A stretch of 64,000 nucleotides of DNA, taken from an uncultured Prevotellaceae bacterium (GTDB lineage Bacteria; Bacteroidota; Bacteroidia; Bacteroidales; Bacteroidaceae). The notes below the pieces were generated by a model. It was not told the DNA's origin. It did not search any database and saw only the letters and a program-made list of their open reading frames with translations. Positions within the stretch are counted from its first letter, which is position 1; every line of letters begins with the position of its first letter. Positions 1 to 64,000 of this stretch are shown here, one piece after another. Both the position numbers and the translations under genes were made by a program. The stretch is taken from contig ONCQ01000003.1 in assembly GCA_900316355.1 (NCBI GenBank), positions 6,113-70,112 of the forward strand, read 5' to 3'.

Positions 1-769
1 CAACGGCGAGGAGTTCATGCAGAAGTACGACAAGCGCCTCTCGCTGGCACCCCGCGACATCGTGGCCCGCGCCATCGACAAGGAGATGAAGATCCACGGC
101 ATCGACCACGTCTGCCTCGACGTCACCCATAAAGACCCCGAGGAGACCAAGCACCACTTCCCTAACATCTACGCCAAGTGCCTCAGCATCGGCATCGATA
201 TTACGAAGCAATACATCCCTGTGGTGCCCTGTGCCCACTACATGTGCGGCGGCATCAAGGTGGACTTGAACGGCGAGAGCACCATCCACCGCCTCTATGC
301 CGTCGGCGAGTGCTCCTGCACGGGTCTGCACGGCGGCAACCGCCTCGCCTCGAACTCCCTCATCGAAGCCGTCGTCTATGCCGACAAGGCCGCAGAACAC
401 AGCATCGCGCACATCGATGACTACCAGTTCAACACGCAGGTGCCCGAGTGGAACGACGAGGGCACGCTGACCAACGAGGAGAAAGTGCTCATCGCCCAGG
501 ACATGAAGGAGGTGGGACAGATCATGTCCAACTATGTGGGCATTGTGCGCAGCGACCTGCGCCTGCATCGCGCCTGGACGCGTCTGGACATCATCTATGA
601 GGAGACGGAGGAACTGTTCAAGCGCGTGAAAGCCTCCAAGGACATCTGCGAGCTCCGCAACATGGTCAATGTCGGCTATCTCATTACACGTCAGGCCATC
701 GAGCGCAAGGAAAGCCGTGGTCTCCACTACACCGTCGATTACCCCAAGCACGCCTACGACCAGAAGTAA
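1..769 (+). CDS. nadB: L-aspartate oxidase, C-terminal part; the gene starts upstream of the window
   Basis: The ORF runs in frame from position 2. The conserved stretch RLYAVGECSCTGLHGGNRLASNSLIEAVVYA matches NadB and the fumarate-reductase flavoprotein family. Confidence 0.8.
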   Translation, partial: NGEEFMQKYDKRLSLAPRDIVARAIDKEMKIHGIDHVCLDVTHKDPEETKHHFPNIYAKCLSIGIDITKQYIPVVPCAHYMCGGIKVDLNGESTIHRLYAVGECSCTGLHGGNRLASNSLIEAVVYADKAAEHSIAHIDDYQFNTQVPEWNDEGTLTNEEKVLIAQDMKEVGQIMSNYVGIVRSDLRLHRAWTRLDIIYEETEELFKRVKASKDICELRNMVNVGYLITRQAIERKESRGLHYTVDYPKHAYDQK

Positions 770-788
770 CCCCCTCCCCAATTATACA

Positions 789-819
789 TTTCTTAACACA
801 TTTCATGCGCACACCGCAC
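789..819 (+). repeat. Copy 1 of a conserved ~30-bp motif, TTTCTTAACA(c/a)(a/t)TTTCATGCGCACACCGC
   Basis: Seen directly in the sequence. It sits 18 nt downstream of the minus-strand Fic stop codon, between convergent genes. Confidence 0.7.
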
Positions 820-836
820 GGCCATTGACGATAGAT

Positions 837-1646
837 TTAGAAGAGGAACAGACCGAGGTGGGTGTTGTTGCGTTTCTGCGCGAGTTCACTCTCCATCCGC
901 TCTATGGCGACACGGAAGAAGAAGGAGATGAGGTATTCATCGGTGCCTTCGGTGCGCTTTTGGCGGAGAGCGTTGATGTATGCTTCGCGGTCTTTGATGT
1001 CTATGATAAGAATAGGATGTCCCTTATGCAAGAGTATCCAATTGGAGAGCAGACGTCCTGTGCGACCATTGCCGTCGCGGAAGGGATGAAGGTACTCAAA
1101 GAATCCGTGGAAGCGGGCTGCAACAATCATCGGATGCACATCGCGCCCGAGGGCATCTGCCGTGGATGCCATCAATGCGGGCACCCGGGCCACCAGCGTC
1201 TCATGATTGCCGAAAACCGTGTCGCCCGCCGCCATATCTTCCGTTGTATATGCCCCTGGTAGGGCACCTGGGGCGCGATAAGCCAATGTGTTTTCCGTTA
1301 CCAAACGGTTCGTCTCACACAGCAAGGCCTCGTCGAAAGGCGCATCCAAATGCGTGGTCACATAGCGGAAGGCACGGAAATGGTCGGCCATCTCCGTACA
1401 TTCCAGCAGGGAATGTCCCACGGGAACCATCGCCAAACCCTGTTCTTTCAGGATACGCGTGTCGTCAATAGTGAACGAATTGCCCTCGATGGCACATGAG
1501 TGGGTGGAGAATAGCACCTCGTGCCAGTCCATGTAGTCGGCTGGTGCCATCCTTTTGACGATACGTTCTTCATACTCGCATCGTACCTGCTCATAATGCT
1601 TTATTTCCTGTTCAAACATTGCCTTTCGAAGCTCATTGAATGACAA
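837..1646 (-). CDS. Fic/DOC family protein, a putative AMPylase with an N-terminal inhibitory helix
   Basis: Canonical Fic motif HPFRDGNGRTGR. An upstream SxxxEG inhibitory motif (SCAIEG) is also present. Confidence 0.85.
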   Translation of the reverse strand: MSFNELRKAMFEQEIKHYEQVRCEYEERIVKRMAPADYMDWHEVLFSTHSCAIEGNSFTIDDTRILKEQGLAMVPVGHSLLECTEMADHFRAFRYVTTHLDAPFDEALLCETNRLVTENTLAYRAPGALPGAYTTEDMAAGDTVFGNHETLVARVPALMASTADALGRDVHPMIVAARFHGFFEYLHPFRDGNGRTGRLLSNWILLHKGHPILIIDIKDREAYINALRQKRTEGTDEYLISFFFRVAIERMESELAQKRNNTHLGLFLF

Positions 1647-1998
1647 AAGTACGGTTTATTTCTGGACCGACAAAGGAAATTCGGTAATTTTTCGCATCCT
1701 GCCGCAAAAAGCACCTCCGAGAGGCGGTGGAGAGGCGTTGAGGATTTCAGCTCCGGCCGCTCAGGGATGATTGATATGTACCAAAAAAGTAGGAATGTTT
1801 CTTGAATCAGCCAAAAGAATCAAAGGAATTTAGTTGTTAGGCTACAAAAATAAGTTTCACATTTGGCCATATCTGCATCTGTTTTTATCGTGTAATTCCC
1901 GTCACGGAAAGTCCGTCATGGAACTTACACGATGCAAAGATACCGTGTTTCGTGAAAGGCAAGAACAGAAAAGTGAAAAACCACCTCAAATAACAACA

Positions 1999-2027
1999 TT
2001 TCTTAACAATTTTCATGCGCACACCGC
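1999..2027 (+). repeat. Copy 2 of the 30-bp motif
   Basis: Near-identical to copy 1. It lies 35 nt past the stop of the minus-strand anti-sigma gene. Confidence 0.7.
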
Positions 2028-2061
2028 TGGTACATCGCGCAAACTAATGGATGATAATGAC

Positions 2062-2466
2062 TTAATTGTAGATCATTTGCTTTTCCCTCATCAACATGAT
2101 GTCCTGAACGTTGGCGATGATGCTGGCGAGACCGAGACTCATCAACAGGGCGAGGGCTGCTGTAGTGATGAAGCGAGAATTTGCTAGTAGCCACAGCAGG
2201 ATATCGTTGTGCACCTCAAAGGTGAAGAGGGGAACATCGGCAGGCATCGAAAGCACAAAAGCGATGGTGATAGCACCGCTGATGATACCCACGACAAATG
2301 CTGCAACCGTAGCCATCTTATAGCGGCGGATGGTGGCTTCCTGATGCTGCTTGATATATTCCACAACATCCAGACGCTTGGTGAGGCTGGCCATGAAGTC
2401 GGCACTGTCTTCGAAATGTGGCGCCTGTGCGAGGAAGAGTTCCTCAAGGGCTTTATCTTTTGTCAT
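2062..2466 (-). CDS. Putative anti-sigma factor; membrane protein co-transcribed with the ECF sigma gene
   Basis: ATGA start/stop overlap with the upstream ECF sigma gene. A single central hydrophobic helix is predicted. There is no homology call beyond gene context. Confidence 0.5.
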   Translation of the reverse strand: MTKDKALEELFLAQAPHFEDSADFMASLTKRLDVVEYIKQHQEATIRRYKMATVAAFVVGIISGAITIAFVLSMPADVPLFTFEVHNDILLWLLANSRFITTAALALLMSLGLASIIANVQDIMLMREKQMIYN

Positions 2467-2939
2467 AATCGTAGTTTTTCTTTTAGTTTGTCGCGTCCCC
2501 GTGAGAGCTGTTTCTTGACAGCATCCTCCGAGGTTTCCGTGATGGAGGCAATCTCTTTGATATTATATCCGCTAAGGTAGAATAGTGTGATAGCGGAGCG
2601 TTCCTTAGGAGGAAGGGTGCGAAGGGCGAGATAGAGATCCTGATGCTCGAAAGGCGCGTCGGCAGCAGCGTTGCTGACAAGCGTTCGTGCCTCATCAATG
2701 CTTTCCGTAGTGCGCATACTCGCCTTATGGTTGAGGAACGTGTTGTGGGCAATCTTGAAGAGCCACGAGCGGAAGCGCCCCATGTCCTGATAGCCCGCCG
2801 ACGAGAGATAGGCCTTCACCAGCGTGTCCTGCGCCAGGTCATCTGCATCACTCTTGTTGCCGCAGCAGAGGGCGAGCAGGAAGCCTCTCAAAGCCTCCTG
2901 CTCACGCTCCACTTGCGTTATGAATACTACGCGTGTCAC
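2463..2939 (-). CDS. RNA polymerase ECF-type sigma-70 factor
   Basis: Sigma-70 region 2 and region 4 motifs are readable (DDLAQDTLVKAY...; ITLFYLSGYNIKEIASITETSEDAVKKQLSRGR). Confidence 0.8.
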   Translation of the reverse strand: MTRVVFITQVEREQEALRGFLLALCCGNKSDADDLAQDTLVKAYLSSAGYQDMGRFRSWLFKIAHNTFLNHKASMRTTESIDEARTLVSNAAADAPFEHQDLYLALRTLPPKERSAITLFYLSGYNIKEIASITETSEDAVKKQLSRGRDKLKEKLRL

Positions 2940-2942
2940 GGC

Positions 2943-3395
2943 TTATGCCTGTGTGGCCATTTTCTTTTCTTCTGCCTCTATCTCTTTGGCCAAAACCTTC
3001 TTGCCGACATAATAGTTGATTAGGAAAGCGATGCCGACAGGCAAAAGAAGTGCTCCGAAGAGGGTAAACGGATTGTTATTATTACCCCTGCCTGCAATAA
3101 GATAGCAACCAAAGATTGTTAATGCGAGGCCCAACAGGGTGAGGATGCCACCCCACAGCAGTTTCGTGAGCAGTTTTTCTTTCAGCAGTGTTTTTTGCGG
3201 AGCCATCTTCTTGAGTAAGTCCTCAACGTCCGTCTCGGCGTTTTTCTCGATGGCGGCCAGCACAATCTGTGTTCGTTGATTCGTCTCGTTGATTTTCTTG
3301 CGGTTATTCAGCCATACGATGATGATGGGGAGTGCAACGACACCAATGAGAAAAAAGATCTTAACGATCATTTCCGGTAGGAGATTCAAATTCAT
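2943..3395 (-). CDS. Small membrane protein upstream of the ECF sigma gene (DUF-type)
   Basis: Several predicted TM helices. Its stop lies 3 nt before the sigma start codon, in the same operon. Confidence 0.5.
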   Translation of the reverse strand: MNLNLLPEMIVKIFFLIGVVALPIIIVWLNNRKKINETNQRTQIVLAAIEKNAETDVEDLLKKMAPQKTLLKEKLLTKLLWGGILTLLGLALTIFGCYLIAGRGNNNNPFTLFGALLLPVGIAFLINYYVGKKVLAKEIEAEEKKMATQA

Positions 3396-3505
3396 AATCT
3401 TGTTTTTATTATAGGGTTAAACTTTTGTTTCTTTCTTGAACCGATTCACTTATATAACAGTTCAAGAACGCAAAAGGTGACATACCATAACAAAAAAGTT
3501 ACATC

Positions 3506-3832
3506 CTACTTGTAGTCTGGCTCCCACAGGTGGCGGTTCATGTCCACATGGCCGTTGGGTTTGAAGTGGACGCCCTCCTTCTCCAATAACGTGCGGTGCT
3601 CCAGCCAACCGGGCGCTGTGCGACCTGCGGCGTTGACCACGCGATGACAGGGCAGGCGCTCAGCGCCAGGCGTATAGCGCAATGTCCGCCCCACCAGCCG
3701 TGCGTGACTCGGCCATCCCGCCAATGTGGCGATGAGTCCATAGGTCGTCACACGTCCGCGAGGTATCTGCCCGACGATGTTGAGCACATCATCATGGAAA
3801 GCCCGCGCCTGCTCTGGCGACATCTTATGCAT
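3506..3832 (-). CDS. MGMT-family protein; DNA-binding/active-site domain of methylated-DNA-protein-cysteine methyltransferase
   Basis: Active-site PCHRVV motif. The first Met of the ORF precedes the conserved region by 46 codons, so I start the CDS at the internal Met (MHKMSPEQ). Confidence 0.7.
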   Translation of the reverse strand: MHKMSPEQARAFHDDVLNIVGQIPRGRVTTYGLIATLAGWPSHARLVGRTLRYTPGAERLPCHRVVNAAGRTAPGWLEHRTLLEKEGVHFKPNGHVDMNRHLWEPDYK

Positions 3833-3857
3833 TGAGGATTTGGTTATATGCTTGGCG

Positions 3858-4799
3858 TTACAGCTCCACGGCGGGCCAACCGTAGTCCTGATAGTAGCGG
3901 ACGGGGAGGTTGTGCTGTTGCACGTACTCCTGAAGCTGCTCCTTGCGGACGGCTTCGCGGACATTCTCATTGGAGTGCATGTTCTGGAACACGTCGAAGT
4001 GCTCGCCGAAGATGCGCTGGGCGGTGGGCAGGAAGCGTGAGCCGTCCTCCACGCGCTCGAAGCCTGTCACGGCGAAGCGCCCATCCTTCTCGGACAACGT
4101 CATGAGGCCGGGATGGCTGCCGCCCGATACGGTCTTCAGCGTATCGCCAGCCTGATCATACCAGAACACCCAGAAGTCGCCCCACACACGCATCGGCTGG
4201 CTGTCGTCGTCCTCAGCTGCTATCATCAGCATCGGGATGCATAGCTCGCCCTGCAGGTATTGTGCCCCAATCTCGCAAACCATGTAAGCGCTGATGGCAG
4301 CACGAACGGCCTGCTCGCGGCGGTTGATGGCGATATGACGGAGGCAGTCTGCCTTGTGCTCGTCGAAATCCGACATCAGCCACTGCCCGTCCACACATTC
4401 CATATACAGGCGATGCTCTTCAGCTTCGCTCTCCGAATCCAAGGAACCGTCTTCCCATTTCTGTCGCACCATCACGGTAGCCACCGCGTGCGTCTCGTCC
4501 GTCTGCTGTACGCCCACGACCTCATAGTCCGCAATCGTACCGCCGTTGCCGGTCACGAAATAGTAGAGCCATTCGTGGTCCATAGCCTCGTGCTCCGGCA
4601 GGTGGAACAGCGTGTCGAGGACGGCATAGAAGTCCGCCGTCATGTAGTCTTTCGACTGCTCCAGCAGCTCATGATCCGGGATGTACTGGCATAACTCCGC
4701 TGCGCGCTGGCGCAGACGTTCCCCCTGACTGACACACCCCGCCAGCAACAATCCCAGGCAAAGAAGTGCCGTAGAAAAAAGAATCTTGTACTTACTCAT
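3858..4799 (-). CDS. Hypothetical lipoprotein
   Basis: Signal peptide with an LLAGC lipobox. A TAATTTTG -7 box lies about 45 nt upstream of the start. Confidence 0.6.
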   Translation of the reverse strand: MSKYKILFSTALLCLGLLLAGCVSQGERLRQRAAELCQYIPDHELLEQSKDYMTADFYAVLDTLFHLPEHEAMDHEWLYYFVTGNGGTIADYEVVGVQQTDETHAVATVMVRQKWEDGSLDSESEAEEHRLYMECVDGQWLMSDFDEHKADCLRHIAINRREQAVRAAISAYMVCEIGAQYLQGELCIPMLMIAAEDDDSQPMRVWGDFWVFWYDQAGDTLKTVSGGSHPGLMTLSEKDGRFAVTGFERVEDGSRFLPTAQRIFGEHFDVFQNMHSNENVREAVRKEQLQEYVQQHNLPVRYYQDYGWPAVEL

Positions 4800-4935
4800 A
4801 TTGAATTCTGTTTATCTAAATTCTGTTGATCTATTTGCCTGCAAAATTACACATTATTCCATTACGCCCGCACGAAACCTTCATTTTTTCATTGCCCACC
4901 TCTCTTTTTGAGTCACAACTCTCAGAATTTAAATA

Positions 4936-4965
4936 TTTCTTAACAATTTTCATGCGCACACCGCA
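4936..4965 (+). repeat. Copy 3 of the 30-bp motif
   Basis: Identical core TTTCTTAACAATTTTCATGCGCACACCGC. It lies just beyond the hairpin that follows the minus-strand VirE gene. Confidence 0.7.
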
Positions 4966-4978
4966 TTTTTTGTGTACA

Positions 4979-5015
4979 GGAAAGCCCGAGCGATGCTGAT
5001 GTGCTCGGGCTTTCC
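4979..5015 (-). terminator. Perfect 13-bp stem hairpin downstream of the VirE-like gene
   Basis: GGAAAGCCCGAGC-11 nt-GCTCGGGCTTTCC. There is no clear U-tract on the minus strand and a T-tract on the plus side, so the function is uncertain. Confidence 0.35.
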
Positions 5016-5043
5016 CTTGTGATGATTTCGCTACTTGTGGTGA

Positions 5044-6270
5044 TTACGCTACTTGTGATGATAATGCTGTGATGCGGGGAACGGCATAGTAGAAGCGGCC
5101 GTCGGCATCGCGAGCCATCTGGTAGCCGCGTGCGCTCAGGGCGATGCCCAGCTGCACCTTGGTGGAGTGCGTGGGCTCGATGAAGGGGTACTCCTTCGTG
5201 ACTATCTTCACCAGCGTGCTCATGGGCAGCGGTTCGCAGGGCTCGTCGGCAGCAGGCTGACGGAAGCAGACATCCACCATCTGCTCCAGGTCGTGGGTGG
5301 ACTCGTAGGGCGCATTGGCCAGCTGCAGGCTACGCGTCTCAGCCTCCGTGAGCCAGTAGCGCTCGCTGTTGCGCAGCTCGCTGAGCACCTGCGCATAGAG
5401 CTGTTCGTAGTTGACGGGCGTGAGGTTGTCGATGACGCTGCCGGCGGCAATCTCGATGCACAGGAAACGACGCGAGCCGGTGGGGTCGTGCAGGGGATGC
5501 AGGTTGTTGGTGGTTGCCACGAACGACGCGTAGCGACGGCGGTCGGCCTGCACACGTCCGTAGATGGGGCGCCCATTCACGCGAACCTTCGACAGCAACT
5601 GCTTCAGCTCTGCCTGCTGGCAGCGCCGCACCTGATCCAGCTCGTCGATGTTCACCAACAGATTGTTTGTCAGCGCCATCTCCTTGTCAAACTTGTTGCC
5701 GAGGTTCACATGGTCGAGGAAATACTCGCGCAGGTGCTCGGGCAGCAACAGCCGGCAGAAGGTGCTCTTGCCGCAGCCCTGTGCGCCGATGAGCGTGGGC
5801 ACCACCTCGTTGCCGTGCAGCGCATCCATCTGCATCCAATGCGCCACCATCGAGCGCAGCCAGATGGAGAGCCAGTAGCGCTGCTCGCTGCGGATGCCGG
5901 GCAGGCGGTCGAAGAGTGCGCCTGCGTGGTTCTTGCCATCCCACGCCGGCAGTGCCATCAGCCACTCGCGGACAGGATCGTAGTCAGGCGTCTCGCGCGA
6001 ATAGATAATGGTGGTCAGCTTCTTGCCCACGCCCTGTGCCTCCGGCATCGCCTCTTCGGTTGCGAGCGCGAGACTGTTCATGTCCTCGGCAGTCAGCGCC
6101 CGCCAGACATCTTCGCTCGCATCGCTCGCCAGACTGTCACCCTGCTCGGACGTGCAGCTGTCGCCGCCCTCATTCAGTTCACGATACTCGATTTTGCCGC
6201 TCAACAGGTTGCGGCGGAAAGCATATCCCTCCTTGAGGAACTGCTTGATGTCAGAATTTGTGATTCTCAT
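5044..6270 (-). CDS. Virulence-associated protein E (VirE) / primase C-terminal-like P-loop protein
   Basis: Walker A GAQGCGKST and overall VirE-family architecture. In Bacteroidota this family is usually tied to mobile elements. Confidence 0.75.
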   Translation of the reverse strand: MRITNSDIKQFLKEGYAFRRNLLSGKIEYRELNEGGDSCTSEQGDSLASDASEDVWRALTAEDMNSLALATEEAMPEAQGVGKKLTTIIYSRETPDYDPVREWLMALPAWDGKNHAGALFDRLPGIRSEQRYWLSIWLRSMVAHWMQMDALHGNEVVPTLIGAQGCGKSTFCRLLLPEHLREYFLDHVNLGNKFDKEMALTNNLLVNIDELDQVRRCQQAELKQLLSKVRVNGRPIYGRVQADRRRYASFVATTNNLHPLHDPTGSRRFLCIEIAAGSVIDNLTPVNYEQLYAQVLSELRNSERYWLTEAETRSLQLANAPYESTHDLEQMVDVCFRQPAADEPCEPLPMSTLVKIVTKEYPFIEPTHSTKVQLGIALSARGYQMARDADGRFYYAVPRITALSSQVA

Positions 6271-6727
6271 AATTCTTAAGATTTTTAGTTAAATAATGAA
6301 TGTGATCATTGGGGTTGAATAGCTATTCGGCTGCAAAGATATAACAAAATTTTTGCGCTGTCAAGACCCTTTCGCAGATTTCTAACTTTCAGAAACACAG
6401 CCTGTAATATCATGCTTCTCGCCTGAAGAAAAGCCTCTCCTTCCTAAGGCGTAAACTTCTTCGCCTGCTGCTCCTAACCTCTTTGCTCCTCATCGCAAAA
6501 CCCTACACTTCACGGTGTATAAATAATTTTACTCAGTGATTCCTATAACTCAACCAGTGAGCCGACCAAACCACCGAGTGATTTGTGCAACCCACTCAGT
6601 CATTTTAACAATCATTAAGGCTGCGTATTTGTTTATGTCATGGAGAAGCGATATTTTTGCAGCGTTGAAGAAAACTTATCTCCGTATGCTGCAATATTAC
6701 AAACTCGAACAGCGCGACAGCTTCGAT

Positions 6728-7384
6728 ATGAAGAAGACGCGGACAGTGTATAAACTCAAGAAGAAGGCGACGGTATCGCCTGAGGCGTTTATCCACGAAG
6801 TGGCCAAACGTCGTGGATCCAGCGAGTCGGTCATCTCGGGCGTACTGATGGACGTGGCAGATGAATTAGAGTATCTGCTGGGACAGGGCTACGGCGTCAC
6901 GCTCCCCGGCATCGGCACCTTCACGGTCGGCGTCCGCCTGAAGGAAGAGCGCAAGGAGCAGCTGGAAGAAGAGCAGGACGCTGCTGCTGAGGCTGCCGAG
7001 AGCGGAGGGAAGCCCAAGAAGGTGACGGAGCCCAATGCCCGCAACATAGAGCTCCACCACATCAACTACCGCAAGGACAAACACCTGTTCAGCAATGTGG
7101 CCTCGCGCTTGAATCGTGAGGAGAAACAGCGCATAGGAGGGCGTGAGGGCGTGCGCATCACCATCGACGATTCCTCGCAGAAGCAGCGCATTGCCGCTGC
7201 CCACGAGTTTCTGGAGACGCATTCCTTCATGCGCGTCAGCGACTATGCTGAAATCACAGGGCTGTCACGCTCCAGCGCCCAACGCGAGCTGCGCGAACTG
7301 GTGAAGTTCCAATATTCTGGCATCACCTGCCGGGGTCGGGGCAGCCATCGTGTCTTTGTGCGGTGTGCGCATGAAAAATGTTAA
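6728..7384 (+). CDS. HU-related (histone-like) DNA-binding protein, Bacteroidetes type
   Basis: N-terminus MKKTRTVYKLKKK and a GIGTFTV-type HU fold motif. The first Met of the ORF lies in an AT-rich leader, so the start was moved to the conserved Met. Confidence 0.65.
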   Translation: MKKTRTVYKLKKKATVSPEAFIHEVAKRRGSSESVISGVLMDVADELEYLLGQGYGVTLPGIGTFTVGVRLKEERKEQLEEEQDAAAEAAESGGKPKKVTEPNARNIELHHINYRKDKHLFSNVASRLNREEKQRIGGREGVRITIDDSSQKQRIAAAHEFLETHSFMRVSDYAEITGLSRSSAQRELRELVKFQYSGITCRGRGSHRVFVRCAHEKC

Positions 7385-7388
7385 TAAA
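7358..7388 (-). repeat. Copy 4 of the 30-bp motif, in inverted orientation, overlapping the HU-like stop codon
   Basis: GTGCGGTGTGCGCATGAAAAATGTTAATAAA. It encodes the last residues (VRCAHEKC*) of the HU-like gene. Confidence 0.65.
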
Positions 7389-7440
7389 TCTTTAATTTTA
7401 AAAAGTGGGGCAAAGCAGGTGGGCGTCTCGCAAGAAAATA

Positions 7441-7448
7441 GTACCTTT
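7441..7448 (+). promoter_or_regulatory. Bacteroidetes sigma-A -7 box TACCTTTG
   Basis: Matches TAnnTTTG, 26 nt upstream of the BspA-like start codon. Confidence 0.45.
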
Positions 7449-7473
7449 GCAGCGAAAAACATCATTTGAGCCT

Positions 7474-8832
7474 ATGAAAAAATCTTTTCTCACATGGTTG
7501 ATTCCTGCTATGTTGCTGGGAACTACGATATTGAGCGTCACCGCTTGTGTCAAAGAGGAGGAGAATAATCCACCCGTACAGCCGGAGCCAGGAGGCGGCG
7601 GACAGGAAGAAGATGAGGATGAGGACGAGAAAAGGGAAGTGCAGCCCTTGGATATCCGCGAGATTATTGTCACTGTGGATGAGCAGGGAAAGGCTGACGG
7701 CAACCACCGTTTCCAGAAAATCAACGAGACGAATTTCTATATCGATGACATCAAATACAGGGTCGAGGATGGCGAGCTGGTCGTGTGTGGCTGTAGCCCC
7801 TTTTTCGAAGGGGATGCCGTCATCATCTCGGCGTTGAGGTACCAGGGGAGTACGATGAAGGTGACGAAGATCACTGACGGGGCGTTCCGGGATAGTACGA
7901 TCCTGAAGACATGCATTGTCGGCACCGAGGTGACGACCATCGGAAAGCAGGCGTTCGAGAGTTGCAGCAACCTGGAGGCGGTGGCTATTCCCCGCAGTGT
8001 GAAGAGCATCGGCGGCAACGCGTTCCGCTATTGCTACGAATTGTACTCTGTTCATATCACAGACCTTTCGGCGTGGTGTAAGATTGATTTCAAGATTGAT
8101 GAAGAAATCATCTCTTACAAGTACAATTACACCACGACGAGCAATCCCCTTGCGCATGCCCACCATCTCTATCTGGATAATCAGGAGGTGACGGAGCTGA
8201 CCATTCCCAGTGATGTGACGACAATAAAACAGAATACGTTTGCCGGCTACTGGGGACTGACAGCCATTACCATTCCGGACCATGTGACGAGCATCGGCGT
8301 GCAGGCGTTTGCGCTTTGCCGCGGCCTGACCTCTGTGAATATTCCCAGCAGCGTGACGAGCATCGGGCAGTACGCCTTCTCCGGATGCGAGGGCCTGACC
8401 TCTGTGACCATCCCAAGTAACATAAGGTCCATCGACGATGCGGTGTTTGCCGGTTGCCTCCGCCTGACGTCCATCTCGATTCCGGATCGCGTGACGAGCC
8501 TCGGAAAGTTTGCGTTTTATGAATGCAGCGCCCTGACGTCTGTGACCATCCCGAACAGCGTGACGGACATCGGCGAGAAGGCTTTCCACGGTTGCCTCGG
8601 TCTGACATCGGTGACCATCGGCAGCAGCGTGACGAACATCGCCGTCAATGCCTTCTATTATTGCACTGCTCTGACGGATGTGTATTGCACTGCTGTGAAT
8701 CCGCCTTCGGCCAAGGACGCGTTCACAAATTCTCCCATTTCATCGGCCACGCTCCATGTTCCGGCTCAGTCGCTGGAGGCCTACATGGCGGCTTCTCCCT
8801 GGAGCGAATTTGGCGCCAAGGTGGCTCTTTGA
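7474..8832 (+). CDS. BspA-type leucine-rich-repeat surface protein (lipoprotein)
   Basis: Signal peptide with a TAC lipobox, an acidic linker, and tandem 23-aa LRR_5 units (IPxSVTSIGxxAFxxCxxLTSV). Confidence 0.8.
   Translation: MKKSFLTWLIPAMLLGTTILSVTACVKEEENNPPVQPEPGGGGQEEDEDEDEKREVQPLDIREIIVTVDEQGKADGNHRFQKINETNFYIDDIKYRVEDGELVVCGCSPFFEGDAVIISALRYQGSTMKVTKITDGAFRDSTILKTCIVGTEVTTIGKQAFESCSNLEAVAIPRSVKSIGGNAFRYCYELYSVHITDLSAWCKIDFKIDEEIISYKYNYTTTSNPLAHAHHLYLDNQEVTELTIPSDVTTIKQNTFAGYWGLTAITIPDHVTSIGVQAFALCRGLTSVNIPSSVTSIGQYAFSGCEGLTSVTIPSNIRSIDDAVFAGCLRLTSISIPDRVTSLGKFAFYECSALTSVTIPNSVTDIGEKAFHGCLGLTSVTIGSSVTNIAVNAFYYCTALTDVYCTAVNPPSAKDAFTNSPISSATLHVPAQSLEAYMAASPWSEFGAKVAL
8200..8650 (+). 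repeat. Tandem 69-bp coding repeats (LRR units) inside the BspA-like gene
   Basis: Repeated GCCTGACCTCTGTGA...CCCAGCAGCGTGACGAGCATCGG units are directly visible. Confidence 0.7.
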
Positions 8833-8851
8833 GGACAGACTCGCTGTTTGT

Positions 8852-9412
8852 TCACCAGCTGAGTGTGCGGGTGCCGTCGGGATTGGCGGTGATGTGCACG
8901 CGGAGCGTGTCATCGGGCAGCAGGTCCTCGATGAGTTCGGGCCATTCGATGAGGCACAGGTGGCCGCTGTAGAGGTAGTCCTCGAAGCCCATGTCATAGG
9001 CCTCCTCGATGCGCTTGATGCGATAGAAATCGAAGTGATAAATAGATGAATGCTCTTTGCGTTCGTCATTGACCTTCGGTCGAGCCTGCTCACGCTCGGG
9101 AAAGTTCAAGCAAGCTTGACTCTCCTCTCGCTTAATCGCAGCCTTCGTCATTCGTAACTCATCATTCGTCATTCGTAACTTGTCATTCACAGCGTATTCG
9201 TTGACGATGGCGAAGGTGGGGGAGGTGACCGGTTCGGTGACCCCCAGTTCGCGGCAAAGGGCTGCGATGAAGGTGGTCTTGCCGGCACCCATGGTGCCGT
9301 AGAAGGCAATGATGCGGCGGTCGCCTAAATTGGCGCGGAACTCACGGGCGGCTGCATCCAGCGCGTCTTCCGTGAAGGTGATGGAGGGTTTATTTTCTGT
9401 GGGTGAGGTCAT
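8852..9412 (-). CDS. tsaE: tRNA threonylcarbamoyladenosine biosynthesis protein TsaE, carrying an in-frame ~110-bp repeat-element insertion
   Basis: P-loop GTMGAGKTTF and the HFDFYR motif. About 43 extra residues lie between VNEY and IYHFDFYR, encoded by the repeat at 9056-9190. Confidence 0.8.
   Translation of the reverse strand: MTSPTENKPSITFTEDALDAAAREFRANLGDRRIIAFYGTMGAGKTTFIAALCRELGVTEPVTSPTFAIVNEYAVNDKLRMTNDELRMTKAAIKREESQACLNFPEREQARPKVNDERKEHSSIYHFDFYRIKRIEEAYDMGFEDYLYSGHLCLIEWPELIEDLLPDDTLRVHITANPDGTRTLSW
9056..9190. repeat. Repeat element inside tsaE coding sequence: a 76-bp core plus a CATTCGTAAC-type tandem array
   Basis: The core at 9071-9146 is 76/76 identical to 31113-31188. 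It is flanked by TTCGTCATT direct repeats. Confidence 0.85.
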
Positions 9413-9508
9413 AAATCTTTAATCTTTAATCTTGTTTCAGGCGGTCTCGTAATAACGTTATATCGTCATACCGTTATCTCGAAAAGAGTCTGGCCGCCAA
9501 CTATCAAT

Positions 9509-11143
9509 TCAACCTCTCTTCCTCGGCGTGAGTTCCACCAGGGGAATCAGCATTTCCTCCATGGAGATGCCGCCGTGCTGGAAGGTGTCGCGGTAGTAGG
9601 AGACGTAGTAGTTGTAGTTGTTGGGGTAGGCGAAGAAGCTGTCTCCGCGGGCGAAGATGTAGCGCGTGGATAGGTTGGGGGAGGGCAGCAGCGCGCGCTG
9701 GGGATTAGTGATCTCGAAGACTTCCTTGGGGTTGTAGTCGAGGTTCTTGCCGAGCTTGTAGCGCAGGTTGGTGTTGGTGTTCTTGTCGCCCTTGACACGC
9801 ACGGGGGACTGACAGCGGATACTGCCGTGGTCGGTGGTCAGGATGATGCGGTAGTCGGAGGTGGCGAGGGCGCGGAAGAGGTCTGCGACGGCGCTGTGGC
9901 GGAACCAGCTGAGGGTGATGCTGCGGTAGGCGGCCTCGTTGCTGGCCAGCTCGCGCACCATGCGGCTCTCTGTGCGAGCGTGGCTGAGCATGTCGATGAA
10001 GTTGAGGACGCAGACATTGACATCGTATTTCTCCATCTGCGGCAACTTCTGCACGAGGCGCTCGGCGGCAGCAGAGTCGTTGACCTTGTTGTAGGTGAAG
10101 GTGTGTTGGCGGCGGTAGCGCTTGAAGAGGGTCTGTATGAGAGGCGCCTCGTTGAGGTTCTTGCCCTCCTCGCTGTCCTCATCGACCCAAAGGTCAGGGA
10201 ACATCTCGGCGATGATGTTAGGCATGAGGCCCGAGAAGATGGCGTTGCGCGCATACTGCGTGGCAGTGGGCAGGATAGAGCAGTAGAGAGCCTCGTCGAT
10301 ATGGAAGAGGTCGGCAATCTCGTTCATGAGGATGCGCCACTGGTCGTAGCGGAAGTTGTCGATGACGATGAGGAACACCTTCTCGCCGCTGTCCAGGAGG
10401 GGGAAGACGCGGCGCTTGAAGATGTCGGGGCTCATGATGGGCGGGCGCCCGGGCATCTCGGCATCGTTGATCCAGTCGAGGTAGTTACGCTCGATGAAGC
10501 GGGAGAACTGGTGGTTGGCCTCCTGCTTCTGCATGGCCAGCATCTCCTTCATGCCGCTGTCGGTCTCGGAGAGCTGCAGCTCCCAGGCCACGAGGCGGCG
10601 ATAGACCTCCATCCAGTCCTCGATGCTGCGGGCCTCGTCGATGAGCATGCCCATCTTGCCGAAGTCCTGCTGGTAGGCGGTCTGTGTCTGTTCGGTGACG
10701 ATTTCGCGCTGATGGATGTTCTTCTTCAGCGAGAGCAGTATCTGCGTGGGGTTGACGGGTTTGATGAGGTAGTCGGCAATCTTGCTGCCTATGGCCTGAT
10801 CCATGATGTTCTCCTCCTCGCTCTTGGTGACCATCACCACGGGTGTGGTGGGCGTCACCTCCTTGATGCGCTGCAGTGTCTCGAGTCCGCTGAGGCCGGG
10901 CATGTTCTCATCGAGGAGGATGAGGTCGTAGGTCTTCTCGCGGCAGCGGTCGATGGCGTCGAAGCCATTGGTGACGGTATCGACGGCATAGCCCTTCTTT
11001 TCCAGAAAGAGGATATGAGCCTTCAGCAGCTCTATCTCATCGTCGATCCAAAGTAAAGAAGCTATGGCAGACCCGGCAGACCCACCCCCGACCCCTCCCG
11101 TGAGGGAGGGGAGAGGCTGGCGCGATGTAGTTTTATTGGACAT
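9509..11143 (-). CDS. porX: Type IX secretion response regulator PorX (CheY receiver plus PglZ/alkaline-phosphatase-like domain)
   Basis: LWIDDEIELLKAHILFLEKKGY receiver N-terminus with a PglZ-like C-terminal domain. The first ~28 codons, including the ATG, are encoded by the palindromic repeat element. Confidence 0.75.
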   Translation of the reverse strand: MSNKTTSRQPLPSLTGGVGGGSAGSAIASLLWIDDEIELLKAHILFLEKKGYAVDTVTNGFDAIDRCREKTYDLILLDENMPGLSGLETLQRIKEVTPTTPVVMVTKSEEENIMDQAIGSKIADYLIKPVNPTQILLSLKKNIHQREIVTEQTQTAYQQDFGKMGMLIDEARSIEDWMEVYRRLVAWELQLSETDSGMKEMLAMQKQEANHQFSRFIERNYLDWINDAEMPGRPPIMSPDIFKRRVFPLLDSGEKVFLIVIDNFRYDQWRILMNEIADLFHIDEALYCSILPTATQYARNAIFSGLMPNIIAEMFPDLWVDEDSEEGKNLNEAPLIQTLFKRYRRQHTFTYNKVNDSAAAERLVQKLPQMEKYDVNVCVLNFIDMLSHARTESRMVRELASNEAAYRSITLSWFRHSAVADLFRALATSDYRIILTTDHGSIRCQSPVRVKGDKNTNTNLRYKLGKNLDYNPKEVFEITNPQRALLPSPNLSTRYIFARGDSFFAYPNNYNYYVSYYRDTFQHGGISMEEMLIPLVELTPRKRG

Positions 11144-11280
11144 AAGATTCTTCGTTATCTCGTTATTCCGTTATTTCGTTATCTCGTTATTTCGTTATTC
11201 CGTTATTTCGACTCCCCCTCTCCGCAGGCTCTCCCCTCCCTCACGGGAGGGGTTGGGGGTGGGTCTAATACATCCAATCT
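11064..11280. repeat. Large palindromic element: ~46-bp inverted arms (GACCCACCCCCGACCCCTCCCGTGAGGGAGGGGAG...) around a CGTTATTTCG tandem array
   Basis: The left arm (11075-11125) and right arm (11221-11268) are reverse complements. The tandem array spans 11148-11215. Confidence 0.85.
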
Positions 11281-14225
11281 TCATCATCATCCGCTTCTTC
11301 CTCTTCTTCCACCTCTTCTTCCTCCTCACTGCTACTCTGCTGGGTGGCGTTTTCCTGGCCGACGGGCACATCATCGATGTCCTTGGGCATGTCGGTGGGC
11401 TCGTCGAGGATGAGGTCCTTGGGCACTTCGAGGGGTGAGAGTTCGGCATCGAAGAACTCGGCGTAGTCGTCGTAGCTGTAGCGCGTGCCCAGCAGCTTCA
11501 GGTTAGCCTCGCTGATGAGGATGGCGCGGATGCCCTCCAGGCGCTCGCGCATGTGGGCGTTGCCATAGAGTTGCTGGGCGTAGGCGTGGACCTCGTCATA
11601 GGTCTGGAAGCCCGTGACGCGCAGCTGGCTGATGGTGCCTGCGGGCACTATCTCGATGTCGAAGTTGCGGGCCATGAAGGAGGTGAAGTTGAAGCGTGCC
11701 ACCTCATAGAGCAGCTGGTCCTCGTCGAGTTCGCCGGTGGGGTAGGCGAGCACGAAGACATAAGGCACCAGCGGGTCAGCGATGAGGCTGTCCTTCGCTG
11801 CTGCGCCGCCCTCCTCGCTATCGACGGCTGTGCGTCGGCTCCAGATGCTGCTGGCATCCCATTTGTCGGTCGTCAGCAGGCGGCCCTCCTGGACACCTTT
11901 CACGAAGGCCTGTGCCAGCTCGGCAATCTCATCCTTGGAGTATTTCTCTATCACGACCTTCAGCTCGGCCAGGAAGGAGTCGCGGTGGCCTGTGTAGAGC
12001 TGTGTCATGGCGTGGATGAACAGGAACTTAGCGCGATGTGCGCCGTCCTCGAAGGTGGTAGTGCTCTCCTCGAAGTTGTCGTTGACAATCCAGTAGTGAC
12101 CCTCCTTATAGGCGTCGTAGGTCTGGGCATAAAGCGTGTCCTCGAGGTGGCGCCCGAACTGTGCCAGCTCCAGATAGCGGGGATTGGTGACGGTCTTGGT
12201 GTGCTCGCTATCGGGGAAGGAGTCGCGCAGGAGTGTCAAATAGCTGTCCATGGCCTCGTCATCGCCGCGCCGCATGGCCAGCAGGAAGAGGTGGTAGTAG
12301 ATGTCGTCCATGTGCTCGAAGTCGGGGAAATCCTTGACCACGCGGTTCAGGGTCTTGCCGGCGAGCGGGAAGTTGCCGATCTTGTCCATCTCCAGCACGC
12401 CGCCGTGGTAGAGGCCGTCGCACAGGAGCTGGTTGGAGGCTGCCAGCTGCTCCTCGGTGAAGGGAATCTGTTTGAGGTAGTATTCGCGGTGGTGCGGGTC
12501 GTTGGCGAGCGAGTCTTTCAGGCGTTGTTCCTCCTCGTCGTAGTCGCCCGCGCCGCCCATACCTTCGCCGAGCGCTGCCAGACTGTCCTCGGCGGCATAG
12601 TCGTAGCCCGTGTCGCTGTCGCCGCTGCTGTTGGCGCTCATGCCTTGCTTGTCGCTGATGCGCCAGTTGTCCTCGTTCGGACGCGTGCCCCATCGGCGCT
12701 GGAACGCCTGCTTGCCCTGCAGCACCGTCTGTGCATTGTAGAAATAGAAGGTGGCCGTCTGCGAGCCGCGCCGCACGGCACCCGCCTGGTTGTTGTTCGT
12801 GGCGGCGCCAGTGCCCGTGGTTGTTGTGCCCGCACCTGCTGCGCCGCCCTGTGCCTGCTCGAACTCCTTCTTCTCCTGCTCCTTCTCTTTCTTCTTGAGT
12901 TCGTCGATGACGCGGTCGATGGCTGCCAGGTACTCTTTCTCCGGCAGCTTGGCCAGCGCCTGGAGGCTGTCCTGCAGCTTCACGGCCGAGAGATGGGGCT
13001 CCACCTCGGTGAGCACCTTGCTGCGATGCTCCACCTCCTTGTAGTCCTTGTTCTCCTTGTCCATCAGCGACACCAGCTCGTTGTAGCAGGCGGTGGCGTC
13101 GATATAGTTCTCGCGCTCCCAGTAGAGTTCGCCCAGATGTTGCAGCACGACGGCCTTGGCGAAGCCGTTCTGCGTGCTCTCCTCGATGCCTTTCTCCCAG
13201 GCATAGATGGTGCTCATCGTGTCGCGGCTGGCCAGATAGATGTTGCCGATGGCGTAGTAGATACGGTCGAGATAGTTGGCATTGTTGGGGTTCTTGGACA
13301 TGCGGCGCAGCTTGCGTATCATCGCCTTGCCCTGCCCGTCGGCCATCACCTCGGTCTGCAGGATGCGCGCATTGAAGGCCAGCTCGTAGGGCGGGTTCAG
13401 GCGTGTGCATTTGCGCAGAGCCTTGTACGCCAGCTGCTTGTCGCCCGCCTGCTGATGGAGTTGTCCCAGGAGGTAGTAGAGGCGTGCACGCTGCAGCTTG
13501 CTGCGTGTGTGCTTGATGGTGGCGGTGAGGGGTTCCAGCGCTTCCTGTAGCTGTCCTGTGGCGATGTAGTAGGCGGCGCGCGATGCCGTCGTCTCACGTT
13601 CTCCGCGCTCCGAGATGCTGTCGCGCTGTATCTTGTTGAAGACATCCTCGGCATCGTAGGGCCAGTCCAGCAGCACATAGCAGCGTGCCAGCTTGGCGCG
13701 TGCCACACTGGCCACCTCAGGCTGTCCGCTGTAGAGGCGCACGATGTAGTTGTAGCTGGCCGCAGCCTCGATGAAATCGCCCGTTTGGAACTGTGCGTCC
13801 GCCATCATCAGCCATGCGCGATAGAGGTAGGGGTTGAACTCCTTGCGGTTGAAGTAGGCCTTCTGCTTATCCGTCATGCGGCTCGACGGCTTCTTGGGCT
13901 TGCGCTTGATGCTGTGTTTCTTGATGGCCTTCTGGCTCTTCTCGATGGCTGTCTCGAAGTTGCCCTTACCCATCGCTGCCGTCTTCTTGTCGGCCACGAT
14001 ATACATGGGTAGCAGCTCCGTGTAGTTGTCGGTGTGCCCTTTCTCCTGTGCCTCCACGCCTTCGAGGAAGGCCACGCGGCCGTTGTAGAGCGTGTTGAAA
14101 TGGGCGGTGGTGCTGTGGTAGAAGCGCGTCATCGCCGTGTTCTTCTTGGTGGAGCACGACAATAGCAGCCCTACAGACAGCAGGACTGAGCAGATAATAT
14201 AATATGTACGCGCGCGATGTCTCAC
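11265..14225 (-). CDS. Large TPR-repeat lipoprotein with an acidic C-terminus; possibly a T9SS/gliding-associated PorW/SprE-like protein
   Basis: Lipobox LLSCS and multiple TPR-like helical repeats. It sits immediately upstream of porX. The PorW assignment is inference from context. The stop codon is read as CTA at 11266-11268. Confidence 0.6.
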   Translation of the reverse strand: MRHRARTYYIICSVLLSVGLLLSCSTKKNTAMTRFYHSTTAHFNTLYNGRVAFLEGVEAQEKGHTDNYTELLPMYIVADKKTAAMGKGNFETAIEKSQKAIKKHSIKRKPKKPSSRMTDKQKAYFNRKEFNPYLYRAWLMMADAQFQTGDFIEAAASYNYIVRLYSGQPEVASVARAKLARCYVLLDWPYDAEDVFNKIQRDSISERGERETTASRAAYYIATGQLQEALEPLTATIKHTRSKLQRARLYYLLGQLHQQAGDKQLAYKALRKCTRLNPPYELAFNARILQTEVMADGQGKAMIRKLRRMSKNPNNANYLDRIYYAIGNIYLASRDTMSTIYAWEKGIEESTQNGFAKAVVLQHLGELYWERENYIDATACYNELVSLMDKENKDYKEVEHRSKVLTEVEPHLSAVKLQDSLQALAKLPEKEYLAAIDRVIDELKKKEKEQEKKEFEQAQGGAAGAGTTTTGTGAATNNNQAGAVRRGSQTATFYFYNAQTVLQGKQAFQRRWGTRPNEDNWRISDKQGMSANSSGDSDTGYDYAAEDSLAALGEGMGGAGDYDEEEQRLKDSLANDPHHREYYLKQIPFTEEQLAASNQLLCDGLYHGGVLEMDKIGNFPLAGKTLNRVVKDFPDFEHMDDIYYHLFLLAMRRGDDEAMDSYLTLLRDSFPDSEHTKTVTNPRYLELAQFGRHLEDTLYAQTYDAYKEGHYWIVNDNFEESTTTFEDGAHRAKFLFIHAMTQLYTGHRDSFLAELKVVIEKYSKDEIAELAQAFVKGVQEGRLLTTDKWDASSIWSRRTAVDSEEGGAAAKDSLIADPLVPYVFVLAYPTGELDEDQLLYEVARFNFTSFMARNFDIEIVPAGTISQLRVTGFQTYDEVHAYAQQLYGNAHMRERLEGIRAILISEANLKLLGTRYSYDDYAEFFDAELSPLEVPKDLILDEPTDMPKDIDDVPVGQENATQQSSSEEEEEVEEEEEADDDEDWMY

Positions 14226-14259
14226 TTCCTATACAACGATGGACTACTACGATTTATTG

Positions 14260-14637
14260 TTATTCGGCACCCTCAAAATTCATTAAAAGCATAGCTTCGT
14301 CGCGCAATGCCTCCGGCAGTTCTATGCCCCGCAGTTGCAGGCTGCGAAGCCAGTCGCCTACCTCGCGGCGTAGGGTGGTGTAGAGCACATTGCGGAACTC
14401 CTCTGTCTCCTCCTCGCTGTAGTCGTCGCCGCGCCGCCCGCGGAAGCGGTCCAGCTCCTCATCGTCGAAGTATTCGATGGGCTCCTCTGCCGCCTTCATC
14501 AGCAGCTCTTTCTCGCAGACGGCATGCTGGCCGCAGCAGATGAAGGAAGACCCTTCCTCAGAAGACCCACCCCCCTGCCCCTCCCTTGTAGGGAGGGGAG
14601 TAGTCACTTTTGCTTGATCTGTATTACTCCTTTTCAT
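14260..14637 (-). CDS. Small acidic hypothetical protein; the true start is probably internal (MKAAEEP...)
   Basis: The ORF lies between aroA and the TPR gene on the same strand. Its N-terminal ~35 codons are encoded by a palindromic repeat. Confidence 0.3.
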   Translation of the reverse strand: MKRSNTDQAKVTTPLPTREGQGGGSSEEGSSFICCGQHAVCEKELLMKAAEEPIEYFDDEELDRFRGRRGDDYSEEETEEFRNVLYTTLRREVGDWLRSLQLRGIELPEALRDEAMLLMNFEGAE

Positions 14638-14690
14638 TTCTTGCAGGTATTTACTCCCCGCCCTACAAGGGAGGGGCAGGGAGGAGGGTC
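14564..14690. repeat. Palindromic element with CCCCTCCCTTGTAGGGAGGGG arms and a ~43-bp spacer
   Basis: Arms at 14564-14607 and 14651-14690 are reverse complements. Confidence 0.8.
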
Positions 14691-15997
14691 TTTTTCACCC
14701 CCGCCTTCTCCAACTCTTCCCAGAACGTGGGGTAGGACTTGGTGACTACTTCGGGGTTGTTGATGTCGATGCTTCCCAACACGAGGGCGGCGGGCGCAAA
14801 GGCCATCGCCATGCGGTGGTCCTCATAGGTGTCGATGGCGGTGCCGGGCAGCGGTTGCAGATAGGGAATCTCGCCGTAGGGCTGTGCCTCTGGTCCGGCC
14901 CATTGCATCACGCTGTCGCCTTCCACCTCCACGCGCACGCCCAGCTTTGCCAGCTCTGTCTGCAGCGCCGCGATGCGGTCGGTCTCCTTGATGCGGAGGC
15001 TTTGGAGTCCGGTGAAGCGGAACGCGATGCCCTTCATGGCGCAGGTCACCACCAGCGTCTGCGCCAAGTCGGGTGTCTTCGTGAAGTCCCACTCGAATCG
15101 TTTCGGCAGGCGGCCCCGTCGCATGAGCATCGCCCGCGGTTCATCATCGTCCGTCATCGGAGGCATACAGAACGAGGCCACCGACAGCTTCTTAAACATC
15201 TCCTGCACGGCGCTGTCACCCTGCAGGCTCTCACTGAAGAGTCCCTTGAGCTGGAAGACATTGTTGCGCTCGTCGCTGAGCAGGAGCAGTTCAAACCAAT
15301 AGGACGCGGCGCTCCAGTCCGCCTCTACCAGATAAGGCGTTGGCCTATAGGGTTGTGGCTCCACGGCGATGGTGCTCGGTCCCCTCCATTGTGCCTTGGC
15401 ACCATATTCTTTCATCATGGACAGCGTCATGTCAATGTAAGGACGGCTCACGATCTCGCCTTTCAGGCGGAGCGTCAGCCCCTCCTGTAGCTTCGGTGCG
15501 ATCATCAGCAGGGCTGAGATATACTGCGAGCTGACATCTCCCGCCAGCTCCACCTGGCCACCTCGCAGAACGGTGCCTGTGATGCGCAGGGGCGGGAAGC
15601 CCTCCTCGCCGACGTATTCTATCTCTGCCCCCAGGCTCCGCAACGCCTCCACCAGCACGCCGATGGGCCGGTGTTGCATACGTTCCGTTCCTGTGATGGT
15701 ATGCGTGCCGGGCGTCACCGCCAGCAACGCCGTTAGGAAGCGCATCGCCGTGCCGGCAGCTTTGACGTTTACGACAGGTGGCAACATACAGTCACTCCCC
15801 TCGCGCCGCTCCATTTCCAGCAGGAACAGCGCTTCCATCATCACGGTGGTGTCGTCGCAGTCCGACACGTTCCTCAGCAGACCCGGAATCCCGCCGCTCA
15901 GCGCGTTCAGCACCAGTGCTCGGTTGCTGATGCTCTTGCTGGCGGGCAGGCGCAAATCGCCGGTCAGATGTGTAGGTTTAGAGATTCGATAACTCAT
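14663..15997 (-). CDS. aroA: 3-phosphoshikimate 1-carboxyvinyltransferase (EPSP synthase)
   Basis: Starts MSYRISKPTHLTGDLRLPASKSISNRALVL. The longer ORF N-terminus (TRFELATPR...) is read-through across the tRNA-Pro gene and was rejected. Confidence 0.85.
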   Translation of the reverse strand: MSYRISKPTHLTGDLRLPASKSISNRALVLNALSGGIPGLLRNVSDCDDTTVMMEALFLLEMERREGSDCMLPPVVNVKAAGTAMRFLTALLAVTPGTHTITGTERMQHRPIGVLVEALRSLGAEIEYVGEEGFPPLRITGTVLRGGQVELAGDVSSQYISALLMIAPKLQEGLTLRLKGEIVSRPYIDMTLSMMKEYGAKAQWRGPSTIAVEPQPYRPTPYLVEADWSAASYWFELLLLSDERNNVFQLKGLFSESLQGDSAVQEMFKKLSVASFCMPPMTDDDEPRAMLMRRGRLPKRFEWDFTKTPDLAQTLVVTCAMKGIAFRFTGLQSLRIKETDRIAALQTELAKLGVRVEVEGDSVMQWAGPEAQPYGEIPYLQPLPGTAIDTYEDHRMAMAFAPAALVLGSIDINNPEVVTKSYPTFWEELEKAGVKKTLLPAPPL

Positions 15998-16067
15998 GCT
16001 AGGGACATTTATCTTGTTTTTTCGGCACAAAAGTATGAAAAAGTTTGCACGTATCAAAAAAAACGCA

Positions 16068-16075
16068 TACCTTTG
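16068..16075 (+). promoter_or_regulatory. TAnnTTTG -7 box (TACCTTTG) upstream of tRNA-Pro
   Basis: Motif match about 50 nt upstream of the tRNA 5' end. Confidence 0.35.
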
Positions 16076-16125
16076 CACCCGCAATTCGGAAAAAGAAGCA
16101 TTTCTTGCCCGTTTCGCAACATTTT

Positions 16126-16200
16126 CGGGATGTAGCTCAGTCCGGTTAGAGTACGCGTCTGGGGGGCGTGGGGTCGCTAGTTCGAATCTAGTCATCCCGA
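16126..16200 (+). tRNA. tRNA-Pro (anticodon GGG)
   Basis: Folded by hand. Acceptor CGGGATG/CATCCCG, D-arm GCTC...GAGT, anticodon loop CTGGGGG, T-arm GCTAG-TTCGAAT-CTAGT, discriminator A. No CCA is encoded. Confidence 0.85.
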
Positions 16201-16210
16201 CAATGAGAAT

Positions 16211-16245
16211 CAGCTGATAATCGAAAGGTTATCGGCTGTTTTGCT
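16211..16245 (+). terminator. Hairpin with a T-tract after tRNA-Pro
   Basis: CAGCTGATAA-loop-TTATCGGCTG followed by TTTTGCTTC. Confidence 0.5.
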
Positions 16246-16263
16246 TCATAAAGAATCATCATC

Positions 16264-17043
16264 ATGTCCACTGTCATCTATCCTTCGCCTATCTTCGGGC
16301 CTGTACACAGCCGCCGCCTGGGCGTCTCACTCGGCATCAACCTGCTGCCTGCCGACGGCAAGGTCTGTTCGTTTGACTGTATCTATTGTGAATGCGGCCT
16401 CAACCGGGAGCGGCGCGCGAAGGAGAAGATGCCCACGCGCGAGGCGGTGCGCACGGCCTTGGAGGCGCGCCTGCAGCAGATGGCTGCCGAGGGACCTACG
16501 CCCGATGTGCTGACCTTTGCCGGCAATGGCGAGCCCACGTTGCATCCCGACTTCCCTGCTATCATTGAGGACACGCGCGTGCTGCGCGACCGTTACTGCC
16601 CCAAGGCGCGCATCAGTGTGCTGAGCAATGCCACGCAGATCCTGCGCCCCGATGTGTTCGCGGCGCTCTGTCGGGTGGATAACAACATCCTGAAATTAGA
16701 CACGGTGGACGCTGATTTCATTCGGCAGGTGGACTGTCCCACAGGGCATTATGCGGTGGAGGCGATTGTGGAAGGGCTCGCGCGCTTCCGCGGACATGCC
16801 ATCATCCAGACGATGTTCCTCACGGGAACCGATGCCCAAGGGAACACCGTGGACAACACGTCGGCGCACTATGTGACGCCCTGGCTGGAGGCGTTGCGCA
16901 TGATTGGTCCCGAGGCGGTGATGATCTACACCATAGACCGCGAGACGCCCGTCAGCACCCTGCGCAAAGCCGCGCCCGAAGTGTTGGATGCAATTGCAGA
17001 GCAGGTGCGCGCATTGGGCATCCGCTGCTCCGTGGCCTACTAA
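16264..17043 (+). CDS. Radical SAM protein (COG0731-like Fe-S oxidoreductase)
   Basis: CSFDCIYCEC cluster motif after a FGPVHSRRLGVSLGINLLP N-terminus. Confidence 0.7.
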   Translation: MSTVIYPSPIFGPVHSRRLGVSLGINLLPADGKVCSFDCIYCECGLNRERRAKEKMPTREAVRTALEARLQQMAAEGPTPDVLTFAGNGEPTLHPDFPAIIEDTRVLRDRYCPKARISVLSNATQILRPDVFAALCRVDNNILKLDTVDADFIRQVDCPTGHYAVEAIVEGLARFRGHAIIQTMFLTGTDAQGNTVDNTSAHYVTPWLEALRMIGPEAVMIYTIDRETPVSTLRKAAPEVLDAIAEQVRALGIRCSVAY

Positions 17044-17098
17044 CTCCTTGAACTTTTGAACTCCTTGAACTTTTGAACTCCTTGAACTCCTCAAACTC

Positions 17099-18556
17099 TT
17101 ATTTGTCTTTCCAGAAACTGCGGGTGAAGAGGACAAGGACGGTGAGGATTTCCAGACGTCCCATGAGCATCAGCAGCGACAGCAGCCATTTGATCATGTC
17201 CGGCAGATGGTTCCACGACATCGTGGGACCTATCTCCAAGCCCAGAGTAGGACCTACGTTGCTGGCACAGCTGAAGGCGATGGTGAAGGCGTTGGTGCTG
17301 TCGATGCCCACGACCATCATGACAAAATAGACGAAGAGGCACATCAGCACATAGGCTGCAAAGAAGGCGAAGAGGCGCAGCTGGTTCTCGTAGGATGCCG
17401 TGATGCCGTTGATGCGCACGGGCAGGATGGCGCTGGGGTGCAGCAGGCTGCGTATCTCATTGCGCAACATCTTCCAGAGCATCACGAAGCGGATGCACTT
17501 GAAGCCGCCGCTGGTGGAACCCGAACAGCCGCCGATGAACATGCAGACGGTGAGGATGACCCATGTGATATGCGGCCACTGACCGGCGTCGTCATTGAAG
17601 ACACCCGTGGTGGTGAGGAATGAGACCACCTGGAAGAGGCTGTAGCGCAGGGCGCTGTCGAAGCGGTAGTGGCAGGAGCGCATCAGCACGAACATGATGA
17701 TTGCCGTGCACACCGCGATGGCGCCGCAGTAGAGGCGGAACTCCGAGTTCTTCAGGAACTCGCGGAAGCGGCACTTGAAGATGGTCATGTAGAGCAGCGT
17801 GAAGCTGGTACCGCACAAGAACATGAAGAGGACGGCGGTGTAGTCGATGGCCACATTGTGGAAGTAGCCCGTGCTGGCGTTGTGCGTGGCGAAGCCGCCC
17901 GTGGCGGTGACCGTCATGGCGTAGTTGATGCTGTCGAAGAGACCCATGCCTTCGATATAGAAGCAGAGGGCGCAGGCGATGGTGAGCGTGGAGTAGATGC
18001 CCCAAATCCAGTGCCCCTGAGTGCTCAGACGAGGGTGCAGACGGTGGCGCACGGGGCCTGTGGCCTCAGCCGAGAATACCTTGACGCTGCCGCCGACGAG
18101 CGAGGGGATGATGGCGATGGTGAAGAAGACGATACCCAAGCCGCCCACCCATTGCGTGAGGCTGCGCCAGAAGAGCAGCGCATGGGACAGGCACTCCACA
18201 TCGTCGATGAGCGAGGCGCCGGTGGTCGTGAAGCCGGAGATGGTCTCGAAGTAGGCATCGGTGATGGTGGGAACGTAGCGGCTGAGGTAGAAGGGGAAGG
18301 AGCCGAAGAGGCTGAAGATGATCCACACGAGCGACACCACCAGGAAGGAGTCGCGGCGCGACATCGTGGGCGACGAGTGGTGGCCGATGTAGTGGAGGGC
18401 GAGGCCTGTGAGGAAGGTGGTCACCACGGAGATGGCAAAGGCGATGCTGTCATCCTCGCCGTAGCACAGCGACATCACCAGACACCCCAGCATGAGTGCG
18501 GCCTCCAGGCAGAGCAGCTGCCCGATAATCTTCCATATAATCTTCCAGTTAATCAT
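17099..18556 (-). CDS. trkH: TrkH/KtrB family potassium uptake protein
   Basis: Multiple membrane-pore-membrane repeats with selectivity-filter-like TTGG/TGG motifs (TTTGASL, ATGGFAT, GGFKCIRF). Confidence 0.8.
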   Translation of the reverse strand: MINWKIIWKIIGQLLCLEAALMLGCLVMSLCYGEDDSIAFAISVVTTFLTGLALHYIGHHSSPTMSRRDSFLVVSLVWIIFSLFGSFPFYLSRYVPTITDAYFETISGFTTTGASLIDDVECLSHALLFWRSLTQWVGGLGIVFFTIAIIPSLVGGSVKVFSAEATGPVRHRLHPRLSTQGHWIWGIYSTLTIACALCFYIEGMGLFDSINYAMTVTATGGFATHNASTGYFHNVAIDYTAVLFMFLCGTSFTLLYMTIFKCRFREFLKNSEFRLYCGAIAVCTAIIMFVLMRSCHYRFDSALRYSLFQVVSFLTTTGVFNDDAGQWPHITWVILTVCMFIGGCSGSTSGGFKCIRFVMLWKMLRNEIRSLLHPSAILPVRINGITASYENQLRLFAFFAAYVLMCLFVYFVMMVVGIDSTNAFTIAFSCASNVGPTLGLEIGPTMSWNHLPDMIKWLLSLLMLMGRLEILTVLVLFTRSFWKDK

Positions 18557-18559
18557 GCG

Positions 18560-19552
18560 TCAGTATTTGAACACCGACCCTCCCAGAAACTCACGGAGGA
18601 GCGAGGTGGGCGGTATCTGCTTGTCGGGGATGGGCTCGAAGAAGCCCACGAGCTGTCGCAGGCGCAGGGCCTCCTCATACTCAGGTGCATCCACAGGCAC
18701 CTGTTCCAAGGTGGGCATCACATAGTTACGCAGCACCGCCAGCTCGTAGAGCAGGGCGCTGTTGATCATGCGGTCGCAGTTCTCCTGGAAGGGGAAGATC
18801 CATTTCTCCTCGCCGGCGCGCACGCTGGGCCAACGGCGTATCGTCTCCTCGGCAGAGTAGCCGCGGAACTTCTTGTCGCGGATGATGCGGCGCAGCAGGC
18901 GGTTGTCGGAAGTGGAGATGCGGCGCTGTTCGTCGAGTTGTATGGTGGTGAGTGCCGACACATAGAGGCGGAACTGGATATCATCGGAGATCTCGGGTGT
19001 GAGGTCGGGGTTCAGGGCGTGGATGCCTTCGACGATGAGCACGTCGCACTCTTGCATCGTCAGGTGTTCGCCGCTGTTGCGGCGATGTCCTGTCTGGAAG
19101 TCATAGCGCGGCAGCTCCACCTTCTTGCCGTCTAACAGTTCCGAGAGCTGTTCATTGAAGAAGGGAATATCCAGCGCCTGCAGGCATTCGAAGTCATACT
19201 CACCCTTCTCATCGCGTGGCGTCTGCTCGCGGTTGACGAAGTAGTTGTCCATCGAGATGGTGTGTGGCATGAGACCACAGGCTCCCAGCTGAATGGCCAA
19301 GCGTTTGCTGGTCGTTGTCTTGCCGCTGCTGCTGGGCCCTGCCAGCAACACCAGACGCTTGCCCGTACGCTGTATCTCATCGGCCACCGCCGCAATACGG
19401 CGCTCCTGCAACGCTTCGGTGACATTGATGATGAACGGGGCAAGACCTGCGCGTACAGCATTGTTCAGGTCCGCCACGGTGTTCAGCCGTACTATTTCCT
19501 GCCATTGGCGGTATTCCGCCATCACGGTTTCAAGTTTTGACATACGTGGCAC
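18560..19552 (-). CDS. Uridine kinase/phosphoribulokinase-family P-loop nucleoside kinase-like protein
   Basis: P-loop GPSSSGKTTTSKRL and a PRK/Udk-like core. The specific substrate is unknown. Confidence 0.55.
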   Translation of the reverse strand: MPRMSKLETVMAEYRQWQEIVRLNTVADLNNAVRAGLAPFIINVTEALQERRIAAVADEIQRTGKRLVLLAGPSSSGKTTTSKRLAIQLGACGLMPHTISMDNYFVNREQTPRDEKGEYDFECLQALDIPFFNEQLSELLDGKKVELPRYDFQTGHRRNSGEHLTMQECDVLIVEGIHALNPDLTPEISDDIQFRLYVSALTTIQLDEQRRISTSDNRLLRRIIRDKKFRGYSAEETIRRWPSVRAGEEKWIFPFQENCDRMINSALLYELAVLRNYVMPTLEQVPVDAPEYEEALRLRQLVGFFEPIPDKQIPPTSLLREFLGGSVFKY

Positions 19553-19555
19553 CCT

Positions 19556-20254
19556 CTATTTTTTTAACTCCTGTATCAGCTCCTCCATTCCCTCCGACGC
19601 TCCTTTGCGGATGTGGTGGAAGCGGTGCGTGGAGCTCCATGGCACCTCCTTGGGGTCGATGAGATAGATGGGAGCGTGGTCGGGAACATACTGCACGAGG
19701 CCTGCGGCCGGATACACGTTGAGGCTGGTGCCTATGACCACGTAGATGTCGGCCTGCGAGGATACCTCTGCAGCGCGCTCTATCTCAGGTACCGCCTCGC
19801 CGAACCACACGATGAAGGGGCGCAGCTGACTGCCGTCGGCAGCCTTGTCGCCCATGTGGATGTCCATGTGGTCGGGCGTGAGGGTGACAAGCTGGCTGGG
19901 GTCGTTGGGGTTGCGCGTCGAGGTGCCTTTCATCAGCTCGCCGTGCAAGTGGATGACATGTGAGGAGCCAGCGCGCTCATGCAGGTCATCGACATTCTGT
20001 GTGATCACGGTCACATCGAAGTCCTGCTCCAGCGCTGCCACCAGCTCATGGCCGTGGCAGGGCTTCACCTGCGGCAGCTGCCGGCGCATCTTGTTGTAGA
20101 AATTGAGCACCAGCTCAGGATTACGTTCGTAGCCTTCGATGGTGGCTACGTCCTCCACGCGGTGCTGTTCCCACAGACCGCCCGAGTCACGGAAGGTGCT
20201 GATGCCGCTCTCGGCAGACATGCCCGCACCCGTCAGAAATACCACTTTTTTCAT
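19556..20254 (-). CDS. cobB: NAD-dependent protein deacylase (sirtuin, CobB/NpdA)
   Basis: GAGMSAESGISTFRD, HG, the zinc-binding region and the GTSLNVYPAAGL C-terminus. Confidence 0.85.
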   Translation of the reverse strand: MKKVVFLTGAGMSAESGISTFRDSGGLWEQHRVEDVATIEGYERNPELVLNFYNKMRRQLPQVKPCHGHELVAALEQDFDVTVITQNVDDLHERAGSSHVIHLHGELMKGTSTRNPNDPSQLVTLTPDHMDIHMGDKAADGSQLRPFIVWFGEAVPEIERAAEVSSQADIYVVIGTSLNVYPAAGLVQYVPDHAPIYLIDPKEVPWSSTHRFHHIRKGASEGMEELIQELKK

Positions 20255-20290
20255 CTTTGTCTTTGTTTAGCAAGGGCAAAAGTAGAAATA

Positions 20291-20406
20291 ATTTACGATT
20301 TACGATGTACGAAGTACAATTTATTTGGTGCGACAGCATTAAAAAGGTATAAAATCGTCAGTATCTTGTAATATTATGGTACATCGTACATCGTCAAATC
20401 GTAAAT
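20291..20406. repeat. ~27-bp inverted repeat pair (ATTTACGATTTACGATGTACGAAGTAC / GTACATCGTACATCGTCAAATCGTAAAT) around a 60-bp spacer
   Basis: Direct reading. The arms are reverse complements with 2-3 mismatches. It lies in the divergent intergenic region between cobB and the first FKBP gene. Confidence 0.75.
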
Positions 20407-20452
20407 AATGCTTACCTTTGCGCCCGATTTGCAAAAAAGAACGACAAAAAAC

Positions 20453-21037
20453 ATGAACAAGATTAGTTATGCTTTGGGCCTCGGTATCGGCCAGCAGCTG
20501 AAGAGCATGGGTATCTCCGACTTCAACGTGCAGGATTTCACGAAGAGCATCTGCGATGTGCTCAGCGATGGCGAACTGGCAATGACACACCGCGAGGCAC
20601 AGACCCTCCTCAACGAATTCTTTGACGCACAGGCTCGCGAGCAGGCCAAGGGCGCTATCGCCGAAGGCAAGGCCTTCCTCGAGGCCAATGCCAAGAAAGA
20701 AGGTGTCGTCACCACCAAGAGCGGACTCCAGTACCAGGTCCTCAAGGAAGGTACCGGTCGCAACCCCAAGGCCACAGACAAGGTGCGCTGCCACTACGAG
20801 GGCACGCTCATCAACGGCTCCGTCTTCGACAGCAGCTACCAGCGCGGCGAACCCGCTGACTTCCCCCTCAACGGCGTCATCCCCGGATGGACAGAGGGCG
20901 TGCAGCTCATGAAGGAAGGTGCCAAGTACCGCTTCTTCATCCCCTATCTCCTGGGCTATGGCGAGCGCGGTGCCGGCAGCAGCATACCGCCCTATGCCAC
21001 GCTCATCTTCGACGTGGAACTCATCAAGGTCCTCTGA
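20453..21037 (+). CDS. FKBP-type peptidyl-prolyl cis-trans isomerase
   Basis: FKBP domain (GTLINGSVFDSSY...IPGWTEG...YGERGAG...ATLIFDVELI). TACCTTTG box at 20413-20420. Confidence 0.8.
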   Translation: MNKISYALGLGIGQQLKSMGISDFNVQDFTKSICDVLSDGELAMTHREAQTLLNEFFDAQAREQAKGAIAEGKAFLEANAKKEGVVTTKSGLQYQVLKEGTGRNPKATDKVRCHYEGTLINGSVFDSSYQRGEPADFPLNGVIPGWTEGVQLMKEGAKYRFFIPYLLGYGERGAGSSIPPYATLIFDVELIKVL

Positions 21038-21101
21038 CCGCAGAGCCCACAGCTTCCATTCGTATTCATCATTAACAATTCAAATAAAACAAAAAAGCAA
21101 A

Positions 21102-21965
21102 ATGAAAAAGATTTCCGCAATCTTCGCAGTGGCTCTGGCTCTGGTCATGGTCTCCTGCAACGGTGGCCCCAGCGCCAACCTGAAAACCGATGTTGACACC
21201 CTCAGCTATGCCATCGGCATGAGCCAGACACAAGGTCTGAAGGAATATCTGTCCATGCGCATGAACGTGGACACCACCTATGTCGAGGAGTTCCTCAAGG
21301 GCTTCCGCGAGGGCATCAAGAGCACCGATGACAAGAAGAAGGCTGCCTACTATGCCGGTATCCAGATTGGTCAGCAGGTGAGCCAGGGCATGCTCCAGAA
21401 CATCAACCAGATGATCTTCGGCAACGACTCCACACAGACCGTCAACGAGGACAACGTCTATGCGGGCTTCATGGCTGCTGTTGCTGGCAATGACAAGGTG
21501 ATGAGCCTCGACTCTGCCAACGCTTTCGTGCAGACACGCATGGAGAGCATTCGCGAGAACGCTCGTGCCAAGGCTTTCGCTGATAACAAGGCTGCCGGCG
21601 AGGAGTACATGGCTAACATCGCCAAGAAGGAAGGCATCCAGGAACTCGGCAACGGCGTGTACTACGAAGTTGTCACCGAGGGCAACGGCGAGGTTGCTGC
21701 CGACACCTGCCGCGTGAAGGTACACTACGAGGGTAAGCTCATCGACGGCACCGTCTTCGACAGCAATCTCGAGAACGACCCCACCACCTTCCGTGCCAAT
21801 CAGGTCATCCCCGGCTTCAAGGCTGCACTCACCACGATGCCTGTCGGTTCCAAGTGGATTGTCTATATCCCCCAGGATCAGGCTTACGGCTCACAGGAGA
21901 TGGGCAACATCAAGCCTTTCAGTGCCCTGACCTTCACCATCGAACTGCTCGATATTGAGAAGTAA
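21102..21965 (+). CDS. FKBP-type peptidyl-prolyl cis-trans isomerase, secreted or lipoprotein form with an N-terminal chaperone-like domain
   Basis: Signal peptide with lipobox VSC and a C-terminal FKBP domain ([12 protein letters not shown]...TFTIELLDI). Confidence 0.8.
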   Translation: MKKISAIFAVALALVMVSCNGGPSANLKTDVDTLSYAIGMSQTQGLKEYLSMRMNVDTTYVEEFLKGFREGIKSTDDKKKAAYYAGIQIGQQVSQGMLQNINQMIFGNDSTQTVNEDNVYAGFMAAVAGNDKVMSLDSANAFVQTRMESIRENARAKAFADNKAAGEEYMANIAKKEGIQELGNGVYYEVVTEGNGEVAADTCRVKVHYEGKLIDGTVFDSNLENDPTTFRANQVIPGFKAALTTMPVGSKWIVYIPQDQAYGSQEMGNIKPFSALTFTIELLDIEK

Positions 21966-21980
21966 TAGTTATCTGCTATC

Positions 21981-22871
21981 ATGAAAGCAATACGTTTGGT
22001 TATCATCATTCTTGGTATGCTGGTGTGCGTCAACGCCAGTGCTGCCAAGAAGGTGAAGAAGAGCAAGAAAGCTGTCGTGGCAGAGAAGGTGGACACCATT
22101 CCCATGTCTGACTTCAGCTATGCCTTCGGTATCGCACAGACCAATGGTCTCATGGGCTATCTCGTGCAGCGTATGGGCGTAGATACCACCTATATCAGCC
22201 ATTTCCTCAGCGGCTTCGACTTCCCTGAGATGGACGAGGATGCAAAGAAGATGAAGGCTTTCATCGCCGGCAAGGAAATCCGCCAGCAGGTGGAGAACCA
22301 GATTGTTCCTCAGGTGAACAAGCAGATCAATGATAGCATCGATTTGCTCAATAAAGCCCGTTTCATCGAGGGATTCCGTGCATCCATTGCAGGTAACACT
22401 GCCATCACCATGGACAGCGCATCAGCCATCTCCACCAAGCAGATGGAATACTACCATAAGGTGAAGATGGAAGCGAAGTATGGCAAGAACCGCACCGACG
22501 GAGAGGCCTTCCTGGCTGCCAACGCCAAGAAGGACAGCGTGAAGACCACCGCCAGCGGACTGCAGTACAAGATTCTCTCGGCCGGCAACGGCGAGGTGCC
22601 CACCGCCACCGACAAGGTGAAGGTGAACTACGAAGGCACGCTCATCGATGGCACCGTCTTCGACAGCAGCTACAAGCGCAACCAGCCTGCCACCTTCGCC
22701 TGCAATCAGGTCATCAAGGGATGGACGGAAGCGCTCACCATGATGCCCGTGGGCTCCAAGTGGGTGATTTACGTGCCCCAGAACCTCGGCTATGGCGAGC
22801 GTGAGGCTGGCAAGATACCTCCCTTCTCCACGCTCATCTTTACCGTGGAATTGCTGGAGATTGTCAAGTAA
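21981..22871 (+). CDS. FKBP-type peptidyl-prolyl cis-trans isomerase; third tandem paralogue
   Basis: Signal peptide, then FKBP domain ([13 protein letters not shown]...[10 protein letters not shown]). Confidence 0.8.
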
Positions 22872-22997
22872 AATTGTCTGAATACACGCAAAATGACACC
22901 AAAGTGATGCTTTGGTGTCATTTTTTTCGTAAAAACGATGGCCGTTCTTAATAAAAGACCTACCTTTGCGTTGCAAAATGACAAAAATATTATCTGC

Positions 22998-23531
22998 ATG
23001 GAAAAGATTGACAGCCTCGACAAGAAAATCCTCGAGATCATCACGCGCAACGCGCGCATACCTTTTAAAGATGTAGCCACCGAGTGCGGCGTCTCGCGCG
23101 CTGCCATCCATCAGCGTGTGCAGCGACTGGTGGACATCGGCGTCATCACGGGTTCCGGCTACTATGTCAACCCCACCAGCCTCGGCTACAACACCTGCAC
23201 CTATGTGGGTATCACGCTGGAGCGCGGCTCTATGTACAAGCATGTGGTCAGTGAGTTCGAGAAGATTCCCGAGATTGTGGAGTGCCACTTCACCACGGGA
23301 CCTTACACCATGCTCATCAAGCTCTATGCGCGTGACAACGCCCACCTCATGGAACTCCTCAACAACCGCCTGCAGGAAATCCCCGGCGTGATAGCCACAG
23401 AGACGCTTATCTCGCTCAAGCAGAGCATCAAGAAGGAAGTTCCCATCGGCCTCTCTGAGGCGGATGTCGCCGCCATCAGGGCACTCACCAGCAAGAAGGC
23501 GGAGCTGCTGGCAGACACGGCAGAAGATTAG
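22998..23531 (+). CDS. Lrp/AsnC family transcriptional regulator
   Basis: HTH (LDKKILEIITRNARIPFKDVATECGVSRAAIHQRVQRL) plus a RAM domain. TACCTTTG box at 22961-22968. Confidence 0.8.
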   Translation: MEKIDSLDKKILEIITRNARIPFKDVATECGVSRAAIHQRVQRLVDIGVITGSGYYVNPTSLGYNTCTYVGITLERGSMYKHVVSEFEKIPEIVECHFTTGPYTMLIKLYARDNAHLMELLNNRLQEIPGVIATETLISLKQSIKKEVPIGLSEADVAAIRALTSKKAELLADTAED

Positions 23532-23589
23532 GAATTGAACATGGAGAGTTAAACTTTTGAACTTCTTAAACTTTTGAACTCTTAAACCC

Positions 23590-25389
23590 TTGAACTCCTG
23601 TTCTGCTTTTGATTGGAAAGGGCGCTATGAGGCGTTGCACGACTACTTCCCCAGCACGTACTACACACCCGTGATAGGCATCACGGGTAACTTCGGTGAG
23701 AAGGGTTGCGAGCTGGCAGAGGGCTACTATGAGAGCATCCTGCGGGCGGGGGCCACCCCCGTGGTGCTGCCGCCCACAGAAGATGCCGATGCGCTGTGCA
23801 CGATGCTCGACAGTATCGATGCCCTGGTGCTCTCGGGCGGCGGCGATATCAACCCGCTCTTCGCCGGCGAGGAACCTGTGCCACAGCTCCATAGCATCAA
23901 TCCCAAGCGCGACCTGTGCGAGCTGCTGCTCGTGCGCCTGGCCTACGACCGCCAGCTGCCCATGCTCGGCATCTGCCGCGGCATACAGGTGTTGGCCACC
24001 GCCCTCGACGGCAGCGTGTGGCAGGACATCGCCTCGCAGTTCAATCCCCCCGCGCTCATCAAGCACAGTCAGGATCTGGAGCGCAGCCGTGCCTCGCACA
24101 CCGTGGCGGTGGCCGAAGGGTCGCTGCTACAGCACATTATGGGTGTTGATACACTGTCTGTCAACAGCTTCCATCACCAGGCTGTGCGCGAGGCTGGCCC
24201 CCACCTGCGCGTCTGCGCCACAGCACCCGACGGCGTCATCGAAGCCGTGGAATCCACCGAGCATAAGAGCATCATTGGCGTGCAGTGGCACCCCGAATGC
24301 TTCTGTCTGGGTGGCGATGCGCGCATGATGCCGCTCTTCCGATGGCTGGCCGACGAGGCGGCCAACTACCGCGAGGCGCGCCGCATACACAGCCGCATCA
24401 TCACCCTCGACAGCCATTGCGACACGCCGATGTTCTTCGATCAGGACATCCACTTCGACCAGCGCGACCCCAAGATACTCGTGGACTTGCATAAGATGCG
24501 CGAGGGAGGTTTGGATGCCAGCACCATGGTGGCCTACATCCCCCAGGGACCGCTCACTGATGAAGGGCGCGCCGCTGCCACCGCCTATGCCGACAGCCAG
24601 CTCTCCCGCGTGGAGAAGATGGTCGAGGCGAATGCGGCAGCCGTGGGCATGGCCTATGATGTCAAGGACCTCCATCGCCTGAAGGCTGAGGGGCGCAAGG
24701 CCATCATGCTCGGCATCGAGAACGGCTATGCCATCGGTCGCGACATCCATCTGTTGGAGCGTTTCCAGAAGAAGCACGGCATCGTCTATATGACGCTCTG
24801 CCACAACGGCAACAACGATATCTGCGGTTCCGCACGTCCGCGTGAGGGTGAGCAGCTGATGGGCGTCACAGACTTCGGTGCCGACGTCATTCGTGAGATG
24901 AACCGCCTCGGCATCCTCGTGGACCTCTCCCACGGCAGCGAGCGCAGCTTCTACGATGCCCTGGACATCAGCACCAAGCCCATCGTGTGCTCCCACTCCT
25001 CATGCCGCGCCCTCTGCGACCATCCCCGCAACCTCACCGATGACCAGCTGCGCGCCCTCGCCGCCAAAGGCGGTGTGGCACAGGTCACCTTCTACAGCGG
25101 TTTCCTGCGCACCGACGGGCAGGCCAGTATCCTGGATGCAGTGGCCCATCTCAACCACATGGTGCAGGTGATGGGCATCGAGCATGTGGGCATCGGCACT
25201 GACTTCGACGGCGACGGCGGTGTCCCCGGCCTCGCCTCTGCCGCAGAACTCATCAACTTCACCCGCCGCCTGTTGCGCGAGCACTACAGCGAGGCGGACC
25301 TCCGCCTTATCTGGGGCGGCAACTGGATGCGCTGTGTAAGTGAAATGCCCCCGAGCCCCCTAAAGGGGAGCGTAGGGAGTGAAAAGTGA
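23590..25389 (+). CDS. Fusion protein: class-I glutamine amidotransferase-like (C26, PuuD-like) domain plus M19 membrane dipeptidase domain
   Basis: GATase catalytic region (GICRGIQVL...WHPE) followed by a renal-dipeptidase-family region (LCHNGNNDI...DLSHGSE...GIGTDFDGDGG). The last ~15 residues (EMPPSPLKGSVGSEK*) are encoded by a repeat element. Confidence 0.7.
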   Translation: MNSCSAFDWKGRYEALHDYFPSTYYTPVIGITGNFGEKGCELAEGYYESILRAGATPVVLPPTEDADALCTMLDSIDALVLSGGGDINPLFAGEEPVPQLHSINPKRDLCELLLVRLAYDRQLPMLGICRGIQVLATALDGSVWQDIASQFNPPALIKHSQDLERSRASHTVAVAEGSLLQHIMGVDTLSVNSFHHQAVREAGPHLRVCATAPDGVIEAVESTEHKSIIGVQWHPECFCLGGDARMMPLFRWLADEAANYREARRIHSRIITLDSHCDTPMFFDQDIHFDQRDPKILVDLHKMREGGLDASTMVAYIPQGPLTDEGRAAATAYADSQLSRVEKMVEANAAAVGMAYDVKDLHRLKAEGRKAIMLGIENGYAIGRDIHLLERFQKKHGIVYMTLCHNGNNDICGSARPREGEQLMGVTDFGADVIREMNRLGILVDLSHGSERSFYDALDISTKPIVCSHSSCRALCDHPRNLTDDQLRALAAKGGVAQVTFYSGFLRTDGQASILDAVAHLNHMVQVMGIEHVGIGTDFDGDGGVPGLASAAELINFTRRLLREHYSEADLRLIWGGNWMRCVSEMPPSPLKGSVGSEK

Positions 25390-25440
25390 ATAATGAAGAA
25401 TGAAAAATGAAAAGTGAAGAATGAAAAGTGAAAAATTAGA
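25342..25440. repeat. Palindromic core GAAATGCCCCCGAGCCCCCTAAAGGGGAGCGTAGGGAG plus a GAAAAGTGAA-type tandem array
   Basis: The core recurs at 41170, 45623 and 31230 (rc). The tandem array spans 25380-25440. Confidence 0.85.
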
Positions 25441-26485
25441 AAATCTAATGAATCAGCAGCAACAACAAGAAGATTATCTTTGGAAGAGAACAGCGAAAAG
25501 TATCGTTTATTTTTCACTCTTCACGCTTTCATTTTTCATCTGCTTTGCCTCTTGCGCCGGCAAGACCAAGCGCGCAGAGACCGCCGACACCATCGCCCTC
25601 TCGCCTGCGCCCACCTTCATCGCCGACTCCGCGATGGCCTACATCCAGGCGCAGTGTGCCTTCGGGCCGCGCGTGCCGGGCTCCGCAGCCCACGAGGCAT
25701 GTGCCGACTGGCTGGTGCAGCAGTTCCGAGCCCTCGGTGCCGAGGTGAGCGAGGTGCGCGCCACCCTCAATGGCTACGACGGCCAGCCCATGGCCTGCCG
25801 CAACATACAGGCGCGCATCAACCCCGACGCCACAGACCGCGTCCTCATCACCGCCCACTGGGACAGCCGCGCGTGGGCCGACAACGATGCCGATGCTGCC
25901 AACCACCACACCCCCGTCATGGCTGCCAACGACGGCGCTTCCGGCGTGGCTGTGATGCTGGAGATGGCGCGCGTCATACAGCAGACGGGACTCTCCTACG
26001 GCGTTGATTTCGTGTGCTTCGACCTCGAAGACCAAGGCACGCCGCAGTGGGCTGACAGCGACGGCGAGAGCTACTGGTGTCTCGGCTCCACTTACTGGGC
26101 ACAGGAGGCTGCCGTCGTGGGCTACCGTGCACGCTACGGCGTCAACCTCGACATGGTGGGCGGCCGCGGTGCGCGCTTCCTCATGGAGAGCTTCTCGATG
26201 CAGTATGGCAAGCCCATCGTGGGCATGGTGTGGCATCTGGCCATACAGCTGGGCTTCGGGCAGTATTTCATCGCCAAGGAAGGCGGCTACATCACCGATG
26301 ACCACCTGCCTGTGAACCGCATCGCCCACATCCCCTGCATCGACATCATCCCCTGCGTCGAGAATGCCGCCTCGTCGTTCGGCGACACCTGGCACACCAC
26401 CGCCGACACCCCCGAGAACATCGACCCCGGAGCGCTGCGTGCCGTGGGGCAGACGCTGTTGCAGCTGCTGTATAATGATAATTAA
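25421..26485 (+). CDS. M28-family peptidase / glutaminyl-peptide cyclotransferase-like lipoprotein
   Basis: Lipobox FASCAG. Zn-ligand regions HWDSRAWADND and DGASGVAVMLE match the M28/QC fold. The start codon choice is uncertain (25421 or 25448). Confidence 0.6.
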   Translation: MKSEKLENLMNQQQQQEDYLWKRTAKSIVYFSLFTLSFFICFASCAGKTKRAETADTIALSPAPTFIADSAMAYIQAQCAFGPRVPGSAAHEACADWLVQQFRALGAEVSEVRATLNGYDGQPMACRNIQARINPDATDRVLITAHWDSRAWADNDADAANHHTPVMAANDGASGVAVMLEMARVIQQTGLSYGVDFVCFDLEDQGTPQWADSDGESYWCLGSTYWAQEAAVVGYRARYGVNLDMVGGRGARFLMESFSMQYGKPIVGMVWHLAIQLGFGQYFIAKEGGYITDDHLPVNRIAHIPCIDIIPCVENAASSFGDTWHTTADTPENIDPGALRAVGQTLLQLLYNDN

Positions 26486-26486
26486 A

Positions 26487-26529
26487 GACCCACCCCAACC
26501 CCTCCCTATGGGAGGGGACCTCGGTCCTC
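26487..26529. repeat. CCCTCCC-TAT-GGGAGGG palindromic element
   Basis: GACCCACCCCAACCCCTCCCTATGGGAGGGGACC, the same family as 11075 and 14564. Confidence 0.7.
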
Positions 26530-26564
26530 TATATATGATTTGAAACAACAAATTGTTAATCAAT

Positions 26565-27077
26565 ATGCAAGATTATAATGATACTACGCGCCAGTCCTCC
26601 CCCTCTTCGACAGAGAAGGGGGTGGGGCGTGAGTCCATCGACTCCCTCCAAGACGAGATTATCGAGGAATTCAACGACTTCGATGACTGGATGGACAAAT
26701 ACCAGCTCCTCATCGACCTCGGCAACGACCAACAGCCGCTGCCCGAGAGCGCCAAGACGGAGCAGAACCTCATCGACGGCTGTCAGAGCCGCGTATGGCT
26801 CACAGCCACGCTGACGTCCGACGGCCTCGTGCACTTCGAGGCGGAGAGCGACGCCCTCATCGTGAAGGGCATCGTCACGCTCCTCATCCGCGTCCTCAGC
26901 GACCACACGCCGCAGGAGATTCTCGATGCCGACCTCTACTTCATCGAGCGCATCGGCCTCCGCGAACACCTCTCACCCACCCGCAGCAATGGCCTCCTCG
27001 CCATGCTCAAGCAGATGAAAATGTATGCCCTCGTTTACAACGAAGTGAAAAATGATGGAGTGAAAAGTGAAAAATGA
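26565..27077 (+). CDS. sufE: SufE-like cysteine desulfuration / Fe-S assembly protein
   Basis: SufE domain with the conserved Cys in QLIDGCQSRVWL. The C-terminal ~12 residues are encoded by a tandem-repeat array. Confidence 0.7.
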   Translation: MQDYNDTTRQSSPSSTEKGVGRESIDSLQDEIIEEFNDFDDWMDKYQLLIDLGNDQQPLPESAKTEQNLIDGCQSRVWLTATLTSDGLVHFEAESDALIVKGIVTLLIRVLSDHTPQEILDADLYFIERIGLREHLSPTRSNGLLAMLKQMKMYALVYNEVKNDGVKSEK

Positions 27078-27094
27078 AAAGTGAATAATGAAAG

Positions 27095-27436
27095 ATGGAA
27101 ACGACCAGACAAAATAAAATCGCCCGCCTCATCCAGAAGGAGCTGAGCGACATCTTCCAGCGACAGACACAGGCCACCAAGGGTGTCCTCGTCACCGTCA
27201 CCGCCTGCCGCATCAGCCCCGACATGAGCGTCTGCCGCGGCTACCTGAGCATCTTCCCCAGCGAGCGTGCACAGGAGATATGTGATAACATCAACGCCAA
27301 CGTGCGCGAGATACGCTACGAGCTGGGACAGCGCACGCGCCACCAGCTCCGCATCATCCCTGAGCTCAAGTTCTTCGTCGATGACAGCCTCGACTACGCC
27401 GAGAATATCGACCGTCTCCTCAACCCTCAACCATAA
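27095..27436 (+). CDS. rbfA: Ribosome-binding factor A
   Basis: RIARLIQKELSDIF...GVLVTVTACRISPDMSVCRGYLSIF. Confidence 0.85.
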   Translation: METTRQNKIARLIQKELSDIFQRQTQATKGVLVTVTACRISPDMSVCRGYLSIFPSERAQEICDNINANVREIRYELGQRTRHQLRIIPELKFFVDDSLDYAENIDRLLNPQP

Positions 27437-27446
27437 ACCCTCGACC

Positions 27447-28676
27447 TTGTTCTCCCTCTACATCGCCCGCCGCTACCTCTTCTCGCGGAAGAGCCACCAC
27501 ACCATCAACATCATCTCCACCATCTCCGTGTGCGGTGTGGCCTTGGCCACCATGGCCTTGGTGGTCACACTCTCCGTGTTCAACGGCTTCCGCGACACCG
27601 TGGCCTCCTTCTTCACCGCCTTCGACCCCGAGCTGAAGGTCACGCTCTCCGAGGGCAAGCTCCTCGCTGCCGATGACCCCGACCTCGCACGCCTCCGCCA
27701 CTACGATGGCATACAGGTCTATACCGAAGTCCTCGAGGACCAGGCACTCATCGTGGGCAAGGAGCGGCAGTGGGTCATCACCGTCAAGGGCGTCGAGGAC
27801 AACTTCCAGCAGCAGTCCGACATCACCGGCATCCTCTATGGCGACGGCGAGTTCATCCTCCACGCCGATGTCCTCGACTATGGCATCATGGGCATACGCC
27901 TTGCCCAGCAGCTCGGCCTCGGCACCCGCTACGAAGGCGGCCTGCCCATCTACGCTCCCCGTCGCGGCGAGCGTGTCAACATGGCCAACCCCATGCAGAG
28001 CTTCAACCACGATGAACTCTACTCCCCCGGCGTCGTCTTCGCTGTCAACCAGCCCGCCTACGATGCCCATTACATCCTCACGCCCATCAGCTTCGCGCGC
28101 CGCCTCTTCGACCGCCAGGGCATGGTGAGTGCTGTGGAGCTGCGCCTCAAGGACGGCGTCAGCGTACGCCGCGCCAAGGCCGACCTCCGTGCGCTCCTCG
28201 GCGACCGCTTCCGTGTGCAGGACCGCTACGAGCAGCAGGAAGACACCTTCCGCATCATGCAGATCGAGAAGCTCATCGCCTACCTCTTCCTCTCTTTCAT
28301 CCTCCTCGTTGCCTCCCTCAACATCATCGGCTCCCTCTCCATGCTCATGATCGACAAGAAAGCCGATGTCGCCACGCTCCGCGCCCTCGGCGCCAACAAC
28401 CGTCAGATCTCGCAGATCTTCCTGCTCGAGGGCTGGCTCATCAGCGGCTTCGGTGCTGCCGTGGGCATCCTCCTCGGCCTCCTGCTATGCTGGCTGCAGA
28501 TGCAGTTCGGCATCATCAAGCTCGGCACCAGCGAGGGCTCCTTCATCATCGATGCCTACCCCGTCAGCGTCCGTGCCACCGACATCCTCCTCATCTTCCT
28601 CACCGTCCTCCTCACCGGCATCCTCGCCGTCTGGCTCCCCGTGCGCCGCATGACGCGCGACCTGCTGCGGGAGTAG
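27447..28676 (+). CDS. Lipoprotein-releasing system permease LolC/LolE-like (FtsX family); TTG start
   Basis: The N-terminus (M)FSLYIARRYLFSRK matches the family consensus. It has four TM segments with a large periplasmic loop. The ATG-less ORF N-terminus overlapping rbfA was rejected. Confidence 0.7.
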   Translation: MFSLYIARRYLFSRKSHHTINIISTISVCGVALATMALVVTLSVFNGFRDTVASFFTAFDPELKVTLSEGKLLAADDPDLARLRHYDGIQVYTEVLEDQALIVGKERQWVITVKGVEDNFQQQSDITGILYGDGEFILHADVLDYGIMGIRLAQQLGLGTRYEGGLPIYAPRRGERVNMANPMQSFNHDELYSPGVVFAVNQPAYDAHYILTPISFARRLFDRQGMVSAVELRLKDGVSVRRAKADLRALLGDRFRVQDRYEQQEDTFRIMQIEKLIAYLFLSFILLVASLNIIGSLSMLMIDKKADVATLRALGANNRQISQIFLLEGWLISGFGAAVGILLGLLLCWLQMQFGIIKLGTSEGSFIIDAYPVSVRATDILLIFLTVLLTGILAVWLPVRRMTRDLLRE

Positions 28677-28900
28677 GAAGCATAGAAAAAAGACAGGCTT
28701 GTGAGCTACAGCCAATAAGAAAAGAACCACGTTTAACATTGTTTAACGCAACTGCGTGTTCCACGCTGCCCACTTCTTCGTATCTGTGCGCGGTTTATTG
28801 CAATATTAATAGTACTAACTAATTATACTAACAATTCGCCCCATGCAGCAATGCACGGGGCGAATGTTTTATAGCTCAAAAACTATGTGGGGGTGCGATT

Positions 28901-30190
28901 CTATCCGAAGAACAGGGTGGCGACGAGGATGGCGGCGATGACGGAGGCGAGGTCGGCGGCGAGGCCGCAGGGCAGTGCGTAGCGCGTGTTGCGTATGCCC
29001 ACGCTGCCGAAATAGACGGCAAGGATATAGAAGGTGGTGTCGGTGCTGCCTTGGAAGATGCAGGAGAGGCGGCCGGCGAAGGAGTCGGCGCCGTAGTTCT
29101 GCATGCACTCCAGCATCATGCCGCGCGCACCGCTGCCGCTGAGGGGCTTCATGAGCGCTGTGGGCAGTGCGCCGGCGATGTCGCTGTTACCGCCGCAGGC
29201 CTCCACGACCCATGCGATGCCACTGATGAGCCAGTCCATGGCCCCCGAGGCGCGAAAAACGCCGATTCCAACGAGGATGGCGATGAGGTAGGGGATGATG
29301 CCCACGGCGGTGCTGAAGCCGCCCTTGGCACCCTCTATGAAAGCGTCATAGACATTGATCTTACGGCGCACCCCCGCCACGATGAAGACGATGATGATAC
29401 CGAGCAGGATGATGTTGGCCAGGTTGTTCGAGAAGATGCCCATCTCCTCGCGGCTCAGCGCCTGGGCAGCCCATGCCATGCCCGCCACGATGAGCGAGAA
29501 GCTGGCGAGAGTGATGAGCACGGGGCGGTTCCAGAGGCTGATGCGCTGGATGGCACCCGTGATGGCGACGCCCACGACCATCGATATCAGCGTGGCCAGC
29601 AGGATGGGCACGAAGACATCCGTGGGCTGTGCGGCCCCCAGTTGTGCGCGGTAGGCGAGGATGCTCACCGGCACGATGGTGAGGCCCGCGGTGTTCATCA
29701 CCAGGAACATAATCATCGGGTTCGAGGCTGTGTCGCGCAGGCGTTGCAGCTCCCTGTCGTCGATCTCGCCGCGCTCCCTTTTCATTTTTAATTCCTCATT
29801 CTTTATCTCCTGCAGTCCCTCCATCGCCTTCAGTCCCATGGGTGTGGCGGCGTTGTCGAGGCCCAGCATGTTCGCCGAGAGGTTCATGAAGATGTTGCCC
29901 ACCACGGGGTGCCCCTCGGGGATATCCGGGAACAGCTTGCGGAACAGCGGCGACAGCCAGCGCGCCAGGCGCTCCACCATGCCGCCCTGCTCACCAATCT
30001 TCATGATGCCCATCCACAGCGACAGCACAGCCGTGAGGCCCAGCGATATCTCGAAGCCCGTCTTGGCGGAGTCCATTGTGGCGTTCATGATGGCGGGGAA
30101 TACGTCGGTGTCGCCGAAGAACGCCAGCTTCACGGCGGCCACGCACACGGCGATGACGAAGAAAGCAATCCAGATGTAGTTCAGTGCCAT
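28901..30190 (-). CDS. Nucleoside-recognition (Gate) domain membrane protein, SpmA/SpmB-like fusion
   Basis: Starts MALNYIWIAFF. It has two Gate-like halves. The extra 89 codons at the ORF N-terminus lack a ribosome-binding-site context and were excluded. Confidence 0.65.
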   Translation of the reverse strand: MALNYIWIAFFVIAVCVAAVKLAFFGDTDVFPAIMNATMDSAKTGFEISLGLTAVLSLWMGIMKIGEQGGMVERLARWLSPLFRKLFPDIPEGHPVVGNIFMNLSANMLGLDNAATPMGLKAMEGLQEIKNEELKMKRERGEIDDRELQRLRDTASNPMIMFLVMNTAGLTIVPVSILAYRAQLGAAQPTDVFVPILLATLISMVVGVAITGAIQRISLWNRPVLITLASFSLIVAGMAWAAQALSREEMGIFSNNLANIILLGIIIVFIVAGVRRKINVYDAFIEGAKGGFSTAVGIIPYLIAILVGIGVFRASGAMDWLISGIAWVVEACGGNSDIAGALPTALMKPLSGSGARGMMLECMQNYGADSFAGRLSCIFQGSTDTTFYILAVYFGSVGIRNTRYALPCGLAADLASVIAAILVATLFFG

Positions 30191-30362
30191 AAGTAACTCT
30201 TTTTTCGCGGCAAAAGTACAGATAAAAATGAAAAACGAAAAATAAAAGAGTATAAAACGATTCACCGTAAGGTTCGTTTTTTTGAAAAACATTTGGCTGC
30301 AATGTGCAAATCGTGTATCTTTGCCCCTACATTGAGACACGAAACCTAAATATATAAAGACT

Positions 30363-31010
30363 ATGTTCACAACTATCACCAACTGGTACGCCGGCTTGGA
30401 CGCCACGATGCAGATCTTCTGGGCGTGCGCCATCGCTGCCAGTGTTGTCTTCATCATTCAGAACGCCCTCATGCTCTTGGGCCTTGGTGGCATGGATGCC
30501 GATGTAGATGCCGATGTCAGCACCGACTTCGATGTCCATGCCGACGGCGATGCTGATGTCTCCACGGGTCACAGCGGCCACGAGGGCACACTCGGTTCTG
30601 CCGGCATCTTCTCGCTGTTCACGCTGCGCAACTTCATCAACTTCTTCCTCGGCTTCGGATGGGGCGGCATCAGCCTGGCGCCCGTCGTCCACAGCAAGGC
30701 CCTCCTTGTGTTGTTGAGCTTCGCGATTGGCGTCCTCTTCGTCGCCGTCTTCGCTGTGCTGATGCGCATGATGCTGAAGCTGGAGAAGAGCGGCAACTTC
30801 AAGATCCAGGACTGCGTCGGTCAGACCGCCAGCGTCTATCTCCGCATCCCCGGCAACCACAGCGGCGCCGGTAAGGTGCAGATTAGCATCCACGGCTCCG
30901 TGTATGAGCTCAACGCCTTCACCGACAGCCCCGAGCAACTCGCCACTGGCAGCCGCGTGAAAGTCATCGATATCATCGACAGCGGCAGCCTGCTCGTCAG
31001 CCCGCTCTAA
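30363..31010 (+). CDS. NfeD-like membrane protein (OB-fold C-terminus); flotillin partner
   Basis: TM N-terminus plus a C-terminal beta-rich OB domain, adjacent to an SPFH/flotillin gene. Confidence 0.65.
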   Translation: MFTTITNWYAGLDATMQIFWACAIAASVVFIIQNALMLLGLGGMDADVDADVSTDFDVHADGDADVSTGHSGHEGTLGSAGIFSLFTLRNFINFFLGFGWGGISLAPVVHSKALLVLLSFAIGVLFVAVFAVLMRMMLKLEKSGNFKIQDCVGQTASVYLRIPGNHSGAGKVQISIHGSVYELNAFTDSPEQLATGSRVKVIDIIDSGSLLVSPL

Positions 31011-31019
31011 GCCTTTGGC

Positions 31020-31300
31020 TGTTGGCTTTTGGCTTTTGGCTTTTGGCCTTTGGCACTCATCATTAGTAATTTTTATTTTTCACTTATCACTTATCACTCA
31101 TCACTCATCATTGACCTTCGGTCGAGCCTGCTCACGCTCGGGAAAGTTCAAGCAAGCTTGACTCTCCTCTCGCTTAATCGCAGCCTTCATCACTCGTCAT
31201 TCGTCATTCATCATTATTATTTTTCACTTTTCCCTCCCTACGCTCCCCTTTAGGGGGCTCGGGGGCATTTGAACTCTTGAACTCTTGAACTTTTTGAACT
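31020..31300. repeat. Composite repeat cluster: GGCTTTTGGC and CACTTATCA tandem arrays, the 76-bp core identical to the tsaE insert, an inverted PPSPLKG core, and a TTGAACTCTTGAAC array
   Basis: Direct reading. 31113-31188 equals 9071-9146. 31230-31270 is the reverse complement of the 25342 core. Confidence 0.85.
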
Positions 31301-31307
31301 ATACATT

Positions 31308-32693
31308 ATGGAACTCTACGTTATCGTTGTAGCGGCACTCGTTGCCTTCTTCCTTGTGGTAGCCATTTTCAACCGCTACCGTCGTTGTCCTTCGGACAAG
31401 ATTCTTGTTATCTACGGCACCAGCGCCGCCAAGGGCTCTGCCAAGTGCGTGCACGGTGGTGGTACCTTCGTGTGGCCCATCATTCAGGACTATGCCTACA
31501 TGAGCCTCACGCCCATCTCCATTGACGCCAACCTCACCAACGCCCTGTCGCGCCAGAACATCCGCGTCGATGTGCCCTGCCGCTTCACGGTGGGTATCTC
31601 CACGGAGCCCGACTACATGCAGGCTGCCGCCGAGCGTCTGCTGGGTCAGACCCCGCAGCAGATCCAGGAGCTCGCGCGCGACATCCTCTTCGGCCAGCTG
31701 CGTCTCGTCATCGCCACCATGTCCATCGAGGAGCTCAACTCCGACCGCGACAAGTTCTTGGAGGCCATCTCCACCAATGTCGAGGTAGAGCTCAAGAAGA
31801 TAGGTCTGCGCCTCATCAACGTCAACGTCACCGACATCAAGGACGAGAGCGGCTACATCGAAGCCCTCGGTCGCGAGGCTGCCGCCAAGGCCATCAACGA
31901 AGCCAAGGTGCGCGTCGCCGAACAGGATAAGATTGGTGAGATTGGTAAGGCCGAGGCCGTCCGTGAGACCCGCGTGCGCACCGCCGAGGCCAACGCCCAG
32001 GCCGTGAAGGGCGAGAACGAGGCCAAGGTCGAGATAGCCAACTCCGAGGCCTACCGCCGCGAGAAGGAAGCCGAGGCCCAGCGCAAGGCGCAAGCCGCCG
32101 AGAAGGTGCAGGCCGCCAAGGCCCTCGAGGAAGCCTACGCCGCCGAGCAGCTCGCCGAGACCGCCCGTGCCGAGCGTGAGCGCGCCACCGAGACCGCCAA
32201 TGTCATCGTGCAGCAGGAGATTGAGAAGCAGCGCCTCATCATCGCCGCCGAGGCCGAAGCCGAGCAGAAGCGCGCCATCGCCAAGGGTGAGGCCGACGCC
32301 GTCTTCGCCAAGATGGAAGCCGAGGCAAAGGGTCTCTTCGAGGTGCTGACGCGTCAGGCACAAGGTTACGACAAGATGGTGCAGGCCGCTGGTGGCGACG
32401 CCACCGCCGCCTACTCCCTCCTCCTCCTTGAGAAGCTCCCCGAGCTCGTCAAGACACAGGTCGAGGCCATCAAGGGCATCAACATCGACAAGGTCACCGT
32501 CTGGGACAGCGGCGCTGCCGGTGCCGACGGCAAAGGCTCCACGGCCGGTTTCGTCAGCGGTCTCATGAAGAGCATACCCCCTCTCAACGACCTCTTCGAG
32601 CAGGCCGGCCTCAGCATCCCCGAGTACCTCGCCAAGAAGAAAGCCGAGCGCGATGCCGATGCCGCTGCTGCCGCTGCCGACGTCGAGGAATGA
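31308..32693 (+). CDS. Flotillin-like SPFH/band-7 protein
   Basis: N-terminal TM, SPFH domain, and an extended EA-rich coiled coil (AEAEAQRKAQAAEKVQAAKALEEAYAAEQ). Confidence 0.85.
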   Translation: MELYVIVVAALVAFFLVVAIFNRYRRCPSDKILVIYGTSAAKGSAKCVHGGGTFVWPIIQDYAYMSLTPISIDANLTNALSRQNIRVDVPCRFTVGISTEPDYMQAAAERLLGQTPQQIQELARDILFGQLRLVIATMSIEELNSDRDKFLEAISTNVEVELKKIGLRLINVNVTDIKDESGYIEALGREAAAKAINEAKVRVAEQDKIGEIGKAEAVRETRVRTAEANAQAVKGENEAKVEIANSEAYRREKEAEAQRKAQAAEKVQAAKALEEAYAAEQLAETARAERERATETANVIVQQEIEKQRLIIAAEAEAEQKRAIAKGEADAVFAKMEAEAKGLFEVLTRQAQGYDKMVQAAGGDATAAYSLLLLEKLPELVKTQVEAIKGINIDKVTVWDSGAAGADGKGSTAGFVSGLMKSIPPLNDLFEQAGLSIPEYLAKKKAERDADAAAAAADVEE

Positions 32694-32717
32694 TGCACCC
32701 CGTAGCACCCCATTCCC

Positions 32718-33929
32718 ATGAGACGTCGTAAAGCACAGCGCACCAACCAGGCCATCATGCGGGGCGTCATCGCCATGGCCCTCCTCGTGCTCCTTGTGGC
32801 CTACCTCTTCCTCACCATGGTGTCCTGCACACAGTCCCCCCGCGGGGTACCCGTGCAGGGCACCATCAGCGATGCCCCCGACTCCACCCTCGTCCTCGAG
32901 GCCATGACGCTGCGTGGCGTGCAGCCCCTCGACTCCGTGCGGCTGTCCGCCGACGGCACCTTCTCCTTCGCCGTCCCCGCCGACAGTGCCTCCATCCCCG
33001 AGTTCTACCGCCTCCGCATCGCCCGTCGCGTCATCAACTTCGTCATCGACAGCCTCGCCCCCGTGACCATTGAGGCCCCCTATGCCCGCATGTCCACCCA
33101 CTACGACATCCACGGCAATGCCGCCTCGCGCATGATGAAGACCATCTCGCTCCTCAACATCCAGCTGCAGCAGCGCCTCCACGTCCTGCAGTCCGACAGC
33201 GCCCTCTCCGCCCTCGAGAAGAGCGAGCGCGCCCAGCAGCTCGTCGATGCCTACAAGCAGACCCTCAAGGGCGACTACATCCTCAAGGCCCCCGCCTCCG
33301 CTGCCGCCTACTTCGCCCTCTTCCAGACCATCGGCCATCAGATGCTCTTCAACCCCGAGGATGACCGCTCCGACATCCAGTTCTTCGCCGCCGTGGCCAC
33401 GCAGTGGGACCAACTCCACCCCCATCACCCCCGCACCGAGAACCTGAAGAACATCGCCCTCCGCGGCCTCCGCAACACCCGTCAGCCCCGCGCCGTGGAG
33501 CTGCAGGTCGATGGCGAGCGCGTCCGTGAGGTCGGCATCATCGACTTCGGCTTCCCCGACATCCGCGGCCGTGAGCGTCGCCTCAGCGACTTCGGCGACA
33601 ATGTCGTGCTCCTCGACTTCACCGCCTACAGCCTCCCTCGCAGCCAGCAGCGCAACATCGAGCTCCGCGAGCTCTATGCCGCCTACCATGCCCGCGGCCT
33701 CGAGATCTACCAAGTCTCCCTCGACGCCGACGAGCACTTCTGGAAGACCATGTGCGAACAGCTGCCGTGGGTCTGCGTCTCATGCCCAGAAGGCGGTGAT
33801 AATGATATGGTTAAGCTCTACAATGTCATGCAGCTCCCCACCACCTTCCTCATCGGTCGTGGCTCCGAGCTCCGCACCCGTATAGCCGACTTCGCCGACC
33901 TCCGCAAGGCCATCGAAGCAGAATTGTAG
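32718..33929 (+). CDS. Thioredoxin-fold TlpA/AhpC-like thiol-disulfide oxidoreductase with an N-terminal DUF4369-like domain
   Basis: Signal/TM N-terminus. The C-terminal thioredoxin-like domain has a CxxC motif (WVCVSCPEGGD). Confidence 0.6.
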   Translation: MRRRKAQRTNQAIMRGVIAMALLVLLVAYLFLTMVSCTQSPRGVPVQGTISDAPDSTLVLEAMTLRGVQPLDSVRLSADGTFSFAVPADSASIPEFYRLRIARRVINFVIDSLAPVTIEAPYARMSTHYDIHGNAASRMMKTISLLNIQLQQRLHVLQSDSALSALEKSERAQQLVDAYKQTLKGDYILKAPASAAAYFALFQTIGHQMLFNPEDDRSDIQFFAAVATQWDQLHPHHPRTENLKNIALRGLRNTRQPRAVELQVDGERVREVGIIDFGFPDIRGRERRLSDFGDNVVLLDFTAYSLPRSQQRNIELRELYAAYHARGLEIYQVSLDADEHFWKTMCEQLPWVCVSCPEGGDNDMVKLYNVMQLPTTFLIGRGSELRTRIADFADLRKAIEAEL

Positions 33930-34077
33930 GCGTCATAAGTCATTTTCTTGTCAAAACATTTGGTGCGAATCACTTTTCCGCTTATCTTTGCACCGCCGTT
34001 CTGAAGAAAGGGTTCCGCGATAACAAGCGGAGCTCTTTTCCTTTTCTGTCTGTCTTCACAGCAGAACATTGAACTTT

Positions 34078-34133
34078 GGGAGCAGCGAGAGCAATCAAGC
34101 TCGCTTGAATTGCCGAGTCGCGACAAAAGTCAG
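34078..34133. repeat. Left arm of a ~56-70 bp inverted repeat flanking greA
   Basis: GGAGCAGCGAGAGCAATCAAGCTCGCTTGAATTGCCGAGTCGCGACAAAAGTCAGC is the reverse complement of 34756-34811 at about 51/56 positions. Confidence 0.8.
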
Positions 34134-34190
34134 CAAAGCTGAACTATTAAACTTTTGAACCCTTGAACTATTAAACTCAGCAAACATATA

Positions 34191-34661
34191 ATGGCTTACA
34201 TGACACAGAAGGGCTACGACAAGCTCGTAGCCGAGCTCCAGCATCTCGAAGCTGTTGAGCGCCCCAAGGCTTCTGCAGCCATCGCCGAAGCCCGCGACAA
34301 GGGCGACCTCAGCGAAAATGCAGAGTACGACGCTGCCAAGGAGGCACAAGGTCTGCTCGAAATGAAGATCACACAGCTCAAGGCCACCATCGCCGACGCC
34401 AAGATCATCGACACCAGCAAGCTCAACGCCGACACCGTGCAGATCCTCACCCGCGTAGAACTCAAGAACGTGAAGAACAACGCCAAGATGTCCTACACCA
34501 TCGTCAGCGAGACCGAGGCCAACCTGCGCGAAGGTAAGATCAGCGTCAAGACCCCCATCGCCCAAGGACTCCTTGGCCGCAAGGTCGGCGACATCGTCGA
34601 TATCCGCGTGCCCCAAGGCATGATCCAGCTCGAAATCCTCCACATCAGCTACGAGGAATGA
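34191..34661 (+). CDS. greA: Transcription elongation factor GreA
   Basis: MTQKGYDKLVAELQHLE...DLSENAEYDAAKE...GKISVKTPIAQGLLGRKVGD. Confidence 0.9.
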   Translation: MAYMTQKGYDKLVAELQHLEAVERPKASAAIAEARDKGDLSENAEYDAAKEAQGLLEMKITQLKATIADAKIIDTSKLNADTVQILTRVELKNVKNNAKMSYTIVSETEANLREGKISVKTPIAQGLLGRKVGDIVDIRVPQGMIQLEILHISYEE

Positions 34662-34755
34662 AGGCCAGAGGCCTGATTCATGGTTCAGGATTCAGGATTC
34701 ATGGTTCAGGATTCAGGATTCATGGTTTCAAGTTTCATGATTCGTCATTAACTTC

Positions 34756-34811
34756 GTTGACTTTTGTCACGACTCGGCAATTTAAGCAAGCTTAATTGCT
34801 CTCGCTGCTCC
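34756..34811. repeat. Right arm of the inverted repeat flanking greA
   Basis: See 34078-34133. A GGATTCAGGATTCATGG tandem array (34670-34745) lies just inside this arm. Confidence 0.8.
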
Positions 34812-34836
34812 AAAAGTTCGTAATTCCCCATTTCCC

Positions 34837-35235
34837 GTGAGTATTTTCAGTAAAATTGCCGCTGGCGAGATACCCAGCTACTGCTGCGCCAGCAACGAGG
34901 AGTTCTATGCCTTCCTCGACATCAACCCCCTGGTGAAGGGTCACACCCTCGTCATCCCCCGTCGCGAAGTCGATTACATCTTCGACCTCACCGACGAAGA
35001 GCTCGGCCGCCTGCACATCTTCGCCGCCCATGTGGCGCGTGCCATCAAGGCCGTCATCCCCTGCGTCAAGGTCGGCCAGGCCGTCCTCGGCCTCGAAGTG
35101 CCCCACGCCCACATCCATCTCATCCCCATGCAGAGCGAGAAAGACATGCTCTTCTCCAACCCCAAGCTCCAGCTCCCTGCCGATGAGATGCAAGCCGTCG
35201 CCGACGCCATCCGCGCCGAGTTCGACAAACAATAA
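34837..35235 (+). CDS. HIT-family (histidine triad) nucleotide hydrolase
   Basis: HAHIHLIP histidine-triad motif. Confidence 0.85.
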   Translation: MSIFSKIAAGEIPSYCCASNEEFYAFLDINPLVKGHTLVIPRREVDYIFDLTDEELGRLHIFAAHVARAIKAVIPCVKVGQAVLGLEVPHAHIHLIPMQSEKDMLFSNPKLQLPADEMQAVADAIRAEFDKQ

Positions 35236-35241
35236 CGGACT

Positions 35242-36378
35242 CTACTGCCCAAACACGTGGCACCTGCCACCCGGCAACACCTTTATCACGCCCTTCATCT
35301 CCAATGAGAGCATGAGGGGCGTGACTCTGTGGATGAGGAGGGCTAACGTATGCGCCAGTTCGGACATGGAGATGTCGCTGTCCGCCTGACTGAGAACATC
35401 CACGACGGCCTGCTCCTCGGACGAGAGCTCGGGGAACAACGTCGTTTGTTGCGGGGCCGGGTTTTCGTTCTCATGTGGCTCCATCTTCTTCCATCCCATG
35501 TCTGTCAGCAAGTCAGAAGGTGAGGTAATGAGTGTGGCCCCATTACGGCGTATGAGCAGGTTGCAGCCTTCGGAGGTAGTATCTGTAGGGCGCCCGGGGA
35601 AGGCAAATACTTCGCGATGGTAGTCACCTGCCAGTCTTGCCGTGTTCAGGGAGCCGCCACGTGCGGGACTTTCTACGATGACAACTGCATCGGCCAACCC
35701 TGCAACGATGCGGTTGCGCTGCAGGAAATTGACCTTGTCAATGGGTGTGTGGCTCATGAACTCGGTGACCAAGCCTCCGCGTTTCAGCATCTCGATGGCT
35801 GTCGGACGGTGGGTACGGGGATAGATTTCATCAAGGCCATGTGCCAGCACACCGATAGTAGGCAACCCGCACTCCAAAGCAGCGCGATGTGATGCCACAT
35901 CAATACCATAGGCCAGTCCGCTGACAATCAGTGCATCAGAACACTGTTCCGCAATGCCGCGCACAAGTGCATGGCAGAGGTCACGGCCCCGTTCGCTGCA
36001 GCGTCGTGTGCCCACGATGCTGATGATGCGCTGTACATTCAGGTCTGTTGTTCCAAGTGTGTAGAGCAGGAGAGGGGCATCCTCACATTGCGCTAAACGG
36101 GTTGGATAGTTTTCCTCATCCTGAATGTGGAGAATACGGATATGATGGCGGTCGGCGTATTCCACCTCATGCTCGCAGCGAGAAAGCAACTGATCCATCC
36201 GTGCCAGTTCCTCGGAGGCGTGTTCGGAGAACCGCTCGAACATACGTCCCAGATCTCGTCGGTTCTCATAGATAGCTGTGGCAGAACCCAGTTCCTGCAG
36301 CAGTGTGCGCTGTGGTTTGGGCTGTTGGCGCAGTGCCATTGTCAGCGCCATGGTATAGAGTAGTTCTTGTTCAGACAT
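35242..36378 (-). CDS. dprA: DNA processing protein DprA (SMF family)
   Basis: Rossmann-like DprA core (IVSGLAYGIDVASHRAAL...GGSLNTARLAGDYHREVFAFPG). The start was set at MSEQELLYTMAL. Confidence 0.8.
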   Translation of the reverse strand: MSEQELLYTMALTMALRQQPKPQRTLLQELGSATAIYENRRDLGRMFERFSEHASEELARMDQLLSRCEHEVEYADRHHIRILHIQDEENYPTRLAQCEDAPLLLYTLGTTDLNVQRIISIVGTRRCSERGRDLCHALVRGIAEQCSDALIVSGLAYGIDVASHRAALECGLPTIGVLAHGLDEIYPRTHRPTAIEMLKRGGLVTEFMSHTPIDKVNFLQRNRIVAGLADAVVIVESPARGGSLNTARLAGDYHREVFAFPGRPTDTTSEGCNLLIRRNGATLITSPSDLLTDMGWKKMEPHENENPAPQQTTLFPELSSEEQAVVDVLSQADSDISMSELAHTLALLIHRVTPLMLSLEMKGVIKVLPGGRCHVFGQ

Positions 36379-36382
36379 AGGC

Positions 36383-37690
36383 TTAGATGGTTGACGGTTT
36401 TTTGAGGAACTCGTATCCGAACCTGCATCGCAAGCAGTCGATGCGGTCACAATATTCGCGCTTGAGATGGATGAGTGCTTGGCTGTCCGCCGCACTGTCC
36501 ACGGTGAGTCCGCATTGTTGCCATTGGCGCAGGATGTAGTTGCGCTCAGGCTTCAACTGTTCTAGCAGCTCCACGGCCCTTTCCTGCTCCGCTTCATCGT
36601 TGTGGGCAGTGCCGTGAGCGAACAGGAGAGGACTGACAGTGTTGATGATGAGCAAATCCTGGCTGGCGGCAGAGAGACGTTTTTCGCTGTGCTCTGACGG
36701 CATCCCGAAGAGATAGTGTGTCTGCCAATACGCTGTGGCGCAGGTGTCAAAAGCCTTATGTAGCCCCTCGCGCGTGCGTGTGCTTAATAAAATGTGAAGG
36801 CTGGCAGTTTGGAGGTAGTAGAGATGTGCCAGCTGCACGATGCGCAGGTGCGGAAAGTTCTGCGGTCGAAGGCGCAGGTATTTCCAGCAGGCTGCATCCA
36901 TGGGTGCAGCAAGCTGAAACTTGTGTTGCAGATAGCTGTATTCTTTGCGCAGGCGCAGCAGATACTCATCGTGTTTTGCTGCCTCGCGTGCCGAGGGCGG
37001 TATGGCCTCGTGTTGCAACAGCCCGGCACATCCCAGGAATAGTGCTTCTAACTGGAAGAGGTTGTCGCGATGCTTGGCAGCAGCGTGCAGGGGGAGATGC
37101 CTCGCCCATAATTCAAAGGCATCGCCATTGATGCCGAAGCCGAAATTGCGTGCCAGGGTGATGAAGGCCGCGCGCTCCCAGTCGCCATCTGCGTTGCTGA
37201 GGCGTTCCAAGCAACGCCTGGCACGTGCCTGCAGTCGTTCGGCTAGCAGTGCAGACATCCATGAGTGGATAGTCAGTTGTGGAAGTTGTGGGATAATCCG
37301 CCAACAGCGTGGATAGTCATCTGTCAAGCATAGTTGTGCATAGTTCTTCCGTACATAGTCGGGAATCTGCAGAGTTACCTGCGGCGGGTGCCTGCCGTCG
37401 GCGGTGATAATCTCTGTGTCTGCGATTTCTACCACATGCAGGATGACGTTATTGTAAGCAACGTCCTGCTGGTGGCCATGGTGCTCCCAGTCCGAGGCTC
37501 GTGTGTGTATCTCCACATTTCCCACCCACAGGGTACCGTTGATGCGCACTTTGGCGTTGAAGAAGTCTGGGCCTGCATTGAAATTATGCAGGCCGGGGTC
37601 TATCACCTCCACCCATTCCCCTTTGTTAGTGTGTAGGGAGTTGTGGTTGAAGAGTTGGTGTTTCCAGACGTAGTGAAGGATGGATTCCAT
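36383..37690 (-). CDS. DUF2851-family conserved Bacteroidetes protein
   Basis: N-terminus MESILHYVWKHQLF is typical of DUF2851. Function unknown. Confidence 0.5.
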   Translation of the reverse strand: MESILHYVWKHQLFNHNSLHTNKGEWVEVIDPGLHNFNAGPDFFNAKVRINGTLWVGNVEIHTRASDWEHHGHQQDVAYNNVILHVVEIADTEIITADGRHPPQVTLQIPDYVRKNYAQLCLTDDYPRCWRIIPQLPQLTIHSWMSALLAERLQARARRCLERLSNADGDWERAAFITLARNFGFGINGDAFELWARHLPLHAAAKHRDNLFQLEALFLGCAGLLQHEAIPPSAREAAKHDEYLLRLRKEYSYLQHKFQLAAPMDAACWKYLRLRPQNFPHLRIVQLAHLYYLQTASLHILLSTRTREGLHKAFDTCATAYWQTHYLFGMPSEHSEKRLSAASQDLLIINTVSPLLFAHGTAHNDEAEQERAVELLEQLKPERNYILRQWQQCGLTVDSAADSQALIHLKREYCDRIDCLRCRFGYEFLKKPSTI

Positions 37691-37764
37691 ACTTGGTTGA
37701 GGTAAGATGATGCAAAAATAGCATAAAAAAGTGAAACGTGAGGTATGGTTTCATATTTTTGTGC

Positions 37765-37772
37765 TACTTTTG
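37765..37772 (+). promoter_or_regulatory. TAnnTTTG -7 box (TACTTTTG) upstream of dapB
   Basis: Motif match 33 nt upstream of the ATG. Confidence 0.4.
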
Positions 37773-37804
37773 CGGCGCAAAACTACCATTTATATATTGC
37801 ATCA

Positions 37805-38521
37805 ATGAAGATAGCACTCATCGGCTACGGTAAAATGGGCCACATGATAGAGCAGATAGCTCTGGAGCGCGGACACGACATCGTGTGCCGCATCGACATC
37901 GATAACCCTCAGGACTTCGAGAGCGCGGCGTTCCGCAGCGCTGACGTGGCGATAGAGTTCACGGCTCCCACGGTGGCCTACGGCAACGTGCAGCGGGCGT
38001 TTGCGGCGGGCGTGAAGGTGGTGTCGGGCAGCACGGGGTGGTTTGCACAGCATGAGGCTGAGGTGCGCCGGCAGTGTGAGGCGGAGGGCAGGACGCTGTT
38101 CTGGGCCTCGAACTTCTCGGTCGGCGTGGCCATCTTCGGCGCCGTGAACCGCTACCTGGCACGCATCATGAATGGGTTCCCACAGTATGACGTGGAGATG
38201 GAGGAGACGCACCATGTGCATAAGCTGGACCACCCGAGCGGCACGGCGATCACGCTGGCAGAGGATATCGTCAGCGAACTGGACCGCAAGGAGGCGTGGG
38301 CCGAGGATACGACAGATCCGAAGCTGCTGCGCATCGACAACATCCGACGGGGTGAGGTGCCGGGGATTCACACGGTGCGCTACGACAGCGAGGCGGACCT
38401 GATAACAATCACGCATGATGCGCACTCGCGCAAGGGCTTCGCACTGGGGGCAGTGCTGGCGGCGGAATATACGGCCGAGCACAGCGGACTGCTGAGCATG
38501 GGGGATTTGTTTTCATTTTAA
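37805..38521 (+). CDS. dapB: 4-hydroxy-tetrahydrodipicolinate reductase
   Basis: MKIALIGYGKMG NAD-binding N-terminus and the EETHHVHKLDHPSGTA catalytic region. Confidence 0.85.
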   Translation: MKIALIGYGKMGHMIEQIALERGHDIVCRIDIDNPQDFESAAFRSADVAIEFTAPTVAYGNVQRAFAAGVKVVSGSTGWFAQHEAEVRRQCEAEGRTLFWASNFSVGVAIFGAVNRYLARIMNGFPQYDVEMEETHHVHKLDHPSGTAITLAEDIVSELDRKEAWAEDTTDPKLLRIDNIRRGEVPGIHTVRYDSEADLITITHDAHSRKGFALGAVLAAEYTAEHSGLLSMGDLFSF

Positions 38522-38670
38522 GGAGTTAAGAAGTTAAGGAGTTAAGAAGTTAAGGAGTTAAGGAGTTAAGACGAATGCTTTGCCACTGATAATACTTTGC
38601 ACGAGTAATGTCTTAACTTCTGCCCGAAGGGCGAGCGAAGCGATAACTCCTTGAACTCCTTAACTCCCCC
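38520..38670. repeat. GGAGTTAAG / TTGAACTCCTTAAC tandem arrays flanking a GCCCGAAGGGC hairpin
   Basis: Direct reading of the dapB-lepB intergenic region. Confidence 0.7.
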
Positions 38671-38685
38671 AAAATAATAAGAAAT

Positions 38686-40149
38686 ATGAAAGAGTTGGAT
38701 AAGAAAAAGATTACGTGGGTGGACTGGGTGAAGATGGGGGTCGTAGTGGGCCTCTACATCTGGTTCCTGGCATGGGTGGATGCCTGGTGGGGGCTGATAG
38801 TGGTGCCCTTCATCTTCGACATCTACATCACGAAGCGGATTCCGTGGACGTGGTGGAAGGAGCTGGAGAACCCGGTGACACGCACCATCATGTCGTGGGT
38901 GGATGCCATCGTGTTCGCCCTGGTGGCGGTGTATTTCGTGAACATCTACTTCTTCCAGAACTACACGATACCGTCGTCGTCGCTGGAGAAGAGCTTACTG
39001 GTGGGCGACTACCTCTTCGTGTCGAAGATGAGCTACGGCCCGCGCGTGCCGCAGACGCCGCTGTCGCTGCCGCTGGTGCAGCATACGCTGCCGGGTGGCG
39101 CGAAGAGCTACAGCGAGCTGATACAATGGGACTACAAGCGGGTGTCGCCGAAGCCGGTGGGGCTGAACGACATCGTGGTGTTCAACTACCCGTCGGGCGA
39201 CACGGTGGTGGCGAACCCGGCGTACCAGGCCATGGACTTCTACGGGCTGTGCATGGGCTACGGCCAGCAGATTATCGCGCAGAACCAGCAGCTGCCTGAC
39301 ATCCACTCGCTGACGCCGACGGAGCAGCGTCGCCTGCTGAACTTCTACCGCGCCGTGGGACGCCAGTATATCACGGAGAACGCCGCGGAGTTCGGCGAGG
39401 TGATGTCGCGCCCTGTGGATCGCCGCGAGAACTACGTGAAGCGCTGCGTGGGACTGCCGGGGCAGACGCTGCAAATCATTGACCGCATCATCTACCTGGA
39501 CGGCGAGCCGAACAAGGAGCCGGAGAATGTGCAGTACAACTACCACGTGGTGCTGCGCGACGGGCGCCGTGACCTGCCGGAGCAGGTGGCGCATGACCTG
39601 CACCTGAGCAATGACGACCTCTATGGCCGCAACGGCTTCCACCACACGGGTATCATGCCCCTCACGGCAGCCACGCGCGACAAGCTGCTGGAGATGACCA
39701 ACCTCGTGGAGAGCATAGAGATAGACAGCATGGGAGCCGTGCATGACCTCTACCCCCTCAACGCGGTCACGGGGTGGACGCTCGACAACTACGGGCCCAT
39801 CTGGATTCCGAAAAAGGGCGAAAGCATCGACCTCACGATCGAGAACATCGCCGTCTATGAGCGCCCGATTGCGGTGTATGAGGGCAACAAGCTGGAGGTG
39901 CGCCCCGACGGCACCATCCTCATCAACGACAGCGTGGCCACATCATACACCTTCAAGATGGACTATTACTGGATGCAGGGCGACAACCGCCACAACAGCG
40001 CCGACAGCCGCTTCTGGGGCTTCGTGCCCGAGGATCACATCGTGGGCAAGCCCATCATGATATGGCTCTCCATCGACAAGGACCGCTCATGGTTCGACGG
40101 ACACATCCGCTGGAGCCGCCTGTTCCGCTGGGTGGAGAATATGAATTAA
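38686..40149 (+). CDS. lepB: Signal peptidase I (S26 family)
   Basis: SKMSYGPR (catalytic Ser region) and GDNRHNSADSRFWGFVP (box E). Confidence 0.85.
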   Translation: MKELDKKKITWVDWVKMGVVVGLYIWFLAWVDAWWGLIVVPFIFDIYITKRIPWTWWKELENPVTRTIMSWVDAIVFALVAVYFVNIYFFQNYTIPSSSLEKSLLVGDYLFVSKMSYGPRVPQTPLSLPLVQHTLPGGAKSYSELIQWDYKRVSPKPVGLNDIVVFNYPSGDTVVANPAYQAMDFYGLCMGYGQQIIAQNQQLPDIHSLTPTEQRRLLNFYRAVGRQYITENAAEFGEVMSRPVDRRENYVKRCVGLPGQTLQIIDRIIYLDGEPNKEPENVQYNYHVVLRDGRRDLPEQVAHDLHLSNDDLYGRNGFHHTGIMPLTAATRDKLLEMTNLVESIEIDSMGAVHDLYPLNAVTGWTLDNYGPIWIPKKGESIDLTIENIAVYERPIAVYEGNKLEVRPDGTILINDSVATSYTFKMDYYWMQGDNRHNSADSRFWGFVPEDHIVGKPIMIWLSIDKDRSWFDGHIRWSRLFRWVENMN

Positions 40150-40235
40150 GGCCCCCTGTGGTCCCCCAAGGGGGACAATTGAGAATTGAAAATTGAAAAT
40201 TGAGAATTGGGGAATGGTAAGAATTGAGGAATCGT
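40150..40235. repeat. GGCCCCCTGTGGTCCCCCAAGGGGGAC palindrome plus a TTGAGAATTGAAAATTG tandem array
   Basis: Direct reading. It overlaps the ORF-track N-terminus of ung. Confidence 0.7.
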
Positions 40236-40873
40236 GGGGGCGGCAGTTGGCCGCAGAGTTTGAGCAGGCTTACTTCCAGGAGCTGGCGGCTTTCGTGCGG
40301 CAGGAATATGCCGCAGGCCCTTGCTATCCCCCTGGCTCCAAGATCTTCAATGCCTTCAACAGCACACCCTTCGACCGTGTGAAGGTGGTCATCCTGGGAC
40401 AAGACCCCTACCATGAGCCCGGACAAGCCATGGGCCTCTCCTTCTCCGTCCCCGAGGGTGTGCAGCTGCCGCCATCGCTCCGCAATATCTACGCCGAGAT
40501 CCAGCAGGAGCTGGGCACCATGCCGCCCGCCTCGGGCGACCTCACGCGCTGGGCGGCACAGGGCGTGCTGCTGCTGAACGCCACCCTCACCGTGCGCCGC
40601 GGACAGGCGGGCTCGCATCAGGGCCATGGCTGGGAGACGTTCACGGATGCGGCCATACGGGCGCTGGCGCAGCAGCGCGAGCATCTGGTGTTCCTGCTCT
40701 GGGGCTCCTATGCGGCGAAAAAGGCCCAATTCATCGACGCACAACGGCACCTGGTGCTCCGCTCAGCCCATCCCTCCCCCCTCTCCGCCTACCGCGGCTT
40801 CTTCGGCAACCACCACTTCCAACTCTGCAACGACTACCTCGTCCAGCACGGACAAAGTCCAATTGAATGGTGA
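40214..40873 (+). CDS. ung: Uracil-DNA glycosylase
   Basis: GQDPYH catalytic motif and HPSPLSAYRGFFG. The start was moved to the Met after the repeat array. Confidence 0.85.
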   Translation: MVRIEESWGRQLAAEFEQAYFQELAAFVRQEYAAGPCYPPGSKIFNAFNSTPFDRVKVVILGQDPYHEPGQAMGLSFSVPEGVQLPPSLRNIYAEIQQELGTMPPASGDLTRWAAQGVLLLNATLTVRRGQAGSHQGHGWETFTDAAIRALAQQREHLVFLLWGSYAAKKAQFIDAQRHLVLRSAHPSPLSAYRGFFGNHHFQLCNDYLVQHGQSPIEW

Positions 40874-41565
40874 ACCAGATTCCTATCTTAGAAGTCGGCG
40901 GTGTGCTGATCAGCACTCAGATCCTCACCGAACGTTTCTGCTGCGACCTCGAAGCCTGCGGCGGCGCCTGCTGCGTGGAGGGCGATGCTGGCGCACCGGT
41001 CACGCTGGATGAAGTCGGCGAGATAGAGGCGGCGCTGGATGCGGCGTGGCCGTATATGTCGGCCACGGCACAGAGCGTGGTGGATAAACAGGGCGTTGCC
41101 TACACGGATGTGGAGGGCGACTTGGTCACGAGTATCGTGAACGGCAAAGATTGTGTGTTTACGTTCTACGAAATGCCCCCGAGCCCCCTAAAGGGGAGCG
41201 TAAATAGCCAAGAGCCAAGAGCTAAGAGCCAAGCGCCAAGTGCCAACAGCCAAGAGCCAGCAGCCAAAACCTGTTGTCTGTGTGCGCTGGAGGCGGCATG
41301 CAGGGCGGGGAAGAGTAGGTTCATGAAGCCCATCTCATGCGCGCTCTATCCCATCCGCGAGAAGCGTTTCGGCGGTGGCCTGGTGGGCCTCAACTATCAC
41401 CGCTGGGCCATTTGCGAGGGAGCGCGCAAGCGGGGACAGGAGCTGGACCTGCCGCTCTACCGTTTCCTGCGCGAGCCGCTGATACGGCGCTTCGGCGAGG
41501 CGTGGTACAAAGAGTTGTGTGAGGTGGCGGAGGAACTGAAAAGAGCGGAGCGAGACCGCCCATAA
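40867..41565 (+). CDS. Cysteine-rich conserved protein (DUF3109-like) carrying an in-frame repeat-element insertion
   Basis: CCDLEACGGACC...CCLCALE...CALYPIR cysteine pattern. Residues EMPPSPLKGSVNSQEPRAKSQAPSANSQEPAAKT are encoded by the palindromic core plus an AGCCAAGAGCC tandem array. Confidence 0.5.
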   Translation: MVNQIPILEVGGVLISTQILTERFCCDLEACGGACCVEGDAGAPVTLDEVGEIEAALDAAWPYMSATAQSVVDKQGVAYTDVEGDLVTSIVNGKDCVFTFYEMPPSPLKGSVNSQEPRAKSQAPSANSQEPAAKTCCLCALEAACRAGKSRFMKPISCALYPIREKRFGGGLVGLNYHRWAICEGARKRGQELDLPLYRFLREPLIRRFGEAWYKELCEVAEELKRAERDRP

Positions 41566-41578
41566 ATTTCCCCCCCCC

Positions 41579-42175
41579 TTAGTCGCAGCCGATGATGCGG
41601 CGGGCACCGGTGTAGCGGCGCGTCCAGTAGCCATCGGACGAAGAGTCGATGCGTACGCCGCGCGAGGTGCTGGCATGGATGAAGTTGAAGGTGTTGTCCT
41701 CGGCATTGACATGGGTGACGATGCCGACATGGTTGACACCCTTGCCGCCGCGACCGAAGAAGACGAGGTCGCCGGGCTGCAGGGCATCGCGCCCGATGGC
41801 TTCGCCCTGCGTGTGCTGCTCCTGTGAGGAGCGCTTCAGGGTGATGCCGAGATGCTGGAAGACATAGCTGGTGAAGCCGGAGCAGTCGAAGGCCTTGGGC
41901 CCCATGCTGCCACGACGGTAGCGCGCGCCGATATGGTTCTTGGCGGTGGCGATGAGGTCGCGGGTGATGGTGGCTGTTATCTTGTCGGCGAAGGCGCTGA
42001 CGGTGGGCGTGGTGCCGGCGATGGGCGCTGTGCGCAGCATCTCTCTCATGCTATGTTGTGTGGCAGCGTCGAGGACCACGGCATCGGGCTGTGTGGCAGC
42101 GACACGATGGCGCAGGGGACTCTTGGCGAATCCCACACTGCTCAGGCATAGTAAGATGATGATATACTTTTTCAT
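41579..42175 (-). CDS. NlpC/P60 (C40) family peptidase lipoprotein
   Basis: Signal peptide. Catalytic Cys context AFDCSGFTSYVF and the His region GDLVFF...NHVGIV. Confidence 0.8.
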   Translation of the reverse strand: MKKYIIILLCLSSVGFAKSPLRHRVAATQPDAVVLDAATQHSMREMLRTAPIAGTTPTVSAFADKITATITRDLIATAKNHIGARYRRGSMGPKAFDCSGFTSYVFQHLGITLKRSSQEQHTQGEAIGRDALQPGDLVFFGRGGKGVNHVGIVTHVNAEDNTFNFIHASTSRGVRIDSSSDGYWTRRYTGARRIIGCD

Positions 42176-42335
42176 AACCTTTTTGGCGTCGTGAATATCC
42201 CTCAAAGGAGGGGCGTTATCCGGTAAGTCGCCGCAAAGGTACGAAAAAAAGACGGAGTGACGATGGGCATTGACATTTTATGTGTATTTTTAACACTATT
42301 AATTATCTTATGTCAATCGTCACTCCGTCAGGGAG

Positions 42336-43850
42336 TTACTTATTCAGTGTCCATGTGGCACCGTCCTTGCCGTCCTTGATTTCGAAGCCGAGGGCGTTGA
42401 GTTCGTTGCGGATCTTGTCGCTCGTGGCCCAGTCCTTATTGGCTTTGGCGATGGCGCGCTGTTCGAGGAGCATATCGACGACATGGCCGAAGGCCTCCTC
42501 GCGGGCACTGGCCCCGCTCCCCGCTCCGCTCGTTGAGAGTTGAGCGTTGAGCGTTGAGAGTCCGAGGATGTCCTCGGCGAAGAGATGCATGGCAGAGGAG
42601 AGTTCCTCGAAGTCGGCAGCACTGATGGTGCCCTTGTGGTCAAGGACGCGGTTGATGGTGCTGCATGCCTCGAAGAGGTGGCTGATGACGGTGGGGGAGG
42701 CGAGGTCGTCGTTCATGGCGTCGTAGCACTTCTGGCGCAGCTCGCTGGCCACCTTGTGCGTCTCGGCATCGCTCTCGGCGGCGGGTGTGATGCGCTTGAG
42801 GTCGGCGATGGCGTTCATCAGGCGCTGCAAGCCCTTCTCGGCAGCCTGCAGGGCTTCGTTGGAGAAGTCCACGGTGCTGCGGTAGTGCGCCTGCAGGATG
42901 AAGAAGCGGATGGTCATGGGCGAGTAGGCCTGCGAGAGCTTCTCGTGGGAGCCGGTGAAGAACTCGTTGAGGGTGATGAAGTTGCCCAGCGATTTGCCCA
43001 TCTTCTGGCCGCCGATGGTGACCATGTTGCAGTGCATCCAGTACTTCACCATGTCGTCGCCCTGGCTGGCCACGGCCTGCGCTATCTCGCACTCATGGTG
43101 CGGGAAGACGAGGTCCATGCCGCCACCGTGGATGTCGAAGTGGTTGCCCAGGTACTTGCGGCCCATGGCCGTGCACTCGCAGTGCCAGCCGGGGAAGCCG
43201 TTGCTCCAGGGTGAGGGCCAGCGCATGATATGTTCGGGCTGTGCGCACTTCCAGAGGGCGAAATCGACTTGGTTGTGCTTCTCGCTCTGGCCGTCGAGCT
43301 CGCGGCTGTTGTTGATGACGTCGGTGAGGTTGCGGCCGCTGAGTTTGCCGTACTGATGCTTTTCGTTGTATTTCTCCACGTCGAAATAGACGCTGCCCTG
43401 GCTCTCGTAGGCGTAGCCGTTGTTGAGGATCTCCTTGACGAGTTCTATCTGCTCGATGATATGTCCTGTGGCGTGGGGCTCGATGCTGGGCGGCAGGCAG
43501 TTGAGGGCGCGCATGGCATCGTGGAAGCGGTTGGTGTAGTACTGTGCCACCTCCATGGGTTCCAGCTGTTCCAGGCGTGCCTTCTTGGCTATCTTATCCT
43601 CGCCCTCGTCGGCATCGTGTTCGAGGTGTCCCACGTCGGTGATGTTGCGCACATAGCGCACCTTGTAGCCGATGTGCTGCAGGTAGCGGAACAGGAGGTC
43701 GAAGGTGATGGCGGGACGGGCGTGGCCCAGATGCGCATCGCCATAGACTGTGGGGCCGCAGACATACATGCCCACGCGGCCCGGAACGACGGGGCGAAAC
43801 AGCTCTTTACTGCGACTTAACGTATTATATATCAATAATGGTTGGTTCAT
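42336..43850 (-). CDS. cysS: Cysteine--tRNA ligase
   Basis: HIGH-type motif [15 protein letters not shown] and KMSKS (KMGKSLGN). The C-terminal region contains a CTCAACG heptamer x4 and an AGCGGGG-type low-complexity stretch (42520-42575). Confidence 0.9.
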
Positions 43851-43912
43851 TATAGGAAAGAGAAATTAGTGTGAATAATGTGTGTTGATGGGGTGATGGA
43901 GTGGACAGACTA

Positions 43913-45097
43913 TCAACATCGGCCGTCGGCATGAATGAGTTCTAACAATTTTTTTACGGCGGATTCCTCCGGGATATTCTTTTCCACACATTCTTTTCCG
44001 CGATAGAGGCTGACCTTGCCGCGGGCGGCACCGACATAGCCGTAGTCCGCATCGGCCATCTCACCCGGGCCGTTGACGATGCAGCCCATGATGGCTATCT
44101 TCAGCCCTGCGAGGCGCTGGGCCAGCGCAGGGTCTGCGCTGCCAGCCTGCTCGAAGGCAGCCTTGACGCGCTGGATGGTGGCGGGCAGGTCGTAGAGCGT
44201 GCGGCCACAGCCGGGACAGGAGATGAACTCCGTCTTCGTGGTGCGCAGGCGCGCGGCCTGCAACAGGGCGTAAGCCACAGGAATCTCGTTCTCGGGCGGT
44301 TCGCTGAGGCTGACGCGGATGGTGTCGCCGATGCCGTCGATGAGCAGGGCACCGATGCCCACGGCACTCTTCAGGCGGCCGTCCTCGCCCTCGCCGGCTT
44401 CCGTGACGCCGAGGTGCAGGGGGAAGGTCATGCCCTCGGCCTCCATGGTGCGGCACAGCAGGCGCACGCTCTCTACCATCACCACGGTGTTGGAGGCTTT
44501 GATGCTGACGACGACATTCAGGAACTGCTCCTTCATGCAGACGCGCAGGAACTCCATGCACGACTCCACGATGCCGGCGGGCGTGTCGCCATAGCGCGAC
44601 ATGATGCGGTCGGAGAGCGAGCCGTGGTTCACGCCGATGCGCACGGCGGTGCCATGCTCGCGGCAGATGTTGAGGAAGGGCACGAGGCGGTCCTCAATCT
44701 TGCGGAGCTCGGCGGCGTACTCCTCGTCGGTATATTCCAGCTTCTTGAACTTACGCGCAGCATCCACGTAGTTGCCGGGGTTGATGCGCACCTTGTCGCA
44801 GTAGCGGGCGGCCACGTCGGCCACGGCGGGGTTGAAATGGACGTCGGCCACCAGGGGCACGTCGCACCCTGCGGCGCGCACGCGCTCACGGATGACACGC
44901 ATGTTCTCCGCCTCGCGCACGCCTTGCGTGGTCAGGCGCACCAGTTCACCGCCAGCCTTGGCGATGGCCAGGATCTGCTGCACGCAGCCGTCGGTGTCTA
45001 AGGTCGATGTTGTGCACATCGACTGCACGCGCACGGGGTTGTCGCCGCCGATGCCGATATTGCCAACCCGCACCTCGTGGGATATTCTTCTTTTCAT
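43913..45097 (-). CDS. ispG: 4-hydroxy-3-methylbut-2-en-1-yl diphosphate synthase
   Basis: GNIGIGGDNPVRVQSM N-terminus and the CPGCGRT cluster-ligand region. Confidence 0.8.
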   Translation of the reverse strand: MKRRISHEVRVGNIGIGGDNPVRVQSMCTTSTLDTDGCVQQILAIAKAGGELVRLTTQGVREAENMRVIRERVRAAGCDVPLVADVHFNPAVADVAARYCDKVRINPGNYVDAARKFKKLEYTDEEYAAELRKIEDRLVPFLNICREHGTAVRIGVNHGSLSDRIMSRYGDTPAGIVESCMEFLRVCMKEQFLNVVVSIKASNTVVMVESVRLLCRTMEAEGMTFPLHLGVTEAGEGEDGRLKSAVGIGALLIDGIGDTIRVSLSEPPENEIPVAYALLQAARLRTTKTEFISCPGCGRTLYDLPATIQRVKAAFEQAGSADPALAQRLAGLKIAIMGCIVNGPGEMADADYGYVGAARGKVSLYRGKECVEKNIPEESAVKKLLELIHADGRC

Positions 45098-45102
45098 GAG
45101 GT

Positions 45103-45606
45103 TTAAACTTTAAACTTATACTTCACTGCTGCCAGCTCCTCATTGGCTTTCACAATCTTCTGCGCCAGACCTTTCTTGTAGTCGCGCATCCGCCCAGCCA
45201 GTGCCTCGTCGGTGAGGGCCAGCATCTCGCAGGCCAGCACGGCAGCATTCTGTGCACCATTCACGCCGACGGTGGCCACGGGGATTCCGGGAGGCATCTG
45301 CACGATGGAGAGGAGGGCGTCGAGGCCGTCGAGCATCCCCTTGATGGGTACGCCGATGACGGGCAGCGTGGTGTTCGCCGCGATGACGCCGGGCAGCGCT
45401 GCCGCCATGCCTGCAGCGGCGATGATGACTTTCAGGCCGCGCTCTTCAGCCTCGCGGGCGAAGCGCTCCACCTCGGAGGGTGTGCGATGGGCGGAGAGGG
45501 CGTTCATCTCAAACGGCACTTCCATGTCGTCGAGGAACGTGGCAGCTTTCTCCATGACAGGCAGGTCGCTGGTGCTGCCCATGATGATGGAAATGAGTGG
45601 GGACAT
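45103..45606 (-). CDS. purE: 5-(carboxyamino)imidazole ribonucleotide mutase
   Basis: IIMGSTSDL...AAGMAAALPGVIAANTTLPVIGVP. Confidence 0.9.
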   Translation of the reverse strand: MSPLISIIMGSTSDLPVMEKAATFLDDMEVPFEMNALSAHRTPSEVERFAREAEERGLKVIIAAAGMAAALPGVIAANTTLPVIGVPIKGMLDGLDALLSIVQMPPGIPVATVGVNGAQNAAVLACEMLALTDEALAGRMRDYKKGLAQKIVKANEELAAVKYKFKV

Positions 45607-45622
45607 GAGAGTTTATTTTTTT

Positions 45623-45700
45623 AAGCCCCCGAGCCCCCTGAAGGGGAGCGTAGGGAGGGAAGAGGGAGGAGGGACAATGACGAATGCCAATGCCAAGAGC
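45623..45700. repeat. Copy of the GCCCCCGAGCCCCCTGAAGGGGAGCGTAGGGAGGG core plus a GGGAGG / GCCAATGCCAAG array
   Basis: Direct reading, upstream of purE. Confidence 0.8.
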
Positions 45701-45819
45701 GCTGCAAAGGTAGGCAAAATCCGTGACTTTGTGGTGCTCGCAAGCACGAAAAACACAAAAATAACACTTCTTCACTAAATATTTGTATGGATATGCGAAA
45801 AAATGCGTAGTTTTGCAGC

Positions 45820-47601
45820 ATGAATCTGCAAAAGTCGAAAACGGATATACGCCAATTCTTCAGCACGTCACAGAATTGGAAGAGGCTGGCGCTCTTCGTG
45901 GTGACGCTGTTGCTGCTGGAGGCCATCTCCGGCATACAGTATCTCTACACGCACAACCTGCTCGATGACGAGCTGGAGCGCCTTGCCATCTCGCACCTCG
46001 ATTACAAGGCACAGACGCTGCACCACACCATGAAAACCGCTGAACAACGCATGGAGGACTATCTGTGGGACATCCAGCGCAACCTGCATAACTCCGACTC
46101 TATCATCGCCGTGACGCGCAGGCTGCTGCCGGACAGCGGCATCGTGGAGGGCGTGTGTATGGCTTTTGTGCCCAACTACTACCCCGCGAAAGGGCGTCTC
46201 TTCGAGCCCTATGTACACAGGTCGGGAGACAGCGTCATCGTCGAACAGTTGGGCAACGAGGAGCATGACTACACGAAGCACCCCACCTTCCAATGGGCGG
46301 TGGAGCACCGCAAGAAGACGTGGAGCGACCCCTATGTCTATGATAGCGAGTCGGGACCGCAGGCGCTGACATCCTTCGCCTACCCCGTGACCGACGGCAA
46401 GGGAAACCTGGTGGCGGTGGCGGGCTTGGATGTCTCGCTGTCATGGCTGGGTGCCACGCTGAACATGCAGCAGTTCTACCCCTCGTCGTTCTGCCTGTTC
46501 CTCACGCCTGGCGGTCAGCTGATTTCCGGGCCTTCCAACATCAAGGAGTCATGGCTGCAGGAGGTGGCGCGACTCATCAATGACAGCACCGTGAAGGCGA
46601 TGCCCACGACGATGCCCACGACGCGCATGAAACCCTTCTACGACAAAGGCAAGGACGACACCGGCTACATCTACTACATGCAGATGGAGCATTCGCCATA
46701 CTGGCAGGTGGCACTGGTGTGCTACGACAAGGAAGCCTTCGGCGCGCTGTACACCATCCGCCGGCAGATGTTCTTGGTGATGCTGGCAGGTTTCCTGTTG
46801 CTGGGCTTCATCGTGTATCGCTATGTCCGCAACCTCATCCGTCTGCAGGAGGCTGACATGGAGAAGAAGCGCATCAGCGGCGAGCTGCGCATCGCGCGCG
46901 ACATCCAGAAGCAGATGCTGCCCGAGAGCTTCCCGCCCTTCCCCGAGCGCCACGACATCGACATCTTCGGCTCGCTGGAGCCCGCCAAGGAGGTGGGCGG
47001 CGACCTCTTCGACTTCTTCATCCGCGACGAGCACCTCTTCTTCTGCATCGGCGATGTCAGCGGCAAGGGCGTGCCCTCGGCGCTGGTGATGGCGCAGACG
47101 CACTCCCTCTTCCGCATGGTCGCGGGCAGCGAGAGCGACCCCGCCCGGATGATGCAGGCCATCAACAGGATCTCCTGCGAGGGCAACGAATCGAATATGT
47201 TCGTGACCTTCTTCCTCGGCGTCCTCGACCTGGCCACGGGGCATCTGTGCTACTGCAATGCCGGCCACGACCAGCCCTTCCTGCTGCGCGATGATGCCGC
47301 TCCGGTGCTGCTGTCGGCGCAGGCCAACATCCCGCTGGGCGTCTTCAATGATTTCTGCTATGAGGCGCAGGAGGCAACGCTCGCTCCTGGCACCACGATA
47401 TTCCTCTACACCGACGGTCTGACAGAAGCCAAGAACCTGCGGCGCAAGCTCTTCGGCATGGAGCGCATCACCGCCGCACTGACACCTGCCGCCACCTGTC
47501 AGCAGCTGCTCGAAGGCATGAGCGAGGCTGTGCGCCGCTTCGTGGAGGATGCCGAACAGAGCGACGACCTGACGATGCTCGCCATCCGCTATACCCTTTA
47601 A
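45820..47601 (+). CDS. PP2C-family (SpoIIE/RsbU-like) serine phosphatase with an N-terminal membrane-anchored sensor domain
   Basis: PP2C motifs GGDLFDF, GDVSGKG and DGLTEA. TM near the N-terminus. TAGTTTTG box at 45808-45815, possibly a leaderless start. Confidence 0.75.
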   Translation: MNLQKSKTDIRQFFSTSQNWKRLALFVVTLLLLEAISGIQYLYTHNLLDDELERLAISHLDYKAQTLHHTMKTAEQRMEDYLWDIQRNLHNSDSIIAVTRRLLPDSGIVEGVCMAFVPNYYPAKGRLFEPYVHRSGDSVIVEQLGNEEHDYTKHPTFQWAVEHRKKTWSDPYVYDSESGPQALTSFAYPVTDGKGNLVAVAGLDVSLSWLGATLNMQQFYPSSFCLFLTPGGQLISGPSNIKESWLQEVARLINDSTVKAMPTTMPTTRMKPFYDKGKDDTGYIYYMQMEHSPYWQVALVCYDKEAFGALYTIRRQMFLVMLAGFLLLGFIVYRYVRNLIRLQEADMEKKRISGELRIARDIQKQMLPESFPPFPERHDIDIFGSLEPAKEVGGDLFDFFIRDEHLFFCIGDVSGKGVPSALVMAQTHSLFRMVAGSESDPARMMQAINRISCEGNESNMFVTFFLGVLDLATGHLCYCNAGHDQPFLLRDDAAPVLLSAQANIPLGVFNDFCYEAQEATLAPGTTIFLYTDGLTEAKNLRRKLFGMERITAALTPAATCQQLLEGMSEAVRRFVEDAEQSDDLTMLAIRYTL

Positions 47602-47624
47602 CTTACCCTTTATCCCTCAACCCT

Positions 47625-48992
47625 ATGAACGCAACCCCCCTCCAGATGACTCTTTCCACGACAACTCTGCGCCTGCTGACACTCGTCGGGTGGTTGGCAT
47701 GGTCGATGACCGCTGTGGCACAGGACGATGCGTCCAAGCCTGCCGAAGAGAAAGAGAAGGAGAACACCTTCACCGTGGACCTTGACTTCCTGACACGTGG
47801 CGAGTTGAGGTATGGCGGACTTACAGACAATAAGCAAAAAATCGACAAGCCCTCGAGTTTCCTGCTCGAACGTACACGTGTGGTCCTCGGCTACGAGCGT
47901 AAATACATCCAGGCCAATGTCACCATCCAGCACGCGGGCATCTGGGGACAGGAGGGGCGCGGCGCCTTCAACCTCAACGAGGCGTGGGTCAAGCTGACCT
48001 CCAAGCAAGGGCTCTTTGCACAGGTGGGTCGTCAGGCTTTCGCCTACGACGATGAGCGTATCATAGGTCCCAATGACTGGGCCGTGGCCAGCCTCTCGCA
48101 CGATGCCGTGAAGGTGGGCTACGAAGGCTATTGGCATAAGGCGCACGCCATCTTCTCGTATAACCAGAACTCGATGGCGGATGAGTTGGGCGGCACCTAC
48201 TACAAAGATGGTGCCATGCCCTATAAGATGATGCAGACGGTGTGGTACCACTATGACGTGCCTGTGTTCCCTCTGGGCGCCTCGCTGCTCTTCATGAACA
48301 TCGGCATGCAGGCCGGCGCAAAAGATACCGATACGGAGCGCACCGAATGGCAGCAGCTGGTGGGCGCCTACGTGCGCTTCGCCCCCGAGAAATGGTCGCT
48401 GGAGGGCTCCTACTACCGACAGATGGGACATGACGAACATGGCCTCAAGATCAATGCGTGGATGGCCAGCGCCTTGGCAACGCTATCCCCAAAGCCCACC
48501 TATGGCTTCATGGCGGGCTATGACTACCTGAGCGGCGACCCCTTCTTCTTCGTGCCCGCGACGGGTAACCTAGGACTTGTCCGCCAAACAGAGATTCAAG
48601 GCTTCAACCCTGTCTATGGTTCCCATCATAAGTTCTATGGCGCCATGGACTTCTTCTATATGTCTGCCTACTACGGCGGCTTCACACCCGGCTTGCAGAA
48701 CGCCTTTGCCGGCGGCCATGTGTCGCCCGTCAAAGGCCTCGATGTCAGCGCGACCTATCATTTCATGGCCACCGCCACCAAGCTAAAGGATATGAGTAAG
48801 GTGCTCGGACATCAGGTGGAGGTGGAGGTGTCGTATAGCTTCCTTAAGTTCTGCACGCTCGCTGCCGGCTACACCTATATGCACGGCAGCGAGGCCATGG
48901 AGCGCCTGCGCCGCAGTACCGAGAAGCGTCATCTGCACTGGGGATGGCTGAAGCTCAGTGTCTCGCCGCGCGTGTTCTACGTCAAGTGGTGA
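47625..48992 (+). CDS. Putative outer-membrane beta-barrel protein (porin or alginate-export-like)
   Basis: Signal peptide, alternating amphipathic beta-strand pattern, aromatic C-terminus ...RVFYVKW. Confidence 0.45.
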   Translation: MNATPLQMTLSTTTLRLLTLVGWLAWSMTAVAQDDASKPAEEKEKENTFTVDLDFLTRGELRYGGLTDNKQKIDKPSSFLLERTRVVLGYERKYIQANVTIQHAGIWGQEGRGAFNLNEAWVKLTSKQGLFAQVGRQAFAYDDERIIGPNDWAVASLSHDAVKVGYEGYWHKAHAIFSYNQNSMADELGGTYYKDGAMPYKMMQTVWYHYDVPVFPLGASLLFMNIGMQAGAKDTDTERTEWQQLVGAYVRFAPEKWSLEGSYYRQMGHDEHGLKINAWMASALATLSPKPTYGFMAGYDYLSGDPFFFVPATGNLGLVRQTEIQGFNPVYGSHHKFYGAMDFFYMSAYYGGFTPGLQNAFAGGHVSPVKGLDVSATYHFMATATKLKDMSKVLGHQVEVEVSYSFLKFCTLAAGYTYMHGSEAMERLRRSTEKRHLHWGWLKLSVSPRVFYVKW

Positions 48993-49543
48993 CAGATGGT
49001 GTAGAGGTAGCGCCCGTCAGGTGCTATGGCGGTGTCGAAGGTGACATCGTCGCGCAGTAGCGCCTCCTTCAGATGGCCGTTGATACCCTCGCCGGTGAGC
49101 TTCAGCAATGCCTCCTTCATCGTCCACAGTCGCGTGAAGGCCAGCGCGGGGTCTGCGGCACTCCTTATCTCCTCCAATTCCTGCGGATTCATCGTGTATT
49201 CTGCCAGCCCGTCGCGTAGCCGGTGCACCGTCTCCACATCCACGCCCACGGGGCGGTTGTCCACGAAGCATATCACCGCCTCGCGGCAGTGGCTGATGTT
49301 GAAATGAATCTCGGGGTGGCCGTCGATGGCGGGCTTCCCGTGGTCACCGAAGATGAGGTGGGGCTTCGCCGTGATGCCATACTCCGCGCGCAGACCCTCG
49401 CACAGCAGCAGGTAGGCCGCCGCGCAGGTGCGCTGTCCCAACTCATAGCGGTAGCGGAGCGCCTGCTCGCGGCGCTGCTCCGACAGCTGCGAGAGCGCTG
49501 CTGGAAGGTCGAAGTCCATGAGATGGTCATTGAGGTAGAGCAT
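48977..49543 (-). CDS. 4'-phosphopantetheinyl transferase (Sfp/EntD family)
   Basis: GKP...DGHPEIHFNISHC and the VGVDVE...WTMKEALLK motifs. Confidence 0.8.
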   Translation of the reverse strand: MLYLNDHLMDFDLPAALSQLSEQRREQALRYRYELGQRTCAAAYLLLCEGLRAEYGITAKPHLIFGDHGKPAIDGHPEIHFNISHCREAVICFVDNRPVGVDVETVHRLRDGLAEYTMNPQELEEIRSAADPALAFTRLWTMKEALLKLTGEGINGHLKEALLRDDVTFDTAIAPDGRYLYTICHHLT

Positions 49544-49590
49544 CGCGTATGTACGTAGGTGTGTTCTTTATCCGTAGGCCGTGGCCCTCG

Positions 49591-49630
49591 TATGAAAAAG
49601 TCCGCAACCTCCGAAGAGAATTGCGGACCA
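49591..49630 (-). terminator. Intrinsic terminator after the tRNA-Asn pair
   Basis: On the minus strand, GTCCGCAA-loop-TTGCGGAC followed by TTTTTCAT. Confidence 0.6.
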
Positions 49631-49638
49631 ACGCCCTG

Positions 49639-49712
49639 CGCTCCAGGATGGGCTTGAACCAACGACCCCCTGATTAACAGTCAGGTGCTCTAACCAACTG
49701 AGCTACTGAAGC
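49639..49712 (-). tRNA. tRNA-Asn (anticodon GUU), copy 1
   Basis: Hand fold. Acceptor GCTTCAG/CTGGAGC, D-arm GCTC-AGTTGGTTA-GAGC, anticodon arm CCTGA-CTGTTAA-TCAGG, T-arm with one mismatch, discriminator G. Confidence 0.8.
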
Positions 49713-49764
49713 AGTTACATCGCCCTCGGGAGGGCCCCCTCGGGAATGGCTCTTCTGAGTCTTG

Positions 49765-49838
49765 CGCTCCAGGATGGGCTTGAACCAACGACCCCCTGAT
49801 TAACAGTCAGGTGCTCTAACCAACTGAGCTACTGAAGC
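49765..49838 (-). tRNA. tRNA-Asn (anticodon GUU), copy 2, identical to copy 1
   Basis: Same 74-nt sequence repeated 126 bp upstream. Confidence 0.8.
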
Positions 49839-49927
49839 AGTTTTTTAGGCTTTTTCTCAGAATTGCGGGGCAAAAGTAGTGCTTTTCTCAAAAATAAGCA
49901 ATACTTTTGCAGAAAAATTTCCGAATC

Positions 49928-50917
49928 ATGACAAAAATCATAGGAATTGGCAATGCTCTGGTGGACATTTTGGTGTATTTGCCTGACGAAAAGCTGCTCC
50001 ACGAGATGAGCTTGCCTAAGGGCGGCATGACGCATATCGACCGCAAGGGACTCATGCGCCTGCGACAGCGACTGGTGGGTATGCCGGTGGAGCGCGCCAC
50101 GGGCGGTAGTGCCGCCAACACCATCCATGCGCTGGCTGTGCTGGGCAATGCCACGGGCATCATTGGTGCCGTGGGCGACGATGAGACGGGGCGTTTCTTC
50201 GCCGAGCAGGCGCGCAGCAGAGGCATCGACACACACCTCGCCGTCATCGCCGATGAGCAGACAGGCACCGCCAACACCCTCATCACCCCCGACCACGAGC
50301 GCACCTTCGCCACACACCTCGGCGCTGCCGTGCAGCTCGGTGAGGCGCTGAAGGAGGTGAACCTCGCGGACTACGACATCCTGCACATCGAGGGCTACCT
50401 GCTGCAGGACCATATCCAGCTGGGCGAGATCCTGAAAGCGGCGAAGGAAGCGGGGCTCACGGTGAGCTACGATCTGGCATCGTGGAACATCGTCCGAGAC
50501 CACCGCGCACTCATCACCGGCTTTATCCGCGACTATGTCGATATCGCCTTCGCCAACGAGGAGGAGGCTACGGCTTTCTGCGGGCAGAACGATGCCGAAG
50601 CCGCACTGCGACAGCTGGCTGCCATCACGGACATCGCCGTCGTGAAGGTGGGCAAGCGCGGGGCACTGGGCATGTCGCGCGCCACAGGCGACGAGATAGT
50701 CTATGCACCCATTACGGAGAACATAGAGGTCTTGGATACCACCGCCGCCGGTGACTTCTTCGCTGCCGGATTCCTCCACGGCTACATCCACGGCGAGCCC
50801 CTCGCCACCTGCATGAACTACGGCAACCGAACGGCTGCCGAGGTGATTCAGGTGATGGGCACAAAAGTGGAGCCGGAGCGACTGCGAAAAGCAATTGAAT
50901 TGACCATCGAGAATTAA
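49928..50917 (+). CDS. PfkB-family carbohydrate/nucleoside kinase (adenosine-kinase-like)
   Basis: Ribokinase-family motifs GGSAANT and the DTTAAGD anion-hole region. TACTTTTG box at 49902-49909. Confidence 0.75.
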   Translation: MTKIIGIGNALVDILVYLPDEKLLHEMSLPKGGMTHIDRKGLMRLRQRLVGMPVERATGGSAANTIHALAVLGNATGIIGAVGDDETGRFFAEQARSRGIDTHLAVIADEQTGTANTLITPDHERTFATHLGAAVQLGEALKEVNLADYDILHIEGYLLQDHIQLGEILKAAKEAGLTVSYDLASWNIVRDHRALITGFIRDYVDIAFANEEEATAFCGQNDAEAALRQLAAITDIAVVKVGKRGALGMSRATGDEIVYAPITENIEVLDTTAAGDFFAAGFLHGYIHGEPLATCMNYGNRTAAEVIQVMGTKVEPERLRKAIELTIEN

Positions 50918-50924
50918 AAATCGT

Positions 50925-50995
50925 TATAACGGAATTACGGAACTACGGAATTACGGAATTACGGAACTAACGAAATTACGTTATTACGAAAAAGC
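50925..50995. repeat. GGAATTACGGAACTACG tandem array
   Basis: Direct reading, in the intergenic region downstream of the PfkB gene. Confidence 0.7.
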
Positions 50996-51003
50996 ACCCC
51001 ATA

Positions 51004-52632
51004 ATGAATAAACTTCTCATCTTCTCTTTATCCCTTATTCTTTTTCCGCTGTCAATATCTGCTCAAGAGCGGAAGGGGCAGACAGGCTTCGATGTGTCGC
51101 GCAATCTGGAAGTCTTTGCCGATATCTACCGCCAGCTGGATTTGTTCTATGTCGATACACTGTCGGCGGACACCTGTGTGCGCAGGGCCATCGACGGTAT
51201 GCTCGCGGAGATAGACCCCTACACTGTCTTCTACCCCGGCGATGATCAGGACGAGCTGCGCACGATGACCACCGGACGCTATGCCGGCATCGGCGCCATC
51301 ATAAGGCCCTACAAGCAGGAGGACCGCGCCGCCATCGAGGAGCCCTACGAGGGCAGCCCTGCACAGGAGGCAGGCGTGCGCGCCGGCGATGTCATCCTCA
51401 CCATCGACGGCAAGGATGTCAAGGGGTGGCCCATCGCCGATGTCAGCAAGAACCTGCGCGGTGAACCTGGTACCACCTTCGAGCTGCGCGTGCGACGCCT
51501 CGGCGAGAAGAAACCGCTGTCATTCAAGCTCACGCGACGACAGATACAGACGCCCGCCGTGCCCTGGTACGGGATCGTGGACGAGCAGGCGCACATAGGC
51601 TATCTCTATCTCTCCAGCGTCACCGACCGCTGCTCGCGCGACGTGCGCTATGCCATCACCGAGATGAAGCAGCAGGGCATGGAGCGACTGGTGTTGGACC
51701 TGCGCGACAACCCCGGCGGCGCCATCGTGGAGGCCGTGGAGATTGTGGGGATGTTCGTGCCACGAGGCAGTCTCGTAGTGTCCACGAAGGGTAAGGTGGC
51801 GGCCAGCAACCATGAGTACCGCACGCCCGAAGAGCCTTTGGACTCCGTGATGCCCCTCGCCGTGCTGGTGAACAGCAACTCAGCCTCGGCAGCCGAGATC
51901 ATCAGCGGCGCACTGCAGGACCTCGACCGCGCCGTCATCCTCGGTCAGCGCACCTATGGCAAGGGGCTCGTGCAGGGCATCCGCGAGGTGCCCTACCGCG
52001 GACAGCTCAAGATCACCACCGCGCGCTACTACATCCCCTCGGGGCGCTGCATACAAGCCTATGACTACCGCCACCGCACCCTCGACGGCGCTGCCACGAC
52101 GCTCCCCGACAGCCTCACGCGTGAGTTCCGCACACGCCTCGGGCGCCCTGTGCGCGACGGCGGAGGCATACTCCCCGACAGCATACTGGCTGTGGATAGC
52201 GTGCCAGCGATGGTCTATGACCTCTACAATTCCGATGCCTTCTTCAACTATGCCAATCAATATGTGGCAGCGCATCCCACGATGGCAGCACCTGCTGACT
52301 TCACGCTCACGGACAACGACTACGACGCCTTCGTGGAGTCTGTGGTGGTCAGCGACTTCAAGTACAACGGACGCATGGAGTCTGCCCTCAACCACTTGCG
52401 CCAGCTGGCGCGCGTCGAGGGGCGCTTGGATGTGATTCAGGAAGAGCTGGAGATACTGGAAGAAAAACTTAACAAAACAGACTTGCGTGCCGACCTCATC
52501 CGCTTCCGGCAGCACATACAACCCTATCTGGAAACGGCACTCGTCAGCCGCTACTACTACCAGCGCGGTGCCCTGCAGCATCAGACGATTCACGACAAGG
52601 GCATACGCAAGGCTATCGAAGTGCTGCGCTGA
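51004..52632 (+). CDS. ctpA: Carboxyl-terminal processing protease (S41) with PDZ domain
   Basis: Signal peptide, PDZ (GVRAGDVILTIDGKDV), catalytic Ser region GALQDLDRAVILGQRTYGKG and the LVNSNSASAAEI region. Confidence 0.85.
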   Translation: MNKLLIFSLSLILFPLSISAQERKGQTGFDVSRNLEVFADIYRQLDLFYVDTLSADTCVRRAIDGMLAEIDPYTVFYPGDDQDELRTMTTGRYAGIGAIIRPYKQEDRAAIEEPYEGSPAQEAGVRAGDVILTIDGKDVKGWPIADVSKNLRGEPGTTFELRVRRLGEKKPLSFKLTRRQIQTPAVPWYGIVDEQAHIGYLYLSSVTDRCSRDVRYAITEMKQQGMERLVLDLRDNPGGAIVEAVEIVGMFVPRGSLVVSTKGKVAASNHEYRTPEEPLDSVMPLAVLVNSNSASAAEIISGALQDLDRAVILGQRTYGKGLVQGIREVPYRGQLKITTARYYIPSGRCIQAYDYRHRTLDGAATTLPDSLTREFRTRLGRPVRDGGGILPDSILAVDSVPAMVYDLYNSDAFFNYANQYVAAHPTMAAPADFTLTDNDYDAFVESVVVSDFKYNGRMESALNHLRQLARVEGRLDVIQEELEILEEKLNKTDLRADLIRFRQHIQPYLETALVSRYYYQRGALQHQTIHDKGIRKAIEVLR

Positions 52633-52671
52633 AGCCTACATCCAGCACCTCAGACACTTCACGCCGCCACC

Positions 52672-53391
52672 TTAGTCAAACACCTCCGCCAGCACGCTGA
52701 GGCTGTGCGTCTCCGGGAACTCAGGGATGTGCAGGCGGTAGAAGTCGCAGATAATCTCCAACGTGCGCCGACGGATAGCGCGGTTGAGGCCTACGGCACG
52801 CATCGAGCGCAGGTCCATGCGCAAGAACTTTGGCACCAGTGCCGCCTCCTCCGGCTCCAAGTAATATATATGGTACGGGCGCGTGCGCGAAAATATCGCC
52901 GCTTGTAGGTCGAAGTAATCGCCCTCGTGCCAGTCCTCCACATTCGGCAGGAAGCCCAGGAAGCGCGTCAGATGCAGCAGAAAGATGATATGGAAGTTCA
53001 CGTAGTGCTGATTGCTCTCGTCGAACCATGTCAGCGCATTGACGATGAACTCGAACAGCGGCTGGTTGTCCTGCTCGTGGTGCAGAGCGTGGTACAGCAT
53101 ATCGCTGAGGTAGAGACCAATCGCCGTCTTTTGAGGGTCGCTGTGCAATGTGCGCCAGGGACGCCATAGTGCCAGCGTCTGCGGCTTCTGCAGCGATGCG
53201 TGCTGGCGCGGCTCCCAGATGACTTCCACCAGTGACAGCGGTTGCCACGCCACCGCCCGCATACCGCTGCGCCGCTGCCGCGTGGCAGGCACGATGAACG
53301 ACACCGTCCCCGCCGCTGCCGTGAAAATTTCAACAATCATGCGGGTGTCGTTGTAACGAAGAGAATGAAGAACGATGCCGTAGGTGTGCAT
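52672..53391 (-). CDS. recO: DNA repair protein RecO
   Basis: Bacteroidetes RecO N-terminus MHTYGIVLHSLRYNDTRMIVEIFT. The upstream 15 codons were excluded. Confidence 0.7.
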   Translation of the reverse strand: MHTYGIVLHSLRYNDTRMIVEIFTAAAGTVSFIVPATRQRRSGMRAVAWQPLSLVEVIWEPRQHASLQKPQTLALWRPWRTLHSDPQKTAIGLYLSDMLYHALHHEQDNQPLFEFIVNALTWFDESNQHYVNFHIIFLLHLTRFLGFLPNVEDWHEGDYFDLQAAIFSRTRPYHIYYLEPEEAALVPKFLRMDLRSMRAVGLNRAIRRRTLEIICDFYRLHIPEFPETHSLSVLAEVFD

Positions 53392-53524
53392 TTTAGGCGA
53401 TTGACTGTTGGCGATTGACTGTCGGTTGTCGGACAATTGGCTAATTCCGCTGCAAAAGTAGTGAAAAATGATTTACGGGAGAATATTTTTCGTGGAAATG
53501 TTTGGCGCGTATTGATTTTTGCCG

Positions 53525-53532
53525 TACCTTTG
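53525..53532 (+). promoter_or_regulatory. TAnnTTTG -7 box (TACCTTTG) upstream of tRNA-Glu
   Basis: Motif match 21 nt upstream of the tRNA 5' end. Confidence 0.45.
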
Positions 53533-53552
53533 CACCCGAAAAAACAGGCACC

Positions 53553-53624
53553 GGTCCATTCGTCTATCGGTTAGGACGAGAGATTTTCATTCTCTAAAGA
53601 GCAGTTCGACTCTGCTATGGACTA
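53553..53624 (+). tRNA. tRNA-Glu (anticodon UUC), upstream of rpsT
   Basis: Hand fold. Acceptor GGTCCAT/ATGGACT (G1-U72 wobble), D-arm GTCT-ATCGGTTA-GGAC, anticodon arm AGAGA-TTTTCAT-TCTCT, T-arm AGCAG-TTCGACT-CTGCT. The 5' GGTCCATTCGTCTA is typical of tRNA-Glu. Confidence 0.65.
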
Positions 53625-53653
53625 CTATTAAACATTAAACTATTATAAGATAA

Positions 53654-53908
53654 ATGGCAAATCATAAGTCATCCTTAAAGAGAATCCGTCAGGAGCAGAA
53701 GCGCCGCCTTCATAACCGCTACTACGCAAAGGCTATGCGCGCTGCTGTGCGCACACTGCGCGCTACCACCGACAAGGCTGAGGCCGAGAAGCAGTACCCC
53801 GCTGTCCAGAAGATGCTAGACAAGTTGGCTAAGGTACATATCATCCACAAGAATAAGGCTTCCAACCTCAAGTCGAAGCTCGCTCGTCATATCCAGAAAC
53901 TCGGATAA
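53654..53908 (+). CDS. rpsT: 30S ribosomal protein S20
   Basis: [33 protein letters not shown]. Confidence 0.9.
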
Positions 53909-53990
53909 GACAAACCACCTGTAATGCATGTTTCCATCCCCGTTTGAACAGATTGTTCAAACAAGTCCATAGCAATTTTAAGAATTCGTG

Positions 53991-54028
53991 GGAACAATGG
54001 GCCGTGAGGTTCATTGTTCCTTTTTTTT
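53991..54028 (+). terminator. Rho-independent terminator after rpsT
   Basis: GGAACAATG-GGCCGTGAGGTT-CATTGTTCC followed by TTTTTTTT. Confidence 0.75.
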
Positions 54029-54144
54029 GTGTTCTTTGGGGCTCATAAACAATCGCGCGCGTGTGCGTGTGTGCGCGCGTGTGAAAAAGTGTGAAAAGCC
54101 GAAAAACTTTAAACCGTAAGCTTTCGACTTTAAACTTTTCTTGC

Positions 54145-54152
54145 TATCTTTG
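54145..54152 (+). promoter_or_regulatory. TAnnTTTG -7 box (TATCTTTG) upstream of gyrB
   Basis: Motif match 27 nt upstream of the ATG. Confidence 0.45.
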
Positions 54153-54172
54153 CACGCAAAATCAAGCAATAA

Positions 54173-56143
<1,971 letters not shown>

Positions 56144-56217
56144 TTGGCTTCTGGCTGTTCTTCGAGGTGTCGAAGCGTCCTTTGGCCGAGCGGGTCTTTT
56201 GCCTTCGGCTTTACAAT

Positions 56218-56262
56218 AATCGCCCATTTCATCGAATCCTTATTCCGATGGAATGGGCGATT
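56218..56262. terminator. Imperfect long hairpin between convergent gyrB and alkD-like genes
   Basis: AATCGCCCATT...AATGGGCGATT arms. No strong U-tract on either side. Confidence 0.3.
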
Positions 56263-56291
56263 CCTTTGTGGTGCTGTCGCTGCGCTTAGGG

Positions 56292-57059
56292 TTACAGCGC
56301 CATCCAATAGTGCCGCTCGTCGGCATCCATCTTCTCGATAGCATAGCGGAGAGTGGTGCGGTGCATCTCGTGGATGTGCTGACGTAGGAAGTCGCGCAGC
56401 AGTTCCATGGATATGCGCTTGCCCATCTCACGTAGCATCCAGCCCACAGCCTTATGCATCAGATCGTGAGGGTGATGCAGGTGACGCTCGGCATAACGCA
56501 GGCACCACGTGGGGTCGCCAGCCTGTGATGTCGTCCATGTGCATACAATGCTCATGCGTTGCCGCCAGAGACTGTTGCTGTCAGCCAAGGCGTCCAGTGT
56601 CATGCGTGCACGGTCACCGTCAGTGAGCAACACCCACTTTCCCAATATCTTCGGTGCCGTCAAGTCCACCAAGTCCCAGTTGCTGGCACGTTCGGCATAC
56701 TGCAGGTACAGCGTCAGGATTTCTTCCCGTTGCCTGATGGCCTCGGCATCATGGAGAAGGCGCTTCGCGGTTGCTCTCTCGAACTTTGCCACCATGACGA
56801 GCAGCCCGCACAGCCGCACCTCATGCCACGGTGACATCAGCAGCTTCGGCACCTCGCTGAGTGGGAGTTCATGCCACACCTGTCTGGCGATGTCGCGTGT
56901 CTGTGGCACTTTAAGTCCAAGGAACTCATCCCCCTCGCCATATTCACCGGCTCCAGTCTTGAAGAAACCCATCAGCACCCGCCGCTGCTCCTCATCGTGC
57001 AGCGATTCCATATACCTTATGATGTCCTTAGCCTTTGGTTTCATCATTTCTAATAACAC
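56292..57059 (-). CDS. DNA alkylation repair protein (AlkD-like HEAT-repeat glycosylase family)
   Basis: DNA_alkylation family signature. Helical repeats with a WHEVRLCGLLVM-type core and the C-terminal RTTLRYAIEK. Confidence 0.65.
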   Translation of the reverse strand: MLLEMMKPKAKDIIRYMESLHDEEQRRVLMGFFKTGAGEYGEGDEFLGLKVPQTRDIARQVWHELPLSEVPKLLMSPWHEVRLCGLLVMVAKFERATAKRLLHDAEAIRQREEILTLYLQYAERASNWDLVDLTAPKILGKWVLLTDGDRARMTLDALADSNSLWRQRMSIVCTWTTSQAGDPTWCLRYAERHLHHPHDLMHKAVGWMLREMGKRISMELLRDFLRQHIHEMHRTTLRYAIEKMDADERHYWMAL

Positions 57060-57219
57060 TTCGACGTTATTTCTGTTGCAAAAATACTTATTAGCTTTTT
57101 ATCTGAGCAGGAATCGGTACATTTTTGCACTCATTTCATGTTTTTTCTTTCTGCCGACACATTTTGTCGGTGGATATTTCTATCTTTGTGGCGTCGAAAG
57201 TACAAGGAAACCGTATCCT

Positions 57220-57330
57220 GTGATAGAATCTTATGGAACATTTTATTGTCCAATACGCGGTAGCTATAATATTCATTACGACTTCGGTGTGGATATGCTA
57301 AGACTGCTAGTGGACGTGGAATCCTGATGA
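57220..57330 (+). pseudogene. Degenerate copy of a 46-aa zinc-ribbon mini-ORF
   Basis: About 85% identical at DNA level to 57687-57827. It has a GTG start, CPIRGS instead of CPICGS, and two 1-bp deletions that shift the frame before the second CxxC. Confidence 0.5.
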
Positions 57331-57362
57331 AGAGTAACAAATGATTATATACGAATTGAACT

Positions 57363-57665
57363 ATGAGAAAACAAGAATTTGTCAGTTTGCTAAGGCAACG
57401 CCTTAAGGGAAAATCTATTTACAGTGTTGCGGAGGAAGTTCCTTATACAATAGAGGTGTCTATTGGTGAGGGTATTGTTAAAGGGATAAGAGGTTCCAGC
57501 GGCAATGCCTTCAAAGTAGATATCAATGAACTATCTGAAGCATACAATAAATGTGAGCGTCCTTTCACAACAACCAAGTTAAGGGAGTTCATAACAGGGC
57601 GTGTCTTATCCCCTGCATTAGCGATTTTAAAAGCTTTAGATCAAGCTATGGAAACTGATAGGTAA
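57363..57665 (+). CDS. Hypothetical 100-aa protein in an AT-rich island
   Basis: Clean ORF with low GC. No recognisable motif. Confidence 0.45.
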   Translation: MRKQEFVSLLRQRLKGKSIYSVAEEVPYTIEVSIGEGIVKGIRGSSGNAFKVDINELSEAYNKCERPFTTTKLREFITGRVLSPALAILKALDQAMETDR

Positions 57666-57686
57666 TTAATTGCTTATGCAAGTGGC

Positions 57687-57827
57687 ATGATAGAATCTTA
57701 TGGAACATTTTACTGTCCGATATGCGGCAGCTATAATATTCAGTATGATTTCGGCATGCTGATATGCCAAGACTGCCTGTGGACATGGAATCCTGATGAG
57801 GAAGAACAGCAATTATTGATAGACTAA
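57687..57827 (+). CDS. 46-aa zinc-ribbon mini-protein (CPICG...CQDC), below the cutoff of the ORF track
   Basis: Reads MIESYGTFYCPICGSYNIQYDFGMLICQDCLWTWNPDEEEQQLLID*. The two CxxC pairs are spaced 14 residues apart. Confidence 0.45.
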   Translation: MIESYGTFYCPICGSYNIQYDFGMLICQDCLWTWNPDEEEQQLLID

Positions 57828-57838
57828 AGACTAGTAAC

Positions 57839-58324
57839 ATGAGCAAAGAAAAAGATGCATTGAAGCAACAAGGGTTTGTTGGCTTCAAGAAAGTAAGCGA
57901 GTTAATGGTAACAAACTGTTCAGACGTTCCAGCTGTGCAAGGCGTGTATGTGGTGTTGCACGAGGGGACAGAAGCACCAGTTTTCCTTAAAGATGGCACG
58001 GGTGGGGCATTCAAGGGGAAGAATCCGAATTCCGATATTAGTAAATTGAAAGCGAACTGGGTAGAAGACACACAAATTGTGTACATCGGAATGACCCAAG
58101 ACACCCTAAAGAAGCGCCTAAGCACTTATATGCGCTTTGGACAAGGTGAAGCTGTAGGACATTGGGGTGGACGTTTCATATGGCAGATGAAAGACTCCCG
58201 AGACTTGATCATCTGTTGGAAACCTATGCCCATAGGTGACGCGGCCAAAGAAGAATCCGACATGATTCAATCCTTTAAGCAAGCCCACGGGGGCAAACGC
58301 CCATTCGCTAATCTTCGCGATTAA
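57839..58324 (+). CDS. Hypothetical 161-aa protein
   Basis: Clean ORF in the AT-rich island. A weak GVY...YIG resemblance to GIY-YIG was considered and rejected on spacing. Confidence 0.45.
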   Translation: MSKEKDALKQQGFVGFKKVSELMVTNCSDVPAVQGVYVVLHEGTEAPVFLKDGTGGAFKGKNPNSDISKLKANWVEDTQIVYIGMTQDTLKKRLSTYMRFGQGEAVGHWGGRFIWQMKDSRDLIICWKPMPIGDAAKEESDMIQSFKQAHGGKRPFANLRD

Positions 58325-58457
58325 AGAATAGCCTCCCCCCCCCACATCCTCCGCAATAGTGCCAATGCATCTGTTGCGGAGTTTTTTCTTCTGAACGACA
58401 TGAATTGTCGCTGCTACGTGCTACCTTTGTCACCAACTTCCTAAAATTATATAGCGT

Positions 58458-58841
58458 ATGAGTTCAAAAAACATGCCCCTGTTCTTATTAATGGTTTCTA
58501 TCGGCGTAGCATTGGCTGTATTGTTTTCCAAAATTAGCGATATCGGAAGGCCGACGAAGCATGAAAGCCTGTCTTCGCAGTCATTACAATCAGACACGAT
58601 GAGGCAAGGTATGACTTTTACATTACCTGAATCAGAAGATGGTGGCCCGTTCAACGAGTTCTCCATCTATGGTAACTATTTCTATCAACTTCATGTCAGT
58701 AGCAGGCCAAGGATGCGGTCAGATGGTTACTATGAATGGTACTGCGATGAACAGCTGAAGACAACGGATGACATGTACCGATATTATCGCAGGCATCGCT
58801 CCGAAATCGTCAGACAGATGCGGGAGCGTGGAGTCATCTGA
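58458..58841 (+). CDS. Hypothetical 127-aa protein with an N-terminal signal or TM segment
   Basis: Hydrophobic N-terminus LFLLMVSIGVALAVLF and an aromatic-rich C-terminus. No family recognised. Confidence 0.45.
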   Translation: MSSKNMPLFLLMVSIGVALAVLFSKISDIGRPTKHESLSSQSLQSDTMRQGMTFTLPESEDGGPFNEFSIYGNYFYQLHVSSRPRMRSDGYYEWYCDEQLKTTDDMYRYYRRHRSEIVRQMRERGVI

Positions 58842-58854
58842 TGTGGTGACGTCC

Positions 58855-59766
58855 TTACTCCCCATTTCTCCTCAAAGCCTCCCGATAGATGTCACGGACT
58901 CTATTGCGGAGGCTTTCGGGTTTTATGACAGTGAGGGAGGTGCTACGCGAAAGCAGGGCCATAACGAAGTCATTAGTAATACGCAGGCGTAGAGCGATGC
59001 GGAACTCCTTGTCATCATCTATGAGGATGTGTTGTGAGTGGTGTAGGGGGAGCGATTTCAGGAAGCGGCCGTCAAGAGGGCTATAGCTGAGTTCGATATC
59101 CTCGATGGGTATCTGTTCGTCGTTCCAGATGCCATAGCATTCGCTAAAGAGTTCTGCCACATTAATGATATTACGCCTGGCAAACGTCTCATCCTCCATA
59201 AGACAGAGCTCGTTCATGCGCTCGATGCCGTAAGTTTTCAGGACCCCGTCGTTATAAGCCAAAAGATACCAGCGTCCTTGCGATTCTTTCAGATAATGCG
59301 GCAAGGCATGCTCTACCACGAATACCGATTCTTTGCGATAGTCTTCATAGGCAAATCTCACGGGATGCTGCTTGCGGATAGCTGCCAGTAGAACAAGCAT
59401 ATTGTTGCTATGTGGTGGACGGTGGTGCTCGGCAAGGACATAGGAGCGGAGCGGCGACTGGCGGTCAAGTTCGTTGAGAAGATCAAAGTTGAAGAGTAGC
59501 TCCTCCAAGCGCTCTTCCGCATTGCTCAAATCCTCCTTGATGACGTAGCGCCCTCTCTGCATGTCGTAGCCTATGGTAAGACCAAAAGCCTCTTCGATAT
59601 GCTTGAAATCTCGCTCCAATGTTTTACCCGATATCGCCTTGAAGCCACGTAGCTTCATGCTGTCGTTGACAGCATCCAACAGCTCCTGTTGGCTGCTGTA
59701 TTTCCTGCTGCTCCTCACCTTTGTGATGGTGGTCAGCATCCTCTTTATACTTTCTAACTGGCTCAT
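58855..59766 (-). CDS. WYL-domain transcriptional regulator (YafY-like HTH plus WYL)
   Basis: N-terminal HTH (MSQLESIKRMLTTITKVRSS...) and the central WYL signature GRWYLLAYND. The upstream 36 codons, which overlap the preceding gene, were excluded. Confidence 0.7.
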   Translation of the reverse strand: MSQLESIKRMLTTITKVRSSRKYSSQQELLDAVNDSMKLRGFKAISGKTLERDFKHIEEAFGLTIGYDMQRGRYVIKEDLSNAEERLEELLFNFDLLNELDRQSPLRSYVLAEHHRPPHSNNMLVLLAAIRKQHPVRFAYEDYRKESVFVVEHALPHYLKESQGRWYLLAYNDGVLKTYGIERMNELCLMEDETFARRNIINVAELFSECYGIWNDEQIPIEDIELSYSPLDGRFLKSLPLHHSQHILIDDDKEFRIALRLRITNDFVMALLSRSTSLTVIKPESLRNRVRDIYREALRRNGE

Positions 59767-59804
59767 TTCTAATGGTCGTTCGAAGGCTCTGTCTTCAAGA
59801 CTTC

Positions 59805-61340
59805 TTATTGTTTCTTGCGCCACTGCCGCGTGCGCACGGCGAAGTTCTTGCGGAGGCAGTTGCTGTAGAGCCAAGGCTCACAACTGTGGATGTCGCCAAC
59901 GTTGATGAGGTTGCCATAGGGGTGATACTCGGAGCCGCTGTAGCCTGTGACCACGAGGACATGATAGTCAGGGTCGAGGCGTACGGTGATGGTGTCGTGG
60001 AGCGTGGCGGGGGTGTCGTCGGTGCGCCAGTTGACGGGGTTGATTCCGAAACAGGTGGCGGCGATGACGGGTTTGACATATTTCACATCCTTCACGGTGT
60101 TATAGCAGATGGTGACGCCGGTGTCGCCTTCGCCCGCAGCCGGAAGAATGCGGTGGCAGGCGGCGGTGTCCTCGGGTGTCACCTTGTAGCCCAGGACATA
60201 GGCGGCAGCAAGCTGACGGTAGGTCTCGTCGCTCATGTGCTTCAGCAACTCCACCACGGCCAGGCCGCCTTGGCTGAAGCCGGCGATGATGAGCGGTCGT
60301 GAGGCATCGCGCTGTTGCAGGAAGTGGTCGAAGGCATCGCAGACATCGCCCATGGCAAGTCGTGTGCGGGCGCGGATGGTGTCTTCGTTCTGTGTCATGA
60401 AGGCGTCGATGGTGGCGTGGCGGTAGTAGGGGGCGTAGAAGCGGTTGCCGGGTGCCATGTAGGCTGCCACACCGTTGATCTCGGTGGCCATGTGCTCGCG
60501 GTGTGCGGCGTTATAGACATCGGCGTAGTGGCACACGGTGCTGTCCGCCGTCCACCAGTCTTTCTCCCAAGTAGAGACGATGTAAAAAACATCGGCACCA
60601 GTGTCGTCGGCATCATCGTCCTGCGTAATCCACAATGCTGGGTCTGTGTAGTCGGGAGTCTGGGGGCATTGCAGGAGGAAACGCTCGGCAACGGGCAGGA
60701 AGAGGTCGTGGCCGGCGGCATTCAGGTGGGCGCGGTCGCTGCCGTTGCCACCTTGGAAGTAGGTCTTGCGGAACTGCTCGTCGGCGGCAAAGATGTTACT
60801 GTGGCGAGCGGCATCGAACACAGGGATGCCGTGGGCACTGCACACCTCCAGCATGGCATCTACAACCTGCTGTCGCAGACTGCCCTCAAAGTTTTCGCAG
60901 GTCCAAGGCGTAAAGAAGAAAATCTTGGCATGTGGGTACTTGGCGATGAGTCCTTTGCAGAGGATGCCGAGTCGCTCCTTGAAGACATCCACGCCGATGG
61001 AATCGATGCGCCCGGGTACGCCATCATTGTGACCCGCGATGACGACGACATAGTCCAGCGAGTCCTTCATCTCGGTGTAGCGTTTGTACATCGCCGGTCC
61101 CCACACCTTAAGGTCGAGGGAGATGCTGTTGCCGTTGCGGCCGTAGTTGAAGTACTGCATCCCGTGCTTCTTGGCGAACTTGTAGTGCCAGGTGTTCTCG
61201 ATAGGTTCGCGGTGGTTGCGCACGTAGCTGTCGCCGATTATGCCTATCTGCTTACCCTGCAGCGGGTCTGTCTGTGCACCGCACACTGTCGGGAGCATGA
61301 ACAGCGCTGCCAGTGCAGCAGTGAATAGAAACTTCTTCAT
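59805..61340 (-). CDS. Secreted SGNH/GDSL hydrolase fused to a DUF3089-like alpha/beta-hydrolase domain
   Basis: Signal peptide MKKFLFTAALAALFMLPTVCGA. GDSYV block I and the GHNDG region, then a C-terminal alpha/beta-hydrolase-like domain with GFSQGG. Confidence 0.65.
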   Translation of the reverse strand: MKKFLFTAALAALFMLPTVCGAQTDPLQGKQIGIIGDSYVRNHREPIENTWHYKFAKKHGMQYFNYGRNGNSISLDLKVWGPAMYKRYTEMKDSLDYVVVIAGHNDGVPGRIDSIGVDVFKERLGILCKGLIAKYPHAKIFFFTPWTCENFEGSLRQQVVDAMLEVCSAHGIPVFDAARHSNIFAADEQFRKTYFQGGNGSDRAHLNAAGHDLFLPVAERFLLQCPQTPDYTDPALWITQDDDADDTGADVFYIVSTWEKDWWTADSTVCHYADVYNAAHREHMATEINGVAAYMAPGNRFYAPYYRHATIDAFMTQNEDTIRARTRLAMGDVCDAFDHFLQQRDASRPLIIAGFSQGGLAVVELLKHMSDETYRQLAAAYVLGYKVTPEDTAACHRILPAAGEGDTGVTICYNTVKDVKYVKPVIAATCFGINPVNWRTDDTPATLHDTITVRLDPDYHVLVVTGYSGSEYHPYGNLINVGDIHSCEPWLYSNCLRKNFAVRTRQWRKKQ

Positions 61341-61418
61341 ATAGCACGTATTTGCTGATTCTTGTGGGCAAAGATACAAAGATTTATGCAGAAACGTTGC
61401 GCTTTCAAATAAAAGTTG

Positions 61419-61426
61419 TAACTTTG
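61419..61426 (+). promoter_or_regulatory. TAnnTTTG -7 box (TAACTTTG) upstream of serB
   Basis: Motif match 34 nt upstream of the ATG. Confidence 0.4.
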
Positions 61427-61459
61427 CGCTATTAAAAGCACCTACAAAGGCAAGATTCT

Positions 61460-62689
61460 ATGAGAGAAGAACAAATTCTTGTGCGCATCACGGGGCAGGA
61501 CCGCCCCGGTCTGACGGCCTCCATCATGTCCATCCTGTCGAAGTACAACGCCCAGATCTTGGACATCGGACAGGCCGATATCCACTCCACATTGTCACTG
61601 GGTATCCTCATCCGCATGGACGAGACCTTCTCCGGACAAGTGATGAAAGAACTCCTCTTCAAGGCTACAGAGATTGGCATCAACATAGGTTTCTCACCCA
61701 TCAGCGACGACGAGTACGAGGATTGGGTGAACCATCAGGGCAAGAATCGCTACATCCTCACCGTCATGGGGCGTCAGTTGGAAGCCCGCCAGATAGAAGC
61801 TGCTACGCGTGTGATTGCCGACCAAGGGCTGAACATCGATGCCATCCGCCGCATGACGGGGCGCAAGAGCATCAAGAATCCAGCCAAGCATGTGCGTGCC
61901 TGCATCGAATTCTCGGTGCGCGGCGAGCCCCGCGACCGTCAGGAGATGCAGTCGAAGCTCATGCGCATGTCGCAGGATCTGGAGATTGACTTCTCCTTCC
62001 AGCGCGATGATATGTTCCGCCGTATGCGTCGCCTCATCTGCTTTGATATGGACTCTACGCTCATACAGACCGAGTGCATCGACGAGTTGGCGGAGCGCGC
62101 CGGTGTCGGCGACCAGGTGCGCGCCATCACGGAGAGTGCTATGCGTGGCGAGATGGATTTCAAGGAGAGCTTCACGCGGCGTGTGAAGCTGCTCAAAGGT
62201 CTCGATGTCAGCGTTATGCACGACATCGCTGAACACATGCCTATCACTGAGGGCGTCGATAGACTCATGACTATCCTGAAGACTTGTGGCTATAAGATAG
62301 CCATCCTCAGCGGCGGCTTCACCTATTTTGGCGAATACCTGCAGCGCAAGTATGGTATCGACTATGTCTATGCCAACGAACTGGAGATTGATGACAGCGG
62401 CAAGCTCACAGGTAACTACGTAGGTGAGATTGTCGATGGCCACCGTAAAGCGGAGTTGCTGAAGCTCATCGCGCAGGTCGAGAAAGTCAATCTGGCGCAG
62501 ACGATCGCCGTGGGCGACGGCGCCAACGACTTGCCTATGATCAGCGAGGCGGGACTTGGCATTGCCTTCCATGCCAAGCCGCGTGTCGTGGCCAACGCGA
62601 AGCAGAGCATCAATACCATCGGTCTCGACGGTGTCCTCTATTTCCTCGGCTTCAAGGATTCCTACCTCGGCGACCAGGGTAAGCTGTAG
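61460..62689 (+). CDS. serB: Phosphoserine phosphatase with N-terminal ACT domains
   Basis: HAD motifs FDMDSTL and VGDGANDLPM, preceded by two ACT-like regulatory domains. Confidence 0.85.
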   Translation: MREEQILVRITGQDRPGLTASIMSILSKYNAQILDIGQADIHSTLSLGILIRMDETFSGQVMKELLFKATEIGINIGFSPISDDEYEDWVNHQGKNRYILTVMGRQLEARQIEAATRVIADQGLNIDAIRRMTGRKSIKNPAKHVRACIEFSVRGEPRDRQEMQSKLMRMSQDLEIDFSFQRDDMFRRMRRLICFDMDSTLIQTECIDELAERAGVGDQVRAITESAMRGEMDFKESFTRRVKLLKGLDVSVMHDIAEHMPITEGVDRLMTILKTCGYKIAILSGGFTYFGEYLQRKYGIDYVYANELEIDDSGKLTGNYVGEIVDGHRKAELLKLIAQVEKVNLAQTIAVGDGANDLPMISEAGLGIAFHAKPRVVANAKQSINTIGLDGVLYFLGFKDSYLGDQGKL

Positions 62690-62701
62690 GACATTCGGGT
62701 G

Positions 62702-64000
62702 TTACCGCGTGAGCGTGAGTTGGAGACTGCCTACGAAGCGTGCATTTTTGCCCATCTGGTTGTCAGGAACGATGATTCCATCGGCATTTTTCATGAGCTG
62801 CGGGCTGGCGAAATATGTGTGGCTATGGCCGCCAATGACTATGTCGATGTTGCGGGTGGCTGGGATGAATTCTTCATCGCTGATGCCCGCAATGTTCCAT
62901 CCAAGATGTGAAAGACAGACGACGAGGTCACATTTGGCCTTGTTCTTCAGGTAATCGGCCACGGGCTGTGCTGCCTGGATAGGATCTGTGTATTGTACGC
63001 CCTCACATGTATGGGAGGCCACGAGGCCTTCAAGCTGGGGCGCTACGCCGAGTACGCCGATTTTCAAGCCGGCGCGCTTAATAATAATGTACGGGCGCAC
63101 GAGGCCTTCAACGGGCGTGCCTGTGAAGTCGTAGTTGCAGCACACGATGGGGAAATGGGCCTGGCGGAAGAGTCGTGCCATGTTGTCGAGGCCGAAGTCA
63201 AACTCGTGATTGCCAATGGTGGCAGCGTCATAACCGATAAGATTCATGAGTCCTATTTCCACATCGCCCTTGTAAAGGTTGTAGTAGGCAGAGCCCTGCG
63301 AGAAGTCGCCCGCATCGAAGAGTAGCAGGTCGGGGTATTGGCTCCGCAGATCCCGGAGCAGGGCAGCACGTCGCAGATAGCCGCCCTTGTCAGCCTGTGC
63401 GGTGTCGGAGAGCAGTGGGTTGAGAGGCTCGATGCAGGAGTGCGTGTCGTTGGTATGCACCACGAGCAGTGACTTGCGGCTGGTGTAGGGGTTGGCATTC
63501 AGCTGTATGGGAGCCTTGGAGCTTGTGCCTATTTCTGTCTGACGCACATTCTGGGGTGCTTCGCCTTCGTCGGTCTCCACGATGCGCCCCTCGATGGCTG
63601 CCGTTGCCTTTAGCCCCTGCTTGTCAAGCATCCGTAGGTGGTTGATAATGGTTTCACGCACGGGCTCCCGTGTGTCAATGCGTTCCACGGATTTCTTGAG
63701 GGAATAGAGTTTGTCGTTGCCTTCGGCCAGGTAGTCGAGGGTGGCGATGGTGTAGATGCTGTCTTCGCGGATGGGCATGCCGCCGATGGTGGCACTCTTG
63801 AGGCGTCCGTCGCGTGTGATGACGAGGCGTGCGCTGCTGCTGATGCCTTCGCCGTGGACGGCTGCGATGTCCTGCATCAGTGTCTGCACATCGCTGCCGC
63901 GTAGCTTCAATATGGTAAAGAAGTTCTCGAAGGGTGTGATGGCCAGGATGTCCCCAAGGCGTACGGTGCCCTGCGGCATGGCCGCCCGCAGGCCACCGAC
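62702..64000 (-). CDS. 5'-nucleotidase C-terminal domain fused upstream of a calcineurin-like metallophosphatase domain; may continue beyond the window
   Basis: GDILAITPFENFF...TLDYLAEGNDK (5'-nucleotidase C-domain) precedes VVHTNDTHS...GNHEFDFG...GGHSH (metallophosphatase) in a single frame. The first Met is at 63979, but the frame may extend upstream. Confidence 0.6.
   Translation of the reverse strand, partial: VGGLRAAMPQGTVRLGDILAITPFENFFTILKLRGSDVQTLMQDIAAVHGEGISSSARLVITRDGRLKSATIGGMPIREDSIYTIATLDYLAEGNDKLYSLKKSVERIDTREPVRETIINHLRMLDKQGLKATAAIEGRIVETDEGEAPQNVRQTEIGTSSKAPIQLNANPYTSRKSLLVVHTNDTHSCIEPLNPLLSDTAQADKGGYLRRAALLRDLRSQYPDLLLFDAGDFSQGSAYYNLYKGDVEIGLMNLIGYDAATIGNHEFDFGLDNMARLFRQAHFPIVCCNYDFTGTPVEGLVRPYIIIKRAGLKIGVLGVAPQLEGLVASHTCEGVQYTDPIQAAQPVADYLKNKAKCDLVVCLSHLGWNIAGISDEEFIPATRNIDIVIGGHSHTYFASPQLMKNADGIIVPDNQMGKNARFVGSLQLTLTR

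Follow-up and report, generated by a model that had tools for sequence, protein, structure and literature searches.

A strain-variable accessory gene set grouped around a small, repeat-bounded helicase/HU-HIG core in a rumen Prevotella-like genome

How are accessory genes gained and lost at a locus that carries no integrase? This question is raised by a 64,000-nt stretch of contig ONCQ01000003.1 (the window) from an uncultured Prevotellaceae bacterium, a rumen Prevotella-like genome whose accessory gene set varies by strain and is grouped around a small two-gene core. The original prediction placed an accessory island at 780-7400, between nadB and a BspA-like gene, and all of the genes that it listed are present (Table 1), with Pfam matches to the Fic, VapE-like/DUF3874, and HU-HIG families. 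As it also proposed, no integrase or transposase domain occurs among the proteins encoded at 17-8832 (Pfam, NCBIfam), and no tRNA lies near the island, the closest being at 16126. The predicted limits coincide with the outermost inverted pair of a repeat (780-819 / 7358-7397; 40 nt, 88% complementary), but variability extends through the BspA gene. The variable cargo array thus runs from 780 to ~8800, with a conserved core at 4926-7398 (2.47 kb), and the 3' part of nadB is the native flank of the island.

Table 1. Features of the island and its flank (positions in the 64-kb window)
Feature	Position	Strand	Evidence and remarks
nadB 3' part (L-aspartate oxidase)	17-769	+	NCBIfam PRK09077, E 7e-96; GC3 0.86
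M1, outermost repeat copy	780-819	+	motif scan; GC-rich end faces core; nadB stop 12 nt before
Fic (class II)	837-1646	-	Pfam Fic, E 1e-16; gene callers' start 1619 (260 aa); GC3 0.62
Fic leader with three Bacteroidota -7 boxes TAnnTTTG	1644-1942	-	boxes at 1644-1651, 1845-1852, 1935-1942
M2	1990-2028	+	motif scan; 34 nt beyond stop of anti-sigma-like gene
Membrane (TM) protein in anti-sigma position	2062-2466	-	no Pfam match
ECF sigma factor	2463-2939	-	Pfam Sigma70_r2, Sigma70_r4_2
DUF6249 membrane protein, opens ECF block	2943-3395	-	Pfam, E 3e-9
Small MGMT-family protein, DNA_binding_1 domain only	3506-3835	-	Pfam, E 1e-21; PCHRV kept
Lipoprotein	3858-4799	-	LAGC lipobox in translation; no Pfam match
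-7 promoter box TAATTTTG	4842-4849	-	box scan
M3, VapE-side core boundary	4926-4965	+	motif scan; inverted pair with 7359-7398, 90% complementary
Terminator-like hairpin 3' of VapE	4979-5015	-	folding, -16.5 kcal/mol, z -6.5
VapE-like protein	5044-6270	-	Pfam VapE-like, DUF5906, DUF3874; PHROG helicase/primase
-7 promoter box of VapE	6334-6341	-	box scan
Four 11-nt repeats ACnnAGTGAtT (candidate operator or origin)	6531-6604	+	starts 6531, 6552, 6573, 6594; exact 21-nt spacing
-7 promoter box of HU-HIG gene	6652-6659	+	box scan
HU-HIG DNA-binding protein	6689-7384	+	Pfam HU-HIG, E 4e-14; gene callers' start 6635
M4, HU-side core boundary	7358-7398	-	motif scan
-7 promoter box of BspA gene	7442-7449	+	box scan
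BspA-type LRR protein	7474-8832	+	Pfam LRR_5, E 3e-71

The 30-bp motif that had been thought to segment the island is real, with four copies that all fall within it, but is 37-40 nt long. The motif scan placed the copies at 782-818 (+), 1992-2028 (+), 4929-4965 (+), and 7358-7398 (-). Scanning the other 57 kb of the 64-kb window gave zero further copies, and the chance expectation in 64 kb, taken from shuffled sequences, is 0. The repeat consists of an AT-rich box on the outside (AAATATTTCTTAACAAnTTTCAT) and a tandem pair of 7-nt units on the inside (GCGCACA CCGCAC), and the copies are ordered M1> M2> M3> [VapE HU] <M4. M1 and M2, oriented as M3, delimit two cargo blocks, one with Fic and the other with the ECF operon and the MGMT-like and lipoprotein genes; M2 and M3 are identical at 30 bases. 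At the other border, the final nine codons of the HU-HIG gene (eight sense codons and the stop) fall within M4. Solo motif copies and short inverted pairs are also found without a visible core, in either orientation, beside housekeeping genes that include IspD, AlaRS, and aconitase. About a dozen of the short pairs, 8-370 nt apart, form one homologous family, and a 1.6-kb inverted pair in locus L034 encloses other genes. Motif copies and arrays of 22-nt hairpin repeats occur in combination, and repeated units reach 116-131 nt with promoter leaders included. Across all loci compared, neighbouring copies were arranged head-to-head in 28 pairs and tail-to-tail in 0, and homology between loci usually ends at the motif's AT-rich edge. 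The pattern used to scan the genome collection was overly strict for copy numbers per genome. The motif was absent from ~190 kb of sister-species DNA around PorX and matched none of 2.9 million viral contigs.

Codon usage supports a foreign origin of the cargo, since GC3 is 0.58-0.63 in the Fic, ECF sigma, anti-sigma-like, and DUF6249 genes compared to 0.83-0.86 in nadB, PorX, and PorW and 0.82 in VapE. The Fic protein matches PADLOC models PDC-S04 (E 6e-28) and SoFic (E 5e-24), and its translation carries the HPFRDGNGRTGR motif and the N-terminal SCAIEG motif, in agreement with the predicted class II inhibitory element. The Fic leader is homologous to a leader that precedes another gene (ATPase_2/AAA_14) in L020; likewise, the leader that holds the 4842-4849 box is common to unrelated cargo genes in L075, L034, and L050. 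The anti-sigma-like and ECF sigma genes are conserved together in L075 and L048. Cargo is transcribed outward in the window-type clade, a rule that is broken in L082 and L088. MGMT-like, BspA LRR, Fic, and ECF sigma cargo types adjoin the motif in many unrelated contigs, and accessory genes at other loci include type I R-M, AbiE, RhuM, and OLD-like pairs.

Within the core, the VapE-like protein resembles SaPI-Rep-type self-loading helicases in sequence and in predicted fold. It matches SaPI1 Rep (PDB 7pds) in sequence (E 9e-11), and 7PDS is also the best Foldseek match of its AF2 model (E 1e-9, full length), followed by the NrS-1, ASFV, and MPXV helicases. Its SF3-like ATPase follows an N-terminal domain and precedes a C-terminal domain (DUF3874) predicted as helix-helix-helix-strand-strand, that is, a winged helix (pLDDT 84-91). 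SaPI Reps bind iterons through their C-terminal winged-helix domain, and the SaPI origin lies directly 3' of rep beside an AT-rich region (PMC9371898); SCC elements carry a SaPI-Rep-like helicase, Cch (PMC9371898). For HU-HIG proteins, a role at the interface with invasive DNA has been proposed (PMC5499826). The control region with CAGTGA repeats that was predicted between the two divergent genes was confirmed as a region of GC 0.40 with four ACnnAGTGAtT repeats, which are spaced 21 nt apart and are conserved in L015, L020, and L076. These repeats are as good a candidate for the site of the helicase or of HU as the inverted repeats are.

Nine independent cores were found, the window's and eight others in Prevotellaceae at different chromosomal sites; the others were located through VapE homologues and not through the motif, except for L015 and L020, which came from the motif scan. 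In all nine short-VapE cores, inverted repeats of 37-55 nt (89-100% complementary) flank the pair and share a build of an AT-rich outer part and two tandem inner units of 7-9 nt, and a repeat lies 47-146 nt 3' of the VapE stop. The housekeeping genes that adjoin the cores differ between loci, and the helicases differ by up to 45% of their amino-acid sequence. The unit sequence changes with the helicase lineage, from GCGCACA CCGCAC (window, L015, and L020) to CCGCACA GCGCACG (L075), CCGCACT CCGCACG (L076), GACTACA GACTACA (L088), CTATACA CTATACA (L082), and two copies of ATCCACCGA (L085). The winged-helix residues may covary weakly with the units, with ARG(Y/F) beside CGCAC units and AQGF beside ACTACA or TATACA units. 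L075 has five repeat copies, each facing the core, which separate the blocks abhydrolase / core / RhuM / DUF6249-ECF-anti-sigma / next gene. A search of the ~6 kb around each of the nine cores found no recombinase, and none was among the families that recur in 128 motif-neighbouring proteins. The original prediction counted the VirE-like/HU-like pair as cargo of a possibly decayed element. Instead, cargo is arranged around the pair, which forms a conserved core bounded by repeats, and its recurrence with intact repeats in at least eight other lineages speaks for a function that is maintained and against decay. Of the options then offered, a cassette-like insertion hotspot comes closest.

Variants in close relatives, taken from short metagenome contigs, have breakpoints at the repeats. 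Relatives with 95-99% DNA identity are missing either the block from M2 to M3 (L041) or the BspA gene (L025). L041 corresponds to window positions 940-2027 joined to 4931-6646 through a single hybrid repeat, with a 2.9-kb block missing; with 30 bases shared by M2 and M3, this deletion could result from slippage during replication or from ordinary homologous recombination. L025 lacks 7404-8800, a stretch whose left limit is the outer end of M4, and the BspA gene is therefore variable cargo too. L012 has a third type of neighbour outside the VapE-side repeat, and L085 and L086 share an identical VapE allele and diverge from 17 nt past the repeat, L086 carrying an AbiE block there. The window's own strain has one fixed arrangement among the places listed, since gene order is the same in each of the 10 places shown for the 23 contigs with exact TsaE and in each of the 7 shown for the 17 contigs with exact VapE; no inverted form or circle junction was seen in these places or in the loci compared. 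In the sister species (PorX 92-94% identical), tsaE-dus-DUF5056-sigma stands beside tsaE, and island, nadB, and motif are absent there. Together with L041 and L025, this absence bears out the accessory nature of the island. In relatives, nadB is not consistently paired with tsaE, so the locus is more than an insertion that separated two housekeeping genes in conserved synteny, and the original prediction is partly supported overall.

We tentatively favour, with a probability of about 0.4, the interpretation that the repeats are both binding sites of the core proteins, as an iteron pair with an unwinding element, and junctions for cargo exchange around the helicase/HU-HIG core. In this scheme, the helicase would recognise the tandem units as iterons through its C-terminal winged helix, with the AT-rich box serving as unwinding element, and DNA at these cognate sites would be bent or bridged by the HU-type protein; the two inverted half-sites would resemble the palindromic origins of SF3-helicase initiators. 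The additional core-facing copies stand at the joints of the cargo blocks, each of which brings or uses its own Bacteroidota promoter 45-80 nt past the repeat. Cargo could be gained or lost by recombination at the repeat or directly outside it, possibly by entry of repeat-bearing DNA in a single crossover or by deletion between repeats, and neither route would require a cis-encoded integrase. A point against this interpretation is that the window's half-sites lie 2.4 kb apart with their AT-rich parts outward, whereas SaPI iterons flank one AT-rich region.

We consider it unlikely that the motif is instead acted on by a site-specific recombinase whose gene lies elsewhere in the genome, with the blocks as true cassettes and the HU/VapE pair as one more module, by analogy to integron attC sites, Acinetobacter pdif modules, and Bacteroides global invertases. 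Blocks delimited by direct repeats, the precise loss of one block with a hybrid site left behind, the recurrence of cargo types beside the motif, and the end of homology at its AT-rich edge are consistent with such an enzyme, and the motif part TGTGCGCATGA resembles the XerC arm of E. coli dif (GGTGCGCATAA). However, no recombinase recurs near the cores or the motif, and the motif lacks the inverted-arm core of tyrosine-recombinase sites and, by folding, an attC-like hairpin. Its 7-9 mismatches in 28 positions to the dif consensus are reached by 0.4-27% of shuffles, and the arm spacing is wrong. Moreover, the repeat shifts together with the core helicase lineage, which would not be expected of a site recognised by Xer or a similar host enzyme. 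Outward AT-rich ends in all neighbouring inverted pairs (28 versus 0) would also be expected of terminal inverted repeats of a transposable-element family, in which the short pairs would be MITE-like, the HU/VapE core and the L034 unit longer members, and the solo copies scars. The homologous family of short pairs, unit ends that are ~90-95% alike yet divergent between lineages, core sites that differ between species, and the L025 deletion, which begins exactly at the outer end of a repeat as in transposase-mediated adjacent deletions, agree with this. We regard it as rather improbable: the cores and their surroundings encode no DDE, HUH, tyrosine, or serine transposase domain, neither an empty site nor a second copy was seen, simple transposition does not typically produce arrays of direct repeats to either side of a core, and no target-site duplication was identifiable, since the outer ends run into A-tracts.

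Equally improbable is a patchwork acquired horizontally without any dedicated system, in which the motif is a REP-like, lineage-specific intergenic repeat or promoter-upstream operator and the variants come from RecA-dependent recombination between repeats of any kind. Such a repeat would account for copies beside housekeeping genes in either orientation, for mixtures with 22-nt hairpin arrays that recall BIME- or NIME-type mosaics, for units of up to 116-131 nt, long enough for homologous recombination, and for the stable arrangement at the strain level among the places shown of 17 and 23 contigs. It fits poorly with the zero copies in the window's other 57 kb and in ~190 kb of the sister species, with the precise inverted flanks of nine of nine cores, and with the orientation bias, and replacement of the repeat per lineage with its two-part build kept would have to come from core-linked selection or concerted evolution. 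The SaPI-Rep-like helicase and the defence- or virulence-type neighbours (Fic/SoFic-like here; type I R-M, AbiE, RhuM, and OLD-like pairs elsewhere) could also point to a remnant phage satellite (PICI/SaPI-like) or other integrative element that lost its integrase and packaging genes. This origin is very improbable, given an integrase-less layout with well-kept inverted, not direct att, repeats in nine lineages whose helicases have diverged so far, native VapE codon usage (GC3 0.82), the absence of capsid, terminase, and repressor genes, and the lack of a motif match in the viral contigs.

Comparison with known systems yields partial likenesses. The core is like a SaPI/PICI replication module in its helicase, C-terminal winged helix included, in the short tandem repeats and AT-rich tract directly 3' of the helicase gene, in its lineage-specific repeat, and in its peripheral accessory genes. 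It differs in lacking an integrase, direct att repeats, and primase, packaging, or repressor genes, in having two distant inverted half-sites as candidate iterons, in its HU-HIG partner gene, and in the additional repeats that delimit cargo. As in integrons and CALINs, gene blocks are arrayed with one repeat in one orientation between them, repeats number blocks plus one, one block is precisely lost at repeats, and the newest-looking block adjoins the conserved platform; unlike there, IntI is absent, the repeat is not an imperfect palindrome, blocks have their own promoters and may hold several genes, and mirror-image arrays lie on both sides of the platform. Acinetobacter pdif (Xer-dependent) modules are discrete, lack their own recombinase, and have short conserved boundary sites in varied contexts. 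The blocks here share these properties and the resemblance to a XerC arm, but the 11-6-11 structure is missing, the dif-consensus fit is no better than that of many shuffles, sites within the array are direct rather than alternating, and the motif follows the helicase lineage.

REPIN/RAYT and Neisseria Correia/NIME repeats are lineage-specific and intergenic and occur as inverted doublets and singlets. The present repeat does the same, flanks a specific gene with inverted copies, and falls on the borders of variable regions, but it is longer and two-part, no Y1 (RAYT) transposase is present, and the flanked genes encode a helicase and an HU-type protein. Staphylococcal SCC composites, which are cassette-type islands, share the SaPI-Rep-like helicase, side-by-side accumulation with separating repeats, and inverted repeats at the ends, but SCC elements have serine recombinases (Ccr) and, in rlmH, a fixed attB, and the present locus offers no equivalent of either. 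Human-gut Bacteroides carry similar divergent pairs of HU-HIG and VapE-domain (VirE, BT4734-family) genes; their proteins are only ~35% identical to those of the window and are fused to a primase-type N-terminus, and no flanking inverted repeats were present at the loci examined.

No published description of repeat-mediated cargo exchange around such a core was found in the searchable literature. The further repeat copies between gene blocks suggest an undescribed mode by which these bacteria gain and lose genes without a nearby integrase.

The window DNA is that of a high-GC Bacteroidota (GC 0.57), which has close matches among rumen metagenome contigs and whose protein homologues are source-labelled Prevotella sp. 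or Bacteroidaceae MAGs. Open reading frames and profile searches (Pfam, NCBIfam) agree with the gene list of the original prediction, which had placed an accessory island between nadB and a BspA-like gene (see table). The codon-usage comparison suggested at the time sets the cargo apart from native genes: GC3 is 0.58-0.63 in the Fic, ECF sigma, anti-sigma-like, and DUF6249 cargo genes compared to 0.83-0.86 in nadB, PorX, and PorW, and the VapE gene (GC3 of 0.82) is native-looking. One cargo block comprises five genes. No integrase or transposase domain was found across the island proteins by Pfam and NCBIfam profile searches, and the closest tRNA lies 7 kb outside, as expected from the predicted lack of an integrase, transposase, or tRNA target. 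Rfam gave no matches in the island (E-value mode) or in 13 motif-bearing loci.

Features of the island and its surroundings, and repeats flanking cores in other metagenome loci
Feature	Position	Strand	Remark
nadB 3' end	17-769
M1 (motif copy)	782-818	+	12 nt past nadB stop
Fic protein	837-1646
M2 (motif copy)	1992-2028	+
Membrane protein	2062-2466		anti-sigma position
ECF sigma factor	2463-2939
DUF6249 protein	2943-3395
MGMT-family protein	3506-3835		109 aa, PCHRV retained
Lipoprotein	3858-4799
M3 (motif copy)	4929-4965	+
VapE-like/DUF3874 protein	5044-6270
HU-HIG protein	6689-7384
M4 (motif copy)	7358-7398	-
BspA-type LRR protein	7474-8832
tsaE, then PorX (T9SS regulator), then PorW-like TPR protein	beyond BspA gene
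L075 repeat			ATTAAATATTTCTTAACAAAAAATGTCCGCACAGCGCACG
L076 repeat			AAATATTTTTTAACGCGAATAGTCCGCACTCCGCACG
L078 repeat			CAAATTTTAACAAAAAAAGAGCGCACCCGTCAC
L088 repeat			AAAAAAGTTTTTTTCGAAAAAGACTACAGACTACAGGAA
L082 repeat			TTTCTGAAAAGTTTGTTGCGAAACTATACACTATACAC
L085/L086 repeat			55 nt, ends AAAAATCCACCGAATCCACCGATTG...

The motif that had been predicted to segment the island is real but longer than the 30 bp first given: its consensus is AAATATTTCTTAACAAnTTTCATGCGCACACCGCA, of 37-40 nt. All four copies in the 64 kb lie inside the island, and shuffles yield none. M3 and M4 form an inverted 40-nt pair (90% complementary) that encloses only the divergent VapE and HU genes and their shared control region, a unit we call the core. 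M2 and M3 share 30 identical bases. A hypothetical circle junction, with the two AT-rich ends joined tail-to-tail, would read GCGGTGTGCGCATGAA...TTCATGCGCACACCGC. A scan of viral contigs with the motif gave no matches, and a scan of a genome collection returned 6 MAGs, a count that is not informative on copy number because its pattern fixed TTTCAT while most copies have ATTCAT.

The only fold of a single 40-nt motif is a mini-stem of 3-5 bp (-2.4 to -4.1 kcal/mol), and no meaningful hairpin forms. A terminator role is ruled out for single copies, since a stem occurs only in paired copies (at loci L006 and L032) or copies of the L078 type. TAnnTTTG is the Bacteroidota -7 promoter element. All seven such boxes in 700-7600 are intergenic and aimed at Fic, the lipoprotein operon, VapE, HU, or BspA, with canonical boxes preceding the Fic, lipoprotein, and BspA genes; the motif precedes the cargo promoters by 45-80 nt, which rules it out as the promoter itself. 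The ECF block has no upstream TAnnTTTG (3396-3505), and its leader is homologous to the ECF leader of another locus, L075. The repeat copy that precedes this leader in L075 is absent in the window, and the MGMT-like gene ends 8 nt from where the homology begins, which together imply that this joint was not made at a repeat. The HU/VapE intergenic region (GC 0.40) contains four ACnnAGTGAtT repeats (6531-6604) spaced exactly 21 nt apart and kept in related loci; these phased repeats are an alternative candidate protein binding site.

By sequence, the product of the VapE-like gene matches SaPI1 Rep (PDB 7PDS; E 9e-11), and the top Foldseek match of its AlphaFold model (22 homologues, mean pLDDT 72.7) is again 7PDS over the full length (E 1e-9), followed by the NrS-1, ASFV, and MPXV primase-helicases. 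DUF3874, in the last ~80 residues, is predicted to fold as a helix-helix-helix-strand-strand winged helix (pLDDT 84-91). Sequence and model both point to a Rep-type self-loading helicase/initiator. In SaPIs, Rep acts as both self-loading helicase and initiator and reads 5-6-nt iterons with its C-terminal winged helix; the origin, directly 3' of rep, has iterons that surround an AT-rich region in opposite orientations (PMC9371898). Two tandem 7-nt units and an AT-rich box lie 79 nt 3' of the window's VapE gene, with the mirror half past the HU gene. The VapE stop codon is spanned by three tandem 18-nt units (CTTGTGATGATTTCGCTA; 5016-5069), which encode final residues (...ITALSSQVA) that are missing in homologues.

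The partner protein matches PF18291 (E 4e-14; residues 4-90 of 231) and extends C-terminally past this match, which places it in the HU-HIG clade, and has a weak HTH match at residues 177-207. HU-HIG proteins are a fast-diversifying Bacteroidota expansion proposed to handle invasive DNA (PMC5499826). The cargo Fic protein (Pfam Fic, E 1e-16) had been predicted to be class II with an intact inhibitory helix. This assignment holds, because direct translation gives both the active-site motif HPFRDGNGRTGR (criterion HxFx(D/E)GNGRxxR) and, in the N-terminus of the same chain, SCAIEG, which fits the (S/T)xxxE(G/N) inhibitory motif. The PADLOC defence candidates PDC-S04 and SoFic both match this protein, and gene callers choose a start that makes it shorter than the tabulated ORF.

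A metagenome scan with the motif returned 49 contigs, among which loci L015 and L020 contain HU/VapE pairs (78-88% aa) between the same inverted motif pair ~2.4 kb apart, in surroundings unrelated to those of the window (typA and tex). Further loci were fetched by VapE homology and not by the motif, and all of them have inverted repeats, one 47-146 nt past the VapE stop and, where an HU gene was called, the second 0-172 nt past the HU stop. All nine cores, including that of the window, are precisely flanked by an inverted pair. The repeat sequence is lineage-specific, the two ends being 89-100% complementary, and the repeats share a common build of an AT-rich outer part and an inner tandem pair of 7-9-nt units (GCGCACA CCGCAC; CCGCACA GCGCACG; GACTACA GACTACA; CTATACA CTATACA; ATCCACCGA ATCCACCGA). 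Winged helices with ARG(Y/F) occur with CGCAC-type units and those with AQGF occur with ACTACA- or TATACA-type units, a weak covariation that suits the idea that the units are iterons. By comparison, human-gut Bacteroides BT4734-type pairs are ~35% identical and primase-fused with an adjoining HU gene, and neither these HU/BT4734 pairs nor the virome scaffolds checked have flanking inverted repeats, which implies that the architecture is confined to the short-VapE clade rather than common to all HU/VirE pairs.

Five repeat copies in L075, all with the GC-rich end coreward, separate GH20, abhydrolase, HU-VapE, RhuM, DUF6249-ECF-anti-sigma, and the next gene, and the ECF block is 83% identical to that of the window; L075 mirrors the window's array logic in full. 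Adjacent motif copies in all loci examined are head-to-head in 28 cases and tail-to-tail in none. Cargo beside the cores includes type I R-M, AbiEi/AbiEii, an AAA_15/DUF4276 pair, RhuM, Fic, and AAA_14 ATPases, and a promoter leader of 70-110 nt is common to unrelated cargo genes. The leftmost L075 copy is followed by a ~216-nt inverted 3'-end fragment (3709-3924 versus 10115-9849, 70% identical) whose source is the anti-sigma-like gene at the right end of the array, and which probably records an inversion, or an inverted duplication, that spanned the core. Locus L082 has two identical 77-nt tRNA-like sequences (4167-4243 and 4292-4368) ~1.1 kb from the left repeat of its core.

Closer relatives differ from the window at the motif, where their variant breakpoints fall. 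Locus L041 (95-98% identical) corresponds to window 940-2027 fused to 4931-6646 through one motif copy, whose AT side is M2-like and whose GC flank is M3-like, and lacks a 2.9-kb block (anti-sigma-like, ECF, DUF6249, MGMT-like, and lipoprotein genes). Given the 30 bases identical in M2 and M3, ordinary recombination could yield this form. A Fic-type leader lies directly after the VapE-side repeat in the more distant L020, suggesting that the 2.9-kb block of the window looks like an insertion adjoining the core. Locus L025 (98% identical) joins 7403 to 8801, with the left breakpoint at the outer end of M4, so that the BspA gene is gone but for its last 30 nt. L012 has a third type of sequence beyond the VapE-side repeat, and L085 and L086, which have the same VapE allele, diverge 17 nt past the repeat. 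L085 has a 178-nt segment beyond its right repeat (2659-2835); in L086 (257-434) this segment is in reverse orientation within the left part of the core, and it may be a small mobile segment or an inversion product.

Exact-protein look-ups found the window's TsaE in 23 contigs (10 places listed) and its VapE in 17 (7 listed). Gene order is identical in 10/10 TsaE and 7/7 VapE places among the matches listed, which implies that the arrangement is fixed in the window's strain; inverted or other within-strain variants were absent from these places, all of which have one orientation. Species with PorX 92-94% identical retain the EPSP synthase-PorW-PorX-tsaE block, followed past tsaE by dus, DUF5056, a sigma factor, and SDR, and ~190 kb from these species contained no island, nadB, or motif. 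Since sister species have no island beside tsaE, gene order is not conserved genus-wide, which supports the accessory status originally predicted. The sole hint of inversion is in L015, where a perfect 126-nt inverted repeat (10342-10467 and 12874-12999) runs well past the motif at each flank of the core and reaches the contig end. If the assembler used a k-mer size of 127, as is assumed here, the length of 126 nt (127 minus 1) would suggest an assembly-graph loop, and the L015 core could be present in both orientations in that population.

The neighbouring genes have repeats of their own. TsaE (8852-9412) has 186 aa, whereas its closest relatives have 137-144 aa; the additional stretch (~9062-9173), which is in frame, is a ~110-nt repeat also found at 31101-31208 and in L002, and appears to be a short repeated element inserted in frame into a core gene. 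A (TCGTTATY)n 8-nt tandem repeat between PorX and the PorW-like gene (11078-11266) is bracketed by a 42-nt inverted repeat (11078-11119, 11225-11266; 95% complementary), and a related tract lies downstream of PorX (9447-9481). The island adjoins T9SS regulatory genes (9509-14225), which encode PorX, a response regulator that includes a PglZ domain, and a TPR protein resembling PorW; on other contigs, several motif-adjacent genes encode large proteins, some of them BspA-type LRR, with C-termini (e.g., ...NIVRMSDGTVRKIMMK) that may be T9SS secretion tails.

Known systems differ from this arrangement in several respects. Integrons carry IntI beside attI, whereas no integrase occurs in the island or in genes within ~6 kb of the other cores; attC sites are 57-141-nt imperfect palindromic hairpins, an identity that the folding energies rule out for the 40-nt motif; and integron cassettes are mostly promoterless, single-gene, and in one orientation, whereas the cargo has its own TAnnTTTG boxes and a five-gene block. 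SaPI/PICI elements likewise have a Rep-type helicase, but they have an integrase at one end, direct att repeats, packaging/interference genes, and a master repressor; here the bounding repeats are inverted, and no such genes are among the island proteins. The two iteron sets of a SaPI origin flank an AT-rich region; the two candidate halves here lie on either side of the core. A dif/pdif site has 28 bp, an 11-bp arm on either side of a 6-bp spacer, whereas the XerD-like ATGTTAA of the motif lies 1 nt from the XerC-like arm; this spacing and the consensus fit (7-9 mismatches at best, equalled by shuffles 0.4-27% of the time) rule out a dif/Xer site. Both segment orientations of an inverton or shufflon occur in a population, compared to one among the places listed here, and no invertase gene is nearby.

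The cassette-like behaviour would follow if a recombinase of integron, pdif, or invertase type acted in trans. However, neither inverted arms nor an attC structure is present in the motif, it is not significantly similar to dif, and it covaries with the helicase, which is unexpected for a host enzyme. A transposon or MITE reading is in keeping with AT-rich ends that face outward, with short paired elements that lead into arrays of 22-nt hairpin repeats, with the 1.6-kb inverted pair around a zeta-toxin-like gene in L034, and with the L025 deletion anchored at a repeat end. However, transposons with terminal inverted repeats encode their own transposase, whereas the core proteins have no DDE, HUH, tyrosine, or serine recombinase domain, and target-site duplications cannot be read at the repeat ends because the outer ends merge with A-runs.

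A plain REP-like repeat would fit the scattered single copies beside housekeeping genes, but not the strict flanking of all nine cores or the 28:0 orientation bias. In REPIN/RAYT systems the repeats flank a single-copy Y1 transposase, whereas here they flank HU-HIG and VapE genes, and Y1_Tnp was absent from the families recurring in 128 motif-neighbouring proteins. A decayed satellite, or the decayed element offered as an alternative in the original prediction, does not fit, since intact repeats are kept even where the helicases are as much as 45% different. At L010 (8573-8723), L021, L024, L027, L044, L052, and L054, short motif pairs stand head-to-head, 54-110 nt apart, and enclose a hairpin; next come arrays of 22-nt hairpin repeats (GAAGATnTGnATCTTC) and a conserved GTTTACCAnTAGTGGTAAAC hairpin. 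Pairs and arrays form a composite intergenic repeat family of rumen Prevotellaceae, which has no Rfam match.

We conclude that the region is an integrase-less, strain-variable stretch of cargo, as originally observed, but that its organizing principle is a conserved HU-HIG/Rep-helicase core with inverted repeats, extra copies of which delimit the cargo. This anatomy is well supported; the mechanism is not, and we infer it as follows. The tandem 7-nt units would be iterons for the winged helix of the helicase, and the neighbouring AT-rich box would be an unwinding element. Such an arrangement would account for a repeat placed directly 3' of the helicase gene, for its two-part build, and for ends that stay alike while their sequence is swapped between helicase lineages. 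It would also account for the likeness of tight head-to-head pairs to the palindromic core origins of SF3-helicase initiators; for example, the pair in L006 reads AT-rich, GCGCACACCGCA, TTTTTG, TGCGGTGTGCGC, AT-rich. Cargo would turn over at, or just outside, the repeats, either by entry of repeat-bearing DNA through a single crossover, sometimes with the 70-110-nt promoter leader, or by deletion between direct repeat copies.

The region is related to satellite-type replication modules and to repeat-delimited cassette arrays, and we found no description of the HU/VapE core with its repeat architecture in the searchable literature. We put at roughly one in five the probability that it represents an unrecognized integrase-less gene-capture platform of rumen Prevotellaceae, in which the Rep-type helicase and HU-HIG protein would recognize their own inverted iteron repeats and repeat-bearing segments would be replicated and/or recombined into mirror-image arrays of defence and surface-protein genes. 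Such a platform would be a functional analogue of integrons and SCC, driven by an initiator instead of a recombinase.

Recognizable mobility genes are lacking in many variable or defence-type regions of bacterial genomes. The short VapE helicase, HU-HIG protein, and two-part inverted repeats provide a small conserved landmark of such regions in a major rumen lineage, and strain differences coincide exactly with its repeats. If the repeats are helicase binding sites, then a replication initiator would be tied to cargo exchange, and the large, unexplained HU-HIG expansion of Bacteroidota would gain a concrete, testable DNA partner. Even on an ordinary reading, the repeat and core are markers by which variable cargo, including Fic/SoFic-like, type I R-M, AbiE, RhuM, and ECF modules and BspA adhesins, can be found in Prevotellaceae metagenomes.

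Follow-up and report, generated by a model that had tools for sequence, protein, structure and literature searches.

The window analysed here is a stretch of 64,000 nucleotides from an uncultured Prevotellaceae bacterium, and it carries an accessory island in which the gene calls are backed by Pfam matches. Two divergent genes form what is referred to below as the core: a VapE-like P-loop NTPase gene on the minus strand (5044–6270; VapE-like_dom, DUF5906 and DUF3874) and a HU-HIG gene on the plus strand (6686–7384), whose product has a Pfam-supported HU domain and, in its C-terminal region, an HTH match that is sub-threshold only. The divergent promoter region between them (6271–6685) contains Bacteroidetes-type −7 boxes at 6330–6342 and 6651–6663, as well as a weak direct repeat at 6535–6600. 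Two accessory blocks, both on the minus strand, lie on the VapE side. Block A (2030–4926) comprises five ORFs, namely a 134-aa ORF (2062–2466; no Pfam match) that is co-directional with the ECF sigma gene and encodes a putative anti-sigma factor, the ECF sigma gene itself (2463–2939; Pfam), a DUF6249 gene (2943–3395; Pfam), a gene for an MGMT-like DNA-binding protein (3506–3835; Pfam) and a gene for a 313-aa protein whose N-terminus is lipoprotein-like and which has no Pfam match (3858–4799). Block B (820–1988) carries a Fic gene (837–1619; Pfam). On the HU-HIG side, a BspA-type LRR gene (7474–8832, plus strand) adjoins the core and is variable among relatives. A hairpin, also on the minus strand, follows the VapE stop codon (4978–5016; −33.8 kcal/mol, z-score −3.9); the sequence-only reading of this DNA had noted it with a 13-bp stem, whereas the stem has 14 bp. 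It is likely the terminator of the VapE-like gene and separate from the motif described below.

No recombinase, transposase or integrase gene was found among the 10 proteins encoded in 1–9.4 kb by Pfam search, with no Phage_integrase match. For the other 45 ORFs of the window, none is among the 25 listed of 74 matched Pfam families, which are housekeeping families, and none was found in most related loci either.

The island is punctuated by a short repeat, TGCGGTGTGCGCATGAAAnnTGTTAAGAAAT, which occurs in four near-identical copies within 780–7397: w1 (780–819), w2 (1989–2029) and w3 (4927–4966) on the minus strand, and w4 (7358–7397) on the plus strand. The 29-mer TTTCTTAACAMWTTTCATGCGCACACCGC matches without mismatches at 789–817(+), 1999–2027(+) and 4936–4964(+) and with two mismatches at 7360–7388(−); the minus-strand reading of w1 is GTGCGGTGTGCGCATGAAATGTGTTAAGAAATGTATAATT. 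Pairwise, the copies are identical at 28–30 of their first 32 nt. The conserved stretch of about 31 nt, T-GCGGTGTGCGCATGAAAnnTGTTAAKAAAT, is followed by an A/T-rich tail, and the length of the repeat unit is taken as about 31–38 bases. In 100 dinucleotide-preserving shuffles there was no match to TTTCTTAACAMWTTTCATGCGCACACCGC (chance expectation 0). The four copies fall within 6.6 kb and none in the remaining 57 kb; the 17-nt core of the motif has only four sites in the whole 64 kb, and a profile search found no further copy in the window. The four-copy repeat proposed from the sequence is therefore real, with the earlier coordinates off by 1–3 nt at most. No published account of the motif was found in the literature searched.

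As the earlier reading had claimed, each copy in the window sits after a stop codon, always oriented alike with respect to its upstream gene, at distances of 19 nt (Fic), 34 nt (the 134-aa ORF) and 79 nt (VapE, with the hairpin in between), while w4 overlaps the HU-HIG stop and encodes the last seven codons (RCAHEKC) and the stop codon. Copy w1 does lie between convergent genes, Fic and nadB; it faces the nadB 3' end, 10 nt from the nadB stop, and is the terminal copy of the VapE-side array. Seen from the core, w3 and w4 form an inverted pair that brackets the divergent HU-HIG and VapE-like genes (4927–7397), with w3 at the VapE-side end and w4 at the HU-HIG-side end. Copies w1 and w2 run in the same direction, away from the core, and delimit the two accessory blocks, w2 being the boundary between A and B.

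The core itself recurs in other species' contexts. In L022 and L026 it has 79–88% nucleotide identity to that of the window, and the homology reaches as far as the outer limits of the inverted copies (w3 for the VapE side), giving way in L022 to a gene that its N-terminal sequence alone identifies as a typA-like GTPase gene, and in L026 to Tex and AAA ATPase genes. The whole layout of the window was found again in four other Prevotellaceae loci with at least three copies each, and in these the motif variant is specific to the locus and common to all of its copies: five copies of GTGCGCTGTGCGGACTTTTTTTGTTAAGAAAT in L062, three of ...CATGAATTCGRAAAAAAT in L074, three in a hairpin form in L076, and three of AGTGATATGTGCTAACTATTTTGAAAAAAA in L090. 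The L076-related loci L063 and L068 have one extra copy each beyond the core, and in L060 the core is flanked by two copies that both have GACTATTCG mid-motif. The SIG144 genome has its own variant at L090 and the canonical variant at L005. Orientation relative to the core is constant, all copies pointing outward in five loci; of the extra copies, those outside the core-flanking pairs, 10 of 10 are directed away from the core (2^-10, about 0.001). In L063 and L076 this polarity is kept though the local genes run the opposite way. A block with DUF6249, sigma and 134-aa genes occurs both in the window and in L062, and in each the local variant follows 34–35 nt after the stop. The content of blocks elsewhere includes RhuM, toxin-antitoxin, restriction-modification and ECF-sigma genes. 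Where a direct repeat flanks a block in L062 and L090, it reaches 40–70 nt past the motif, which is what Campbell-type insertion should leave behind.

In the wider family, the motif is intergenic in 59 of 59 instances, but a fixed orientation to the nearest gene end does not hold: copies that face a convergent gene end are about as many as those that come after a co-directional one. The constant orientation relative to the HU-HIG/VapE core is a feature that the sequence-only reading did not contain.

Strain variation at motif-delimited junctions, which had been set beforehand as a check, is seen among close relatives. L043 is 96–98% identical to the window and lacks exactly 2028–4930, the 2.9 kb between the direct copies w2 and w3 and with it the whole of block A; its junction is a single hybrid motif copy, which identifies w2 and w3 as the crossover partners of one exact motif-to-motif deletion. 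The VapE hairpin and motif are common to the window, L043, L021 and L059, and divergence begins directly after TGTTAAGAAAT, with unrelated DNA beyond the shared hairpin and motif in L021 and L059. Altogether, the VapE-side copy has four different neighbours among close relatives. A motif-pivot inversion is seen between L076 and L063, in which VapE is inverted relative to MFS/fucose genes, with inverted motif copies at the pivots. Several metagenome contigs stop directly after VapE, at w3, as is expected at a branching junction. Not every junction is exact: L031 lacks 7406–8800, the BspA region, by a deletion that is not motif-to-motif, and the HU-side breakpoints between L063 and L064 are likewise motif-inexact. 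The variant loci come from metagenome assemblies, in which a misjoin at the repeat is formally possible; against this, some contig names carry k=141, which exceeds the length of the repeat, and L043 joins the two flanks of one locus. All contigs with an identical TsaE or VapE protein share the layout of the window, and turnover is therefore not fast.

These observations lead us to propose that the motif probably serves as the junction repeat of a modular hotspot for accessory genes, with the divergent HU-HIG/VapE-like pair at its centre. The inverted core copies have their G+C-rich end, TGCGGTGTGCG, inward and their A/T-rich end, TGTTAAGAAAT..., outward, and the extra, always outward-pointing copies stand at the borders of accessory blocks, which in the window are the Fic block and the 313-aa/MGMT-like/ECF-sigma set. 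Recombination between motif copies would reshuffle the locus, so that blocks are gained, lost or inverted: direct copies would give precise block loss, inverted copies would flip the core, and in the reverse reaction a circular block would be re-inserted at any copy. The cassette-boundary or recombination-site character suggested earlier gains support from the L043 deletion, the switches in L021 and L059 and the recurrence in four loci. We infer that recombination makes use of the motif as a site, beyond a passive patch of homology, and circular intermediates presumably exist. A 31–38-bp repeat suffices for rare RecA-dependent recombination, however, and the deletion and inversion could therefore be RecA-type by-products of passive repeats.

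Several other explanations need to be weighed against the junction-repeat reading. A 3'-UTR signal had been suggested, and in its fullest form the motif would be a 3'-end element derived from an intrinsic terminator, corresponding to its descending arm and T-tract and closing each transcription unit, with the likeness among copies due to concerted evolution and the rearrangements incidental. All four window copies do come after a stop codon and are oriented as the gene that it ends, and blocks are mostly co-oriented with the neighbouring core gene. The homologous element of the L063/L076 lineage has the canonical form of a hairpin with a T-run, GAGCGCACCCG-N8-CGGGTGCGCTC-TTTTTTTGTTAAAA, and the motif may thus have a terminator as its ancestor; in L002, L006, L036 and L047 a hairpin has GCGGTGTGCGC as its 3' arm. 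For the window copies themselves, a 3'-UTR or terminator role finds no support. They fail as intrinsic (Rho-independent) terminators, having no G+C-rich hairpin directly followed by a T-run: w1, w2 and w4 have no hairpin, the folding of 111-nt segments around them does not surpass that of shuffled sequence (z-scores of +1.5, +1.8 and −0.5), and all that a consensus terminator scan gave was a 5-bp mini-stem on the opposite strand at w3, with total terminator-like sites at chance level. Rfam gave no match at E<=1 in 600–7600, and over the whole window tRNAs alone reach the gathering score. What is conserved is sequence and not structure, and the core-relative polarity kept despite reversed genes in L063 and L076, together with the near-equal placements among the 59 instances, also speaks against this account, which we regard as unlikely. 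A promoter role for the motif was rejected as well.

Similarly improbable is a 2.47-kb HU-HIG/VapE mobile unit that has the motif as its terminal inverted repeat, with close inverted pairs as MITE-like internal-deletion derivatives and solo copies as relics. Such a unit would fit a conserved core that is bounded exactly by inverted copies, with the same variant at both ends of a given core and a chromosomal context that differs between species; it would also fit the inverted pairs with 33–82-nt linkers and the same geometry at unrelated intergenic sites (L019, L020, L027, L030, L040, L041, L045 and L051) and the 95-nt hairpin-plus-motif unit in at least four contexts. But none of the pairs or cores shows a visible target-site duplication, no transposase was found and VapE-like and HU-HIG proteins are not known transposases, an identical VapE protein with both flanks changed was never seen, and direct, outward-pointing extra copies at block borders are left unexplained. 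In L003 an Rpn/PDDEXK_2 gene has motif copies on either side, but two homologues do not. The strict mirror-symmetric polarity about a core whose products are a DNA-binding protein and a helicase-like NTPase could instead reflect a polar binding site for a core- or host-encoded protein, acting as a barrier, an insulator, in silencing or in fork arrest for VapE-driven local replication, with rearrangements secondary. Conservation of sequence without structure and the locus-specific variants, as in the SIG144 genome, agree with this. However, the HU-HIG C-terminal region is nearly invariant across lineages whose motif middles differ strongly, so that there is no covariation; no origin-like feature is seen beyond the weak direct repeat, and binding is putative. 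We therefore consider this explanation very unlikely.

The junction-repeat reading invites comparison with known systems, above all with the attC arrays of integrons (chromosomal super-integrons, VCR-type). In both, accessory arrays are punctuated by one repeat in fixed orientation to a platform, the repeats are homogeneous within a locus (for the VCR-type, within a species) and differ between lineages, and losses of whole blocks are exact from repeat to repeat. Uniform orientation to the platform was found in five loci and precise cassette loss or gain in L043, as in an integron. The attC core consensus is GTTRRRY, and the GTTAAGA of the motif is close to it. Unlike attC, a foldable imperfect palindrome of 50–150 bp (R''-L''...L'-R'), the motif in the window has about 31–38 nt and no inverted partner; inverted pairs of general attC-like shape occur only at loci outside the window. 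Integron arrays extend from one attI and adjoin the tyrosine recombinase gene IntI, whereas the motif copies flank a two-gene core and point outward on either side of it, with no such gene found in 1–9.4 kb, and the blocks, unlike integron cassettes, may have several genes in either orientation. The E. coli dif sequence is GGTGCGCATAATGTATATTATGTTAAAT. The motif shares with it the words TGCGCAT and TGTTAA, spaced by 6 nt in the motif and by 11 nt in dif. Modules bounded by short sites, some of them inverted, also occur in the pdif (Xer) modules of Acinetobacter plasmids and at chromosomal dif. These sites, however, are 28 bp long, with two 11-bp arms, partial dyad and a 6–8-bp centre, while the motif has no 11-6-11 layout and no dyad symmetry, and its copies within an arm are direct where pdif sites alternate. 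As the core site of a tyrosine or serine recombinase the motif, lacking dyad symmetry, was rejected. Like REP/BIME, REPIN-RAYT and MITEs (Correia elements), the motif is a short intergenic repeat found singly or in inverted pairs, with a lineage-specific consensus and mostly near gene 3' ends, and a gene unit set between inverted copies is reminiscent of RAYT genes with their flanking REPs. A REP/BIME unit is an imperfect palindrome with about 100 or more copies per genome, whereas the motif has only a 4–5-bp mini-stem, TGCG-N5-CGCA, and its copy number looks low, the exact 25-mer occurring once in each of six GTDB representative genomes. No Y1 (RAYT) transposase, DDE transposase or target-site duplication was seen in the loci examined.

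Within the same order, Bacteroidales, the recombinase-associated acquired interbacterial defence clusters (rAID-1) consist of a conserved XerD-family recombinase followed by an immunity-gene array, and their authors described repetitive intergenic sequences as integron-like and the structure as suggestive of active gene acquisition (bioRxiv 10.1101/471110). Both systems have a repeated intergenic motif. In contrast to rAID-1, the platform here is the HU-HIG/VapE pair, with no recombinase and no immunity-gene array among the Pfam matches listed for the window, and the cargo comprises Fic, ECF sigma, RhuM, toxin-antitoxin, restriction-modification and BspA genes. It is tempting, though rather doubtful, to go further and regard the HU-HIG/VapE pair as the platform of an undescribed Prevotellaceae cassette-capture system, integron-like, two-sided and with no tyrosine recombinase, in which the polar, locus-specific 31–38-bp repeats would be insertion and excision sites for circular defence or accessory blocks and exchange would be catalysed or directed by the core proteins or by an unlinked repeat-reading enzyme.

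Prevotellaceae of the rumen and gut are abundant, difficult to culture and highly strain-variable, and their exchange of accessory genes is little understood. A HU-HIG/VapE platform with polar boundary repeats would provide a simple sequence rule for recognising variable defence and accessory blocks in metagenomes, and the motif junctions would also account for recurrent contig breaks there. HU-HIG proteins have been proposed to act in conflicts with mobile DNA, and no conserved gene linkage was found for them (PMC5499826); the layout described here would point to a role for the greatly expanded, unexplained HU-HIG and VapE/VirE-like families of Bacteroidales. An enzyme-directed exchange would make this a cassette system that falls under neither the integron nor the Xer paradigm; should the exchange be no more than RecA activity on passive repeats, the locus would still be a clear example of short repeats shaping an island.

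The repeated motif is a real feature of the window. Its 29-mer occurs on the plus strand at 789-817, 1999-2027 and 4936-4964 and, inverted and with two mismatches, at 7360-7388, places that the sequence-only reading had given correctly to within 1-3 nt, and it was matched in none of 100 shuffles of the window. The 17-nt core TTTCATGCGCACACCGC is found at these four sites only within the 64 kb, and a profile search of the window returned no further copies. The motif is read here in the sense opposite to that of the earlier reading, as T-GCGGTGTGCGCATGAAAnnTGTTAAKAAAT followed by an A/T-rich tail. In this sense the copies w1 (780-819), w2 (1989-2029), w3 (4927-4966) and w4 (7358-7397) are identical to one another in 28-30 of their first 32 nt. 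Each lies just 3' of a stop codon, at 19, 34, 79 and 0 nt, respectively, and in that gene's own orientation; w1 is placed between convergent genes. Both observations had been made from the sequence and hold in the window.

The island that carries the copies is enclosed by nadB, which ends at 769, and tsaE (8852-9412). On the minus strand it encodes a Fic protein (837-1619), a DUF6249 protein with an ECF sigma factor and a co-directional 134-aa ORF (3395-2062; a putative anti-sigma factor without Pfam match), an MGMT-like DNA-binding protein (3506-3835), a 313-aa protein that matches no Pfam family and has a lipoprotein-like N-terminus (3858-4799), and a VapE-like NTPase (5044-6270). On the plus strand follow an HU-HIG protein (6686-7384) and a BspA-type LRR protein (7474-8832). 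Pfam supports the Fic, DUF6249, ECF sigma, MGMT-like, VapE-like, HU-HIG and BspA-type assignments, and with them most of the earlier gene calls. In the rest of the window, the 25 Pfam families among the matches listed are housekeeping. Between the divergent VapE-like and HU-HIG genes (6271-6685) lie two Bacteroidetes-type -7 boxes, at 6330-6342 and at 6651-6663, which are also divergent, together with a 24-nt direct repeat (6535-6558, 6577-6600; 42 nt apart) as a possible operator or iteron-like site.

In our reading, the motif is the repeat at the junctions of a cassette hotspot whose centre is the HU-HIG/VapE core, bracketed by the inverted copies w3 and w4. Recombination between direct copies would remove a block precisely, a lost block might be re-inserted, and recombination between inverted copies would flip the core. 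The descriptive part of this reading, namely the layout and the rearrangements at the copies, is well supported, and the evidence favours the boundary and recombination-site options of the sequence-only reading. The clearest case of variation at motif-delimited junctions is L043, one of the related metagenome contigs. With 96-98% identity to the window, it aligns with 940-2027 and 4931-6646 and has nothing of 2028-4930; its junction is a single hybrid copy in which the VapE hairpin is joined to the right flank of w2. The VapE hairpin plus motif is common to the window, L043, L021 and L059, with a different continuation directly after TGTTAAGAAAT. Contigs of the L005 and L018 types likewise have the left flank and motif in common and then diverge, and several contigs end directly after VapE. 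Between L076 and L063, VapE is inverted relative to the MFS/fucose genes, with inverted copies as the pivots. The DUF6249-sigma-134-aa block is common to the window and L062, and in both cases 34-35 nt separate its end from the local motif variant; in L062 and L090 the block-flanking direct repeat reaches 40-70 nt past the motif. Contigs with an identical TsaE or VapE protein showed no strain variation, all having the window layout; turnover is therefore slow. Not every junction coincides exactly with the motif (L031; L063 versus L064). In L031, which is 98% identical to the window on both sides, the BspA-type LRR gene region 7406-8800 is absent; the left junction lies 8 nt past w4 and the right one 32 nt before the BspA stop, where there is no motif.

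The core pair recurs in L022 and L026 at 79-88% nucleotide identity, and homology ends at the outer ends of the copies. The neighbours are unrelated: L022 has a typA-like GTPase gene (recognised by N-terminal sequence only), whereas L026 has Tex and an AAA ATPase. Around the L022 core, the inverted repeat (10330-10466, 12875-12999) extends at least 100 nt past both motif copies, and these flanks are identical, with TTTTCAC-type runs. Loci of distant VapE homologues have the same layout, each with a locus-specific motif variant. L060 has GTGCGGTGTGCGGACTATTCGTGTTAAAAAAT at each core end. L062 has five copies of GTGCGCTGTGCGGACTTTTTTTGTTAAGAAAT in the order GH20, M, hydrolase, M, HU-HIG <> VapE, M, RhuM, M, DUF6249-sigma-134-aa ORF, M, 222-aa gene (M being a copy). 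Three copies each are present in L074 (...CATGAATTCGRAAAAAAT; HU, M and VapE, M, HepT + MscS + cupin, M), in L076 (hairpin form ...CGGGTGCGCTCTTTTTTTGTTAAAATTTG; M, VapE, M, toxin-antitoxin and Vsr/HNH/Dcm restriction-modification genes, M) and in L090 (AGTGATATGTGCTAACTATTTTGAAAAAAA; HU, M and VapE, M, ECF sigma and CarboxypepD_reg protein, M). Since L090 and L005, which has the canonical variant, belong to the same MAG, the variant is a property of the locus and not of the genome.

The window and the related loci have 10 copies besides the core-flanking pairs (w1 and w2, three copies in L062, and a single one in each of L074, L076, L063, L068 and L090), and every one of them points away from the core, even where the local genes run the opposite way. 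The chance of this is 2^-10, about 0.001, if the copies are independent, and the true figure is weaker because L063, L068 and L076 are one lineage. Alignment of HU-HIG proteins gives an ancestral C-terminus ...GSHRVYVLRKxx, seen in five other lineages, whereas in the window (7358-7384), L022 and L060 the motif itself supplies the final 7-8 residues and the stop (RCAHEKC*, RCAHENC*, RSADYSR*), so that a junction has cut a few codons into the gene.

The exact 25-mer occurs in only six rumen Prevotellaceae/Bacteroidales MAGs, with one copy each, in a scan of one genome per species, and a looser pattern occurs in 36 rumen metagenome contigs. Profile search gave 59 distinct instances, every one intergenic in DNA with 82% ORF coverage (nominal chance 2e-44, although many instances are orthologous in related contigs and hence not independent). 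A TGCG upstream of the required pattern is invariant, though the search did not demand it. Family-wide, copies that face a convergent gene end are about as many as those that follow a co-directional one; the constant orientation to the adjoining gene end noted from the four window copies thus does not extend to the wider family. The motif stands alone, after varied hairpins (one 95-nt hairpin-plus-motif unit recurs in four or more contexts), as a hairpin's 3' arm (L002, L006, L036, L047), or in inverted pairs with the G+C-rich ends inward and linkers of 33-82 nt. Copies can erode, as is seen from the decayed TTTCTTAACAAAAAAACATCGCACACCGC at L038 149-186, in DNA that matches the sequence upstream of the 313-aa gene (window 3858-4799) at 93% identity. 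A suspected degenerate copy at about 3480-3505, between DUF6249 and the MGMT-like gene, was rejected, being part of a conserved DUF6249 upstream region common with L062.

Several other readings of the motif were discarded. It contains ATGAAA, as a small ORF or gene start might, but its variable positions are non-synonymous in both reading frames, so that it is under no coding constraint. Although w2, w3 and w4 each have a Bacteroidetes -7 box (TAnnTTTG) 55-105 nt downstream, a promoter does not suit w1 and the many family members that are directed at the 3' end of a convergent gene. The motif has no Rfam match even at E<=1, and phage and plasmid collections gave short chance matches only, with no relative of the motif. 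The window GC-skew profile was uninformative as to a replication terminus. TGCGCAT and TGTTAA are also present in E. coli dif, but they are 6 nt apart in the motif and 11 in dif, and the motif has no dyad symmetry.

The remaining alternatives concern what the motif was, or is, and what acts on it. The L063/L076 variant is a canonical terminator, which makes a terminator-derived 3' element plausible as the origin of the motif in evolution; as the role that the window copies have today it is not supported. A terminator consensus scan gave nothing above chance, folding around w1, w2 and w4 was no better than in shuffled sequence, and the only significant fold was that of a distinct hairpin with a 14-bp stem, located between w3 and the stop codon of VapE. 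If the motif were the terminal inverted repeat of a mobile HU-HIG/VapE unit that also has MITE-like derivatives, the pairs at the core ends and the short inverted pairs would be accounted for, but the outward-pointing direct copies would be left unexplained; neither a transposase nor, at the inverted pairs and cores inspected, target-site duplications were found, and we consider this reading unlikely. That the motif is a polar protein-binding or barrier site we hold to be quite improbable.

Under the junction-repeat reading, exchange would be carried out by a dedicated enzyme or by RecA acting on the 31-38-bp homology. A dedicated site is disfavoured by several points: no recombinase was found near the copies (Pfam, covering island proteins and the families listed for the rest of the window), dyad symmetry is lacking, turnover is slow, some junctions are not motif-exact, and all variant loci are metagenome assemblies. 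Nor does the HU-HIG C-terminal region co-vary with the motif, the region being nearly invariant while the motif middle varies. The one lead to a partner enzyme, an Rpn/PDDEXK_2 nuclease in L003, is not general, as the homologues P0163 and P0123 (9 contigs scanned) are not flanked by the motif. In L003 the Rpn-family PD-(D/E)XK 'transposase' gene (80-1387) lies between inverted copies, and many Rpn-family homologues (P0121-P0240) are on contigs barely exceeding gene length, as with multi-copy elements.

In the way it works, the layout resembles an integron array whose attC repeats are homogeneous within a species, and also the rAID-1 clusters of Bacteroidales (bioRxiv 10.1101/471110). However, the island proteins and the Pfam families listed for the rest of the window include neither the IntI of the former nor the XerD-family recombinase of the latter; the motif is no attC-type palindrome, and the array is two-sided and built on a different platform. 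HU-HIG genes are reported to be almost wholly without conserved operonic linkage (PMC5499826). In the literature searched, the motif sequence is absent and we found no description of an HU-HIG/VapE pairing with boundary repeats or of the same layout.

Other repeats were seen alongside. TTTTCAC heptamer runs follow the motif in w2 (1950-1985), L003, L017 (1185-1232), L022 and L043, and a similar run is present at window 25385-25436. A composite repeat of about 340 nt occupies several unrelated intergenic sites (L045 6660-7000, L051 2849-3207, L027 6118-6437) and comprises a conserved 53-nt linker besides the inverted motif pair; its tail carries three GAAGAT-N4-ATCTTC palindromes and a CGTTTACC...GGTAAACG hairpin. 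The window TsaE (8852-9412) has an in-frame insertion of about 45 aa at about 9040-9180, and its Pfam match falls into two stretches. The DNA at 9062-9166 shares 94% identity with L002 212-316, which belongs to another Bacteroidales MAG, and holds TCATTCGTAAC-like tandem units; a small in-frame repeat element is a possible reading.

Follow-up and report, generated by a model that had tools for sequence, protein, structure and literature searches.

The window analysed here is a 64,000-nucleotide stretch of DNA from an uncultured Prevotellaceae bacterium (GCA_900316355.1 ONCQ01000003.1:6113-70112), and all positions are counted from its first letter. It contains the tRNA-modification gene tsaE, whose reading frame carries a long insert between two conserved motifs. 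The gene and its motifs are arranged as follows.

8852 to 9412, minus strand: tsaE open reading frame of 186 aa, carrying the insert (ORF list, Pfam TsaE, alignment A1, PDB 9zw5)
9272 to 9298, minus strand: Walker A motif of TsaE, residues G39-T47, invariant in alignment A1
9194 to 9223, minus strand: SPTFAIVNEY motif of TsaE, residues 64-73, invariant in alignment A1
9020 to 9040, minus strand: YHFDFYR motif of TsaE, residues 125-131, invariant in alignment A1

The product of this frame was identified as TsaE by its match to PF02367 (E=8.8e-37; 126.4 bits against a Pfam cut-off of 26.6), which is broken by the insert into two stretches. Comparison with the TsaE structure 9zw5 (E=3.1e-38) likewise aligned residues 12-75 and 123-185. 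In the gap between Y73 and Y125, the window protein has 47 residues (76-122) versus 5 in the solved TsaE. An earlier note on this DNA had put the extra segment at about 43 residues, close to the actual number, but the peptide that it quoted there is 50 aa long. Its central observation, a repeat element read in frame inside tsaE, was confirmed: the segment sits between NEY and YHFDFYR in an unbroken reading frame. Frame and downstream catalytic motifs are kept, as that note had stated, with Walker A, SPTF..NEY and YHFDFYR all intact; in alignment A1, comprising the window protein and 26 homologues, the columns of the Walker A motif (GxxGxGKT), of SPTF..NEY and of YHxDxYR are invariant.

AlphaFold modelling with a 27-sequence alignment resulted in pLDDT values of 81-94 over most of the TsaE core. 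The insert was placed between strands E70-75 and E123-128 and predicted to form a protruding helix (77-99; pLDDT ~76-85) followed by a low-confidence stretch (100-122). The insert site would be a tolerant surface loop outside the conserved motifs, and the insert is presumably translated as part of the protein. The insert-bearing TsaE probably retains its ATPase activity and its role in t6A synthesis, for which the confident predicted core and the intact ORF on at least 23 contigs offer indirect support. Peptides spanning the insert junctions in the predicted product include AAIKREESQACLNFPER and MTNDELR.

The insert contains a repeat with a second copy in the window. On the plus strand, positions 9069-9146 are identical to 31111-31188 over 78 of 78 nucleotides (0 such repeats expected, 100 shuffles), and a longer gapless alignment spans 111 nt at 94% identity (9063-9173 versus 31105-31215). 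The earlier note had reported a 76-bp core, 76/76 identical to intergenic 31113-31188. The identity is indeed exact and the second copy intergenic, but the match covers 78 positions and the repeating unit, hereafter called element E, measures 75 nt rather than 76. The window contains the following copies of E, adjoining arrays and relatives.

9062 to 9068, plus strand: heptamer TTCGTCA directly left of E copy 1, a 7/7 match to the first right-hand heptamer
9069 to 9143, plus strand (antisense to tsaE): E copy 1, 75 nt, TTGACC...GCAGCC (covariance model R1, 104.2 bits, E=2.6e-26; alignment A4)
9144 to 9188, plus strand: heptamer array right of E copy 1 (TRF, period 7 with 6.4 units and period 21 with 2.1 units)
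31080 to 31110, plus strand: TCACTCA array of 4.4 units left of E copy 2 (TRF)
31111 to 31185, plus strand: E copy 2, intergenic (R1, 104.2 bits)
31186 to 31215, plus strand: TTCATCA array of 4.3 units right of E copy 2 (TRF)
34078 to 34143, minus strand: family B partner, forming an inverted pair with 34748 to 34817 around greA (34191-34661)
34748 to 34817, plus strand: family B, a distant relative of E, ...TTGACTTTTGTCACGACTCGG-hairpin-CTCTCGCTGCTCC...

E copy 1 is translated in tsaE as K90-V114 (KAAIKREESQACLNFPEREQARPKV) and is followed by an invariant TT at 9144-9145. The tandem array that the earlier note had seen after the core was recovered at 9144-9188, where the units TTCGTCA TTCGTAA CTCATCA TTCGTCA TTCGTAA CTTGTCA form a 21-nt super-period; together with the remaining array-derived stretch, it is translated as N76-T89 (NDKLRMTNDELRMT). 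E copy 2 lies between a gene for a 215-aa membrane protein (30363-31010) and a flotillin/Band_7 gene (31308-32693; Pfam labels). Scanning the window with R1 returned the two known E copies (104 bits) and two weak relatives, the family B pair (22.3 and 20.9 bits), and nothing more. The family B pair forms inverted repeat I1 (68 nt, 90% complementary), and each of its copies adjoins tandem arrays.

Comparison with related alleles and strains revealed that both E copies lie in blocks that are missing elsewhere.

9071 to 9166: 96-bp block (E plus three heptamers) missing from closely related tsaE alleles (DNA alignment A2)
31110 to 31218: 109-bp block (E plus the TTCATCA-type array) missing in other strains of the species (alignment A3: L011, L013, L014)

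Alignment A2 compares window tsaE with three contigs carrying homologue P0003 (L001, L003, L004) and contains one 96-column gap, with 5 differing positions in 465 shared columns; the repeats leave the ends of the block uncertain by a few bases. Four heptamers are present in the empty allele, and seven heptamers plus E in the full one, so that the difference of 96 is composed of 75 + 21, both in frame. Lengths of the TsaE homologues ran 187, 172, 154, 154, 153, 150, 144 aa and onwards. The two proteins of 154 aa, P0003 and P0004, are nearly identical to window TsaE outside the loop, and all more distant homologues in alignment A1 are without the E segment. Orthologues thus bear out the view of the segment as inserted, it being missing as a clean 96-bp indel in P0003/P0004 and also from more distant Prevotellaceae TsaE proteins. 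For copy 2, the strains compared were chosen by exact identity of the flanking 215-aa upstream protein. The presence or absence of E among strains of one species indicates that it was recently active, and on these allele comparisons the insertion in tsaE is derived and recent. Two N-terminal haplotypes of the protein, MTSPTENKP and MKSAEEYKP, were each found both with and without the insert, pointing to within-species recombination or to repeated gain and loss.

At least 23 contigs, reaching hundreds of kb in length and drawn from several samples and assemblies, encode the exact 186-aa insert-bearing TsaE. Some of the 5 contigs with the empty allele belong to the same series of samples. A JGI metagenome contig carries tsaE with the insert and one synonymous change. 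Repeats and arrays can mislead short-read assemblers, and one variant, P0002 (172 aa), has the insert while missing 14 core residues, as might be expected if the locus were a mis-assembly joining repeats or tsaE a decaying pseudogene. Set against the identical product on that many contigs, the near-identical JGI copy and the intact frame and motifs, such an artefact or decay is scarcely credible. The pseudogene alternative raised in the earlier note finds no counterpart in the sequence either, since reading frame and motifs are intact, the exact protein recurs and the AlphaFold core is confident.

Counting copies of the core beyond the window, where the earlier note had seen it twice, revealed a large interspersed family. 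The left-end 20-mer TTGACCTTCGGTCGAGCCTG occurs at at least 118 loci in GTDB species-representative genomes, and covariance model R1, built from 92 distinct E copies, gave 134 matches in 735 kb of fetched loci. Among the 20-mer matches listed, nearly all fall in rumen or gut Prevotella, Prevotellaceae or 'Bacteroidaceae' MAGs, several genomes hold many E loci, and Prevotella sp. MA2016 and Xylanibacter brevis ATCC 19188 are cultured carriers. A central 26-mer of this species' copy had 0 matches in 185,579 GTDB representative genomes and one in JGI metagenomes, the tsaE locus itself; the two-copy oddity that this 26-mer first suggested was ruled out by the family sharing the conserved left-end 20-mer. 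Searches of IMG/VR contigs gave 4 matches to the left 20-mer and 5 to a right-end 20-mer, with one contig in both sets, and PHROG annotation of the E neighbours on these contigs left 9 of 10 ORFs without a match. BLASTN of the region against phage and plasmid collections yielded no match. A protein search with a dimer of the E-encoded peptide returned 42 matches, all of them short hypothetical ORFs, and literature searches by topic, DNA string and encoded peptide found no published description of E. The E family is large, apparently undescribed, and scattered through rumen Prevotella genomes.

Alignment of the family defined the anatomy of the element. E extends from TTGACC to GCAGCC. Among 113 complete copies, 96 measure 75 nt and 9 measure 72 nt, and in 106 the length is a multiple of three. 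The ends are conserved and the middle is variable. By inspection of consensus A4, the element has no terminal inverted repeats, as TTGACCTTCGG... and ...AATCGCAGCC are not inverse complements. At the left end lies a terminal hairpin (TTGACC-TTC-GGTCGA, pairing TTGACC with GGTCGA), whose invariance in the sample follows from the search pattern, which prescribed it; in diverged members the hairpin is preserved by double changes, for example TTGATG...CATCGA in L140. The CGAGC...GCTCG pair of E lies within an invariant stretch and hence is without covariation signal.

In the variable middle, a central hairpin of ~10 bp is maintained across the family, and the CAAGCTTG palindrome that the earlier note had picked out proved to be its tip. 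Over its 10 pairs, 95.1% of cells are paired and 208 cells carry double changes. None of 500 shuffles reached values as high, and slid partner columns pair at 39-65%. One E copy, L042, is without the hairpin through an internal deletion. G-U pairs occupy 7 cells and A-C mismatches on the plus strand about 27, counts that are not independent and are inflated by shared ancestry, the A-C excess being a hint only. Since G-U pairs are few, the constraint looks like Watson-Crick complementarity in DNA.

Strong covariation of the hairpin and the many intergenic copies would also be in line with E being primarily a functional RNA or regulatory module (small RNA, processing site or terminator-like hairpin), with the tsaE copy incidental, and more A-C than G-U cells on the plus strand would fit wobble pairing on the opposite strand. 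The mismatch counts behind the latter point are, however, those inflated by shared ancestry, and the remaining evidence runs against such a role. Single-sequence folding of the tsaE copy was not better than shuffles on either strand (z = -0.14 and -0.89), Rfam at the gathering threshold found only four tRNAs in the window, and a permissive Rfam scan of 30950-31350 gave chance-level C/D-box matches only. No U-tract follows the hairpin, and copies occur on both strands relative to GC skew and in coding sequence on either E strand. We therefore regard a primary RNA or regulatory role as improbable. The E hairpin is visible by comparative analysis only.

The junctions of E follow a simple rule. 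TT stands directly after GCAGCC in 111-112 of 112 copies. As the first two bases of E are also TT, the layout of every copy is TT-(73 nt)-TT; if TT belongs to the target, the net addition per insertion would be 75 nt. Where flanking repeats are missing (65 copies), no flank position other than TT reaches ~2 bits; C is favoured more weakly at -2, as are C or T at -1 and C or G at +3. Units joined head to tail, GCAGCC directly to TTGACC, occur as dimers and as one tandem of four at L024, L116, L122 and L082, and family B-type copies are nested at a fixed position inside E at L026, L027, L049, L071 and L096.

Only two of the six frames of E are usually open, (-,1) in 88 of 112 copies and (+,2) in 99 of 112. 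The former, used by the tsaE copy, reads KAAIKREQS..AEREQARPKVK, and the latter is hydrophobic and reads DLRSSLLTLG..LLSLNRSL. For 26 copies, the longest ORF across E is the one in (-,1), which runs well past E on both sides. All nine further tsaE-frame ORFs that were tested have Pfam domains, namely SNF2 helicase, GH2, MutS, UmuC/IMS, peptidases M28 and S15, GT2, metallophosphoesterase and LysR; in the GT2 and LysR ORFs, E falls inside the matched domain stretch. One (+,2) copy belongs to a gene for a membrane protein, CobD, where it lies inside the stretch matched to the domain. Some insertions are common to orthologous genes of different species (L029/L073/L132, L043/L063 and L058/L072/L104). 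The behaviour that the earlier note had likened to that of Rickettsia palindromic elements is thus shared by nine other same-frame copies in ORFs with Pfam domains.

Across the family, the hairpin arms encode residues that undergo non-conservative changes such as R/C and Q/D/G, which places the constraint on the nucleic acid and not on the peptide. This variation bears on a further explanation, in which the segment in tsaE would be a co-opted, lineage-specific functional TsaE loop kept by selection. The moderately confident helix predicted for the first half of the insert (77-99) is compatible with such a loop, as is the frequency of the insert allele (at least 23 contigs versus 5 empty). Against it, alleles with and without the insert coexist in one sample series, the same 25 codons are found in unrelated proteins and in intergenic DNA, and the changes at the hairpin arms locate the constraint in the DNA, making selection for a functional loop very unlikely. 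A conserved lineage-specific loop with no copies elsewhere, named in the earlier note as the case that would speak against an inserted repeat, was not found: orthologues are without the segment and nucleotide copies are many. Pseudogene, assembly artefact and lineage-specific loop were all rejected on the intact motifs, the at least 23 contigs and the empty alleles.

E is frequently associated with short tandem arrays. An array of 6-9-nt units adjoins 27 of 110 E copies, compared with 0.4-0.5% of random positions, and at 38 of 109 copies TT-starting 7-mers on both sides match at 6/7 positions or better, where about 6 copies would be expected. In the subfamily of the window copies, the unequal flank pair TTCGTCA-E-TTCATCA recurs at six copies. 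The earlier note had proposed a TTCGTCATT target-site duplication; TTCGTCA does stand on both sides of E in tsaE, but the two are more likely neighbouring units of an earlier array. A 7-bp duplication in tsaE would add 82 nt, which is not a multiple of three, and would thus cause a frameshift. As a general rule, a 7-bp target-site duplication was rejected, given 65 copies without a repeat beyond TT and the recurring flank pair. Many Prevotellaceae TsaE loops carry 7-aa repeats (alignment A1), and the tsaE loop of P0020, from another species, contains a 22-unit TCAATCA array that is read in frame. It appears from these loops that the tsaE loop held a heptamer array before E arrived.

Such arrays could also serve as homology, and E might have been copied into tsaE from a locus such as 31111 by ectopic gene conversion or template switching, with no dedicated transposition. 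Between the two window copies, 78 nt match without a difference and the similarity continues into the flanks (111 nt at 94%), the indel at both loci takes in adjacent heptamers besides E, the TTCGTCA-E-TTCATCA pair recurs at several copies in other genomes, and matching 7-mers on both sides greatly exceed the expected number (38 of 109 versus ~6). In contrast, the left homology at tsaE amounts to only ~7-9 nt, and exact 75-nt boundaries and TT are kept in 65 copies that have no repeats at their flanks, those in GT2, LysR, UmuC and SNF2 ORFs among them. Head-to-tail dimers and nesting at defined positions fit a precise enzyme better. We consider copying by conversion possible but unlikely.

Our preferred reading is a recent in-frame insertion of E, a non-autonomous mobile element, into tsaE, to which we assign a probability of about 0.78. 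It was observed that E belongs to a family, is present or absent between strains, is read in frame, has a covarying hairpin and obeys the TT rule; we infer the direction and mechanism of movement. The loop between NEY and YHFDFYR would already have borne a translated 7-nt array, common in the lineage, which could change its length in frame-preserving 21-nt steps. E would then have inserted at the TT of an array unit boundary, adding exactly 75 nt, or 25 codons. The resulting allele may have survived for three reasons: its net length is a multiple of three, E is open and hydrophilic on this strand (KAA..EREQARPKV), and the site is a predicted tolerant loop outside the conserved motifs. Both window indels comprise E plus heptamers (96 and 109 bp), so that a simple 75-nt insertion requires an unsampled allele with a longer array. 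The recurring TTCGTCA-E-TTCATCA pair further means that heptamers could travel with E, which plain insertion at TT does not predict.

The mobilising enzyme would act on E in trans. Conserved termini, TT at both junctions, dimers, nesting and Watson-Crick-only covariation speak for a recombinase or transposase which would recognise DNA by its folded or palindromic form and join it at TT, and these features do not fit a classical DDE transposase. By analogy, the junction anatomy would resemble a 2-bp crossover via a circle, or hairpin-guided HUH transposition, more than DDE-type MITEs. In the limited sample of fetched loci, pairs of left and right ends separated by more than 130 nt never enclose an ORF that might mark an autonomous parent. 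Orientation of E relative to local GC skew was 46:47, without bias, where 8-kb skew is a weak proxy for replication direction; the even split lends no support to single-strand, replication-coupled transposition.

More speculatively, E, family B, the other small hairpin modules of the window and the 7-9-nt arrays might all be products of one undescribed Prevotellaceae recombination system, whose enzyme would move ~75-nt hairpin DNAs via TT crossover, with a very small circle or folded molecule as a possible intermediate, and would write or prefer heptamer arrays. As one heptamer shifts the frame by one, arrays under such a system would be frame-adjustable landing pads in essential genes. We regard this broader proposal as doubtful and offer it tentatively.

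Among known systems, E most invites comparison with the Rickettsia palindromic elements (RPEs), reportedly described by Ogata and colleagues in 2000. RPEs are short, geneless, palindrome-containing repeats that lie between genes and also in frame within unrelated genes, including housekeeping genes, at positions that the protein fold tolerates; they are mostly old and fixed, and to our knowledge no enzyme mobilising them is known. E likewise is a short, geneless, palindrome-bearing repeat found in intergenic DNA and in frame in diverse protein genes. It differs from RPEs in its Bacteroidota host, its unrelated sequence, its shorter and uniform length of 75 nt, its strict TT junction rule, its association with 7-nt arrays and its strain polymorphism. 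E thus behaves like RPEs, a likeness of behaviour and not a claim of membership, the host phylum being different.

With REP/REPIN sequences (RAYT, IS200/IS605-like Y1), E shares the form of multi-copy, non-autonomous hairpins with compensatory stem changes and no classical inverted ends. REPINs, however, are inverted pairs of REPs and extragenic, whereas E consists of one unit whose two hairpins differ from each other, is often intragenic and showed no strand bias. For IS200/IS605-derived PATE, the absent inverted ends and the TT rule would fit, but the two hairpins of E are unlike each other. Like MITEs such as the Correia/NEMIS elements of Neisseria, E is small, multi-copy, non-coding and near genes, but it has no terminal inverted repeats and seems to have no consistent target-site duplication. 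In a published census (10.1101/2024.01.18.576219), terminal inverted repeats and target-site duplications at their flanks are what makes a MITE, and E does not show this combination. E fails at least one testable defining feature each of REPINs and of MITEs. Within the Bacteroidota, the MITE BrickBuilt of Porphyromonas gingivalis combines a mobile element with internal tandem repeats (PMC4596501), whereas the tandem arrays associated with E lie outside the element. IS607-type serine transposases, Tn4451 TnpX and IS110-family elements have the same dinucleotide at both junctions, no inverted ends and no longer duplication, as does E, and head-to-tail dimers are a further likeness, as is a left flank that mildly resembles the 3' end of the element (C at -2 and -1 for E). 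These elements are kilobase-sized and autonomous, whereas for E neither a recombinase gene nor a circle or bridge RNA was found. The likeness is one of junction anatomy only.

Prevotellaceae dominate the rumen and many human guts, and their small mobile DNA is almost uncharted. E would represent a second, independent case of selfish DNA inside protein-coding genes, outside Rickettsia, and is more tractable than RPEs because it is still strain-polymorphic and present in cultured species. Its anatomy is clean and testable, with its length of 75 nt, TT at the junctions and covariation in the hairpin. In practical terms, E inflates and splits protein-family matches, as seen for TsaE in two stretches, seeds spurious small ORF calls and probably breaks metagenome assemblies, and it provides a ready strain-level marker. 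Should the mobilising enzyme prove new, it could serve as a compact system for inserting DNA under a simple target rule. For the lineage itself, E shows tandem arrays, presumably translated, to be a routine feature of the loops of essential proteins.

Tandem arrays with 7-9-nt units of diverse sequence crowd many intergenic stretches of the window, and TTCA or TTGA is present in many of these units. Copies of E, the 75-nt hairpin-forming repeat, are far fewer than these arrays, of which the following are examples:

11151-11210, 17042-17098, 23549-23597, 25380-25436, 27043-27093, 31014-31054, short tandem arrays
31269-31300, 38518-38570, 40177-40209, 41206-41267, 50929-50988, short tandem arrays

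The window also carries two identical tRNA genes, spaced 126 nt apart:

49639-49712, minus strand, tRNA (Rfam, 67.5 bits)
49765-49838, minus strand, tRNA (Rfam, 67.5 bits)

A small repeat, GCCCCCGAGCCCCCTAAAGGGGAGCGTA, is found in four copies in 64 kb:

25342-25399, GCCCCCGAGCCCCCTAAAGGGGAGCGTA repeat
31219-31270, GCCCCCGAGCCCCCTAAAGGGGAGCGTA repeat, inverted
41170-41227, GCCCCCGAGCCCCCTAAAGGGGAGCGTA repeat
45620-45677, GCCCCCGAGCCCCCTAAAGGGGAGCGTA repeat

A heptamer array comes immediately after every copy, with a different unit each time (TGAAAAG, GAACTCTT, AGCCAAG and GAGGGAA); E has this 'hairpin module plus array' arrangement too. A second element type related to E, family B, with the layout TTGACTTTTGTC.CGACTCGG-hairpin-CTCTCGCTGCTCC, encloses greA (34191-34661) as an inverted pair of arms (68 nt, 90% complementary), both of which are adjoined by tandem arrays (AACTATTA; GATTCAG x9.7):

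34078-34143, minus strand, family B arm 1, on one side of greA
34748-34817, plus strand, family B arm 2, on the other side of greA

In other genomes, E copies were found with the family B type nested inside them. At one locus from outside the window (L082, 3801-4104), four E copies run head-to-tail with a period of 76 nt, a minisatellite built of E itself. At another (L052, ~5570-5644), a direct repeat of ~28 nt (TCGTCAAAAAAACT.CGTCCTTTCGTTC) stands on each side of one E copy; it is much longer than a heptamer and is accounted for neither by the model in which E enters at TT nor by the array model.

In the tsaE gene of another Prevotellaceae species (P0020, 199 aa; L143 550-703), the loop between the NEY and YHFDFYR motifs holds an in-frame array of 22 TCAATCA heptamers, encoding HQSSVIN-type 7-aa repeats. 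A further tsaE variant, P0002 (172 aa, one ENA contig), has the insert and is without 14 core residues (FYRIKRIEEAYDMG); either decay of the allele or faulty assembly may lie behind it.

G/C-rich hairpin repeats of the sequence CCCCTCCC-GTGA-GGGAGGGG form inverted pairs in the window:

11078-11119 / 11225-11266, inverted pair
14562-14602 / 14652-14692, inverted pair

One of them overlaps the annotated N-terminus (…SRQPLPSLTGGVGGGS…) of the PglZ response regulator, and in the alignment of 27 TsaE proteins a very similar peptide is inserted just upstream of Walker A in TsaE of other species (RQPLPSLTGGVGGGS in P0017, RQPHPSHTGGEGGGS in P0016). This suggests another element family open to in-frame reading.
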